From contig JALAGF010003024.1 in the NCBI GenBank assembly GCA_030167865.1, positions 1 to 47,145 of the forward strand: 47,145 nucleotides of DNA, written 5' to 3'. The DNA is from Craspedostauros australis. Taxonomy: Eukaryota. Position 1 is the stretch's first letter. The number at the start of each line of letters is the position of its first letter. Below, piece by piece: positions 1 to 47,145 of this stretch. The translations under genes and the position numbers were made by a program. The notes beneath the pieces were generated by a model that was not told the origin of the DNA, did not search any database, and saw nothing but the letters and a program-made list of their open reading frames with translations.

Positions 1-329
1 AAATTGTGAGGAGGGGAAGCGAAGATGATGTGTGTGACGATTCCAAACGTGCCTGTGGTGCCCAAACACGTCTCGAATACCCAAATGCATTCGTGAATGA
101 TGGGGGTGCTTGACGTATCGTGTCATTGCTCGCCGAGCAAGAGAGCGACAGACACCAAACTTTAGGATTGTATATATAAACTATATAATATGCTACAATA
201 TAATTACGAGTACAGGATGGCCCATACGAGCTAAGTCCGGAGAGTTTAACTTTGGTTGATGCTGTTTTTGGCCTTTTTTTGTTCGGGACTTAAGTAGAAC
301 GTGTACCACGATCTACACGACATTTTTCT

Positions 330-373
330 TGTAACCAACTGTAACCAACTGTAACCAAAAAAATTGGTTACAG
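330..373. repeat. Three tandem ~10-bp TGTAACCAA(C) units followed by an inverted copy (CTGTAACCAA-AAAAA-TTGGTTACAG)
   Basis: Read directly: gtaaccaact x2, then gtaaccaa at 331-358. Bases 349-358 pair perfectly with 364-373. Confidence 0.85.
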
Positions 374-917
374 CCGGCTCTTTGAGGCACTAGTATGGGA
401 TTCATCACATTGATTTGCGCGGACATCTCTATCTCTTTGGAGAGAGAAAGCACTTTTCATCTCTGTAGGGTAGAGAACAGAGCAGCGTGTCACTGCATGG
501 TGTGCATCGTGGATGTCTCGCGATAACGTAGGTTATAATAGGCATCACACTTCACACCTATTCTAACAGCCTCTCCAGCGAGTATGAGCCCACTTCGATC
601 TCCTTGGCATGTGATCGATCATGTGGCGGTGTTCGAAAATTGCGCCAACAAGAGTTCGCTCACTCTGTTTTGTTCCTCGTGTTTGTCGCCCTTGTCGGCA
701 AAAACCCCACAAGAAGAGTCGACCATGGCGCGCAGAACATTGCATTCTTCTTGCCGCCAGCAAGACAACAACTCCTCGTATAGTGGTAGTAGTGCCACAC
801 ACAGAACCAAACGCGCCAAATCATTCCTCGGTTTCCTTGGTTTGGGTTGAGCTGGACATCATTGCCGCAAAGGGAGACAGGCACCGTGAGAAGAAGGCCT
901 GAAGAAGAGCCGAAAAG

Positions 918-3900
918 ATGAAGACTCCTTTCGTGGTGACCTCACCATCAGACGAAGCTGCCACACAGTCCAGAGGATCGTCATCGCCATTGCCATCACC
1001 GCTATCATCGCCATTGCCATCACCGCTGTCTACATCACCAACGACACCACCAACGACAACACCAACGGGCAGCACAGGAAAGGCAAGGAAACAACGCAAG
1101 AACAGCCGCGACTTTCGTTCTCGATGCGGCAAGTGCAACGGGTGCAACAAGCCCGATTGCGGACAATGTGTGGAGTGCAAGCGCAAGAAGAAGTACGGTG
1201 GTGACGGTTCATCGAAGCAGGCATGCATCAAGAGGGTGTGCAGGAATCCCCAGCCAACTGGCAGCGGTCGTCTCAGGTCAGCAAAGCGCAAGTCTGCGGA
1301 GGGTGGTGCAACGACATCCGCAATAGCAACGACAACGACAGCTGGCACAAAGCCAACGCAGAAGCCAACGCAGAAGGCAGGCAACGGAAATTCAAAACTA
1401 AGCGAAGTTCGCACAACAGGAAAAGTGGCAAACAAGGTGACAAACAAGGCGCCAAGCAAGGCAGCAACACCGTCATCACCATCCTCGCCAACATCAACTT
1501 CACAAATGTCAGAAAAGGCAGCAGCCATAACATCGCCAAGCCCAAAAATGGTGACATCCAAACAAACTGCGAACGCAAGCGCAAACGCAACAGCAAAGAG
1601 CAAACCAAAGGCTCCTGCCAGAGCAGCCACCACTCCCAAGACCAAGACCAACGCAAACAAGCAGAACAAACAACCCAACAAGAAGATGCCGGTTGCCAAA
1701 ACCAACGAGAACCCACCTCGCAAACAGCAAAGCGCGGCTGCGAGGCCGTACGTGCACACCACGGTCACTCGCACAGAGATCACAGCGCCCAACATGGCAC
1801 GAGACGACCGGCCGCAGCACTCATGCACTCCCAGGATGTCGCGCAGCAACAGCATGGCGCATGACTGCAACGGCGATGGGATGGACGATGCTCACAACGG
1901 GGCTATTAATGGCGTTGCGAATGCTGTGAACGGATCCAACCAACACACGATCCAGGCCTCCAGGTTCCGGCCATCGTCGCTGTTGGACTGCCACCCACCC
2001 TTGCCGTACACCAAGGCGTGGGGTCCGTACTTTCAGCGTCTGCATAGGCGCCAACGTATCCAAACGCAACAAGCCGAGCCTAGCGCAGTAACGACGAACG
2101 AAAATAACAGCAACAATAGTCACAATGGCACCGCAACGACAACCAACCACGTTGCAAGTGCCAGCAACAATAACGTCAGCAACAATAACGGCAACACCAA
2201 GCAGGAATCCACGACAAGTCCCACGTACATGTACGGCATCCAGGTTCCCAAGACCATGCCCATCGGAATCTGCGCCGGCTGTTTGAAGGGAGATGTGCCG
2301 ATGCCCTTGGCAATCCCTCTGCCAGATCTCGAACCCAGCAATGTAGCCAGCACGTCAACGCCAGCGAGCGAACCATCCACACCGATACAGCAAGTTCCCA
2401 AGGCGCGAGGCGACACAGTGATCCTCTGCGACGGCTGTCCCCGCGAATACCACCTCAAGTGCTGCATCCCACCATTGGAGTGCGTCCCAGAAGGCACCTT
2501 CCTTTGCTTCGACTGTTGTCCCAAGGGCACGGCCAAATTCCTCGAGGATTACTTCGTCAAGCACGAGGCAGCCCGCGACAAAATGGACGACGGCAACAAC
2601 TTCGCTCGCGCTCTCATCCAGGAAGATCTCGATCTCACATTGCAAGACCGCACGGCCGCCACCAACCTCGTAAGGGAACGCATACGATACCCGGTATCCG
2701 AGATTGCCCACATGCATGGCAAGGACCCCGATGCCTTCATCGGGCGGTTGGTGCGCATGCACAGTCCGTTCGGAAACATGTATCATGACGGCAGGATCGT
2801 GTGCGCCGAGATCACAGACGATGGAGACGATACGGCCTGTCTCGTCACGTTTCCGGCTGGACAAAATGGACGCAAGACCACCGTGACCAAATGGATGCGA
2901 CTGGAGGAGCATTCGTTGGCTGTCTCGGAACGTGTCATTTGGGGCAAGTTCCTGTCGCACAAGAAGAAGCATGCTCGCCACGCGTCATCGTCGCACGCCA
3001 AAGTCACTGCGCCTCCGTCACCACCGTTATCATCGCAAGTACCGCCGCCATCATCACCTCCGGACACGCCGCAGTCGTCCTCTTCCACCATTACGGCAGA
3101 ATCCATAGGTGCCATAGCACCAAAGTCGAAGGCAGCGATAGCGGCCACGCCTCATGCAGCATTTGCCACGCAAGGCGATGATAGTGTTGCGAACGACCAT
3201 AGCGAGTCCAACGCATCCATAGCGCAACGCAAACGAAAGCGAGGCTCTGCCACGAAGCAAACGCTGGCGCACGCGGCAGGACGCCAGGAGGAGGACATCG
3301 CCTACCGCGCTGCCGAACTCATGTGCTGGAAGCCTGCTGTGACATGGAACAGGAATGCGCGTGAATTGGTCCCCGTCATGGAGCTGTGCACGCCCGATTC
3401 GGGGATTATTCGTTATGTCGATGAAGGGTACGAGGTTGATGACCCTTCCGGCAGCAAGTCACAGTCCTCCACGCAAGCCCAAGACCGCAAGATGCGCAGC
3501 GCGCGGCGCGGCCGAACGGTGGCGCCGCCGCCGCCAGCGTCAAGGAAGGCAAGCAAAGCATCAACGCCAACGACTTCCAACAGCGGCAGCAGGAACGGCA
3601 AGAATGAGAAGACCGCAGGCGACGCTACAGCGATGACCAAACGCACCAGGCTTCAGCACAGACCCATGACGTTGATTTTGGGCCAGATTTTGGCAAGCAC
3701 CGAATTCAAATACTTGAGGATCAAGACGGAAGTGATGGATCGACCGTCGCCAGATTTCTTTGATCCCGATGTGCGGGAGCACTTGAGAAATGATCCCAAC
3801 TTTGCCATGCTGCAGTATCAGTGGCAACTGTTCCAAGTGGAGTTGAGCGAGGTGGATCGCGTGCGGTACTATTCTCGGCAGCTCCCGTTGCACGAACCAT

Positions 3901-4307
3901 TCCATCCGCGCGCATTGTCGCTGTGCCGTAATGAGGCCAGTTTGGGAGCCTTGGAATTTCAACGTCTTGCCGCGGATGACGAAGACGACGAGGTGGCTGA
4001 CGACGACGACAACAACAACAGCAGCAATAACAAACGGTCCAAGCTGAATGCAGCACCACATCAAGAACCCCAGCAGATTGCAAACATCGAACCGATCCCC
4101 AACATCCTCCAGGGGCTCGATCGTTTGTACATGATGCAGCTGATGTGCGGCGCCGTGTCGCACACCAGGAATCACAGCGGAATCGAACCAAGCCGTGACA
4201 TGGCCATGTCGTTGCAGTGCGAGTTGATGCCGGAAATCAACCGCGTTGATGGCAGCATGGACCTGGAGTACAAGTCCTGCATACAATCGCTGCTGGCATC
4301 ATCCTAA
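918..4307 (+). CDS. Chromatin-reader protein with zf-CXXC, PHD finger and a probable Tudor-like domain (1129 aa)
   Basis: RCGKCNGCNKPDCGQCVECKRKKKYGG..KQACIKRVC fits the zf-CXXC pattern (~1122-1241). CAGC...ILCDGCPREYHLKCCIPPLECVPEGTFLCFDC fits PHD C4HC3 (~2270-2520). FIGRLVRMHSPFGNMYHDGRIV...CLVTF resembles Tudor (weaker). In-frame stop at 900-902 precedes the ATG. Basic NLS-like stretches are present. Confidence 0.85.
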   Translation: MKTPFVVTSPSDEAATQSRGSSSPLPSPLSSPLPSPLSTSPTTPPTTTPTGSTGKARKQRKNSRDFRSRCGKCNGCNKPDCGQCVECKRKKKYGGDGSSKQACIKRVCRNPQPTGSGRLRSAKRKSAEGGATTSAIATTTTAGTKPTQKPTQKAGNGNSKLSEVRTTGKVANKVTNKAPSKAATPSSPSSPTSTSQMSEKAAAITSPSPKMVTSKQTANASANATAKSKPKAPARAATTPKTKTNANKQNKQPNKKMPVAKTNENPPRKQQSAAARPYVHTTVTRTEITAPNMARDDRPQHSCTPRMSRSNSMAHDCNGDGMDDAHNGAINGVANAVNGSNQHTIQASRFRPSSLLDCHPPLPYTKAWGPYFQRLHRRQRIQTQQAEPSAVTTNENNSNNSHNGTATTTNHVASASNNNVSNNNGNTKQESTTSPTYMYGIQVPKTMPIGICAGCLKGDVPMPLAIPLPDLEPSNVASTSTPASEPSTPIQQVPKARGDTVILCDGCPREYHLKCCIPPLECVPEGTFLCFDCCPKGTAKFLEDYFVKHEAARDKMDDGNNFARALIQEDLDLTLQDRTAATNLVRERIRYPVSEIAHMHGKDPDAFIGRLVRMHSPFGNMYHDGRIVCAEITDDGDDTACLVTFPAGQNGRKTTVTKWMRLEEHSLAVSERVIWGKFLSHKKKHARHASSSHAKVTAPPSPPLSSQVPPPSSPPDTPQSSSSTITAESIGAIAPKSKAAIAATPHAAFATQGDDSVANDHSESNASIAQRKRKRGSATKQTLAHAAGRQEEDIAYRAAELMCWKPAVTWNRNARELVPVMELCTPDSGIIRYVDEGYEVDDPSGSKSQSSTQAQDRKMRSARRGRTVAPPPPASRKASKASTPTTSNSGSRNGKNEKTAGDATAMTKRTRLQHRPMTLILGQILASTEFKYLRIKTEVMDRPSPDFFDPDVREHLRNDPNFAMLQYQWQLFQVELSEVDRVRYYSRQLPLHEPFHPRALSLCRNEASLGALEFQRLAADDEDDEVADDDDNNNSSNNKRSKLNAAPHQEPQQIANIEPIPNILQGLDRLYMMQLMCGAVSHTRNHSGIEPSRDMAMSLQCELMPEINRVDGSMDLEYKSCIQSLLASS

Positions 4308-6578
4308 TCGGGGAGCAAGCTGCCATGTCATACAGAAGGAGGAGCGTTTCATCATGTAATACTCAGCAGTGGCCTGGCGTATGTATCGTGCGCTGCTGGG
4401 GATCGAACATTGGGAGGCTTGACCTTCAGGCTGTTTCGTGGTTGATGGATGATGAGCCTTTGGCCGATGACAGGAACACCATCCTCGTACGAGCAACGTC
4501 AAGGCCATCAACAAGAAGGGTGGACGGCCTGTCACGATGCGCGATCTTCCCATGCATCAACATACCGCAACCGCACAGCATCCGTAGCTCGTATCATGGC
4601 GATCCAGAAGCACGAGTAACCACTAGAATAGAGAGTTGAGTAGGGGGTGCCGTAGATCTGCCGACTCCAGTACCACCATGTCGTACTCCCACCACCGAAG
4701 ATACTGGTGCCTGCCTCCATGAACCAGCACTCGATTCCGATCCGACACAAACGTCACACGCACATCAAACAAGATACCGCACAATGAGAGAGGATACCAA
4801 CCGATTCCTTGGCATCGGAATGTGGCAACGCTCATTGAGAGAGGTGTGATAGCATGCAATTGACAGTGTTGCGCACGCAGCTTGCACGCGTCAATTGTTG
4901 CGAGTTGTTGCACGAAACGTCGGGCACATTGGGATTTTGATGTGTGCAGAACATGCGCTTGGCGCGGGAAGGGATCGTGTTGGCTTAGCGTCTGTCCGAC
5001 CATCCGCATGATTGGAGCATGTGTGGCCAGCGAAGAACAAATTCCAAAAAGAAAAAACATCACCGATGTTTTCGTCACTATGACGCTTCCAGCACACGTG
5101 TGTGACACAACGCACCACCACGCGGAAGGTCACGGTTGTGTAGGGTACGTCACGGTACTCGTGCAAGTAGTATCTCTTCGTGAAGTGCATACGTGTACGT
5201 CCGCCCACACCATGATGCCGCAAAGATTTCCCACAAGGCCCTTTTTCTTGTCTGTTTGTCGCGGCGGCAGATACACGATCACCTGGCCGAAACACGCGCA
5301 CACGCGCGCTTGTGTGTGTGGTATCGAATCGATTGAAGTCCAAGCGCAGCGTTGCCCATCAACCACCAACGCTGCTTTCCATCGGCATTGCAGTCGTAGT
5401 TGAAGAAGTCCTCGCATCAGTTTCCCGCCACGCCATACTTCCATTGTTGCAGACGATCGTGCTCCCAATTGTAATATATTCCGTATCATCGTACAGCCTA
5501 TCCAACAACGCAACAACGCAACAACAACAACAGGATCAATCTCACGATCAGAGGCCATCATAATCAACCTCGTGCCACACAAACGACAACAACAAAGTGC
5601 TCGAAAGACAGCACCATCACACTCCTCTCATCCCATTCTACGACTGTTGCATCGATCCACCGCGTTCCTGTTTCGAATCATCGTTTCTATTGCGATCAGT
5701 GCTGTGCACAACAGATACTCGATATACATTACATACTCTACGTGCATCGTGGGCAGCAATAGCAGCAGCAACACAAAGGCCATTTCCCGCCATTGGCATT
5801 GAAATTGCAAGCAACGAAGCGATCAAACAAGCAAGAAAGCAAAAAGGAAGAAAACAACGACATTTTACATTGGTGGATTGGCATCTGTTGGTCTCTTCTG
5901 CCCAGTTTTCTTCGCGAAGAAAAAGAGAGACGAGGTGAAGCGAGGCCGACAAGTCAGAAACCAAGAGAGCGCCTCAGATTTTCGATTCGGTTCCGCCCAG
6001 CCACTTCGGTTTCTGGCACAACTTCGGCGAAGCTCGAACAGCACATCATAGTAACACAGCGCAAGCAGACAAGCCGACAGCACCGAAGGAACAACAGAGA
6101 AGCACAGGACAACAGCACCTGAAGACTCTTCTCCACACTCCTCTCTCTCTCTTCCTCTCTCTCATCATCATCCTCAACCCAGTTACGGAATTGTACGAAC
6201 ACGCTAGTCGTATAATACCATACACTCCCATCAAGTCAATCAATCGATCGACACAAGCAAGCAAGCAAGAGAGCAAACACCGTCTCGCGTTGCAATTTCA
6301 GTCATCGCATTTGCTTTGCGTTTGTTGGTTGCTTCTGATCGAACACAAACGAGCAAGGCATCCATCGAACGAACGAGCGGCCGAGGGAGCTACATCATCA
6401 GCTGCCTGCAACCGCAACAAAACGCAACGCAACGGCGACAAAATTCCAAGCACACCACCTTTCGAATCGATTCCACAACGCCGAACGCAACTTCTTTTCT
6501 CCAGAGACCCGAAAACCGCGAACACGCACAGCCAGGCAACACAGCAAAGCTAAGCAAAGCAACCAATAACCAGCCACA

Positions 6579-9013
6579 ATGGTGACCACAATCACATCGG
6601 CAACACGCCACGGCAACCAATTCCGCCGCATATCGTTGCTCGCGCTATCCTGCGTCAGCGTCTGCACATCCGAGGCGTTGATCCCGTACTCGTCATTTGC
6701 CAACACCTTCCGATCACGCGCATCGGGCCCTGCTCTGTTCGTGCAGCGCGTTCGCGGAGGCTCCACTTCGCCGGTCGACACATCGACGCAACGGAACGTG
6801 CTCAGCGAGGCCGCCGCCGATGATTTCGAACTCATCGACATGGCGACCGGCAATGGCGTCTCCAACGGCAAGACCAACGGCCATCATCTGCCAAAGAACG
6901 ATGCCATCATCATGCCGTCGCCCACCATCGACGCCGTCGTGCCGGCCAAGTACATTGCTGAAACTAAATTGCCAACGGACATTGGACAATTCCAGCTGCG
7001 TGCCTACCGCACGGAACGCGGTGCCAACGAATTCACGGGCACCGAACCATGCGTCATTTATTCGCCGCAGAAGAGCCCCTTTGGCACGGACGGCCAGTGG
7101 AGATCGTGCGTGCCGGTCCGCATCCATGATCAGTGTCTCACGTCCGAAGTCTTTCGGAGTCAGCGGTACGTGAATGCCATTGCTGCTATTGCACAAACTG
7201 CGTTACATCCAGTCACAATTTTCGATCTGCTTTTACGTGTGCACTCACATCTCATCCTTTTGCCCATCTCCTTATTCCATGTTCTTGCGCATCAATCACT
7301 GCATCATCGCCATTTCGTCACGTGCCGGAATTCAATTTCGTCCGCATCGTTGGATTGATCGTCAACTGAAATTGATCGCATGGCAATGACGTACTCTGAT
7401 CGCGGACACTGCATCACGATCTGGACACGCACGCACCATGTTTCGCAAACAAACCAATGAATGAATGGACGCCATGAAATATCACGCATGACGCGACTGA
7501 AAATTCGCATGATGCTACAAAATGCGACGCCACAATATCCCACAATGCCCCATAATACACTCACTCATGTACGAACGCAGATGCGACTGCAAGGAACAGC
7601 TCAAGATGTCGCTCGAGTACATCCAGGAGAACGGCGGCGCCATCATCTATCTGCAACAGGAGGGACGCGGCATCGGTTTGGCCAACAAGATCGCCGCGTA
7701 CGCCATGCAGGACGTCGGTTTCGACACTGTCGATGCCAACCTCCACCTCGGTTTCCCCGATGACGCCCGCGAATACGGCGTCGTACCATCCATCCTCGAC
7801 GACATGAAGATCAACAGCATCCAGCTCATGACCAACAACCCGCGCAAGGTCATGCGTCTGCGCGACATAGGCGTCCACGTCACCAACGCCCTCCCAGTCG
7901 TCGTGCCATCCACAAATCCTTACAACCACCGCTACCTCGCCACGAAGCAGGATCGCATGGATCATCGCAACCTCAAAAGCGTCCTGTCCAACGGTGCCAT
8001 GGCACCACGACGCGTTCTCGCGGAATCCTACATCAACGAAGGTGAAGAAATGTGCGCCAACGCCGTCACGGTCTCATTGATGGAGGCCAACGCGAATGGC
8101 AGCAGCAGCAGCAGCGACACAACCAGCGATGATGAACTCGGTGTCACCGCCCATGACGATGGATACTGTTTCGGCAAGCAGTCCGTCATCGATGCCATCC
8201 AAGCCGTCAAGGAAGGCAAGATGGTGTGCGTCGTGGATGACATGAACCGCGAAAATGAAGGTGATCTCATCATGGCTGCCGATGCCTGCTCGCCGTCCGA
8301 CATGGCATTCATCGTCAAGTACTCCAGCGGCGTCGTCTGCATCGCCATGGAAGGACACCGCATGGATGAGCTGCAGCTTCCCGCCATGGTGCACAACAAC
8401 GAAGATCCAAAGGGAACCGCCTTCAGCGTCACCGTCGATGCCACCAAGGAACATGGTACGTCATGATTATGAACGAATGATTGTTGTGAATGGAATGGAA
8501 TATTAATGTGGGTGGATTATGTGTTGGTCATCAAAGGATTGCTGCTCACACATTCAACGCGAAACCCGCCGAACTCTTGTCGATCGTCACTGCGAACGCA
8601 ACTTGCAAATTGTGACTACAACATGACGAATTCTCAACCAATGCATCCATACGTCTTCTTGCACAGGCATCACAACCGGAATCAGCGCCACCGACCGCGC
8701 CAAGACCGTCCGCCTCCTGGCCGATGCCGACTGCAAACCTTCCGATTTTGCCAGACCCGGCCACATCTTCCCGCTGCGAGCCCAAGAGGGCGGTGTCCTG
8801 ACACGTGACGGACACACGGAGGCTGCCATCGACCTCTCCGTATTGGCCGGGCGATCGCCTTCCGGAATCCTGTGCGAAATCGTCTCGGAGGAGAATCCCA
8901 TCGAGATGATGAGGTTACCAGAGATGAAGCGATTTTGCAAAAAGTACGGCTTCGTCCTCACCAGCATCGTCGACTTGCAGCAGTACCGTCGGGAAACAGA
9001 AGGAAAGCAGTAG
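6579..9013 (+). CDS. ribAB: Bifunctional GTP cyclohydrolase II / 3,4-dihydroxy-2-butanone-4-phosphate synthase, probably plastid-targeted; exons 6579-7165, 7581-8455, 8667-9013 (~602 aa)
   Basis: Splicing GT-AG introns 7166-7580 and 8456-8666 restores VRIHDQCLTSEVFRSQR|CDCKEQL, QEGRGIGLANK and LMTNNPRK (GCH II), and VVDDMNRENEGDL, TAFSVTVDA..HG|ITTGISATDRA, RPGHIFPL and RDGHTEA (DHBPS). Stop TAG at 9011-9013 is in frame. N-terminus has a hydrophobic signal ending SEA-LIP, then a Ser/Arg-rich transit-like stretch. Confidence 0.93.
7166..7580 (+). other. Intron 1 of ribAB (GTACGT...GCAG)
   Basis: Removal joins SQR to CDCKEQL and completes the Zn-binding Cys motif of GCH II. Confidence 0.9.
8456..8666 (+). 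other. Intron 2 of ribAB (GTACGT...ACAG)
   Basis: Removal gives the conserved DHBPS motif HGITTGISA. Confidence 0.9.
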
Positions 9014-9502
9014 AATTACATCGCGTAGCACAGCGCAGCGCAGCAGGACGAGCACAATTAAAGCAAGAAACAAAATGAAATAAAAAATAAAAGAAGACCC
9101 TAATCCTAACAGCAACGGTGTAGCGTGGTACGACTATGAGTCTCTCTAGAATGAAATGGGAAGTCTACGTATTGAGGCAGACGAACGGAACAGATGGATT
9201 GCTTGTCTGTTCGGATTTCTGGATGACGACCATGTTTCACGTTATCATCGCGACCGATGACGTCGCCAATTCAGACTTCGTGGACTGTCCGTGTTTTTGG
9301 CGATTTCGTCAATTTTGTCGGTTGTTTGTTGTTGTGGTTCTGTTGATCTTTGGTGCAGTGGGGCAGTGTGGAGCTTGCGCGCAGCAGACCATTGGGGACG
9401 GAAACGGAACAATTGTGTCAGTGTTCCACCAATGCTCTCCCGATGCTCCAAACTCGCACCATTTCATTTGACAACAAACAAGCAAGCAAACAAGCAACGA
9501 TC

Positions 9503-9808
9503 ATGGCGCTCTTTCGATCCTGCCGGACCTTCTGCGATCCTCGTCACGACGAGCAAGGCGACGAGCACGGTGACGACGATGATGATGCACCCGCGCTGTG
9601 CGACAAGCGTTCGGTGACGTCGGCTGCATCCGATCTCACGTTGGACGACAATCTCATCCTCGAAGACCTGCCGTCTCCCGACGACCTGCCGCCTCCCGAC
9701 GAAACGACTGCCATTGTCCCGCGCAACAGCAGTGCCAGCGATGTGTTTCGGTTCGTATCCGCCGTGATTGCATTGGTGATTCTGCAGGGGATGAAGCTGT
9801 TCAGTTAG
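9503..9808 (+). CDS. Small acidic protein with a C-terminal hydrophobic helix (possible tail-anchored protein, ~101 aa)
   Basis: ATG follows a CAAA/CAAG-rich leader like other genes in the window. Coding-like composition. Ends VFRFVSAVIALVILQGMKLFS. No family recognised. Confidence 0.5.
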   Translation: MALFRSCRTFCDPRHDEQGDEHGDDDDDAPALCDKRSVTSAASDLTLDDNLILEDLPSPDDLPPPDETTAIVPRNSSASDVFRFVSAVIALVILQGMKLFS

Positions 9809-10718
9809 GGTGTCTACGATTCCATGCGATATCGGAAGTATTATACGCTATTTTACGCTATTATTATACTTTCGTTGAGAGAGACTGTCTTTCGTCAGGG
9901 GAGAAGAAGACAAAGGAGAGGGGGGAACGCCATGCGATGGAGGAACAAAAGAATCGTTGGGTCATGCGCAGACTGCGCAACAGGGTGCACAAGGGGAGAG
10001 AGCTGCAGCAATGGTACGTATGTTGGGCAGTACTGCGAATGAAATGGATCATCGTGCACGGACTGATGAGAATTGTTCCGCCAAACAGACATGGCGCATC
10101 AATTGGGGATCGCACCTACATATAATATCTTACTTACCGGCACACATTGCACTGCCGACCGCACTACCCGTCCGCGTATGGCACAGTGCTTCGAACTGGG
10201 CAATGTCGTCAGAGTGGACGACATTCATTCAAAACGGCGTTGAGATCGGCTGTGGAGACAGTTGACTTCGATGATGATGATGATGATGACGAATCAGGAC
10301 ACATCTGATTGGGATTGCATGGTAGCTCGATACAACTCAAGTCGAAGCAACGCGATAGGCACGCATCGATAGATGCACGACACTGCCGCAGCTGCAGGGA
10401 TTCTGCGGACGGCTGAAGAGAGGATGATCAAAAGGGAGTTGATGACTGGTCGGCGACAGAGATACCTAACAGCGCCTCCGTTGCGCGCGGTCCATTCAGA
10501 AATAGAATGACATCTCACATCATACTTGCACTACCATTAGAGACTCATTGTGAATGCATTTGACATGCTCTATCCGTACGAGTAGATAACTTCACTCTGT
10601 ATGACATGTTCGTGAAATACCCTTCTGCATCATTTGTAACAAGCGCCTCAAGCGGCGTGAACTGCAGTATGGGTCATGCCGTCTCCCCTTCTCGTCATGC
10701 CACACCATTCTTGAGGCT

Positions 10719-12368
10719 TCAGACTTCCTCACTTTCGCTCTCGCTCTCACTTTCCTCCGATTTGGATTCCTCCGATTCAACTGATTCTTCTTCCTCTTCC
10801 GCCTCCTTGCTTTCGCTGGCCTTTGCCTCCTCACTCTCGCTTTCGCTGTCCTCTTCCTCTTTGCTCGCACTCTCATTTTTGCTGTCTTCTTCCTCCTCAC
10901 TTTCACTCTCACTCTTGCTGGCCTTTGCCTCCTCACTTTCACTCTCGCTGTCCTCTTCCTCCTTGCTTGCACTCTCGCTGTCATCGGGCAACAACTTTTG
11001 CGCGAACGACTTGCTCCACTTGGTGTACTCGATCATCTCCTCCGTCGACCAATCCAGGTGCTCGTTGATGTACTCCACGAAGCCCATGGACATGCCCTGC
11101 CTCCTGTGGACCGGCAACGGCGCTAGCTTGTCCAGATCGCATTTCAGCGGCACCTTCTTGCCCAAATCCTTGAGAATGAGCTTGGGCCGTTGCGCCATTG
11201 CATCCGGCCTCGACGCGTGTTCGCTGGGACGATACACGTACTTGTTGTACTTGTTGAACCAGGCGACCGAGTTGAAGTAATTCTTAATTTTGGCGCTGCG
11301 CAGATCCAAGATGGATTGATACGGCTTGCGTCCGTTGAGTGTCATTTCGTACGCGGACGGGGATTTGGTGCAAGGGACGATGCTTTTATAAGGGAATCCG
11401 TACTGGCATTTTGCCTCTTTCCTCTCCTTGATCTCCGTATCCGCATGCGGACGTCGCGTGGTCCATGTCTTCGTGACGAAGTCCTTCCATTCCATGGGCT
11501 GTTTCTCCTTGACATTCCAATGACTTTCCGCATACAACGGCCTGAGCCGCATCTGCTCGACGTAATCGTATGGATTGAGGAAGGAGAGAATGACGAAATC
11601 GGAAGTTTGATTGATCTCATCCGGTCGCTCCTGGAAGAACGGCGACGGCCGATTCGGGTCGAACCCGCTCTGCACCGTCGATGATGGAAAGCATGCCTCC
11701 AGCGTCGTTATCCACCACTCCACGTTGGAATGGCGTTCGCCCACAACAAAGAATCGAGCCTTTTCCGGCGAACTGGTCGCCACCTTGCCAGCCGGCGATT
11801 TGTCTTCGCTCGCGGAGGAGGAAGACGGACCGCTCGACAGGATGTTGTCGCTGTTGTGCGCGACGGCTTCCTGGGTGTCCATGTCTTCGATGTTCGTGAA
11901 TTCGACCTTCTCCGTGGTCCGATTGGCCATGATGAGCATGAAGAGGCAGACGACGACGAGGGTGATGCAGCAGAGCCTCTGCTGCCGTTCCTGCTGCTGG
12001 CGCTTGTAACCTTTGGGGGCGGCTGGAGCGGACAGGATGACGATCCCGTTGTGCTTCTGTTGCAGGGAAGGGTCAGCATGTTGCGTTGGTCGATGATGCA
12101 GCGAAGTGGCATGGCCAGCGACCTCCACTGTGCCGCCACCGTTGAGCACGTCGCCCAGATGTTGTTGCTGCTGCTGCTGCTGCTGCTGTTGGCTGTTGAT
12201 GATTCCGTTGGCAGCAGCAGCGGCAGTAGAAGCTCTCCCAACCATCATCTGCGAAGCGACGGCTGGAGTCGCGCTTGCTCCATTGCCGTCCGCGTCGCCT
12301 GCCTGTCCTCCCACCAACAAGGCCTGCGCTTCCGTATCTGAGATCACTTCTTCGCTGGATTTCATCAT
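10719..12368 (-). CDS. Type II membrane protein with a sulfotransferase-like/P-loop-like luminal domain and an acidic Ser/Glu tail (549 aa)
   Basis: Single TM (LCCITLVVVCLFMLIMA) after basic residues. FFVVGERHSNVEW resembles a 5'-PSB-loop-type start (GxxxSGT-like) and LNPYDYVEQM resembles the R(N/D)PxxxxxS 3'-PB motif. PolyQ at the N-terminus and an SESE-rich C-terminus. Enzymatic assignment is inference. Confidence 0.7.
   Translation of the reverse strand: MMKSSEEVISDTEAQALLVGGQAGDADGNGASATPAVASQMMVGRASTAAAAANGIINSQQQQQQQQQQHLGDVLNGGGTVEVAGHATSLHHRPTQHADPSLQQKHNGIVILSAPAAPKGYKRQQQERQQRLCCITLVVVCLFMLIMANRTTEKVEFTNIEDMDTQEAVAHNSDNILSSGPSSSSASEDKSPAGKVATSSPEKARFFVVGERHSNVEWWITTLEACFPSSTVQSGFDPNRPSPFFQERPDEINQTSDFVILSFLNPYDYVEQMRLRPLYAESHWNVKEKQPMEWKDFVTKTWTTRRPHADTEIKERKEAKCQYGFPYKSIVPCTKSPSAYEMTLNGRKPYQSILDLRSAKIKNYFNSVAWFNKYNKYVYRPSEHASRPDAMAQRPKLILKDLGKKVPLKCDLDKLAPLPVHRRQGMSMGFVEYINEHLDWSTEEMIEYTKWSKSFAQKLLPDDSESASKEEEDSESESEEAKASKSESESEEEEDSKNESASKEEEDSESESEEAKASESKEAEEEEESVESEESKSEESESESESEEV
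10725..10982 (-). repeat. Coding Ser/Glu/Lys low-complexity repeat with an internal duplication at 102-bp spacing (ESASKEEEDSESESEEAKAS x2)
   Basis: gcctttgcctcctcact recurs at 10819 and 10921. Confidence 0.85.
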
Positions 12369-13458
12369 GATGGTGTCTGCAATGCTTCGCTGCTCCTGCT
12401 TATTGTGTGCTTAGATGCCTGCTCTGATGTTCTGATGCTTGGATGCCTTGTTGCCTTGTTGCGTATCTGATGCTTCATGGTATGACCGCGAGAAGGAGGA
12501 AGTGGAGGAACGTGAATGCTCTTGTGTATTCTCGTGTGACTTTTTTGGGATCTGCTGACTCTGGCCTGTCGTTTTGCGTTCGTTCATGCGCGGTTTCAGA
12601 GCACAAGCAGTCGTACCCGTCGTATTTCTGTATTTTGAGGCAAAAGCTGTGATTTAGCACCCAACCACGCAAATGCTATATTTCTGTTTTAGGCACCCTT
12701 CTGACACTTTCCACTCCTTTTTCTTGTTGAGTTGTCAATTCCAAAGACACGAACAGATTCAGCTTCTTCCAACAGCATGAAACCCCTTCTAAGGTATCAT
12801 TGGATGTCCAGTACCACCGTTGTTCTGTATCGCAAATATAGGGACTTACTATTACGTTGATCAGCACGCCTGCATCGTAGTGGTGTCATGTTGAATCCCG
12901 AACAGCTCACAACTGCGACCTTCGCCCATGCAGGATTCGACAATCTACTCATTTTTTCCCTGTGCCCGTTTTCGACTCCATGATTTATCATTGGGCTTAA
13001 TGTATTATGAATGCGCTGTATCAATGACATATGCTTCTGCGCCCTTTCTTATACTTGGAGTAATTTTGGCCCAAACATCGATTGTGAAGGCGACATTTGT
13101 TGAAGAAACGCATGGTTTTTTGCGATGCATGGACATCACAATTAACCGATTCGGGTGACGATGCGCAGTACTATTGGAGTATCGCGGGGTATCGTTGGGC
13201 ACTGGACAAAAAGTCGCCACAGATGAGGGCGACGACTTGCACCACGATCACGCTTGGTTTCGCCAACGAACCCACACAGGAACACAGATCGCAGGCCGCC
13301 ACACCCACCTCCGACAACCCCAAGGGAGAAAAGGTCATGCGGCGCCAGCCCTCTGTCATTTCCTCACTTTGCTCGCACACAAACAACATCGCAAACAACA
13401 TCACAAACAACATCGCAAGCAACATCGCGACACATCACGAGCAACACCAAGGACCACC

Positions 13459-16400
13459 ATGGCGCCGCCAACCGACGAAGCAAACGACAAGGAACCACCT
13501 TTGGGTGAGGCTCCTCCCGATGACGCCGATGATTGCGATGCCAACGACGGCGACAGGCTTCTCGTGCATCCGTCAGCTTCGCCGCCAACAGAGACGGACC
13601 AAGATGGTGATGCACCTCCGCTGCCGCACGGCAACGGCAGCCAGGACACGGACGCAAGCGATGGCACTGCACCAAAACAGGCCCCGTCGCCAAGCGCCCA
13701 CCAACTTGCACGCAGCCTCTCCATCAAGCCCATGCGTAAATCCCAGAGAGCCAGAGCGGCTGGGGCCGTGCCAACCACGGAGTCGGCTGCTGGGCGGAAT
13801 CAAAACGCCATGATGAAGACCATGATCATCCGCGCCGCGTCAGGATCGAACGGTCAAGGAGGAGACGCTCGAAATACGTCCAACCGACGATACCAACGCA
13901 TCTTCCAATCGATGCAGACGGAGCAACCACTGTTGCCCGAATCGTACGAGGACACCGATCCTGAGATGCCATCCCAGAAGAAGTCAGGCGACTTCGCCGG
14001 TGTTGGCGCCAACGCCGTGACTGGCTCGCCGGGAGCAAAGACCGGCGATCACAAGGACGGCAAGGCCCACCATTCCGGGCATTCCGCACATGACGAGCAT
14101 CTTGTCGACTTGGAGAACGCTCGCGCAGCTCCAGGCGTGCAACGATCTGAAGGCGCCGCGATGGGGCAAGCTCCTGCAACTCGGCATTCCGTGCTCTCCA
14201 ACGTGGTGCCCCGATTGGACGCTGCGGGCGAGACTGAGAACGGCATTTCCGACCACGCGCCACCGCAGGATCAGCAACCCGCCGCTGCAGCAGATAATCC
14301 ATCCACGCCTGCGGCCACGAGCTTCCCGGCCGTCCTTGCGCAGAATGCAATGACGGAAGACGAGATCGTCACGGCCATCCAAGAGACGATCGCGCAGCAG
14401 TTCGCCGCCGCGCAACGCCAGGGGCCCGAAGTGCACCTCGCACAAGCGCTTCAGGTTCAGGCCGTCAATGGAGACGAATTTGATGGCAGTGTGGAGGAAG
14501 CCATGGACGAAGCCGTCAACAAAGATATCGACGATGATGTTGAGGCCGCAGGTGTCGCCGCTGCCGCTGGCGTTGACGATGGAGCAAAGGCGCAGCGACG
14601 CATGCGAAACATCGTCATCGCCATCCTCTTCTGCCTCCTGCTCATCGTCGGAGCTGGAATTATTGTCGTCGTCTTCCTCCGAGACAATGGTGAGAGCGGC
14701 ACTCCAAGCAACGCCAGCAACAACAAAGATGTTGCCAAAAACGCCACCGAGACAACCTTCGCCCCATCACCGTTGGAATCCAATCAACCGTCTCCGCACC
14801 GAACAACGCCTCCATCGACACTCCCAACCGCATCTCCAACATCCTCTCCATCTGCATCGGCTACGTCCAGCAGCCCCACCACGCAGCCGACACGCAGCTT
14901 TGACCAGACAGATGAATTCTTCGCCATCCTCGATATCATGGCGGCGGCGTTGGCTGGTGCTCCAACCTTCATCGATATGGCAAAGATTGCAGATCCCAAC
15001 AGCGTTCCGCACCGAGTGTTGGACTGGATGGCAAACGTCGACAAAACCACCACGCCAAGCATCCTCAACGACAACGATGTCGACGGCAACGATGGTGACG
15101 ACAACGATGGTGACGACAACGACTTGGACCTAATCTTCGACCCAGTATTCGTCTTCAACGATCGCGACACCGACACTCCAAAGAAGCTCAAGCACCTCAT
15201 CGAGCTGTACAGCGTCGTCAGCATCTACCTTTCGATGAATGGAGCCAATTGGGATCGGCAGAATGACTTCATGTCACCGGATGTTCACATGTGCCAATGG
15301 AACACATTCGCCTCTGGCGTCCTGTGCTATGAAAGTGGATTCGTGAGGAGACTTGCTCTCTACAGCAACAGCATCGGCACCGAGATCGATCCGGCCATCT
15401 ACAACCTGGTGGAGATGATGGAGTTGGACTTGTTCAAAACTGCTTTACAAGGGCGGCTCTCGTCTCACCTGGGCAGATTGAGCCGGCTGACTCTCCTGCT
15501 AATTGCGCGGACCGAACTGGTTGGAAGCATCCCCACCGAAATTGGCTTGCTGACCAATCTGGAACGCTTTGCTGGCTACGGCACGTGGTTGGACGGCAGA
15601 ATTCCAATTGAGATAGGCAAATGCACCGCGCTCGAGAGATTCCAGGCGTACGAATCACAGATTCGTGGTTCGATTCCAACCGAGATCGGGAAATGCACAA
15701 AGCTACGACAGTTTGAGATCTACGAGTCAAGAGTCTCCGGCAGCATTCCAAGTGAAATTGGCAACTGCACCAGCCTCGCCGAATTCGAAGTCAGCAACAC
15801 CGACATGACAGGATCCATCCCAACTGAATTCGGAAACCTCGCAGCCATCAAGGTGATGGATCTGTTCGAAAGCGACTTCGATGGGGTGATCCCCTCGGAG
15901 CTTGGAAACTTGGAAGCGATGACAGCGCTTCGATTGCACGACAACGCATTCAGCGGTTCCATTCCATCGGAGATCGGCCGGCTGAAGAAGTTGACGTCGC
16001 TCCGGTTACGGGACAATCGCTTGGATGGCATCATCCCAACCACAATTGGAAACTTATCCAGCTTGGTGTTCTTGTACTTTTCGAATAACTCATTGAAAGG
16101 ATCCATTCCGTCCGAGCTTGGATATCTTGCCAAGCTGGAATATGTCACCAGCACCGACAACTCGTTGGAGGGATCGATCCCATCCGAAATCGGAAATGCG
16201 ACGAAGATAAGATCTCTCACCTTCCGCAGCAACATCTTGACTGGGGCACTGCCATCGGAGATTGGAAATTTGGCATCCCTTACTTTTCTATCCGTGTCCA
16301 GCAATCAGCTCCGCAGCAGCCTGCCCACCGAGATAGGGCTCATGACCGGGCTGACAAGCCTGTGGATGCAAGCAAACGATTTCACAGGGCCCTTACCCAC

Positions 16401-16929
16401 TGAGCTGGGCAAGCTGCAATCACTGAGTTTGATCTCGATGCATAGCAACAAGTTCAGCGGGCGCCTCCCCTCGGAGCTGGGTCAGATGCAGGCACTGACA
16501 AATGCGAGACTCAACTCGAACAACCTCACGGGCGAGCTTCCGTCCAGTCTCGGCGACCTTCCGATCATCAAATGGTTCAATGTGAGCGAAAATCAGCTGA
16601 CCGGATCGATCCCATCCGAGATTGGCGAGCTGACCACGCTCACCACCTTGGATCTCAATACCAACCTGCTCACCGGCTCGATCCCGTCTGAGCTCGGGAA
16701 GCTCCGGAAGATAAGCACTCTCAACCTGGGCCACAATCTGTTCAACGAGACGCTCCCAACTGAATTATCAGATCTGACTTCGCTGACGACGTTCAGCGTC
16801 TTCGACACATTCATCACGGGCGATCTCGATCCACTCTTTTGCACCGCAGACCCTCGGCTTGCAAACCCAGATATCCTCGAAGCGAGCAGTTTCACGAACT
16901 GTTCTTGCTGCGACCGAAGAGGCCGATAA
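13459..16929 (+). CDS. Leucine-rich-repeat receptor-like membrane protein: disordered N-terminus, TM, Pro/Thr linker, ~20 plant-specific-type 24-aa LRRs (~1156 aa)
   Basis: First ATG (MAPPTDEAND) at 13459; the ORF-track start at 13174 is TTG. TM is IVIAILFCLLLIVGAGIIVVVFL. Cap region NGANW...CQW..SGVLC, then repeated LxxLxxLxLxxNxLxGxIPSEIGxL, ending CSCC. No kinase domain. Confidence 0.9.
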   Translation: MAPPTDEANDKEPPLGEAPPDDADDCDANDGDRLLVHPSASPPTETDQDGDAPPLPHGNGSQDTDASDGTAPKQAPSPSAHQLARSLSIKPMRKSQRARAAGAVPTTESAAGRNQNAMMKTMIIRAASGSNGQGGDARNTSNRRYQRIFQSMQTEQPLLPESYEDTDPEMPSQKKSGDFAGVGANAVTGSPGAKTGDHKDGKAHHSGHSAHDEHLVDLENARAAPGVQRSEGAAMGQAPATRHSVLSNVVPRLDAAGETENGISDHAPPQDQQPAAAADNPSTPAATSFPAVLAQNAMTEDEIVTAIQETIAQQFAAAQRQGPEVHLAQALQVQAVNGDEFDGSVEEAMDEAVNKDIDDDVEAAGVAAAAGVDDGAKAQRRMRNIVIAILFCLLLIVGAGIIVVVFLRDNGESGTPSNASNNKDVAKNATETTFAPSPLESNQPSPHRTTPPSTLPTASPTSSPSASATSSSPTTQPTRSFDQTDEFFAILDIMAAALAGAPTFIDMAKIADPNSVPHRVLDWMANVDKTTTPSILNDNDVDGNDGDDNDGDDNDLDLIFDPVFVFNDRDTDTPKKLKHLIELYSVVSIYLSMNGANWDRQNDFMSPDVHMCQWNTFASGVLCYESGFVRRLALYSNSIGTEIDPAIYNLVEMMELDLFKTALQGRLSSHLGRLSRLTLLLIARTELVGSIPTEIGLLTNLERFAGYGTWLDGRIPIEIGKCTALERFQAYESQIRGSIPTEIGKCTKLRQFEIYESRVSGSIPSEIGNCTSLAEFEVSNTDMTGSIPTEFGNLAAIKVMDLFESDFDGVIPSELGNLEAMTALRLHDNAFSGSIPSEIGRLKKLTSLRLRDNRLDGIIPTTIGNLSSLVFLYFSNNSLKGSIPSELGYLAKLEYVTSTDNSLEGSIPSEIGNATKIRSLTFRSNILTGALPSEIGNLASLTFLSVSSNQLRSSLPTEIGLMTGLTSLWMQANDFTGPLPTELGKLQSLSLISMHSNKFSGRLPSELGQMQALTNARLNSNNLTGELPSSLGDLPIIKWFNVSENQLTGSIPSEIGELTTLTTLDLNTNLLTGSIPSELGKLRKISTLNLGHNLFNETLPTELSDLTSLTTFSVFDTFITGDLDPLFCTADPRLANPDILEASSFTNCSCCDRRGR

Positions 16930-17218
16930 TGGCGGCTCAGAGCGTATCAGCAGTCACAGTGCCGTGAATGGCACAAGTGTCGGATTCAGTTTCGGGTGAT
17001 ATGGACGAGTAGAGTACTCAAATTAGAAGAGTCCTCAAGTGTAAAGTATGATTAAGATGAATAATACGTCTAGATAGGAAATGATGGGATAGTACTTGTA
17101 CGTACAATGAGCTAGTTGAACTGCCCTGCTCGATGGATTGTTGCATATGGTGCATCTGGAGTACTCGATGTATTTCTGCACGGAATAGCAGTGCATGCAT
17201 GGACACGTCCGAACGCGC

Positions 17219-18097
17219 TCAAGGATCCAACGCCGTGTGTTCGTTGGCATTATGGTAGGGCGGTTGACCATCCTCGTCTTCGTCCGGTTTCTTGATGAAC
17301 CGCTCCCACACGATGCCGATGAGGACGATCACGAGGATGACGTACGTCAGAATATTCGTGACGCGCTGCACGTCGGCAACATCGTCGGCTTCGAAGGTGG
17401 TGACGATGAGCTGGCTGGGGTCCTTGAGCTCGTTGGAAATGCCGAAGCTGGCCCACGCCAGGACGAAGGCGATGACCCAGACCTTGCGTTGGACGGCAGA
17501 AACGGCCGCCACGAAGACGATGATGAGAGACAGCCACGCCGCGGTGAGCTGGTTGTATGCGGCGAATTCCTGCGCCACGAAGACGACGTTGATGTTGAGG
17601 ACGGTGGCCGCGATGATCCATCCGCAGTGGATCTGGAATGGGAATTGTAGGAACCAGTAGATGTCGAGGGGGACCGGGGATTCCTGCGATCGGACGATCT
17701 GGAGCAGCGGGATGAGGATGGCGACCATGGCGAGCACGGAGAGCAGGATGAGCTCGGCGCCGAAGAGGAGGGACCAGATGCCCTGCGCGACGCAGAAGAG
17801 GATGAAGTTGTACCGCACCGTCTCGATGGCCGTCTCGCGGTACTTGGGCAGGAGCTGGACGACGGAGAAGATGAATTCCGCGATGAAGATGATGCCCCAG
17901 ATGGCGAAAGTGAGGCCCGATGGGGTCACGAGGGTCTGGTACTTCTCGGACAGCTCAGCGTTGTCTGGGAAGAACTGCTGAGATCCGAAGGTGAGGCCCG
18001 CGTTGACAACGTAGGCCGCCACGTTGGCGATGTTCAGCCATTTGATGCCGCTTTCGCTGCCGCCGTCGCTGCCGCCGCCGTTCGATGAGGAGGACAT
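17219..18097 (-). CDS. Polytopic membrane protein of the TspO/MBR-related (tryptophan-rich sensory protein-like) type (292 aa)
   Basis: NAELSEKYQTLVTPSGLTFAIWGIIF and PFQIHCGWIIAATVLN resemble the family motifs TPAxxxFxIWGxI and PFxxYxGWxxxAxxxN. About 7-8 hydrophobic segments. Confidence 0.75.
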   Translation of the reverse strand: MSSSSNGGGSDGGSESGIKWLNIANVAAYVVNAGLTFGSQQFFPDNAELSEKYQTLVTPSGLTFAIWGIIFIAEFIFSVVQLLPKYRETAIETVRYNFILFCVAQGIWSLLFGAELILLSVLAMVAILIPLLQIVRSQESPVPLDIYWFLQFPFQIHCGWIIAATVLNINVVFVAQEFAAYNQLTAAWLSLIIVFVAAVSAVQRKVWVIAFVLAWASFGISNELKDPSQLIVTTFEADDVADVQRVTNILTYVILVIVLIGIVWERFIKKPDEDEDGQPPYHNANEHTALDP

Positions 18098-19055
18098 GGT
18101 GGGTTAATGTGGATGTGGATGTGGAATGCAAGTTGGCTGGAGCGGGATGGGTCGAGAGAGTAGTGGTGGGAGGATTATGGCAAGATACTCGCAGTGTACG
18201 AAGTGGAGGATGTCGATGGTGGTGATGGGCAACCCATCCGAGATCTGCGATGCTGTGTTTCTCACTGGATGTTGCTGGTTGGATTTGGAGGAACGTCCGT
18301 TGGGGACACAAACACATGAGACACGCGTCGAATCTACGCCTATCGAATTCTGTGGAATTTTGTGGATGCTTCTTCTACAGACATCACGGTACTGATGTTT
18401 CCGTGCGCTGTTGAGTCCTGGATTTAGCGGTGAAATGATACGTGGTGATTTTTAGGAACCCTGACGCAGAGAACGAGACGAGACAAAAGGTATCGTTCTT
18501 GTTGAGGATGTCTGTCTGTTGTTGTGTTTGTACGACTGTTTGCTTGAATAGCCGATGTGTCTGTCATTCCATTTCTATCCGTTTGTTCAACTGTCACGTT
18601 TTCAGTTTTAGTCCGATCAGTCTGTGAGAAATCGGTTGACATACAGACGATTCGAATGGCGAAAGAAGCAAAGAGAAAAAGCTCTCGTTTGTCTCTCTTC
18701 GCGTGATGACCACAAAGAGGATCTCCACTCACCGTGACGACATGCTGATGTGATGTCGTGGTCGCGTCGCGACTGGTGGTTGGTGGTTGGTCGCTGATGA
18801 TGTCTGGGCTGATTGCTGGATGTGAGCCATTGTCTGAAACCACAACAATCCACAAGTTTGCAAGAAAGCAGAGCGAGAGAAGAGCATCGACATATTATAC
18901 ATACACACGTATTCTATAATACCATACGATCTACTCATATCGTATCGTAGAATACCATCTGAGCACGAGCTATCATACCTGCTGATTGCGTTGCATGCAT
19001 TGCGGTCATCCACAGAGAAGACATTTGAGAAGATAGAAGCAAGAGGTGATTGAAG

Positions 19056-21197
19056 ATGCTGTCTCTGCGCGATGCCGTCTGCAAGATCTCGGTGAGGGGC
19101 TGCGCTCGCAATGGCGCCGTTCGGCACTTCGCGAAGGGCAACGCTGCCATCAATGGGAGAGCCTCTCTGTCGTCAATGGCATCGTCATTGTCACTGTCGT
19201 CAATGGCATCTGCATCGGCCTCTACTGGAGCCATGGCGTCGCGCGTTCTGGCGACCGCGGACAGCCCATTCCATCAGGCAAAGCGAAGCTTGTCAGGATT
19301 GCCGCATTCGGCATCTCCGTCTCCATCGCTGGCAACATCGCTAGCACCATCAGCATCGACACAATCAGCATCGACACAATCAGCATCGACACAATCATCA
19401 ACATCAGCAATAGCGGCAGCAGCAGGGTCGATAAGGACCTTGTCGACGACGACAGGCGCAGAGCCCTCGGCAGAAGAAGGCGCAAGCGAGGGGGAGGAGA
19501 TCAAGTACTCCAAGCACGAGTACCCAACGCGGAAGGAAGCGCCGATCATCTCCAGAAACACCCCCGCGCAAGCCAAGCAGACGCCCTCTGCCGCATCCCG
19601 ATCGCCCAACGATCTCAAGATCCCCAATCACGATCCCTTCGACGACGCCTGTTCGCTCACTGACGACGAGATCTCGACGGTTCTGGACCAGCAGAAACAG
19701 GAACAGGAAAGACTCACGTCCTCCATGAGCTCATTCCCCATCACCGATGCCACGCCCTCCTTCATCCCGCCCAACATCTCCTCCGACCAGCTCGAGGCAC
19801 CGAAAACGCAGATCACCGAGCTCCCCAACGGCGTCAGGGTCGTCTCGCAGGATGTCTACAGCCAGATGTGCACGGTCGGTGTCGTCGTCAATGCTGGCAG
19901 CCGCCACGAACAAATACAGGGCACCGCCCACCTCCTCGAGTCCATGGCGCTCCTCTCCACCAGGGATTACCCGGATGCCATGGAGATCCCCAAGCTCCTC
20001 CTGGATTGGGGAGCCACGCACTTTGCCAACGCCAACCGTGAGCAGACGCTCTACTGCATCGACGTCCTGCGCCCCAACGTGGAAAAGGCCATGCATCTCA
20101 TCAGCCAGGTCGTCCTGCACCCAAACCTATCCGAGGAGGAGGTCGAGCAGTGCAAGATGCTGCTGGCCTTCCAGGCGGAGCAGCCCATTCCGCAGGTGGT
20201 CCTCGGCGAGGCTGTGCATGTGGCGGCGTACGGCGCGGAGCAGCAGCTCGGACGTCGCCACTTCGCGACCCTCGACAACATTCCGAACCTTTCGGTCGAT
20301 TCCCTTCGCGACTTCTGGCGCACCAACATTCTGCAGAATCCGGAGGGCCTCGTCGTTTCGGGGGCTGGCATCGGCCACAAGCAGCTCGTGGAGATGGCAC
20401 AGCGCTACTTTGGAGACATGGAGCAGAAGTCGTCTCCCCTTGCTGTCCCATCTATATACCGCGGCGGAACGTGCACGATCGAACCCATGGAGCCGCTGCC
20501 GATGGAGGAGATGCCAGACGCTCCACCAGCCGTTCATGATGCTGCATCGGCCGACACGAAGGAAACGGACGAAAGCATCATGCCCCAGCCCGAGGATTAC
20601 TGCCACGTCACGCTGGCGTTCCCCGTCGGCGGCTGGCACTCCCAGCATGAGATGGTCACGGCCTGCGTCCTCCAAACCCTGCTCGGCGGCGGCTCGTCCT
20701 TCTCAGCTGGTGGTCCAGGCAAGGGCATGTACACGCGCATGTACCGCAACGTCCTCAACCGCTTTGGCAAGGTCGAAAGCGCCGAGGCCGTCACGTCCTT
20801 TACCGATGAGACTGGATTGATGGGCGTCTCGGGCAGCACGGCGGCGCCCGAGATGGTCCACGACCTCGTCATGATCCTCACAGAGCAACTCATCAACGTC
20901 ATCGCCAAACAAATAACCGACGAAGAGCTGCTGCGTGCCAAAAACATGCTCAAATGCAACGTCCTCAGTCAATTAGAAAGCCGCCTCGTGCTCTTTGAGG
21001 ATATTGGACGGCAGGTGTTGACGTACGACAAGCACGAGAGTGCCAAAACGACGTGCGCGCGCATTGACGCCGTCAAGGCGGAAGACATGAAGATGCTCAT
21101 CGCCAAGATGCTGCAGTCGGGACCCACCATCGCGGCGACGGGCAAGCATCTGGACAAGGTTCCCAATGATCGCGAAGTCAGCCGGTGGTTGCGATGA
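19056..21197 (+). CDS. MPPA: Mitochondrial processing peptidase alpha subunit (peptidase M16 family, non-catalytic)
   Basis: TQITELPNGVRVVS, AGSRHE, degenerate HLLES (no HxxEH), the diagnostic glycine-rich loop LLGGGSSFSAGGPGKGMYTRMY, and LESRLVLFEDIGRQVL. Arg/Ser/Ala-rich mitochondrial-type presequence. ATG at 19056; the track start at 19050 is TTG. Confidence 0.93.
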   Translation: MLSLRDAVCKISVRGCARNGAVRHFAKGNAAINGRASLSSMASSLSLSSMASASASTGAMASRVLATADSPFHQAKRSLSGLPHSASPSPSLATSLAPSASTQSASTQSASTQSSTSAIAAAAGSIRTLSTTTGAEPSAEEGASEGEEIKYSKHEYPTRKEAPIISRNTPAQAKQTPSAASRSPNDLKIPNHDPFDDACSLTDDEISTVLDQQKQEQERLTSSMSSFPITDATPSFIPPNISSDQLEAPKTQITELPNGVRVVSQDVYSQMCTVGVVVNAGSRHEQIQGTAHLLESMALLSTRDYPDAMEIPKLLLDWGATHFANANREQTLYCIDVLRPNVEKAMHLISQVVLHPNLSEEEVEQCKMLLAFQAEQPIPQVVLGEAVHVAAYGAEQQLGRRHFATLDNIPNLSVDSLRDFWRTNILQNPEGLVVSGAGIGHKQLVEMAQRYFGDMEQKSSPLAVPSIYRGGTCTIEPMEPLPMEEMPDAPPAVHDAASADTKETDESIMPQPEDYCHVTLAFPVGGWHSQHEMVTACVLQTLLGGGSSFSAGGPGKGMYTRMYRNVLNRFGKVESAEAVTSFTDETGLMGVSGSTAAPEMVHDLVMILTEQLINVIAKQITDEELLRAKNMLKCNVLSQLESRLVLFEDIGRQVLTYDKHESAKTTCARIDAVKAEDMKMLIAKMLQSGPTIAATGKHLDKVPNDREVSRWLR

Positions 21198-21689
21198 TGC
21201 AGCTGGTGTGTTGTGGCCGAATATAGCGTAATAGTATAGCATAAACGCTTGGCATGATGTAGGATACGTCGTTCCACGCCTGATAGTGCTGGACCATGCT
21301 GCATGACATGCGATGCTTCGTCAATTAGTCGACAACCATTGCCATGAATTGATCGACCGCCTGCCATGCGTTGCGGTCATCCGCTTTGTTGGGGACTTCG
21401 CTTCTTGTCATTCCAAAAGCACTCCAGAATCATTCGCGAAAACTGAGTTTGCGCGCACGGATATTTCATCCAACGCCCTTCAATCCTTCACCCGACATAC
21501 TATTCGGACATCAGGCTTCATGTTATCGTTTCGTTTCAATTTTTACTTTGGATTAGTGTTCAGATTGATATTAACTATTGCACAAAAAGGAATGGTTCGA
21601 ATGAGAATGGCCCGTTGCTGCCGTTGTCACATGCATACTGCTGCCGCTGTCACTGCTGATGTTACCGCATTTCAAATGTGGGTCCAACT

Positions 21690-23279
21690 CTAGCTTCGGC
21701 CGCCATCCAATGGGATATCCTTCATCCCATCCGCCTTTTCTGAGAACTCATCCTCGAAAGACTCATTTGTTCTCTCCTTCAATTCGTCGTCGTCATCCTC
21801 GCTGTCCATGCCATCGTCGCTGTCTTCCTCTTCACCTTCTCGGATGACGTACGTCTTTCCAAGTCGCCAGTCATGGGAAGCATCGACAGACACGTCGCAT
21901 GTATGAGCGCCGACGGTCTTGTCGCCGCTCATGGTCTTGGTGGGAGCATGCTCATCGTCCTCCTCGATCTCTCCGTTGTCGCGACGTTTGCGCAGGACGA
22001 TGATGCCGACGGCCAGCACGAGAATTCCGGCCGCTCCGGCAGCCAATCCAGCCGTGGTGGTGGTCTTGCCCGCCACTCGGCGCAGATCCGTGAGCCCGGC
22101 TCCGGGTGCCGAACGGGCCGCGTCGATGGCGGCTCCCTTGACGACGTCGGTGGTGCGGGACAGCGGGTTGGCGGCTGGCAGGGCGTTGAGACGCTTGATG
22201 TATTCGGCGAGTTTGTCACCCTCGAAGGCTTGCGTCATGATGATGTCCAGCTCGCTGATGGTGGGCAAGAAGACGGTGTTTGGAGCAAAGAGACCGAGGG
22301 TTTCGTACTCGATGGACACTGGGAAGTCTTCTCCTGGGATGGACTGCTGGCGCGCGAAGGCCGTCAAGAAGTCATCGATGTTGATCAGGGACGTTCCTAC
22401 GAAGGTCTCGAAGAAGGTCTCCTCCAAAAAGACGCGCGTGAGTTCGGTCACCTCGGCAAAATTGGAGTCCGACGGCGTTTCCTCGAGGTCGAACGCGTAG
22501 AGGAGAGAAAATACGGAAGGCGAAACTCGAAGGGAGGTTGCCGATGTCGGTGATTGCGTTGTTGGCGTTGGTGCCACTGGGGCCTTTGTTGGTGAGACGG
22601 CTGTGATTTGGGAAGATGGTATGGGGTTGGATGTTGGAAGTTGGAAGGGGCGGTTCGAAAAGTAAAGAGTGACATCGCATATTGGTGATGATGGTCGAGA
22701 AGGAGGGAGAAGAGGAAAGCGTCAGTTCAACTGCAAGCAATCTTTATCACGCTCGATCGGAGGCACAAGGCCAAATGAGAATCTGCCTCCTTCGCAGACT
22801 AGCCGATGTCGATGACGACTTGGGAGTTGCGAGTACTTACTTGGCATGTGAGTTGGGGACATCGTTGGTGTGTTGGTTGGCGCTGTGGTCATTTGAACAG
22901 CCGAATTGGCGCTCTTGGCTGACTTTGATACCGAAGGCTCCTTGGAGCTCTTGCCAGTCGCATCGCTCTTGTCGCTCTTGTCGCTCTTATCACTCTTGTC
23001 ACTCTTATCGCTCTTGGAGGTTTTCGATGGGCTCTTGGTGGACTTTGATGGGCTCTTCGTGGACTTTGATGTCCTGCTGTGCGAAGAAGTGTCAGTCGTA
23101 GATGGAGAGGTGGCTGATGTGGTTGTAGGCATTGCCATATCCTCAGAGTCCATTCGCATGATTCCGTCTTGCAGGTGCCTCTGGCCAACCTTTGCGCTTG
23201 CGCTAGTTTCACCAAAGGCCACAGTTGAAAGGCAGAGCGTTGCCGCCAGCACGAAGACTGATCGGATTGAGATTTTCAT
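21690..23279 (-). CDS. Array paralog A: RXL/KxxK-rich type I membrane protein; exons 23279-22841, 22600-21690 (~449 aa)
   Basis: Signal peptide MKISIRSVFVLAATLCLSTVAFG, RHL, KSTKSPSKSTK...KSDKSDKSDK. Phase-1 intron 22840-22601 (GTAAGT...CACAG) joins MP|TVSPTKAP in frame. Shared luminal domain, TM (AAGAAGILVLAVGIIVLRKRR), acidic tail. Confidence 0.85.
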
Positions 23280-25087
23280 CGTTGCAGTACGTCGTTTGTG
23301 TTTGTGTGATGTGCGCGATGTATCTGTGCAATGTGCCGTGCGCTACAATATAAAGTGATCGAATGCCGTTGTCCGATTGCAATGCCTATGTACGTTTCCT
23401 CGTTTATGAACGTCGGGTTGGTTGCTGTTGGTGCGTGATGGGTGGGTATGATGTCGTTGGCGTATTGGTATGCTGTGAGTTGCTGCTCGATGCTGGTGTT
23501 GTGGCGGTTTATGATCGATGAGTGACCGATTGATTTTGTGATGCTGGTGGACGTGGTGGTCGTGGTGGTAGCGGCGGAGGTGCCGACTGCGTTCGAAGTT
23601 GTGAGCGGTGATCTGCGAGCGGTGGGCCACACGCCGTGAGCTGTTTGAGTTGATGGTCTAGAAAGAGAGAGAGAGACGTTGGTGAGGGTGTCTTGTGTTC
23701 GATAAAATTGGTCTTGTTGAGGCAATTTGTGACAAGAGTGCAATCAGGTGTTGTGCGATGCGTTGGATCCCTTCTGTGTGACTTTTTGCCAATTTTGTTG
23801 CGGACACTGACATGACCATGCTCGTGTCCGTGACACTAATTTATGTGTGTCGCGTGTCGCTGGACAAAGCCAGCCAGTCACAGTCTGGTAACGGTTGGAA
23901 ACACGACTTTTGTTCACATAATTGGCCATCATCCACTTTTCGCAATCCTCTCAAAAAGACTCGACATCGATACCCTCGATTGGCACAGGCAAGAACAGGA
24001 GCCACAGCAATCACACAAGCGACAGCAACGTTGACTACTATACTAATCTCCTCTACGTATGAACAAGCGGCGGGACGCGAGGGGCACAAGCAAATGGCAA
24101 AAGAGATTCAAACGATTGACGTCGAGCTGGCTCTTTTCTACCGAGAACATAGCTGTCCCAGGCCTACGTGCCAACATCATCACCTCGAAACCCAGCGTCT
24201 CATCTCAGCACCTGGACATCAACATGAAATGCAACATCGAAGTGCAACATCGAAGGATCCATCAGGCGGAACGATCGGATGGACGAACGATGCAAGTATG
24301 AGCAGAGTCAAACATCCCATGGCCCCGGCATACCAATAGCATCAAGCTGTTCGTTTTTGTTTGTTTTTGTTTTCATTTCCTCTGTTGGAATCGATCCGAT
24401 TCCGAACGTAGATCGTACTCGTACAACTTCAGGGTGTTGAATAGGCAGTACTGGTTGCGGTTTTGCATCTTCGGCACTGTGTATGATACGATCCCGCCAT
24501 CCCATGGTGCCGCAGAGTGACAGATTTCCACCTCAATCATCCATACAAGTAGCACTCCTGCTCCTACCACACCTTCCGTACCTCCCCCATCCCATGATAT
24601 TCGCGTCGCAAGACATTGCGGGAGTATCTCGTCCTTGCGAATGGTTTCTTCGTCATTCATTGGTTGCCTGGTCATGCACACACGAATCTCAACACACCCA
24701 ATGAGAATCTGCTCTGTTGGAAATGTTCTGGCTGTCCGCGATACACGAACACGGACACGCGTACCATGCATACAGTCTGCAAAGTGATAGACGATGGCGT
24801 TGTGCATCGGAATGAAGATGATGAGGTAACATGGATTTCTACTGTGTACATTATTATGATTGTTCGAAGTATGACAGCTCCTTTCGTCCAATCGGATGAC
24901 ATGCGACCGTCCAAGGGTGTATGCTCTCCACTCTCTGTCTGTTTCATTTCATTTGGTTTCGTCTCTTTTTCAGACCGTTCCGCCGCTGGTTGCCCGCCAC
25001 ATTGCCACGTCTGAAGTTGCTTCGTTGCAAGGAGATACGAGTGAGTAAGTCATAGAATACTATTGTATTCCATTCGTAGCAGGATGA

Positions 25088-27232
25088 TTAAGCAAAGGTG
25101 CCTGTGTGGGATGGGGACGCGGAGAGTTCAGACAGGCTGATATCATCGGCTTCTGACATTTCTTCACTCAGCAGCGACTCGATCTCTGCCACCGACATAG
25201 GCCGTCTTGCTGAGGCCTCACCGTCGATGGTACCTCCTGCCGTCATGTTGGATGCTTCATTATGCACTGATCCGGCAGTGGATTCGTCGAACTCTTCCAT
25301 GAAGAACTTGTCGAACTGATGGTGCGACGTCGAGTTGTCGGAGGTCGCGCGGTTGTTGGCATCAGCTCTGGCCGCTTCTTGAAGGTAGTTGGAAACCGAT
25401 TGCGGTACGCTATCCATTGTGCGCTGCTGTGGTTCCATGTCGTGGTCTCCCTGGGCGGCCGAGTTCGTGGAGAAGACGATGGTCTCGGAATGGCTTTCGC
25501 CACCCGAGTTGGATGGCGAAGGGCTTGGTCCGAAGGAAAAGCGGGAAGCGCTATTGGTGGGTGCAACATCCTGGTTGTCACAGATCTCGTCTTCGAAGCC
25601 GTCCTCTGGGACGGTGCTGTTGTCGGCCGCGGCATTGTCCATGACAGACTCGTCTTCGTCCCACACAGGCGCAACCGACGATGAATCGAACGTGTGCGTC
25701 GCAGAGTCCAAGTCGATGTTGACCATGTCGCCGTGCTCTTCATCGCGGGCGTAGGAGGGTGAGCTGACGAAGGTGTCTCCGGTGTAGGTCTCTCCGGCGA
25801 TTGTTGCGTCGCCTGACATCGTGTTGGATTTGCCGATACCCTTTTCGAATCCCTTGCCAACGTACTCGATCTCATCGTCGCTGTTCATGCCACGTCGGTA
25901 AAGGATGACGCCGGCCGTGAGGATGATGAGCCCGCTGGCCCCTGCGATGATAGCTCCGCGTGCTGCGTGGCTGCCACGGGAGCTGTCGGAGGTGTTGGAA
26001 CGGTTCGTGGAGGATGGCGTCACGATCGCAGCGTTCGAGACAGCGGTTGTTCTACTGAATGGATTGGCTGATGGGAGGTTGGCTCCAAGGAAGGCGATGT
26101 AGTCGGCGGCACTCTGTCCCTCAAAGGCACCCTCGATGGTAGTTCCCAAAGAGTTCGAGTTGGTGAGAGCGTCGCTGGAGGACTCGGTGAAGTTCGCGGT
26201 GGAGTCGAAGATGACTGTAATACCGTTGGTGGCGCTGCTTGTGACGAAGTCGACGGTCATGGAGAGGTACGTCGCCATTGGAGTTGAATCGAATGCAGTC
26301 TCCAAGAAGTCATCCAAGAATGCCTGCGTTTGGATGGCGAGGTTGTCAAAATTATCCCGTGAAGGATCCGGCAGACCGGATGGGATACTGTAGGCAACAG
26401 CGTATCGGTCTAGGATGATGGTCTTGGCATCTTCAGGTTCCGTTGGAGCGGCGGTATCAGATCCACCACCATCGGTTGGGGCAGCAGCGGGCGAACCAGA
26501 GCCTGTGGTCGGTGCAGCCGCTGGTGAGCCTGTTGTAATCGGCGTTGGTGGGCGAGGAGCTGTTGTTGGAAGGCAGAAGGAAGGGATAAGAACATGCACG
26601 TTATGATCGAGGGTAAACGATATAGTAGAGGCATGTGGTGAGAGATGCGTTTCATGTCAGAAAATGAATGGCTTTCTCCGCCGGCAGTCTTCGGACAGTG
26701 CACTGGGTAACGTCCAGCTCAGGTATTGATGCTGATTTATTTGGCGCAAAACGAGACAGAACACAAGAGGCATGACAAGCCCGCTCAGTTCTTCTCACTT
26801 ACCGCTTGTCCTGCTTGCACTGGGCACGCCTGGGCGGGTTGGGCCGGGGGTACTGCTTGGCTGGCCTGGAGCTCTGGTCATGGTTGGCGCTGCTGTTGAT
26901 GTTGGCATGCTTCCACCCTTTGCGCTCTTGCCCGACTTTGTGGATCTGGAATCACTGCCGTCCTTGGGGGCCTTGCTGCTCTTGTCTCCGGACTTCATGT
27001 TTTTGGACGGAGACTTGGAGCTCTTCGAGCCTCCAGATCCATTTGACGACTTGGATTCCTTGCTGCTGTGCTCAGCAAAGATGGTCTGTTCGTCTTTGCT
27101 CTCACTCGATTCCAGGATGCGGCTGACGAGGTGTCCCCTGTCGTCTCCGATACTGGCGCAGCATATGCTTGGCAGCGATGCTAGAGACAGCATCGCGAAA
27201 AGCTTGACAGCGTTGATTGTGCTGATCTTCAT
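25088..27232 (-). CDS. Array paralog B: RXL/KxxK-rich type I membrane protein; exons 27232-26803, 26559-25088 (~633 aa)
   Basis: Signal peptide, RIL, KSSKSPSK/KSTKSGKSAK. Phase-1 intron 26802-26560 (GTAAGT...AACAG). Shared domain ending LPSANPFSRTTAV, TM GAIIAGASGLIILTAGVILYRR. Confidence 0.85.
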
Positions 27233-28441
27233 GATTTCGATTTCGTTGTTGGTTGGCTTGTGTGAGTGCGAATGGGAGTTTGTATGACTGTTGCTCTCGA
27301 TGTTGCTGCTGTTCTGCGTGCTTGGGCTGATGCCGTGAGGGTCGCTGAGAATGCCTTTGCTTGGTTGGATGCTTGGTTATCTGATTGCTTGCTTGCTGGG
27401 TCGACTGGTTGATCGATTGTTGTTGATGTTGGTTTTTATGCTCTGAGTTGGGGATCGGCATCCTATTGCCTCCTTGGACAGGTAGAGCAACAACCACGTC
27501 CTCCTGTCCATACACTTTCTCGTCCTCCTTTCCTCTTGCCTACTCATTCTTTTGCATCTGGACGGAGAAAGGAGTGGAAAATGTGAGCTTGGTTTTGAGC
27601 CGTTGGATCTCGTTGCGGAAATTTGCCGCCAATTTTGTTGCCCCATTGATCCGTCAACTCGTGTCACAGGAGTCACAGGCACGACACATACGATATTTTT
27701 GGTGGGCGGAGTATTCCGGGACTCGATTTCCAAGTCAACGGTGCTAATGTGTGCTTTCATGTCGTGGTTGTTGTGCTGTGAATCGTGGTTGAATGCAAGC
27801 TCGATTCGTTTGATCCCAAGTGTGATGGACATTGAGTCACATGAGTCGAATGACCGATTTGCTAGCTCTGGGAAACAAGACACCGACAACACACCACCAC
27901 ACTCGTAGAGATGGCGATTGCTTTGGCAGATTCGAACCCCTTCAAACATTGGAATGGTTGCTTCTGCAACACGGAGGCGGGAGTTAGGTATGCGACTGCT
28001 GCGTGGGCCCACTCGCTGACCGGGGTCGATGGAAACAAGGTCAGGAGAATGTACGTAGAGCAGAGTGAGTCGCACTGTTTATTGTTATTGCCATACATAT
28101 ATTAGATGTCATCCGGCTACTTTCCCGTAAGCACGCCGCGAGACCATCACGAAGCAGATTGAACATTCGCACAAAATGCTTGCTCGATTCGAAAGAGAAA
28201 ATGAAACATCTAAAGAGTACTATGGTCACAGGGAGTGTTAAAGTAGCCCAGCTGGAGTTGGCGTTGTATGAGACAATGTTTCAAGTGGCTCGTTGTCATG
28301 GTGGATCCGCGCTTGCCTTGGACGACCTCGTTGACTAGAGTACTCTATGTGAGAGCACGGATGCTTGAGCTGGCGAACGAAGCTGCTCTGGTTACGGTCG
28401 TCTGCGTCGTATTCTTGGCCACCGAGGTTGTATCATCCAGT

Positions 28442-31024
28442 TCAATCATCCAAATCAATCGATAGCATGGATTCAATCTCAGCAACGGTTCTTGGGCGCG
28501 TGGATACGGAGCTTTCCTCATCGAGAAGATCAACGCCGACGACAGAATCATCGCATGTCAGCATGGCCTCGATCTCCGCCACGGTTCTTGGCCGTGTCGA
28601 TGAGTGTGTGGACGTTGATTCCAATTGGTGCTCGTTGTTGTTGTCGTCATGAGTATCGGAGGTGCTAAGTTTCTGTTCACCGTAGTTGTTGTCGTAGTTT
28701 GTTTCATCTTCGACATCCATCGAGTCTGTGGATCCATCCAGGCAGTACGAAAGGAAGGCTTCGATGTCTTCCGATTTTTTAGACTCCAGAGATGGAATAG
28801 ACTGCGCAGCATCCGCGGATGGGGTCACATCTTTGATACTGTCGATATATGACTCCGATGTGGTTCCGTCGAATTCATCCTCGAAGTCGTCGATCATGAC
28901 AGACTGGATCTCCGAAGAAAGGCTCGCATCATCCTCGCCATGCTCGTCGTGATCTTCATCGTGGCTATCGCTGTTGTGATAGGTGTTATCGTTGTGGCCG
29001 TTTTGCATGAAGGCCTGGGCCTGACGGTCTTCAGCTTTGTCCAACGATGGAGTGAAGCCTTCTTCCATGATGGTCTCCGACATATTCTTGATCTCATGGT
29101 ACTTGTGCCCTGCGGAGAGAGCAGAGGCACCCTCCCATGTTGGAATAATAGAGCTGTCGTCGGTACCTTCGGCAATCGGATCGAGAATTTTGAGCGCCGG
29201 AGCCGAGTGGCTGGCGTCACCATCTCGATGATGCATGTTGCTGAGATACTCCAACGATGAACCACCGACGGAGCCGTTGCCATCGTATGTCTCAGCGTAC
29301 GTCTCGGCGTAGGTTTCGCCTGCGACAGTTCCATCACCTTCGAGTTTGTCCAGCTTCTTCGCGTTTGTCTCGACCTCATCCTCTTCGTCGCGGCGTCTGT
29401 AGATGACAATGCCAGCGGCCAGCAATGTGACAGCAACTGCTCCCGCAGCAATTGCACCGCCATTGCTGCCTCTGGAACGGTTGGCTGGTTTTTCTTCGGG
29501 GACCGGGGTGAGCGGGGCGGCGTCGTCCCCCAGCAAACGGATGTTGTCCACCGACTGGAAGAGGTTGCCATCAGGGAGCGAACGGAGCAGGGAGATATAT
29601 GAGATCATGTTGATGTCGCTGAAGGCCCTGGTGATCGCTTCGTTGAATTGGGCGGATGTCGTCATGACTTCCGATCCTGAGTTGACGCTCGCAGTCGGGT
29701 CATACTGGATATGGACGAGGTCATCGACCATGTTGAAGGATCCTGCCTTGTACTCTGTGACGACGTCGTCGATGATGGTCACGGGAGGTTGATGGAAGAT
29801 GTCCCCAATGAAGTCCTTCACGTACTGTGCTGTCAGCAGCGTCAACGCATCGAGCTCCTCGCGCATTGGGAGGCGTTCTCCATTGACATTGTACTCCAAC
29901 CGGAAGTCATCGACATCGACCGAAACGCTGGTTGTGCGGATCGTGTCATCTGGATCGACCGGATTGACATCTGGGACGGGCACAGGCTCTTGCGTTGGCT
30001 CGGCTGTTGGCGTCTCTGTTGTTGCGCTTCCATCAGTTTCATCTTCGTCTTCGTCGTCTGCGTCATCGTCTTCGTCGGTGCCTTGTCCTGTGGCAGTGGC
30101 TGTTTGAGAGTGATGCAACAGCAACGATGCAGTGTTTGCGGTCGGATCGCCGATAGTCGCGAAGAGAGTAGTGAGAAATCGGCTTGCATTTTATGCATCA
30201 TTTCCAAAGATCACTGCACGCTGAAACTTCAAGACGAAAGAATGATCGCAACAGCAGCAACAGCAGTATCATTCAATACGCCATGCGAAGCACCTTCCTC
30301 TAATAGTCGCTTTGCATGGCGCGACGGACGCACTGAACTTACTCGGACTGGCGGTTGGTGCCATGGTATCATCTTCTTCGCACTCATCGAGATCTTCGGC
30401 TGCCTCATGGTGGTGGGCACGGCCTTCGCCTCTGAGACGTCTTCTGGTAATACAGTCTGTGCTGTCATGGGATCCGCTATCGTCAGAATAGTGATCGCCG
30501 GAGTGACCGCTAGCATGGCTGTCCCCACTGTAGTATCCCTTTCCTTTGCCATGACTCCTGCTTCCTTTTCCGTGGCCCTTGCCATGTCCATCGCCACTGC
30601 TCACTGGCTCATGCGTGGCAGAACCACCGCCCTTACCATGCCCCTTACCGTGACCTTTTCCGAGGCCCTTTCCTTTGCCTTTGCCTTTGCCACTGCTCGC
30701 TGGTGCGCGAGATGAAGATGCACCGCTGTGGCCCTTTCCCTTACTACTCTTTCTTGTACCTTTGCCGCTGGATTTGCTGCCGTCAGCATGCGCTGCAGCG
30801 TACTCTTGCATATGCTTGTTGTGGATGCTGGAACTTGCGTCATGATACGAGACGACATTGGATGCGTGAAGTTTCGGCTCCTGTTCAAGAGATTCGAGAT
30901 CGTCCGTTGTTCGTGGACGGAGCCGCCGATCGCTGAAGGTGCGTGCATCAACGCAGTTGAAGCTGGTCGCTACGAAGAGTAGCGCTGCGAGAGCAAGTAG
31001 AACAGATCGGGAGGTTGTCATCAT
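28442..31024 (-). CDS. Array paralog C: RXL, Gly/Lys/His-rich type I membrane protein; exons 31024-30343, 30099-28442 (~779 aa)
   Basis: Signal peptide, RRL twice, GKGKGKG and GKGHGKGH repeats. Phase-1 intron 30342-30100 (GTAAGT...AACAG). Shared domain ending LPDGNLFQSV, TM GAIAAGAVAVTLLAAGIVIYRRR. Confidence 0.85.
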
Positions 31025-32092
31025 GGTGATGCGCTTGGTGTTGCTGATATGCTCGGTGTTCTTGTTGCGACTGTGTCAGCGTGGCAGTGTCCCTTTGGTG
31101 TTTGGCTCTGCGTTGTTCGTTTGAGTTTGTTGTCGCTGTGCGGATGATCGTGATTGTGATTGTGATTGCTGCTGGGTGGTAAGGATGGAGAGGACAACCA
31201 CAGCAACAACAACGCGCTGCTTGTGTCTATTCGTCGTATGGTGCAGTGGGACGCTTCTGGACGCTGCAGCGCACAAGCAGTGACTGTTCGCAAATTGTGA
31301 GAGCCAGCGGTTGGTGAACTTTTTTGGCCGGTTGCGAGCACCCTGGAGCATTTTTTGGAGGGGTTTTGTGTGTGTGGCGTGAGTTTGTGTGACACAAAAC
31401 GTTATAACACCACATAGTCAGTCATTGAGACGTTAAGATGCCCGATTTTGAAAACATCGCGGTGCGCCGTGGCGAGCCATCATGCTCTCTCGAGGTGCTC
31501 GATCCGATCACAAGCACATACAATCTGCAACCTGCACGGAGCGGAACAGCAGAGCATTCAGATCTGTCGTACACACACATCATGGAGGGATTACTATCCA
31601 TCATGACTGCTACATACTTCATCCCACCCCACCCCACCCCATCACATCCAAGTCTAGTCGAGCCCAGCCTGTTGCAAGGGCACTGTAGGCTTGTATGTTC
31701 TACATGCCAGCAGCAAGACAGATGTCCTCCAACACCACCACGAAGTACATCAACCATGGATGTAGCAGAGTGCTCGACTCCAGAGAGTGCGCAGAATAAT
31801 ACAAATTAGTATGCAGAGTGGAGCGTGCAGTAGTAGCTCTGGATAAGATAACATTCGAATTAACCGATACATACATATCAGTGTATGGTTGAGTACTCAA
31901 TTCCCTATGATTCATGTTTTGGTGGTATCTTCGCTCATGCTCGAAGTGGATCTCCATGGAGATCTCCCCTGACACTCAACTTGTTTCAAGTTTGGACCAT
32001 CACAACTTCCCCTTCCCCAGCCTGGCATAAATATGTTTCGGTAGTAGTTAACAACGAAGAGCTGGGGCGTCCCATGTTCTGTGCGCTGCTGT

Positions 32093-35000
32093 TCAGCAGT
32101 GTACCTCTGCGCCTGTGTCTTCATCCGAGAGGCCGCTGAGATCTTCATCGGAATCGAGATCCACAAGCCGCTCATCTTCTTCACGCAATTCCTTGAACGA
32201 TCGTTGGCTACTGATGTCATCGTCGCTGGTATCGTCTGAGCCATACCGGGACCTACTCATCTTCTGTGCGTCAACTGACTGGTCGCTTGTGAATGGATTG
32301 GTCGATTCATCTTTTGTTGGTGGTGGGGGGAGGTCTGAGTCCCATGATGATGAGTCTGATGGATCGTGTGCCCACATCTCAAGCGCCGCCCGGCCTTCCT
32401 CGATCTTTCCGAAGGGCATGCTTGGCAGACCGGCGCGTTTCTGTCTCGTTGTCAGAGGATTGTGCAAGGTGGAGATGTCGCAATCCTCGTCTTCGTCAAA
32501 CTGGAGGAGAGAGCCAATCGCAGTCCCATTCTTGGAGCTTGAAAAGCCGCCACCCACGGATCTGCTGTCTCCTTCGTCGTCGCCTCCGCAAGAGCCGTGG
32601 CTGGAGTTCTCGCGGGAGCTAGGTTCCTCCATGATGGGGGTGGTGAGGAGGTGCGACCGTTCTGCGCTCAGTGGAGTCTCTTCATAGTCAACGCCCACCT
32701 TCACTGAGTCATTATCCCAGTTGCGCCTGCCATGGTCCGTCGAGACGCTTTTTTCGATATCATCGTCTCCGTAGAAATCGTTTCGCAAGCCGGCTGGGGT
32801 TGCCCAACTCTTGTCCACGGATGACGCAAACGTCACCACCGTCGTCTCCCCGCTGTCATCTCTTGGTTGAGTGATCTTCCCTCTGTTCCTGCGCTTGCCG
32901 ACTGGCTTGATCAAGCTGCCATCTTCTCCGTCTTCGGCGTCATCGCTGTCCATCATCCGTCGCCGAATGATCAACCCCGCGGATGCGAGAGCGACGACGC
33001 CGGCTACTGCTCCAGCCAGCAATGTGGAGGTGTTTGATCTCGAACCGCTTTGCGACGGGCTTGATGGCAAGAAGAAGACTTCCACGACGCTGGAGAAGAT
33101 GCTCTCGGCGTTCATCGCGACGAGGAAGTCGTTGTATTCCACCAACGGATCACCCGAGAATGCTGCGCCAACAATGGCATCCAAGTCTTCTGTTTGAAAT
33201 TCACGAGTTTCTGGGGCGCGAAGCTGCGCGTGCGTTTGGAATGTCATGGAGAAGAAGCTCCCATTGATCACCCCATCGTTCACTGGGATGGTTTCGAAGC
33301 TATCGACGACAATGTCATTGTTGTCAGTGACCCAGGACACCATGAAAAGCTTCATGTACTGATTCGTGATGTCGACCAATGCTCGAATGTCATCTTCAGA
33401 AGGCACCACTGCTGCTGGGAACTGGTAGCCGATGATGAATGAAGATGAACTTGCTTTTCTCACGACCTTCTCAGGAGCTTGCGAAGGGCTCATTGTTTCA
33501 GCTTCTGCTTCTGCTTCTGCTGCAGGATTCGCGATGGGATCCATCGGTTCAATCTTTGTGGCTGTTGGAGTCGAAGTTGGCGCTGATGGTTCTCCGAGAA
33601 CGTCCGTGTTTTCGTTGAAGCCAAATGTCGGGCCGCTTGTTGGAAGTTCAGTCGGCTCCCTACCATTGCCTCCGTTGCCATTGTTTCCGCTACCTCGCGT
33701 TGGTTCCAAGGTTAACCGCAAGGTCGCCCGCGAGGTTGGCTGCAAAGTTGGCTGCAGAGTTGGCTCTTGTCCAGTACCTCCGTTCCCATTGTTCCCGCTC
33801 CCGCGTGTTGGTTGTATAGTTGGCAGCAGGGTCGGCTCAGCGGTCGGACTGACAGTTATTGGGCTCGGCGTGGCCCTGATAGTTGGGACGTGCGTTGGAA
33901 CCATTCCTTGGGATGGCTCTCCGGCGGGTGTCGGGGACATTCCAAGGACTGGGGGTAGCGAAAATGCCGGCGTGATTGTGATTACTACGCTTGGCAACGA
34001 GACTGGCATGAAGGAAGTGCTTGAGGGTGTTTCTGTTGGCGAAGTGGGTGATGTCGGATCAGTCGGTGACGTTGGTGATGTCGGGTTTGTTGGACTTGTC
34101 GGATTCGTTGGATTGGTAGGAGATGTTGGATTTGTTGGGTTCGTCGGATTGGTAGGCGACGTTGGATCCGTTGGTGAAGTGGGGTTTGTTGGATTCGTTG
34201 GATTGGTTGGGCCTGTTGGGTTGGTGGGTGAAGTTGGCGACGTCGGATCAGTGGGGTTGGTCGGAGTTGAAGGTGAAGTTGGTGATGTTGGATCCGTCGG
34301 CCCTGCTGGCGCTGTCGGATCAGCAGGAGACGTCGGAGTTGTCGGACCCCCAAGGGAGGGAGTGGGAGACGGGGTAGCGTCTGGTGCTCCCGACCCAGTT
34401 GAAGTTGATGGCGATCTTGTTGGACCTTCGCAACGAGAACAAAGCAAAAGCGAAAGAGGGAATATAACAGTAAGCAATGTGAGTTCGATGTTCCCAAAAC
34501 ACCCGCTCAACTGCATGTCAACCCAAAGATGATGCAGAAGAGAATCCTGAATCCAACTGCATTTCCGTTTTTGCACAGTTCTTCCCAATGGATCGCACTA
34601 ACCTGTTGATGTAGAGGAGTTGTCGGAAGATGAACCCTTGCCATGTCCCGCCTTTGTGAGCTTTGAGTTCCTGAAGCCCCCTTTGCCTTTGGATCGCTTC
34701 CCTGGTCCACCCGGAGCCTTCGATGATCCATCTCCCTTGCCTTTGCCCTTCCCTTTTCCAGAATCTCCTGTCCTGTCTTCTCCCTTTCCCTTGCCTTTTC
34801 CCTTGCCTTTTCCCTTGCCACCATTTGCTGATGAGCTGGGCGAGCTTTGCGATTTGGAGGACTTCATCCCCTTGCCTTTGCCTTTGCCCTTCCCGTCACC
34901 GCTGCTGCCGCCTTTGCCCAAAGAATTGTCCATGCCCACTGTACCATCGAAGAACTGTTCGAACTCTGCGATAAGGTTTTCACCCACGAACGGTTGCCCT

Positions 35001-35308
35001 ACCACGGACGCCATGCCTTTACCACCGCTGCGATCTCGGGACGACGAATCTGACTTGCTTGACTTGGAGTCCAGCTGTCGTTCTGCGTCAGACCGGAAGG
35101 TGCTATGCCGCGCACGCTCATCGAGCGCTTTGTCATCATGCGGTGCTTGAAATGTGCGATACCGTCTCGAGGGCTTGTTGTTCCCGCGGCGAGTATGTCC
35201 ATGCTGACTGTAGGCACTCGCAGCGACAGACCATCCAGCTTGCATCGCATGCAGAGCAAAGAGCACTGCGGATACCGCAAGATGACGGTGTTTGATTCTC
35301 AGCATCAT
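32093..35308 (-). CDS. Array paralog D: RXL, GK-rich type I membrane protein with a long PT(S/D/N) stalk; exons 35308-34603, 34425-32093 (~1012 aa)
   Basis: Signal peptide, RQL-DSKSSK, GKGKGKGKG runs. Phase-1 intron 34602-34426 (GTTAGT...GAAG) keeps the frame. More divergent copy of the shared domain, TM LLAGAVAGVVALASAGLIIRRR. Confidence 0.8.
34040..34345 (-). repeat. Coding tripeptide repeat PT[S/D/N/G], roughly 30 units with 9-bp periodicity, in paralog D
   Basis: PTSPTDPTSPTNPTNPT... in the translation; recurring gttgg/gtcgg on the + strand. Confidence 0.9.
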
Positions 35309-36176
35309 GGCTGCCGTCCTTCAGAAGTGATCGTTGCTTGGATCCCTCGATGGACAGGCTTGGAATTGGGTGCAAAAGTCGATAGAGCAAAGGAAATGAA
35401 TGGATGCTTGCGCGCTTCACCTGGTGGCTTTGGTACGTTGCGGCCTGTTGGTGCCGACCTTGGAAATGGCGGCCGTCGTTTGATCGTTGATGGTCGATGC
35501 TTGGTGATACAATGATGTCGTTGACGAGAGTGTCGATGAGAGCGTGTAGATGTGAATGATGAGATCGCCACCAATGCCAATGGCGTTGTTAGGTGTTGCA
35601 AAGTACTTTCTCCTTTGACTCTGTTGGGTTCGTGGATGTGACCGATGTCCGGAGCATGAAGCATGGCACGGACGTCGATTGCGCCAAGAACGAAATTGTG
35701 AGCAGAGACCGTTGGACAAAATTTTGTGATTGGATTCGTGGTCCCGCAGGACGTTATTTTACCGTTAGTAATAATTTCAACCAAGTGCGTTGTGTTTAGC
35801 ACTCGTGAACCACAGTTTCATGCGGGAGTGAGAAACTGGGGTGATTTGTGCCATGACAAGAGTACCAGCAGTCTACATCCAAGCTCCTCGTACAGAATGT
35901 GCACAACAAGCACTGCCCCACGATGGCGCTTGTGTGTTACTATATACTTGTGCGATGTGCATGCATATGTACGGGTAGTCTCATCATATGGAAAAGACGC
36001 ACTGATATCATAGTGTAATAGAATATATCAAGAGCTGTAAAATAGTTTATCTTAACGTATATTCATACTTACTATCCATACTCGTACATACTCATACACA
36101 CACACATATGACCCCGTAGTTCCAGCGCCTCGCTGGTTTTCAGCTCGTCCTGGTTTGCCCTTCTTGATCTATCTCT

Positions 36177-38576
36177 CTAGTACGATGACAGCGGCTCGAA
36201 TCGCTCGTTCCATTCCTCCGCGAAGCTCGATATCTCTTCTTCCTTGAAGATGCTCATGAGCTCGCCATCTTCGAAGTGGTATGAAGAGTCATCATCCCCC
36301 CGTTGGGATGGGGTCCGGTTATTGCCAGATCCCTGCTGCATGTCGGCCTCCTCGAAGATGACCGTGATTTCCCGATCCGCCAAGTTTTGGGGGGCGTCCT
36401 CTGGTTGGGCCGTCTTGCTGCACTGGGAGACAGAGCTTCTATCACTGTGCTGTGAGTACGACGAGTCATCCGCCACAGACCAACCGGCGGTCTGGGTCTC
36501 TGCGATGGTCTGGCCATCACCGAGCGTCTTGGAGTCACCGGAGGTCTTGATCTTGTTCTTGATGACCTTGCGCCTTCGCCTGGACAGCAGCAGGCCACCT
36601 GCAAGGATCAGGACCACACCGGCACCTGCAATGCCCCCAGCTGTGGCCGTTGCTCGTTGGGCAGAGTTTCTGGATGCTGCGGATGCGGGGTCCAGTATCG
36701 ATTCTTGCTTGGTGACCATCGTGACTGTGGAGAAGACGTTGCTTCCCGGCAGGTTCTGCAGCAGTCCGATATATCCGTTGAGAGATTGCCCCGTGAATGC
36801 AGCGGTGAGAGTGTCATCCAAGATCTGCTGGGTGGGAACGGCCATTGAGGATCCATCGAAGGTGGCAACTGCGTCATACTCGATGAGGATTGGATCGCCG
36901 AAGTCGAACGCACCGCTAGCTCGGAAGAGCGTCGAAAAGCTCAATAGCTGCGCTGCGTTGCTATCATCGAATTGATCGCTGAAGTAGTTGTCGAGGTAGG
37001 TTTGAGTCAGTTCGATGACTTCGAGGTACTCGCTGCGCAAGGGAATGCGGTCATTGGTGGGGACATACTCCAGCCCAAAAGGCGTCAAATTGACGGAGGT
37101 TGGACTCGCGGTGGGCATCGTCACTGGCATAGCGGTAGGTGCGGCAGTTGGTGCTGGGGTTTCGACGGGGATATCTGTGATGATGATATTGCATGGAGGA
37201 AGGCAGCCGCGATCCAATGTGACATGGCGTGATCGTCGGTGCAGGCACAAGTGTGAGTCAATAGTTATTTGAGATGGCAAAATCACTTTCAGTGTGGAAG
37301 TGAGGCAAATTCTTGACTGGTGTGGGGTGGAGAATTAAGCAGATGGTCCAGCATACGAGTATTTGTTGTCGTTGCATTGACTTACCCACAGGTGGCCGAG
37401 TTGATGGCACTGGAAGTCAGCGAGTTTTGTCAGGCGCGTAATTCGAACCATGCATGGTACAGCATATGGCAGAAAATGGAATAAGTTGAACAAAGAAGAA
37501 GAATTGGCAAAGTGTCAGCAGTCGAAAACATCATGGAGAACAGTACGGGTACTGCAGTTTTTCCCACGATAGTGGAATGTCATGCTCGTCTGCGTATTCG
37601 TTGGAGGGTACGAGGAGTTCAGCGTCGGGAAACACAAAGGTACTTACTGTCATTTGAGGAGTCACTGTTTGGTGTGTCTGCATGATGAGAAGAGGATGGA
37701 AAGCAGGAGAAGCAACAGGAAGAGAGAGAGAGAGAGAGGGTACCGACGAAGAGGTCAGTGGCGCAGTTTGGGCGAGCGATTGAATGGTGTTTGCGATACA
37801 AAATCACCGATTCAATTTTCTGCATCACAAGTGAGAGCAGACGTAGAATCATCTTGGGATGCCGCATGATGGTACTGCCGAGTACGTTACTTACCTGTTG
37901 GAGCAGTCTGAGCGGTTGGAGCAGAAGTGACACGGTGGGTCGGTGCGTGTGTCACATCGGCGCTTGTGGATGACTTGACTCCCTTGCCTTTGCCATTGCC
38001 TGGAGCACCCACGTCGCTGGAGGTTTTGGTGCTCTTGGGCATCTTGGAGGACTTGGTCGACTTGGTGGACTTGGATCCCTTGTCGGAGTCATATGAAGAT
38101 GATCCCTTGCCCTTGCCCTTGCCAGAGTCGTGCGAAGATGGTGACGACGATGGTGAGGCTCCCTTGCCTTTGCCCTTGCCTTCACCCTTGCCGGACGTGT
38201 CAATGTGGCGTATGCGAGGGTAGAAGTCGTCGGCGGGATCCTCGTGGGTATGACTGGCGCCTTCCACCTGAATCGACTCGACGACCTCCGTCTTGCGGAC
38301 ACCGAACGCCTTGTGCATCTGCCGTTGTTGCTGTTCATCATTGTGTTGACGATTCTGCCTCTGCTGTTGGTGGCGGTGATGATGATTCTGCAAATGGCGT
38401 GCATTGTGTCCGTGGATGAAGTTGCGTTGTTCGCGGCTGGCATGACACAGAGTCGAAGTCATGAGCAGTCCAACGCAGCTGATCACCTGGATGATCCATC
38501 TCATGTGCTTTGCAGACGCTGTCGTGGCCTTTCGCGTCGAGGGAGTATTGGCCATCGTCGTTGTTGGAATTGCCAT
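36177..38576 (-). CDS. Array paralog E: RXL, GK/KxxK-rich type I membrane protein; exons 38576 (or 38504)-37895, micro-exons 37677-37648 and 37409-37386, then 37174-36177
   Basis: Signal peptide MRWIIQVISCVGLLMTSTLCHA, RHL, GKGKGKG, KSTKSTKSSK. GTAAG donors at 37894, 37647 and 37385; all introns phase 1. Shared domain ending LPGSNVFSTV, TM GGIAGAGVVLILAGGLLLSRRRR. Start codon and micro-exons are less certain. Confidence 0.8.
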
Positions 38577-40092
38577 TGCGATTGCGTTTGAGATTGTTGT
38601 GTCGGTAGAGCTGAGCTTCGCGATAAGAAGATGTCCCGATTCGTAGATCTCTTCCGCTTCTTGTCCTTCGTCGTGCTGGATCAATGGAGTGGTAGTATGG
38701 AGAGTGCTTTGGTGGATGCTATTTCTATGTGTGTGCGATTTGAAATGAGGCTATGATGAAGGATTGGGAAAATGGAAAGTCGATGATTTGTTGCCTGTTG
38801 AGAGTCGGTCGCTTGGGTGATCCTCTGATTCTTTGGCCATTCCTCACTCAAATGCCGACTGTCCTGTTGTGGAACTATGGTGGAGTACTCGGCCAGCTTC
38901 AGTCCTTTCTGTCCTTTCCACCCTCTGCATCGCAGTTGCTGTGGATGGTGTCGACGTTGCGGTCGCGATGGAGATTGCGGCAGAATGTGACGAGTTGGGT
39001 GAGATGTGTGTCGTGAAGAGGACGCCAAAATGTGGCGTTCCGAAATTGGATCTTGGATGGCACTCGCCATTGCGACATGAAAACGACACGGGACGATGCG
39101 GACTCATTCACAATTTTGTGGAGGAGTCTTGTGACAAAGATGGAGCGGTTGATTCGTTCGACTTGAACAATGCAGCATTGGTCGACCAAGTCGAAAATGA
39201 TCCACACAGTCAAAAATGACAAATCGTCCACGAATCAAGGACGATTTGGAAGGACTGTTCTTGGAACATCATCGGATATGAACAGTGTCGGTTTCCTTAA
39301 GTATCGGCGTGTCGCAGGGGCTTTGATGACGGTTGCACATGGCACAAATGGTCATTGTGTGGTCGTGTATTGCGTGTCGTTGTCGTGGCCTCCTTGTAGA
39401 TCGCACAGACACACGAGTCGTTGTTGTTTGGCAATAGCACACGAGATGGCGCCAAGATTTCGCGCGCAAAGAAGACCACAGAGAGAGAGGGCAGAAAGCA
39501 ACAAGAAGAGTGACTGAGACAGCGAAAGCAAGCGAGGAGGACACAGACAAACAACAAACCACAAGAGCAGTGGTACGATCTCCTCGGAGATTGCCAACAA
39601 GCGCGAAAGCAAGGAGAACAGGCGAGAAGCGGCGGAAAGGACGCGCTGTCATACATTCCTTGTGCGCCCCTTGTTTCAGACGTGAGACCATCATTCCTCA
39701 AGAGTCGGTCGTACCAGAGCATCGTCGCGCCATAGAGTCGCACTAATACGACCCATTATAGTACACAAACCGACAACAAGAAGACCCTCCAACCGGCTTC
39801 AGCAGTCTGGATAGCTTCTTCGCAATCCTGGCTCGCCACCAAAAGTCTCGAACGAAGATCACCAAACGTCACATCCACATCACATCAAATCGCATTGCAT
39901 CGCATTGCATTGCATTGCATTAAACGGCATTGGGTTGGATTGACTTGGAAAGAAGCGGAGATCACATCGGCTTCAGGAGGAGCAGACCAAATCGGTGCAC
40001 AGGAGTCCAGAGTATTATATTCAAATAGGTATAATACAATATACTGCAATATACTGCAATATTCTGCAATAGATCAAAGCCGGACATAAAGA

Positions 40093-43000
40093 ATGAATAC
40101 TCCAAGTGCACAAGCCGTAGTGGAGACGATGCCCGTCGTCACGCTGCCGCAAACCGGCGCCGATGTCGGCGTTGGCGTCCCTTCGGTCTCGGCCGAGCCG
40201 GAGACAGCAGCTGCGTCGCCACAGCATCCACCCTCAGATCCACAATCGCAGCAGCAACCACAACAGCCGCAGCAGCAACCACAACAGCCGCAGCCGCAGC
40301 AACCACCCTCGAGCTTGCTGAGGGATTGGGCACCAGCGACGGTCAGTGATGGGTCCAACGCGCCGCCGGTCGCGCCTGCTGTTGTGCTCAATGAACGATC
40401 GGCCGAACACAGATCATCCTCCACAGGATCGAGGACCAACTACCCCGTGGCCACCTTCGTCAGGAGCCTGGTCCGGACGTCGGTGGAGATCAGGGATCAC
40501 ATCTACGCGTCCGCCATTCCAGCCACCCCGGGAGGCCCTGCCTCGTCCGCGGAGGCTGCGGATGGTCTGGGTCCGCTCAATCCGGGCCATGCAGGACACG
40601 TGGCCAACGATCCGCTGTCCATCCGAAGCGCACCCGCGCCGATGATCGCGGCCCTGTCCGCTGCCACCCTCACCTCCGGTCGATCCATGAACCAGCTGGT
40701 CACCGTGGACGACATACGCCTCACCCATCTCCCGGAAGACATGGAAGCTGCCGCTCACCACCATCCTCACGCAGACAATTTGCATGGGGCCGCATCGATC
40801 TCCATGGATGAGGCAACTGCCGACTTCAACAGCGGCAACAACAGCGACGCGCATTCCGCCGAGTTTGTGCTCATTAACGGCGACTTGGTGGAAATCCCGG
40901 CAGCCAACCTCGCGGAGCCGGATGATGATGACTACTACTCTCGGCGCAGGCGGCGGTACGGTGGCTACAACGACGACGATGATAACGACAATGACAACGA
41001 CAACGGCACTCAGCGATCTGACGCCGATGCCTTGCCACAGAGCTGCAGACCAAGGACTTCGCGCGTGCGTCGTGGCGTCAAGGGCTTCAAGAAATGGATT
41101 AAGAAGATCAAGAGAAAGCGTGATAAGAACCACCAGCAGCAACAGCAAAAACAGCAGGTGCAGCAAGTGCAACCAACCCGAGATACGTCATTTCGACAAG
41201 CACCGGACGAGCCGATGGAACAACAACTGCAGCAGCGACAGCTTCAGCAGCAAATGTTCGACTCCCTTCGCAGACATCCAAATTCGTCCTACTCAGAACC
41301 GTCAGGACCATTTGCCGAGCAGTCGAACGCGTCGCTATCGATTGCTACGCCATCGCATGACTCCGCCAGTGTCAACATCAGCGCCAGCGCCGTGGCTCAC
41401 GCGCCCATACAGCATGTCATGTCGGAGCGCTCCATCGACTCTCTCAATATCGATATGATGGGAACCAGCGCTCTGCAGACATCCGCATCAACAGCGATGC
41501 CCGCACGCAATGCTCTTTCCCTGGGTGCCGCGTCATCCACATCGGCCCTGGCCTCGGCAGCAGCGGCCATCGGAGCTGCGCGCCTCACCAGCAACCATTC
41601 GCCGCAGCGCAACAAAAAGCCACCGCCCAAAAAGGAGCCCAGCAAACGCAAGAAGCGATTCTCCTTCCTTCGCGACAGCGAATCCAATCGCAAGGAACCT
41701 CCACAGCAGCTACCGCCGACACCGCCTCCGTCGGTGCAGCCACCAGAAATAACCACCACGTCACCGTCCCTGCCACAGGCAGCTAATTCTGTGGCAGCAA
41801 TGCCGCCGACATCTTTCGCTGCCCTGCCAGAGCCGGCATCTGCAGCGGCCGCAACTGTTGCTGCCATGCCGTCATCGGCAGCCGTAGCGCAAGCCACAAC
41901 CTCCATGCTCGCACCTGCTCCGCCACCGATCGACATAACGCCGCCCCAAAACAGACGCACATTGTACCATGATGGCCCAGCAGCATTCTCGATGGGCGCG
42001 ACCGCTTCTGCAGTCCCGTTGCCACCTGCGGTAGCATCTGCACCAGCGGCAGCAGCCGCAGCAACCAGCTCCTTGGACGCATTGTACGAGCCATCCTCGT
42101 TTGGGGCATCCGCCACGCCAGACTCGTATCCTTTCGGATTGGACCAGGCCCAGCGCGTGTCCAGCGTTGTGGGTGAGGCCAGTTTTATTGGCAACGCCGA
42201 TCAGTTGCTGGAGGCCGGTGTGCTGCCAGAAACAACCATGGCAGCCGAAGCCTACATCGAGGATAGGATGGACGATTACGACAAGTACGACAAGAAGGAC
42301 GGCTACCCATACTACCGCAGCGTGGTGCCACGTGACGCCGATTACAAGGTCGACAAGAGCGACGCACCCTGCGTGGACGCCATGCTTTCCCGCGCTGACG
42401 AGTTTGCGAATGACATCGAGCAGGACATGGCCCCCATCGTGGAGCCACTCCCGCTCAAGGCAAGAGGTAAATCAGACGGTTCCACCATCCCGTTGTCGGA
42501 AGCAACGCCCGATGACATTGACGTTCACAACGATGTGCTCAAGGTCGTCATGGTTGGCGCGCAGACCGTGGACAAGTCCGGTTTGGCACGGGCGATGCGC
42601 GGATCGACCAAGAAGCCACGCAAGCGCAAGAATCTCGGTGTCGACGTTCACATGTGGACGCCACCCAACAAGGAGCAGGTCCAATTCTCAATTTGGGATG
42701 TGCAGGGTGCGAGCAACGACGCCGTCAAGCTGGATGGCACCAACTTCGGAGCGCATCCCGGTACCCAATCCCTCTTCTTTTCCGATCGCTCGCTCTACTT
42801 GCTGGTGTGGGACTTGGCAGCCAACAACCCCAAGGCAACAAGACGGACGCTGGGCAAGAGCAAACGCAACTACGACGATGATGACAGCTGCAGCAGCAGC
42901 TCCGACGAAGAAGACGATGACGAATACGACGACAACGACTACATGCTGGAAGAGCGCAACCGCCAGGCAGACCGCGCCCTCCGATCGGACATCGAAGACC

Positions 43001-45591
43001 GCGTGCTGACGTGGGTGGACTGCATCGCACGCCGCGGCTCGCATTCTGCTATTCTGCCCATCGGGTTGGTCCCGTCCGGCATGACGCCGCATGAGGCCAG
43101 GCGACGTTGCGACTTGATGGCGCAGCTTCTTGTCGACTACACGCAGAACTTCACGTCCGGCATCCCACCCAAGGTCCTCATGGGAGCGGAGACGTTGATC
43201 TGCGTCTCCACAGACACCAACATGGGCATGGATTTGTTGCGAGAAACCATCGTGGATATCGCCACCGATTCCAGCCATTCCGTCTTTGATCATGTGGGCA
43301 CCCCCGTTCCGAAGGGAGCCGTTCATGTCTTGGAGGCCGCGCGTCTCTTGAAAGAACGCCACAAGCTCATCCTCGTCGACCATCTGATGGTGGAGCTTCA
43401 CACCATCCTCACGGTGAACGAAGTCGTCGCGTGTTTGCATTTCCTTTCAGCCATCGGTGAGCTGTTCTACTACGGTGATGAAAATGAGGACGTGCTGTCG
43501 CGATACGTCATCCTGTCCCGCAAATGGCTGGTCAGCGCACTGTCCTGCATCTTGCGCAACGACCTGAAACGCGAGCTCGCCGAGACCAGGCAGTTCATGA
43601 ACATGCAATGCTTGTACAGCGACCAGGAGTTTCAGGAGAACCACATCATCCAAACCTTCTCATCGCACAGCTCCAGCTGTCCTCTGTTATCCTCCGTCGA
43701 CACGCTGATGCTGTGGCAGAGCATGAATTTCATGCGCCAGGCGGCAGACAGCACATCCGAGCTGCAGGAGAGTTCCACGACGGAATCGACCATCTTTGGA
43801 TTCTTGGAACGTCTGCTCGTCCAATCCGGAGTGTTCTTCCCGCTCGAGATCGACGATCCCTTCCAAACAAATGACTGCGTCTACTTCGTGCCATCTTTGC
43901 TGGCGACCGCCGACACGAAGGAGATGTGGACGTACAAATCCAGCGATTCCTGGATGACGACGTTGTCGCATTCGTGGCTCTTCCGCGATGGTGCCCCGGT
44001 TGGACTGATGGAGACAGTCACAGTCGGATTGCTGCATGATCTGTACGAATTCTCGCGAACCGTATCCAGCAGGCCGTTCGATCAGCACCAGCATCACCAC
44101 CACCAGCAGTACCTGCATGATTCGCGCAATTCCCGCAACCTGAACCGATCCAGCACATTCCCATTCGCACAGAATTCGCTGACAGACTTCGTCACATCTC
44201 ACGATGATGGCGAACCGATCGGGAACATCAAGATCCATCAGATCATGTGCTGGAAATTCAGCATCATGGTCAAGATCAGCTGCGTCTTCCCCGACGGAGA
44301 CTCGTTACGGGAGTCCTTCGTGGAGATCTTCATCACTATCGCGGACCAATCGTCACCCTACTGCGTCGCATCTGACATCATGAGACCGACGATGCAGCGT
44401 CTGATCGTGAGCGGAAAGGGTCAGGTTGGACATCATGGCATCAAGTTATGGAAGGGAGGATATTCCCTTGTGCTGGACTCCATCAAGGCCAGTCTCGCCA
44501 ACTGCACCAACGTCGATCGGCAAGTCGTCTGCCCCGAGTGCTTGGCCCACGCGCACCCCAGCGGTGCGAGCACGTGGAGCTGGGATAGCGTCAGAGCGGC
44601 TGCAACCAGCGGTTCCTCCACCATCCGCTGCATGCGCGGCCACCGAGTCGATGCCAACATGGTGTGCGGAACCTGCCGCCCCGTGTTATCGGAACTCCAC
44701 GCTGGCGCAGGAGCTGGTCATTCCATCACAAAGAAATCCGTGTGCGACCTGCTCCCGTCCGTCGTCGTGGTCGCATTGTGGGATGCCGACACGCAGTGCT
44801 TCCGCAACGTCGGTTCTGGATTCGTGGTGGATCGCAAGTACGGCCTGGTCGTGACGGCCGGGCATATCCTGTTCAACATGGTGCCGGGGCATGACTTTGG
44901 AGCCCCGTACTTTGGCTTGAAGAACACGAAGATCGCCGTCGGTATCATCCCAGGGGGATGCGCCGGCGACGAGAACACCGCCGACAAGACCGCATTCTTC
45001 CGATACTTCGCTGAGATCGTTGCCAGCGACATCCACAGAGTTGATGCGTGCGTGCTGAAGATCACAACGCGCATGGAGAACGACGTCGCAAGCGACGCGC
45101 AGATCGCGACGCAATCGGAGACGTTGGTGGACTTCCAGAAGGAGGAGCTGGCAGCGTTGAAGATCACGCGGCGGTACGAGCTGGAGGAGACCGTGCGAGT
45201 TCTGGGATTCAACCAGGGCGGCGAAGGATTGCTGGAGCAAGGCAAGCACGTGAACCGTTCCGCCGACTTTGCGAAGGGGTACATCTGCAAACGCTTCACC
45301 GCATCCGACGATCATTCCAACAGCAGCGATGAATCATCCACAAACGGAGGCGAATTCTCTCCGCGAGAAGAGATAGTGATCATGTGCCCCACCATCATTG
45401 GCCACAGTGGAGGAGCGGTCGTCTCGGACGAAGGCAAGGTGATTGGCATCCTAAGTCGTGTGGATCCCGCTGAGAATCATCGGTGTTACCTTGTCCCCGC
45501 CAGCGAGATCAAGATTTTGATCTCTTCCGCCAAGCGGACCGTCAACGCCATGTCCAGATCCGTCGACGCGGTCGATGCCGTTGCTCGTTAA
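40093..45591 (+). CDS. ROCO-family protein: disordered N-terminus, Roc GTPase-like domain, COR, Cys/His cluster, C-terminal trypsin-like serine protease (1832 aa, single exon)
   Basis: Roc: KVVMVGAQTVDKSGL, LGVDV, FSIWDVQG, HPGTQSLFFSDRSLYLLVWDL (from ~42541). COR-like: LHFLSAIGELFYY, YVILSRKWLVSAL, YFVPSLL. CPEC...CMRGH. Protease: GSGFVVD, VVTAGH, VDACVLKI, GHSGGAVVSDEGKVIGI. Confidence 0.88.
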   Translation: MNTPSAQAVVETMPVVTLPQTGADVGVGVPSVSAEPETAAASPQHPPSDPQSQQQPQQPQQQPQQPQPQQPPSSLLRDWAPATVSDGSNAPPVAPAVVLNERSAEHRSSSTGSRTNYPVATFVRSLVRTSVEIRDHIYASAIPATPGGPASSAEAADGLGPLNPGHAGHVANDPLSIRSAPAPMIAALSAATLTSGRSMNQLVTVDDIRLTHLPEDMEAAAHHHPHADNLHGAASISMDEATADFNSGNNSDAHSAEFVLINGDLVEIPAANLAEPDDDDYYSRRRRRYGGYNDDDDNDNDNDNGTQRSDADALPQSCRPRTSRVRRGVKGFKKWIKKIKRKRDKNHQQQQQKQQVQQVQPTRDTSFRQAPDEPMEQQLQQRQLQQQMFDSLRRHPNSSYSEPSGPFAEQSNASLSIATPSHDSASVNISASAVAHAPIQHVMSERSIDSLNIDMMGTSALQTSASTAMPARNALSLGAASSTSALASAAAAIGAARLTSNHSPQRNKKPPPKKEPSKRKKRFSFLRDSESNRKEPPQQLPPTPPPSVQPPEITTTSPSLPQAANSVAAMPPTSFAALPEPASAAAATVAAMPSSAAVAQATTSMLAPAPPPIDITPPQNRRTLYHDGPAAFSMGATASAVPLPPAVASAPAAAAAATSSLDALYEPSSFGASATPDSYPFGLDQAQRVSSVVGEASFIGNADQLLEAGVLPETTMAAEAYIEDRMDDYDKYDKKDGYPYYRSVVPRDADYKVDKSDAPCVDAMLSRADEFANDIEQDMAPIVEPLPLKARGKSDGSTIPLSEATPDDIDVHNDVLKVVMVGAQTVDKSGLARAMRGSTKKPRKRKNLGVDVHMWTPPNKEQVQFSIWDVQGASNDAVKLDGTNFGAHPGTQSLFFSDRSLYLLVWDLAANNPKATRRTLGKSKRNYDDDDSCSSSSDEEDDDEYDDNDYMLEERNRQADRALRSDIEDRVLTWVDCIARRGSHSAILPIGLVPSGMTPHEARRRCDLMAQLLVDYTQNFTSGIPPKVLMGAETLICVSTDTNMGMDLLRETIVDIATDSSHSVFDHVGTPVPKGAVHVLEAARLLKERHKLILVDHLMVELHTILTVNEVVACLHFLSAIGELFYYGDENEDVLSRYVILSRKWLVSALSCILRNDLKRELAETRQFMNMQCLYSDQEFQENHIIQTFSSHSSSCPLLSSVDTLMLWQSMNFMRQAADSTSELQESSTTESTIFGFLERLLVQSGVFFPLEIDDPFQTNDCVYFVPSLLATADTKEMWTYKSSDSWMTTLSHSWLFRDGAPVGLMETVTVGLLHDLYEFSRTVSSRPFDQHQHHHHQQYLHDSRNSRNLNRSSTFPFAQNSLTDFVTSHDDGEPIGNIKIHQIMCWKFSIMVKISCVFPDGDSLRESFVEIFITIADQSSPYCVASDIMRPTMQRLIVSGKGQVGHHGIKLWKGGYSLVLDSIKASLANCTNVDRQVVCPECLAHAHPSGASTWSWDSVRAAATSGSSTIRCMRGHRVDANMVCGTCRPVLSELHAGAGAGHSITKKSVCDLLPSVVVVALWDADTQCFRNVGSGFVVDRKYGLVVTAGHILFNMVPGHDFGAPYFGLKNTKIAVGIIPGGCAGDENTADKTAFFRYFAEIVASDIHRVDACVLKITTRMENDVASDAQIATQSETLVDFQKEELAALKITRRYELEETVRVLGFNQGGEGLLEQGKHVNRSADFAKGYICKRFTASDDHSNSSDESSTNGGEFSPREEIVIMCPTIIGHSGGAVVSDEGKVIGILSRVDPAENHRCYLVPASEIKILISSAKRTVNAMSRSVDAVDAVAR

Positions 45592-45879
45592 TCGCACAGA
45601 GAGGTCGCACACACGAGCGAGGCGACAAGTACGACAATGATCTCGGTCCAGAGCTAACACATGATACACCAACGCATTATGAAATAGCACACACTTATAG
45701 AATAGTCGACGGTGATAGAACTGTTGCACAGTGTTGGGTGTGGGATAGGCTGGTCGAGTGTGCATGGTACGAGCATGAAAATGCAGTAGCGTGGCGGGAC
45801 ACAATGCCAACCCCCAAATTCGTATTACGATGTATTCAGATGCCCGCCGAGGAATTCATCAAGGGTGCGGACAATGCTT

Positions 45880-46968
45880 CTATTTCTTGTTCTTTGGGTT
45901 GTCGTCGTCATCATCATCATCATCATCGTCATCTATCATCGGCAGCCACGAATTCTCGTATTGGTCTTCAAAGCTCTCTTGTATCTTGCTAGCCTGCTCA
46001 TCGAAGAAGCCTTTCTCCTTGTTCCAATCATACCCGGGGATGAATCGTCCTGTAGTTCTGTTCGGATTTGGAATGTATTATGTACGAGTATGGAAGAGTA
46101 AATTTCGTGCAATGCAATGCGCACAATACAATGCGATTGGGTGAATGAGAATACACTCATCAAGATTGTTGTTCGTGGAGTCATCGATAATGCATTTGCG
46201 CCTATCCATCCTTTCATCCACTACATCCGCTTCTTCCATCTCCAGTATTGCATCTGGTAAGACCGTTGATCAGCAAGCTGCCATACGACCATACTCCAAC
46301 ACAAATACAAACAAACGCGCCACGCTTGCTCACCGAGGCGTCGCCATTGCATCCGAGCGCTGACCATCTCCCAATTGCATCTTGCGCTTGGCCACTGCGT
46401 CTTCCGAAAAAAGATCCAGATCCGAATTCATGAACTGGTACATATCCAACGTCTCTTGCACCTTCGCGGTCTGAATCCCTTCAATCCTTGACACACGGTT
46501 GCCGCCGTAGAAGACGTCGTAGGTCGGTATGACCTGCAGGTCGGCCTTGTTGAGGAGGATGTGGGAATTCTCGAATTCTTCGAAGCATCGCAGGAAGACG
46601 GTCGCCGGGTTGCTGCGTGCCAACCGTTCGTACTCGGCCTCGGTGGCGCGGCAATCCTCGCGCAGAGAAGATGTGTACTTGATGACGCAGACGATGCCGT
46701 CGGGACGATTTGGCAAGGCACGAGCGGAGAGCTCCACGATGTTCTGCAGATCATCGTAGTCGCTGATGTCACGCAGCATGAAGTTGGAGTCGCCGCCGTA
46801 GTAGGATTGGGAGTTGTACGTTCCGGCCATCCTCTCGTGCAGCGTCGTGTCAGAACGCGCCCGCACTTGCATGTTGCTGTTGCTGTTGCTGCTACTGCTG
46901 ATGCATGGTTGGAATGCATGGCACAGCAACGGCATGCATGAGAGGAGGGAGAGGATTGGCAACTTCAT
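45880..46968 (-). CDS. Plastid-targeted thioredoxin-fold protein without a CxxC motif; exons 46968-46334, 46057-45880 (~270 aa)
   Basis: Signal plus ASAF-like motif CHA-FQP. VCVIKYTSSLREDC...VFLRC...IPTYDVFYGGNRV follows the Trx-fold pattern. The ORF-track stop lies inside donor CG|GTGAGC. Acceptor AACAG at 46058 gives in-frame RTTGRFIPGYDWNKEKGFFDE...DDDDNPKNKK*. Confidence 0.78.
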
Positions 46969-47063
46969 ACTCCTACCGTCCAGTGTTCACGTCTGTCTTC
47001 CGTCGCTTATCGTCTCCACTCTTGTCCTTTGTGAAGATACTTGTTGTGGCTTGTATCCTTGTG

Positions 47064-47064
<1 letters not shown>

Positions 47065-47145
<81 letters not shown>
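47065..47145. repeat. (GTT)n microsatellite, about 27 copies, running off the window end
   Basis: Perfect trinucleotide run ~100 bp upstream of the minus-strand thioredoxin-like ATG. Confidence 0.97.

Follow-up and report, generated by a model that had tools for sequence, protein, structure and literature searches.

Sin1 and the SAPs are described as type I proteins of the silica deposition vesicle (SDV) with an RXL site, and their luminal parts are reported to be retained in silica (PMC5525289, PMC5647440); for Sin1, the location in SDV membranes and the retention of the luminal part are given in PMC5525289 and PMC5501833. In Sin1 (SiMat7) and the SiMat7-like proteins a signal peptide precedes an RXL propeptide, and the transmembrane (TM) segment is C-terminal. 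SAP1–3 combine a signal peptide and RXL with a low-complexity luminal region, one TM segment and a conserved segment right after it; they have been proposed to link the SDV lumen with cytosolic partners (PMC5647440). In the accounts of PMC5647440 and PMC10503012 the SAPs have 213–310 aa (in C. cryptica), are rich in Ser and Gly and have a C-terminal region of 58–68 aa; they lack KXXK and pentalysine clusters, and a folded luminal domain forms no part of these accounts, which give their range as only Thalassiosirales-type centrics and F. cylindrus. Silaffins, cingulins and SFLPs are soluble, wholly disordered wall proteins. According to PMC5501833 and PMC9650480 they carry a signal peptide and RXL, and their KXXK motifs are clustered, with Ser/Gly; pentalysine clusters or lysine-enriched regions are present too, and PT repeats are frequent. 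The same two sources recognise silaffin-like proteins by a signal peptide with repeated KXXK, define a pentalysine cluster as five Lys in 12–14 aa and report that such lysine motifs are involved in frustule targeting. Craspedostauros australis also has a mucin-like frustule coat protein, CaFAP1, with alternating PTS-rich and Cys-rich domains, as in gel-forming mucins; the descriptions cited mention no TM segment (PMC11420354, 10.1101/2023.03.06.531300).

In this species we have studied a window of 47,145 nucleotides, the whole stretch of DNA analysed (contig JALAGF010003024.1). All features given here are found on its minus strand. Ten ORFs form five co-oriented genes, G1–G5, which code for proteins of 449–1012 aa; the five GT-AG introns are all in frame, in phase 1 and located in a Pro/Thr stalk. 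G1 (449 aa, 21690–23279) has exon 1 at 22841–23279, a 240 nt intron at 22601–22840 and exon 2 at 21690–22600, which includes the stop. In G2 (633 aa, 25088–27232) the exons at 26803–27232 and 25088–26559 are separated by 243 nt (26560–26802), and in G3 (779 aa, 28442–31024) those at 30343–31024 and 28442–30099 also by 243 nt (30100–30342), with alternative acceptors at 30087 and 30081. G4 (1012 aa, 32093–35308) has exons at 34603–35308 and 32093–34425 and a 177 nt intron (34426–34602). G5 (535 aa, 36177–38504) has exons at 37895–38504 and 36177–37174; its 720 nt intron (37175–37894) contains two optional in-frame micro-exons (37648–37677 and 37386–37409), and translation may start at ATG 38504 or at the in-frame upstream ATG 38576 chosen in the first-pass annotation. 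The donor is GTAAGT and the acceptor CAG in all genes except G4, which has GTTAGT and AAG. RNA reads or contigs bridge none of the five introns, so that the evidence for the joins comes from splice consensus, from the reading frame and from homologues; on these grounds the pairing proposed in the first-pass annotation, whose ten ORFs all lie at the places given there, is borne out. The 3' ends of three genes are matched exactly by contigs of run X1, identical to 21525–21957 (G1), 28218–28870 and 28923–29079 (G3) and 31962–32244 (G4). A loose T run before 28218 represents poly(A) on an RNA from the minus strand and places the transcript end of G3 near this position.

All five proteins have the same order of elements: signal peptide (weakly hydrophobic in G4), RXL, Lys-rich block, Pro/Thr stalk, a conserved domain of about 130 aa, a Gly/Ala-rich TM segment followed by R/K and an acidic tail. 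The signal peptide is of the ER kind, RXL closes a short propeptide (in relatives a multibasic site can take its place), and the Lys-rich block is disordered and resembles those of silaffins and cingulins. Every motif reported earlier from the sequence was found again, and one architecture and one family for the five genes are supported. P0159, which is transcript-derived and marked complete, P0032 and Nitzschia sp. Nitz4 P0011 show the full architecture as well, and so do uninterrupted ORFs (455 and 379 aa) in short metagenome contigs. The RXL sites are RHL34 in G1, RIL38 in G2, RRL33 in G3, RHL8 and RQL77 in G4 and RHL36 in G5. The Lys-rich blocks consist of KSTK/KSDK/KSSK and GKGKGKG. In G1 the block (residues 72–104, 22968–23066) has KSTK/KSPSK/KSDK repeats, with a pentalysine cluster and a lysine-enriched region; that of G2 covers residues 70–105 (26918–27025). 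G3 (residues 84–162, 30539–30775) has GKGKGKGKG and GHGKG repeats, G4 (residues 132–224, 34637–34915) three GKGKGK runs and G5 (residues 105–177, 37974–38192) GKGKGKG twice together with KGSKSTKSTKSSKMPKSTK. The stalks have 30–70 aa and span the intron in G1, G2, G3 and G5; G4 has a long Pro/Thr/Ser stalk (33461–34425), in which about 120 aa reach 68% Pro+Thr.

By the published definitions each gene has at least one pentalysine-type region and four of the five have a lysine-enriched region. Among N-complete relatives 61 of 76 have a window with at least 20% Lys. RXL is enriched across the family right behind the signal peptide: it is found at residues 19–60 in 22 of 41 relatives, as compared with 2.6 on average and 8 at most when the sequences were shuffled 500 times. 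For RXL or a multibasic site the count is 32 of 41, as compared with 4.5 when shuffled. Since these sequences are related to each other, the counts are not independent. The label "silaffin-like" proposed earlier thus holds as an operational one, and the composition may point to an association with silica. G1–G5 share with silaffins, cingulins and SFLPs the signal peptide, RXL and the lysine and PT motifs listed for them above, but those proteins lack a membrane anchor and a folded domain; furthermore, in G3 and G4 most Lys occur as GKGKGK and not as KXXK.

The conserved domain, together with the linker and TM helix, is found at 21978–22535 (G1), 25883–26425 (G2), 29384–29926 (G3), 32948–33460 (G4, the most divergent copy) and 36567–37100 (G5); a six-frame scan gave exactly five copies in the window. 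The G1 and G5 domains are 34% identical (BLASTP E 6e-19) and G4 matches G3 with E 5e-4; the pairwise match of G4 with G2 is not significant (E 1.1). An HMM built from 185 foreign sequences alone matches all five copies at full length, with E values (at Z=1e6) from 7e-37 to 5e-15: 5e-31 for G1, 2e-19 for G2, 1e-26 for G3 and 5e-15 for G4. The AlphaFold2 model of the G5 copy has pLDDT of about 98 over residues 1–130, with the order beta-alpha-beta-beta-alpha-beta. Its nearest structures in VIA-align are SEA and membrane-adjacent (MAD) domains of animal mucins, protocadherin-15 and GPR126, with Z 6.2–7.8; the tool grades Z 6–8 as middling. Ten of the 50 matches listed are titled SEA, MAD or protocadherin-15 (Z 5.4–7.2), and GPR126 has Z 7.8. 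Foldseek gave no match to this model at E≤0.001, Pfam none to the domain, and a PDB sequence search none which links it to SEA. The G-S autoproteolysis motif of SEA domains was found in none of 190 sequences; the consensus of the loop is G-E/Q-P-V. The globular domain noticed earlier is real, and AlphaFold2 and VIA-align indicate a SEA-like fold beside the membrane. Animal MUC1, MUC16, protocadherin-15 MAD12 and GPR126 SEA share with G1–G5 a Pro/Thr/Ser stalk, a module with the same order of elements directly in front of a single TM segment, and a cytoplasmic tail. However, the likeness of the domains is only structural, with no sequence similarity and no G-S motif; common descent is not implied. 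Nothing in these animal proteins corresponds to the polycationic block.

The tails of G1–G5 have 97–317 aa, with 20–35% Asp+Glu. In the AlphaFold2 model the only ordered parts of the tail are the TM helix and, at the repeats, two further helices. G3 has two RPRTVAEIE[A/S]ML repeats (28463–28594), at 28559–28594 and 28463–28498, which belong to the acidic-dileucine type and for which short helices are predicted; G2 has one RRPMSVAEIESLL motif (25169–25207). Motifs of this type fit endocytic recycling from the cell surface. Among 172 unique relatives T[VIL]AG[ED]T is found in 95, the EIESLL type in 27 and the DEPLD/HWR type in 45, the last two never together.

The domain defines a large family, with 712 clusters at 50% identity for E≤1e-3 and 394 for E≤1e-10; all members that carry a name come from diatoms. 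A TM-like segment follows within 110 aa in 223 of the 225 relatives which have at least 60 aa past the last domain copy. Some relatives have 2–4 tandem copies, and one has FG-GAP repeats. The earlier reader could name no family, and we found no characterised one either: there is no Pfam match, the proteins are not silicanins and the published description of the SAPs does not fit them. With Sin1 and the SAPs they share the signal peptide, RXL and TM segment, and with the SAPs also a low-complexity luminal region and a conserved stretch right after the TM segment; the Sin1 family also appears to be restricted to diatoms. However, Sin1 has 18 conserved Cys, an Asn/Gln-rich folded region and a tail of 20 aa, whereas the ectodomain of G1–G5 has 0–2 Cys and includes the Lys-rich block, PT stalk and SEA-like domain, and their tails are longer. 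The SAPs are set apart by the size, composition, C-terminal region and range described for them. CaFAP1 is likewise a surface-associated diatom protein with PTS-rich regions, but G1–G5 are poor in Cys and membrane-anchored. G1–G5 are best seen as paralogues of long standing, in a diatom family of putative type I membrane glycoproteins that has so far gone uncharacterised.

With a probability of about one half, we consider that these proteins are a membrane-to-wall tether. They would enter the secretory path and lose a propeptide at RXL. Sorting would depend on the tail, by a juxtamembrane GDxT(V/I)AGET together with E-I-E-S-L-L helices of acidic-dileucine type at the C-terminus or else an acidic DEPLD end, and would lead to a wall-forming compartment or to the wall-facing plasma membrane. 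The polycationic block would bind silica or a polyanionic wall matrix, in the same manner as silaffins and cingulins are targeted to the frustule by their lysine clusters. A glycosylated stalk, together with a rigid, non-cleaving SEA-like module, would act as a spacer from the bilayer, the tail would recruit cytosolic partners, and the ectodomain may end in the frustule, as in Sin1 and SAP3. Against a tether, the Lys-rich, RXL and PT features are a matter of composition, and wall proteins which are not embedded in silica have them too; PMC5647440 counts frustulins as RXL proteins. SEA, stalk and TM form the layout of a surface mucin, unlike any known silica protein, and the named relatives are all Bacillariaceae-type raphid pennates (Nitzschia, Cylindrotheca). 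The middling structural Z and the failure of Foldseek, Pfam and PDB searches to link the domain to SEA also count on this side.

A role as cell-surface mucin or in adhesion is a live rival to a silica role, although a less probable one. These would be plasma-membrane mucins unrelated to silica formation, with glycosylated stalk and polycationic block as a glycocalyx to retain extracellular polymers, lubricate them or stick to them; some raphid members might couple secreted adhesive strands to actomyosin across the membrane. Such a transmembrane-mucin logic is favoured at least equally by the SEA-like fold next to the membrane: stalk, domain, TM and tail are as in the animal proteins, and adhesion proteins, with their membrane-adjacent modules, supply the best structural neighbours. 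The acidic-dileucine-type motifs fit surface recycling. The raphid relatives agree with this role, but their range may merely reflect which records carry names. The model of gliding requires a transmembrane protein which, according to PMC10547550, still awaits identification, and in 10.1101/2025.03.18.643962 the coupler figures as a hypothetical complex. However, the tail has no recognised myosin- or actin-binding motif, gives no Pfam match and is predicted to be disordered, while pentalysine clusters, lysine-enriched motifs and RXL are presented as hallmarks for finding frustule proteins (PMC5501833, PMC9650480).

A receptor-like or mechanosensory function is improbable. In this case the SEA-like module would sense force or permit shedding, and signalling would fall to the tail, in the manner of modules of dystroglycan, Notch or adhesion-GPCR type. 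GPR126, protocadherin-15 MAD12, CELSR1 and the dystrophin-glycoprotein complex are indeed among the structural neighbours, the conserved juxtamembrane and C-terminal motifs imply cytosolic partners, and the tandem copies and FG-GAP repeats agree with it. But the G-S motif is absent, there is no kinase, other signalling or ligand-binding domain, and the low-complexity ectodomain is highly variable among the paralogues, unlike a specific receptor. It is hardly credible that the models are wrong or the genes dead, with the ORF pairs as separate genes or pseudogene debris. No joint is covered by RNA, and in G1 and G4 the two exons share a frame and are parted by a single stop within the proposed intron; against this stand five consensus donors and acceptors, all in phase 1 at the same protein position, the length of the open frames, both halves in uninterrupted homologues and the three exact 3' ends, in a run which shows a poly(A) end. 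Furthermore, every paralogue is closer to foreign sequences than to its neighbours in the array; therefore all have been long retained.

The membrane-to-wall tether is the reading that we prefer. What is new here is a family domain without a Pfam match and with a predicted SEA-like fold, pentalysine regions by the published definition, and a disordered tail with conserved short motifs. These proteins combine a Lys-rich silaffin-like segment and a mucin-like stalk with a SEA-like domain next to the membrane, and so may tie the wall to the cell interior.

The five genes of the array all lie on the minus strand, at 21690..23279 (G1), 25088..27232 (G2), 28442..31024 (G3), 32093..35308 (G4) and 36177..38504 (G5, which has a second candidate start at 38576). 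The first-pass annotation had assembled them from ten open reading frames, and all ten are present where it placed them. They also pair as proposed across GT-AG introns: a donor (GTAAGT in four genes, GTTAGT in G4) is found just before the end of each N-terminal frame, and entry at an AG restores a single open frame. The predicted introns occupy positions 22601-22840, 26560-26802, 30100-30342, 34426-34602 and 37175-37894 of the same strand, with lengths of 240, 243, 243, 177 and 720 nt. All of them are in phase 1 and fall in the Pro/Thr stalk; the predicted products have 449, 633, 779, 1012 and 535 amino acids. Their architecture is the same throughout: a hydrophobic N-terminus, an RXL motif, a Lys-rich block, a Pro/Thr stretch, a conserved domain, a Gly/Ala-rich transmembrane segment (TM) followed by Arg/Lys and an acidic tail. 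The earlier observation is confirmed and extended, and this structural description of the proteins is well supported.

A coded sequencing run matched to the window (X1, a single run with a share of 0.10, whose kind is RNA by guess only) gave contigs which match exactly the 3' ends of G1 (21525-21957), G3 (28218-28870 and 28923-29079) and G4 (31962-32244). A loose T run before 28218 looks like the poly(A) tail of an RNA from the minus strand; the contig ends there, which puts the G3 poly(A) site at 28218, about 224 nt past the stop codon. Two matches of 33 nt, at 22965-22997 and 38160-38192, fall in the Lys-block repeats; being partial and of low complexity, they were discounted as evidence. 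No contig of X1 bridges any of the five introns. Indirect support for the predicted exon joins comes from homologues with both halves in a single uninterrupted frame: P0159 (an MMETSP transcript marked complete, 423 aa), P0032 (883 aa) and P0011 from Nitzschia sp. Nitz4, as well as uninterrupted frames of 455 and 379 aa on metagenome contigs of 1.4-1.9 kb. It appears to us very improbable that the gene models are wrong.

A peculiarity of the five introns is that all their lengths are multiples of three, which by chance would occur about once in 243 cases. If the intron were kept in the transcript, an in-frame stop would be reached 1-39 codons in, in each gene. The predicted product would be secreted, with signal peptide, RXL and Lys block, and would lack the end of the stalk, the domain and the anchor. 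Given these lengths and the early stop, regulated retention could switch between an anchored form and a soluble silaffin-like form. The 720-nt intron of G5 also contains two in-frame candidate micro-exons on the minus strand, 37648-37677 (30 nt) and 37386-37409 (24 nt), each flanked by AG and GTAAGT. One or both could add Pro/Ser/Thr-rich residues to the stalk.

The conserved domain, about 130 aa long, had been considered common to the five genes, and it does form a single family. Pairwise BLASTP gives E values of 6e-19 for G1-G5 and 5e-4 for G4-G3; the G4-G2 pair is not significant (E 1.1). A profile built exclusively from 185 foreign sequences, from outside the window, matches all five domains over the full model, with E from 7e-37 to 5e-15 (Z=1e6). 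A six-frame scan finds exactly five copies in the window. Pfam assigns no family to the ten window frames (for the five C-terminal ones there is nothing at E<=1) nor to 24 of 25 relatives at E<=0.001, the remaining one being FG-GAP. In the PDB, a sequence search with the domain gives only TM-like matches with E>=0.21 and no solved structure similar in sequence.

An AlphaFold2 model based on a 53-sequence alignment has a pLDDT of about 98 at residues 1-130. Its order of strands and helices is beta-alpha-beta-beta-alpha(alpha)-beta, and this fold stands directly before a type I TM, the structural arrangement of SEA domains. With Foldseek, no PDB entry reaches E<=0.001; the matches are generic ferredoxin-like folds, the best with E 3e-3, and such a fold is widespread. 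VIA-align was run on 48,161 representative chains; for this tool a Z value under 8 may be due to a common arrangement. Its top rows are mostly membrane-adjacent modules of single-pass surface proteins: SorCS2 (Z 8.2), the GPR126 extracellular region (7.8), the Protocadherin-15 (PCDH15) MAD12 entries (7.2, 7.0, 7.0, 6.8 and 6.4), TMPRSS6 (6.7), the dystrophin-glycoprotein complex (6.7), MUC16 SEA (6.5, 6.5 and 6.3), a transmembrane-protease SEA (6.2), CELSR1 (5.8) and Cadherin-23 MAD28 (5.4). The stretches matched in GPR126, TMPRSS6 and dystroglycan we take to be SEA-type, which is absent from the row titles. Because SEA and MAD entries are concentrated in the top rows and have the identical position before the TM, we call the domain SEA-like: the model suggests that it is so in fold and place, with middling Z values. 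Pfam SEA (PF01390) does not include it: the profile of that family has no match in the window frames or in the 25 relatives. Some SEA domains have a G-S(V/I)VV autoproteolysis site in the turn between beta2 and beta3. The self-cleavage motif G[STC][VIL][VIL] is present in this turn in none of 190 sequences, which have the consensus G-E/Q-P-V. In the ESM Atlas, SEA clusters appear at 0.77-0.78, under the tool's level for more than a lead, and a homodimer prediction for domain and TM gave no verdict, with a score of 0.00.

We now turn to the N-terminal half. G1, G2, G3 and G5 start with a hydrophobic segment (19-aa Kyte-Doolittle mean >1.6), which is weaker in G4 and under the threshold; signal peptides were judged by this hydrophobicity heuristic. 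The RXL motifs are RHL34 in G1, RIL38 in G2, RRL33 in G3, RHL8 and RQL77 in G4 and RHL36 in G5. In a sample of 41 signal-peptide-bearing, N-complete and non-identical proteins, which are kin so that counts are not independent, 22 have RXL at residues 19-60; shuffled ectodomains gave a mean of 2.6 and a maximum of 8 in 500 trials. KxxK is found 10, 7, 2, 5 and 8 times in G1 to G5, the strict form K[SG][SG]K only 1-3 times per gene. Two lysine elements are involved in the frustule targeting of silaffins and cingulins, according to PMC5501833 and PMC9650480: the pentalysine cluster, with five non-consecutive Lys within 12-14 residues, and the lysine-enriched region, with clustered K(X)2K motifs. 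Pentalysine-type regions are present in all five genes, at least one in each, and lysine-enriched regions in G1, G2, G4 and G5, the exception being G3. An operational screen for silaffin-like proteins, as outlined in PMC5501833, looks for a signal peptide together with repeated KXXK (X = S/G, spacing 1-6 residues) and a pentalysine cluster. Both lysine features are found here, with the signal peptide of G4 below threshold. The word silaffin-like, used in the first-pass annotation, is justified as a composition, not as a location. PT repeats are mentioned in PMC5501833 as a frequent companion of silaffin-like proteins; the maximum Pro+Thr content of 40-aa windows is 42-68% across the five genes. 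In composition the stalk is that of a transmembrane mucin, a Pro/Thr/Ser-rich stretch lying between the N-terminus and the membrane-proximal domain. Among 76 N-complete relatives, 47 have a window with at least 60% PTS and 61 a Lys-rich window.

The cytoplasmic tails have 97-317 aa, with 20-35% Asp+Glu. In 95 of 172 non-identical relatives the TM is followed by T[VIL]AG[ED]T, and beyond this point the tails are of two mutually exclusive types. The long type (27 relatives, median 285 aa) contains [DE]I[DE][SA][LM]L, mostly as RPRTVAEIESLL, and includes G2 and G3. The short type (45 relatives, median 89 aa) has a DEPLD end or HWR, and G1 is similar to it. Most of the G3 tail is predicted by AlphaFold2 to be disordered; besides the TM helix, only two short helices are modelled, where the repeats lie (pLDDT 76-84). 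E-I-E-S-L-L conforms to [DE]XXXL[LI], which is the acidic-dileucine sorting pattern, and we infer a sorting use of this type in diatoms.

The family is large. Of 1.84 billion cluster representatives searched with a profile of the five domain and TM segments, 712 match at E<=1e-3; the number falls to 394 at E<=1e-10 and to 35 at E<=1e-30. Organism names were looked up for 30 of the 712 clusters and yielded few named records: Nitzschia sp. Nitz4, Nitzschia inconspicua, with two proteins in the same cluster, and Cylindrotheca fusiformis, plus two relatives from MMETSP transcriptomes. One more N. inconspicua protein was found in addition to these clusters. In this small sample the named relatives are without exception diatoms of the raphid pennate group; Bacillariophyta is also the commonest phylum in the nearest ESM Atlas cluster. 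The domain is present in 241 of 255 fetched proteins, once in 219, twice in 11, three times in 9 and four times in 2. A TM-like segment lies within 110 aa after its last copy in 223 of the 225 relatives which have at least 60 aa downstream. Tandem copies (2-4) before the TM occur in some relatives, such as P0001, P0004, P0005 and P0061, the last one with FG-GAP repeats besides the SEA-like domain; they indicate a module used in larger adhesion-like ectodomains. A word-indexed search with one alignment of the domain (A2) found no longer relatives, which is weak evidence according to the tool.

A tree of 190 domains places each of the five genes closer to foreign sequences (nearest distance 0.8-3.3) than to any window paralogue (2.6-3.6). 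The array is therefore old and not the result of a recent burst. Two N. inconspicua genes, IV203_015152 and IV203_015155 (P0047/P0222), are found in one 3.9-Mb contig, and P0003 (long tail) and P0006 (short tail) have a common longest contig of 11,623 bp. In each of these two organisms a long-tail and a short-tail member appear to be near neighbours, and both pairs suggest that tandem clustering is conserved. DNA searches for related loci gave no match with P0006 and three short contigs without flanks with P0165.

The window itself is eukaryotic, with GTAAGT...CAG introns and a GC content of 0.52-0.59. The array has as neighbours a CXXC/PHD protein, a GTP cyclohydrolase II/DHBP synthase, an LRR protein and an M16 processing-peptidase-like gene (19050-21197). 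At 6570-8466 (plus strand) two adjacent frames match GTP cyclohydrolase II and DHBP synthase; together they probably make up a single intron-containing gene of the riboflavin pathway. At 40090-45591 (plus strand) an 1833-aa open frame contains Roc and COR-A, as in a ROCO-type GTPase, and at its C-terminus a trypsin-like peptidase domain, which is an unusual pairing. Upstream of the array genes, eight 7-mers are present in at least four of the five, where mononucleotide shuffles give 0.6. All this sequence is CA-rich and has no conserved position, and no 8-mer is common, so that we do not claim a shared regulatory motif.

Several known diatom families were compared. In silicanins the luminal domain is Asn/Gln-rich and has 18 conserved Cys, and the tail is 20 aa long, as described in PMC5525289. 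The array proteins share with them the type I topology and the RXL propeptide, but differ in having, past the signal peptide, an ectodomain with 0-2 Cys; the conserved domain has a mean of 0.13 Cys per copy in 190 sequences. Identity with silicanins is rejected, since the Asn/Gln-rich 18-Cys domain is absent. SAPs share the overall logic. According to PMC5647440 and PMC10503012 they are short proteins whose luminal region is rich in Ser/Gly and has neither KXXK nor pentalysine clusters. Their C-terminal region measures 58-68 aa, a segment of 23 aa after the TM is conserved, and they occur only in Thalassiosirales-type centrics and F. cylindrus. The array proteins, in contrast, have both lysine elements, total lengths of 449-1012 aa and tails of 97-317 aa; the SAP description does not fit them, a separation made at the level of published descriptions. 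The soluble silicome includes 18 single-TM proteins, among them TpSSP20 with KxxK and SMSM motifs (10.1101/2021.09.18.460806). Relatives with SMSM-like stretches include P0011 and P0159, and TpSSP20, judged by description, may be related to the window family. Tp5357, a lysine-enriched-region protein at the fultoportulae, was according to PMC9650480 selected for its lack of a TM, and is rejected as a relative. MRP1 of P. multistriata is described as SEA-like (10.64898/2026.03.25.714164); by description its order of helices and strands is different, and it was set aside as a candidate. In openly accessible full texts on SEA domains in diatoms, mucin-like transmembrane diatom proteins and silicalemma/RXL conserved domains, the family is nowhere described.

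A silica- or wall-associated tether is in our opinion the best reading of these five proteins, with a probability of about one half. It is less probable, if quite possible, that they are surface mucins or act in adhesion, and a role as sensors is unlikely. A more ambitious reading, which we regard as unlikely, would make them the missing transmembrane-coupler class of diatoms. The polycationic glycosylated ectodomain would grip forming silica, wall matrix or adhesive strands, and the tail motifs would engage adaptors or the actomyosin/microtubule system. Paralogues might then pass cytoskeletal patterning into the silica deposition vesicle or, in raphids, drive gliding, with the intron-retention switch as an added twist. 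To our knowledge silicanins and SAPs are the only two families known to span the membrane of the silica-forming compartment in diatoms, and we know of no protein identified as the transmembrane link which models of raphid gliding presume.

This is a large and conserved family which Pfam does not contain. It joins in one polypeptide lysine clusters of the frustule-targeting type, a mucin stalk, a SEA-like module with a confident fold and a cytoplasmic tail with motifs; this combination makes it a concrete, taggable candidate for the silica-compartment or gliding link. It would also place a membrane-adjacent SEA/MAD-like fold, mostly discussed for surface proteins of animals, in a photosynthetic stramenopile. 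Even if these were merely ordinary surface glycoproteins, they would still provide a useful new domain family for the annotation of diatom genomes.

Follow-up and report, generated by a model that had tools for sequence, protein, structure and literature searches.

A diatom ROCO-family protein with an HtrA-like serine protease output and a degenerate Roc P-loop

An open reading frame on a contig of the diatom Craspedostauros australis (JALAGF010003024.1, assembly GCA_030167865.1) raises the question of whether a single polypeptide joins a Roc-COR module to a serine protease and, if it does, whether nucleotide binding by Roc could switch that protease. The window, meaning the whole stretch of DNA analysed, is 47,145 nucleotides long. 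An earlier note, made from the sequence alone, had read 40093..45591 as a ROCO protein with a Cys/His cluster and a C-terminal trypsin-like protease, and had proposed a nucleotide- or dimerisation-gated protease switch. The ROCO-plus-protease observation was confirmed: Pfam, predicted structure and structural alignments place Roc, COR, a putative Cys/His metal site and a chymotrypsin-fold protease with an intact triad on one polypeptide. Sequence or predicted structure gives the domain order as a disordered N-terminus, Roc, COR-A, COR-B with a CCCH site, a linker and the protease, with the following features:

40093..45591, forward strand: whole open reading frame, 1832 amino acids plus stop, a single exon as read
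40093..42162, forward strand: low-complexity, probably disordered N-terminal region, residues 1-690, from composition
42163..42516, forward strand: conserved acidic segment immediately ahead of Roc, residues ~691-808, which aligns with P0014 of N. inconspicua and with P0002
42517..43269, forward strand: Roc G-domain, residues ~809-1059, from Pfam Roc and alignment of the model to the Roc of MbRoco2, LRRK1 and LRRK2
42556..42579, forward strand: degenerate P-loop GAQTVDKS, residues 822-829, from the translation
42856..42930, forward strand: acidic, Ser-rich disordered insert inside Roc, residues 922-946 (fragment residues 123-147), from pLDDT <50
43297..43839, forward strand: COR-A, residues ~1069-1249, from Pfam COR-A and alignment of the model to MbRoco2 RocCOR through model residue 471
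43852..44679, forward strand: COR-B-equivalent region, residues ~1254-1529, from structural alignment to LRRK1 and LRRK2
44530..44643, forward strand: predicted metal-binding residues where COR-B ends, C1480-x2-C1483 ... C1513-x3-H1517, from the translation CPEC...CMRGH
44683..44727, forward strand: disordered linker between COR-B and protease, residues 1531-1545 (fragment residues 732-746), from pLDDT <50
44722..45546, forward strand: S1C (HtrA/DegP-type) serine protease, residues ~1544-1818, from Pfam Trypsin_2 and structural matches
44863-44865, 45043-45045 and 45406-45408, forward strand: catalytic triad His1591, Asp1651 and Ser1772 (GHSGG), from alignment columns

The same window holds a GTP cyclohydrolase II gene that is apparently intron-split. 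The neighbouring genes in the window of this eukaryotic host gave no functional hint.

In the Pfam search of the whole protein, Trypsin_2 scored above its cut-off and Roc and COR-A both scored below theirs, Roc narrowly (residues 817-907, E 1e-5, 26.2 bits against 27) and COR-A by a wider margin (residues 1104-1171, E 1.7e-5, 25.2 bits against 35.3). A pairwise sequence search of the PDB with the Roc-COR part alone recovered no Roco protein, the best match being an unrelated protein at E 0.07. Consequently, the identity of Roc-COR rests on the family profile and the predicted structure. A profile of 50 family members matched LRRK2 and LRRK1 in the PDB with E values of 6.1e-24 and 7.4e-24, and the Roco proteins of M. 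barkeri (4wnr) and C. tepidum (6hlu) with 2.7e-16 and 2.7e-14. The AlphaFold2 model (pLDDT 83.2, pTM 0.74; another AlphaFold2 model had a pLDDT of 88.2) aligned with the RocCOR of MbRoco2 over 310 residues (Z 27.3, rmsd 3.1), with LRRK1 632-1224 over 504 residues (model residues 10-730, Z 25.9) and with LRRK2 1329-1867 over 490 residues (model residues 11-734, Z 25.1). Roc was thus found at the level of fold and profile and is marginal for the single sequence, and the model predicts COR immediately C-terminal to it. The Roc and COR assignments of the earlier note therefore hold for the family profile and the structure, while the single-sequence Pfam scores lie under the curated cut-offs.

All named relatives are diatoms, and judged from these sequences the gene is eukaryotic and belongs to a diatom family in which the whole arrangement is conserved. 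A bacterial contaminant was rejected on the strength of the diatom relatives and the intron-split neighbour gene, and a single-protein scan of a prokaryote genome collection for close relatives confirmed 0 of 9 pattern matches. The ESM Atlas returned one match, probably the protein's own family cluster, with Trypsin_2 in 100% of its members and Roc in 26%, and with no taxa on record. At least three diatom forms can be told apart by their N-terminus, which is an LRR, a WWE-U-box or disordered, and the P-loop is canonical, Lys-less or acid-substituted in sister clades. On a midpoint-rooted FastTree, the query clade comprises 95 tips with an SH-like support of 1.0; given this rooting, the direction of change from a canonical to an acidic P-loop is something I infer. 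Comparable named species carry one or few copies (e.g. P0062 and P0151 in Epithemia), and among them there was no sign of the fast multiplication of paralogues that immune receptors typically undergo.

The Roc domain was modelled with pLDDT values mostly >85, and it is here that the query clade departs from its relatives. The canonical G1 motif GxxxxGK[ST] is replaced by GAQTVDKS, in which Asp827 takes the place of the second Gly and Lys828-Ser829 are kept, and the canonical G4 is replaced by GLVPS, which lacks the Asp, compared with A[ST]F[DN]D in LRR-type members. The G3 or switch II motif DxxG is present as DVQG and is kept in 63/95 clade members. At the second P-loop Gly position, 65 of the 95 members have Asp and 16 have Glu (81/95 together), the P-loop Lys is kept in 91/95, and only 1/95 has a canonical P-loop, while the protease triad is intact in 95/95. 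When the G4 Asp was counted by alignment column, clade by clade, the query clade showed Pro followed by Ser or Glu, whereas the LRR clade had the G4 Asp in 33/33 members and a canonical P-loop in 33/33. The Pfam Roc score drops below threshold only in the query clade, compared with 51-59 bits in LRR-type members. In LRR-type relatives, too, an acidic insert is seen.

In P-loop NTPases, the second glycine lies with its backbone against the beta-phosphate, and a side chain would not fit there. Because an acidic side chain occupies this position and the G4 Asp is lost, this Roc should no longer be a canonical GTP cycler, and in the query clade it is probably a pseudoGTPase. The conserved acidic residue does not look like random decay and points to an alternative state under selection, and the retained Lys-Ser and DxxG may still allow some residual nucleotide binding.

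These motifs bear directly on the rival explanation that survives best, in which Roc is a working GTPase and its GTP/GDP state gates the protease through COR dimerisation. The LRRK2 kinase is thought to be gated by GTP state, and such a mechanism would be consistent with the retained P-loop Lys-Ser and switch II DxxG, with a Roc fold predicted at high confidence and with LRR-type paralogues that are fully canonical (33/33). Moreover, G4 and G5 motifs vary among Roco proteins according to a review (PMC6337361). Nevertheless, Asp827 at the second P-loop Gly with its Asp/Glu counterparts throughout most of the clade, the absent guanine-reading G4 Asp and the sub-threshold Roc score confined to this clade all speak against it, and I regard GTP gating as unlikely here. 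The nucleotide-gated half of the switch proposed in the earlier note is accordingly doubtful for this protein, since its Roc is probably a pseudoGTPase and the altered state is conserved across the clade.

The COR-B-equivalent region contains a His/Gln-rich disordered loop (residues 1326-1359; fragment residues 527-560) and ends in the Cys/His cluster. C1480, C1483, C1513 and H1517 are conserved in 148/150 members and were modelled with a pLDDT of ~90, which suggests that the CCCH site binds metal. The CPEC...CMRGH part of the cluster is therefore real, whereas the trailing CGTC that had been counted with it is not conserved. Nor does the cluster form a separate domain between COR and protease, as first described: it lies inside the stretch that aligns to the end of COR-B in LRRK1 and LRRK2.

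For the protease, Trypsin_2 matched residues 1574-1786 (E 1.1e-11, 46.1 bits, cut-off 27.6), and the triad positions named beforehand (44863, 45043 and 45406) proved exact for His1591, Asp1651 and Ser1772. The alignment columns of these residues vary little or not at all, 148/150 members have the full triad, and the protease is on this basis predicted to be catalytically competent. Its closest folds are the quality-control proteases HtrA, DegP, DegQ and Deg1: structural matches included DegP (Z 22.4), Deg1 (3qo6, Z 22.1), DegS (21.9), Rv0983 (21.5) and HtrA3 (21.1), with DegP, DegS and Deg1 at Z ~22 over model residues 745-1019, and Foldseek related it to HtrA-type folds (chymotrypsin-type double beta-barrel) with E ~1e-11 to 1e-12. 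The family profile matched HTRA1 in the PDB with E 9.7e-9, and NCBIfam gave only sub-threshold HtrA/MarP fragments. Weak matches of the protease domain to PADLOC RT-Protease_XI (E 4.3e-5) were not read as membership. The last 29 residues of the domain form a single helix, and the protein ends 14 residues past the modelled domain. In common with HtrA, DegP, DegS and Deg1 (MEROPS S1C), the diatom protease has the double-barrel fold (Z 21-22, rmsd 2.2-3.1, ~190 residues), the His-Asp-Ser order and the GxSGG serine motif; unlike them, it lacks a PDZ domain as well as any signal or transit peptide, and it is fused behind Roc-COR.

This likeness gives some weight to a second rival, namely a housekeeping enzyme that would degrade misfolded cytosolic proteins, with Roc-COR and the N-terminus serving oligomerisation and substrate capture and with no switch at all. 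The conservation of the family across diatoms at one or few copies in comparable named species, with none of the paralogue expansion of immune receptors, would fit such a role. However, most HtrA quality-control enzymes use PDZ domains, and Pfam found none here. In addition, the protease always stands behind Roc-COR and sister clades carry sensor-type N-termini (LRR, WWE-U-box), a layout expected of a signalling switch, and some WWE-U-box members persist without the catalytic His and Ser. A purely housekeeping role is thus rather improbable.

Ahead of Roc lie ~800 probably disordered residues. Residues 1-690 are rich in Ala, Ser, Pro and Gln with polyQ runs, contain basic clusters (KKWIKK at 333 and KRKKRFSF at 518), and gave no Pfam family at E <= 1 beyond noise. 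Short motifs within this region are nonetheless conserved, namely LLRDW at 75 and YPVATF at 117, with [ML]L[RK][DE]W in 45/96 and YP[VIL][AS]TF in 54/96 of the closest relatives, and the acidic segment before Roc has an AYIEDR motif at 720 that is present in 31/96 relatives. Pfam detected no LRR, kinase, death, TIR or PDZ family in the whole protein at E <= 1, and an LRR pattern had 0 matches in the ORF product. The statement that the protein has no LRR or kinase is therefore correct for this product, but the lack of LRRs holds for its clade only, since sister diatom paralogues have the order LRR-Roc-COR-protease. A crude Kyte-Doolittle scan of the whole protein found no signal-peptide-like or transmembrane stretch (maximum 19-residue mean 1.53, and 0.86 within the first 30 windows), in agreement with the earlier claim that a signal peptide is absent. 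A secreted or plastid HtrA/Deg protease was rejected, the N-terminus not being signal-like and the protease being fused to Roc-COR.

The open reading frame has an ATG start with an in-frame TAA upstream at 40087, and an open run of 1832 codons has a chance of ~6e-34 given the base composition. The closest relative, P0002, is colinear with the product from residue 73 to the end (1832) at 65% identity, one protein covers >=850 of 1033 core positions in 150/264 relatives, and the MMETSP transcripts P0028, P0061 and P0085, annotated 'type:complete', combine Trypsin_2 with COR-A and/or Roc in one ORF. At the locus itself, sequencing run X1 (kind presumed RNA, word share 0.13) gave one 920-nt contig identical to 44771-45591 and extending beyond the 3' end, and also a 35-nt low-complexity match, neither of which bears on transcript structure. 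The uninterrupted frame noted at the outset was thus borne out, and a gene-model artefact, in which several genes or exons around an unrecognised intron were read as one ORF, is very hard to credit against this evidence, even with a eukaryotic source, an intron-split GTP cyclohydrolase II gene in the window and putative RNA support from a single contig at the 3' end.

The Roc-COR-protease architecture is not new, as it has already been catalogued in two comparative papers. Bacterial LRR-AP-GTPase(Roc)-COR proteins, which are predicted to be counter-invader systems, are listed with >=24 kinds of C-terminal effector domain, trypsin being one of them (Kaur, Iyer, Burroughs, Aravind 2021, PMC8195603), and three brown-algal 'group 3' ROCO genes encode a C-terminal peptidase domain (IPR009003) and cluster with other SAR ROCOs, some of which also have peptidase domains (Front Plant Sci 2024, PMC11378527). 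The latter account appears to catalogue the group 3 proteins without motif, structure or function analysis. A literature search found no experimental study of a Roc-COR-protease protein and no work on pseudoGTPases and Roco proteins together. The remark that no characterised example was known is hence upheld for experimental work, but the architecture itself had been described in both papers (PMC8195603, PMC11378527). New here are the three diatom forms, the clade with an acid-substituted P-loop and the canonical LRR paralogues.

Compared with LRRK1 and LRRK2, the diatom protein likewise runs from Roc through COR-A and COR-B directly into a catalytic output domain. It differs in that the output is an S1C protease and not a kinase, in having no ANK, LRR or WD40, in its degenerate P-loop and G4, and in the CCCH site at the end of COR-B, and sequence identity to the diatom model is only 17-18% in the structural alignment. 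The bacterial LRR-Roc-COR-effector proteins share a C-terminal effector after COR, trypsin being one listed kind, but they are prokaryotic, with a rapidly evolving N-terminal LRR sensor and many paralogues with different effectors, whereas the diatom protein has no LRR and a degenerate P-loop; the protease modules are alike by description only (PMC8195603). The brown-algal group 3 ROCOs are also stramenopile ROC-COR proteins with a C-terminal PA-clan peptidase (PMC11378527). The pseudoGTPases of p190RhoGAP (PMC5593906) and degenerate septins (PMC10731463) are described as keeping the G-domain fold with eroded nucleotide motifs as a structural or assembly module; the diatom protein, by contrast, keeps Lys-Ser and shows a conserved replacement of Gly by an acidic residue, and loss of binding is predicted.

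Taken together, I favour the explanation that the nuclear genome of a raphid pennate diatom, probably Bacillariaceae-like, here encodes a cytosolic ROCO-family protein with an HtrA-like serine protease output, and as a whole this explanation is, on balance, probable. The protease sits directly after COR-B, where LRRK1 and LRRK2 carry their kinase, and the Roc-COR of the query clade would serve as a scaffold for structure or dimerisation (a pseudoGTPase) and not as a GTP timer. This scaffold may restrain the protease, which would be released by a change of oligomeric state or conformation; HtrA proteases are known to be switched allosterically. Input could arrive by way of the N-terminal region, which is long, probably disordered and dotted with conserved short motifs, or, alternatively, through pairing with an LRR-bearing, GTP-competent paralogue, which is possible in Odontella MMETSP0015, where one transcriptome contains both LRR-type P0148 and the LRR-less, P-loop-degenerate P0107. 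The biological role may lie in stress, defence or cell-death signalling, by analogy with two groups: the LRR-Roc-COR-effector systems of bacteria and the ROCO candidate receptors of brown algae.

A bolder extension, which I consider improbable, is a two-component, NLR-like intracellular surveillance system of diatoms, made of ROCO proteases, in which an LRR-bearing GTP-competent sensor would meet an LRR-less obligate partner or executioner whose Roc would be locked by an acidic residue in its own phosphate-binding loop (a self-occupied pseudoGTPase), and a COR-B heterodimer would pair the two HtrA-like proteases, leading to proteolytic signalling or cell death under viral or bacterial attack or bloom collapse. 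If this is true, a pseudoGTPase among ROCO proteins and a ROCO pathway with a protease as output and a defined logic would both be described for the first time.

With an architecture listed twice before, the finding reveals no new kind of system. ROCO research has centred almost wholly on LRRK2, with a handful of bacterial and Dictyostelium proteins as further models, and the GTPase domain works in every one of them; opinions still differ on how Roc-COR controls an output domain. In a large natural family with an easily assayed protease output, comparison between sister clades with canonical, Lys-less and acid-substituted P-loops would test the contribution of the GTPase cycle. The proteases that execute stress- and virus-induced cell death in diatoms are poorly defined, and this conserved family of cytosolic Roc-COR-protease proteins, with its LRR and WWE-U-box sensor variants, provides a concrete candidate set.

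The ROCO-protease gene was read as a single uninterrupted frame of 1832 codons (40093-45591, + strand; translation of the window) starting at the first ATG past an in-frame TAA at 40087, and the chance of so long an open run, computed from the base composition of the window, was ~6e-34. Scanning the whole protein against Pfam returned three domains.

Pfam domains of the query protein
Residues 1574-1786, + strand: Trypsin_2, E 1.1e-11, 46.1 bits, over the curated cut-off
Residues 817-907, + strand: Roc, E 1e-5, 26.2 bits (cut-off 27)
Residues 1104-1171, + strand: COR-A, E 1.7e-5, 25.2 bits (cut-off 35.3)

At E <= 1 the same scan gave no match to LRR, kinase, death, TIR or PDZ families, and a crude hydropathy scan detected no signal-like or membrane-spanning stretch, which agrees with the earlier note in describing a trypsin-type protein that lacks LRR, kinase and signal peptide. 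The triad residues it had proposed were placed exactly (His1591 at 44863, Asp1651 at 45043 and Ser1772 at 45406).

Its Roc and COR assignments, both below cut-off in Pfam, were backed by a family profile, a structural model and structural alignments. A pairwise sequence search of the Roc-COR part against the PDB gave no significant match. The profile of a 50-member family alignment (A1) matched LRRK2 (E 6.1e-24), LRRK1 (7.4e-24), M. barkeri Roco (2.7e-16) and C. tepidum Roco (2.7e-14) in the PDB, and its protease part matched HTRA1 (9.7e-9). An AlphaFold2 model of residues 800-1832, fed with A1, reached a pLDDT of 83.2 and a pTM of 0.74; Foldseek ranked LRRK1 first (E 2.8e-19) and LRRK2 second, with bacterial and archaeal Roco structures and DegP/DegQ/DegS/HtrA1 further down. 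In fragment numbering, the model aligned with MbRoco2 RocCOR over 7-471 (Z 27.3, rmsd 3.1, 310 residues), LRRK1 632-1224 over 10-730 (Z 25.9), LRRK2 1329-1867 over 11-734 (Z 25.1) and DegP over 745-1019 (Z 22.4). Because it aligns across MbRoco2, LRRK1 and LRRK2, residues ~809-1529 are modelled as a complete Roc-COR-A-COR-B unit, followed by a protease in the position where LRRK1/2 carry a kinase.

Two stretches predicted to be disordered interrupt this unit. An acidic, Ser-rich disordered insert (42856-42930, residues 922-946) lies inside Roc, after the beta-strand that ends in LVWD and before the next helix; it may be a regulatory loop or a site of phosphorylation, and a corresponding acidic insert is present in LRR-type relatives. 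A His/Gln-rich loop (HQHHHHQQ...; 44076-44169, residues ~1329-1359), predicted disordered, lies within COR-B and is longer and richer in His in P0002, the closest relative.

Residues 1470-1832, modelled separately (pLDDT 88.2), matched Deg1 (Z 22.1), DegS (21.9), Rv0983 (21.5), MamO (21.4) and HtrA3 (21.1), fold matches that place the modelled protease in the HtrA/DegP (S1C) group. The 15-residue linker ahead of it is predicted by AlphaFold2 to be disordered, and no PDZ domain was found after it (Pfam, E <= 1).

The Cys/His cluster was present from 44530 as the earlier note described, but its trailing CGTC is not conserved. C1480, C1483 and C1513 are invariant in A1 and H1517 nearly so. Aligning 264 proteins to the core profile and keeping those that cover at least 850 of 1033 positions gave 150 near-full-length members (the query itself and some near-identical cluster members among them), in 148 of which the CCCH set is kept; the His-Asp-Ser triad, judged by sequence columns, is likewise intact in 148. 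As the cluster falls within the stretch structurally aligned to the end of LRRK COR-B, it is read as a putatively metal-stabilised end of COR-B and not as a separate zinc-finger domain.

The other window ORFs are eukaryotic in kind, judging by a Pfam scan of 15, eight of which had no family at E <= 0.001.

Neighbouring features in the window
918-4307, + strand: CXXC zinc finger and PHD finger protein, 1129 aa (Pfam), an ordinary eukaryotic gene
6579-7358, + strand: GTP cyclohydrolase II domain, profile positions 4-59
7522-8466, + strand: GTP cyclohydrolase II domain, profile positions 53-164, running on into a DHBP synthase domain
19050-21197, + strand: M16 (insulinase-type) peptidase, 715 aa (Pfam), an ordinary eukaryotic gene

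The 6579-8466 pair resembles a riboflavin RibA/RibB fusion gene broken up by an intron, and this intron-like split supports a eukaryotic source. An LRR-rich ORF of 1251 aa (13174-16929, + strand; Pfam LRR_14 at E 7.6e-42, LRR_1, LRR_8 and LRR_4) lies 23 kb upstream of the ROCO gene on the same strand.

An exhaustive phmmer search with residues 800-1832 against 1.84 billion representatives yielded 437 proteins at E <= 1e-3, 217 of them at E <= 1e-30. Named relatives are diatoms without exception (Nitzschia, Cylindrotheca, Seminavis, Pseudo-nitzschia, Mayamaea, Epithemia, Attheya, Odontella, Leptocylindrus, Chaetoceros and Fragilaria), and the best match, P0002, shares 79% identity over the core and is colinear with the query from residue 73 through to the C-terminus. 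A scan of 185,579 prokaryote genomes, able to detect close relatives only, confirmed none of nine pattern matches.

Pfam scans of 33 more distant members, together with precomputed domains, resolved three N-terminal designs on one Roc-COR-CCCH-protease core.

N-terminal designs
LRR: for example P0133, P0137, P0148 and a Fragilaria crotonensis protein
WWE and U-box: P0186, P0210, P0224, P0225 and P0240 among the members scanned; P0204 has the U-box only and P0229 the WWE only
Long low-complexity N-terminus without a known domain: for example the query, in which Ala, Ser, Pro and Gln abound over residues 1-690

WWE/U-box members are rare, with only seven seen in the scans, from metagenome or assembly sources, and none of them retains the P-loop Lys. 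Among the 96 closest proteins, many of them N-terminally incomplete, 54 carry the motif YP[VIL][AS]TF and 45 carry [ML]L[RK][DE]W, so the N-terminal region belongs to the same protein. The disordered N-terminus also holds two basic clusters, KKWIKK (41087-41104, residues ~333-338; in 15 of the 96) and KRKKRFSF (41644-41667, residues 518-525; in two), which may be localisation or membrane/calmodulin-type motifs. Both an LRR-type member with a canonical P-loop (P0148) and an LRR-less one with the P-loop GDSIPGAA (P0107) occur in one Odontella transcriptome (MMETSP0015), which indicates at sequence level that the forms are old paralogues able to co-exist and did not come about by lineage-specific loss alone. 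A pair of LRR-less members, P0062 and P0151, is present in Epithemia.

Just 41 of the 150 members have a canonical GxxxxGK[ST] P-loop, and a midpoint-rooted FastTree phylogeny (LG model, 150 tips, 904 columns) separated three clades.

Clades, with SH-like support
Query clade, 95 tips, support 1.0: P-loop second Gly replaced by Asp (65) or Glu (16) and unchanged in 3; 91 retain Lys and a single tip is canonical; triad intact in 95
LRR clade, 33 tips, support 0.79: canonical P-loop, G4 Asp and triad in all 33
WWE/U-box clade, 6 tips, support 1.0: P-loop Lys lost in 6, triad intact in 4

In A1, four WWE-U-box members (P0186, P0224, P0225 and P0240) have the catalytic His changed to Arg and altered Ser motifs, and are thus probably pseudoproteases. 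The query P-loop is GAQTVDKS and its G4 region reads GLVPS, as against A[ST]F[DN]D in LRR-type members; DxxG is retained. Gly still occupies the second position in P0084 and in the Attheya protein P0093, which branch closest to the 95-tip clade, so that the acidic residue appears, on midpoint rooting, to have arisen once and then been maintained. In P-loop NTPases the backbone of the second Gly touches the beta-phosphate and no side chain is tolerated. A carboxylate conserved at this position would be expected to work against nucleotide binding, and the Roc of the query clade is on this ground predicted to be a pseudoGTPase.

The earlier note knew of no characterised protein of this architecture. 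It remains uncharacterised but is already catalogued: PMC8195603 lists at least 24 C-terminal effector domains, trypsin among them, in bacterial LRR-AP-GTPase-COR proteins, and PMC11378527 describes a peptidase domain (IPR009003) at the C-terminus of three brown-algal 'group 3' ROCOs. The Roco review PMC6337361 mentions neither protease, peptidase, trypsin nor diatom. The literature searched, with few subscription journals and with the supplements of PMC11378527 outside it, held no further report of Roc-COR with a serine protease domain; with the same few subscription journals, it held nothing related on PF08477 together with PF13365 and no Roco pseudoGTPase. New here are the breadth of the Roc-COR-protease family in diatoms, its three sensor variants (LRR, WWE-U-box and low-complexity N-termini), the location of the CCCH site within COR-B, and an acidic P-loop that is clade-wide while the protease stays fully conserved.

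HtrA enzymes are switched allosterically. Roco proteins change their oligomeric state (PMC6337361), and from these two properties I infer that the Roc-COR scaffold would control the protease through conformation or oligomeric state. In the query clade this control is probably not exerted via a GTP cycle, and input may be received via the disordered N-terminus or from a GTP-competent LRR paralogue. By analogy with the predicted conflict systems formed by bacterial LRR-Roc-COR-effector proteins (PMC8195603), and with brown-algal ROCOs, put forward as immune receptors (PMC11378527), the diatom proteins may act in defence, stress or cell death.
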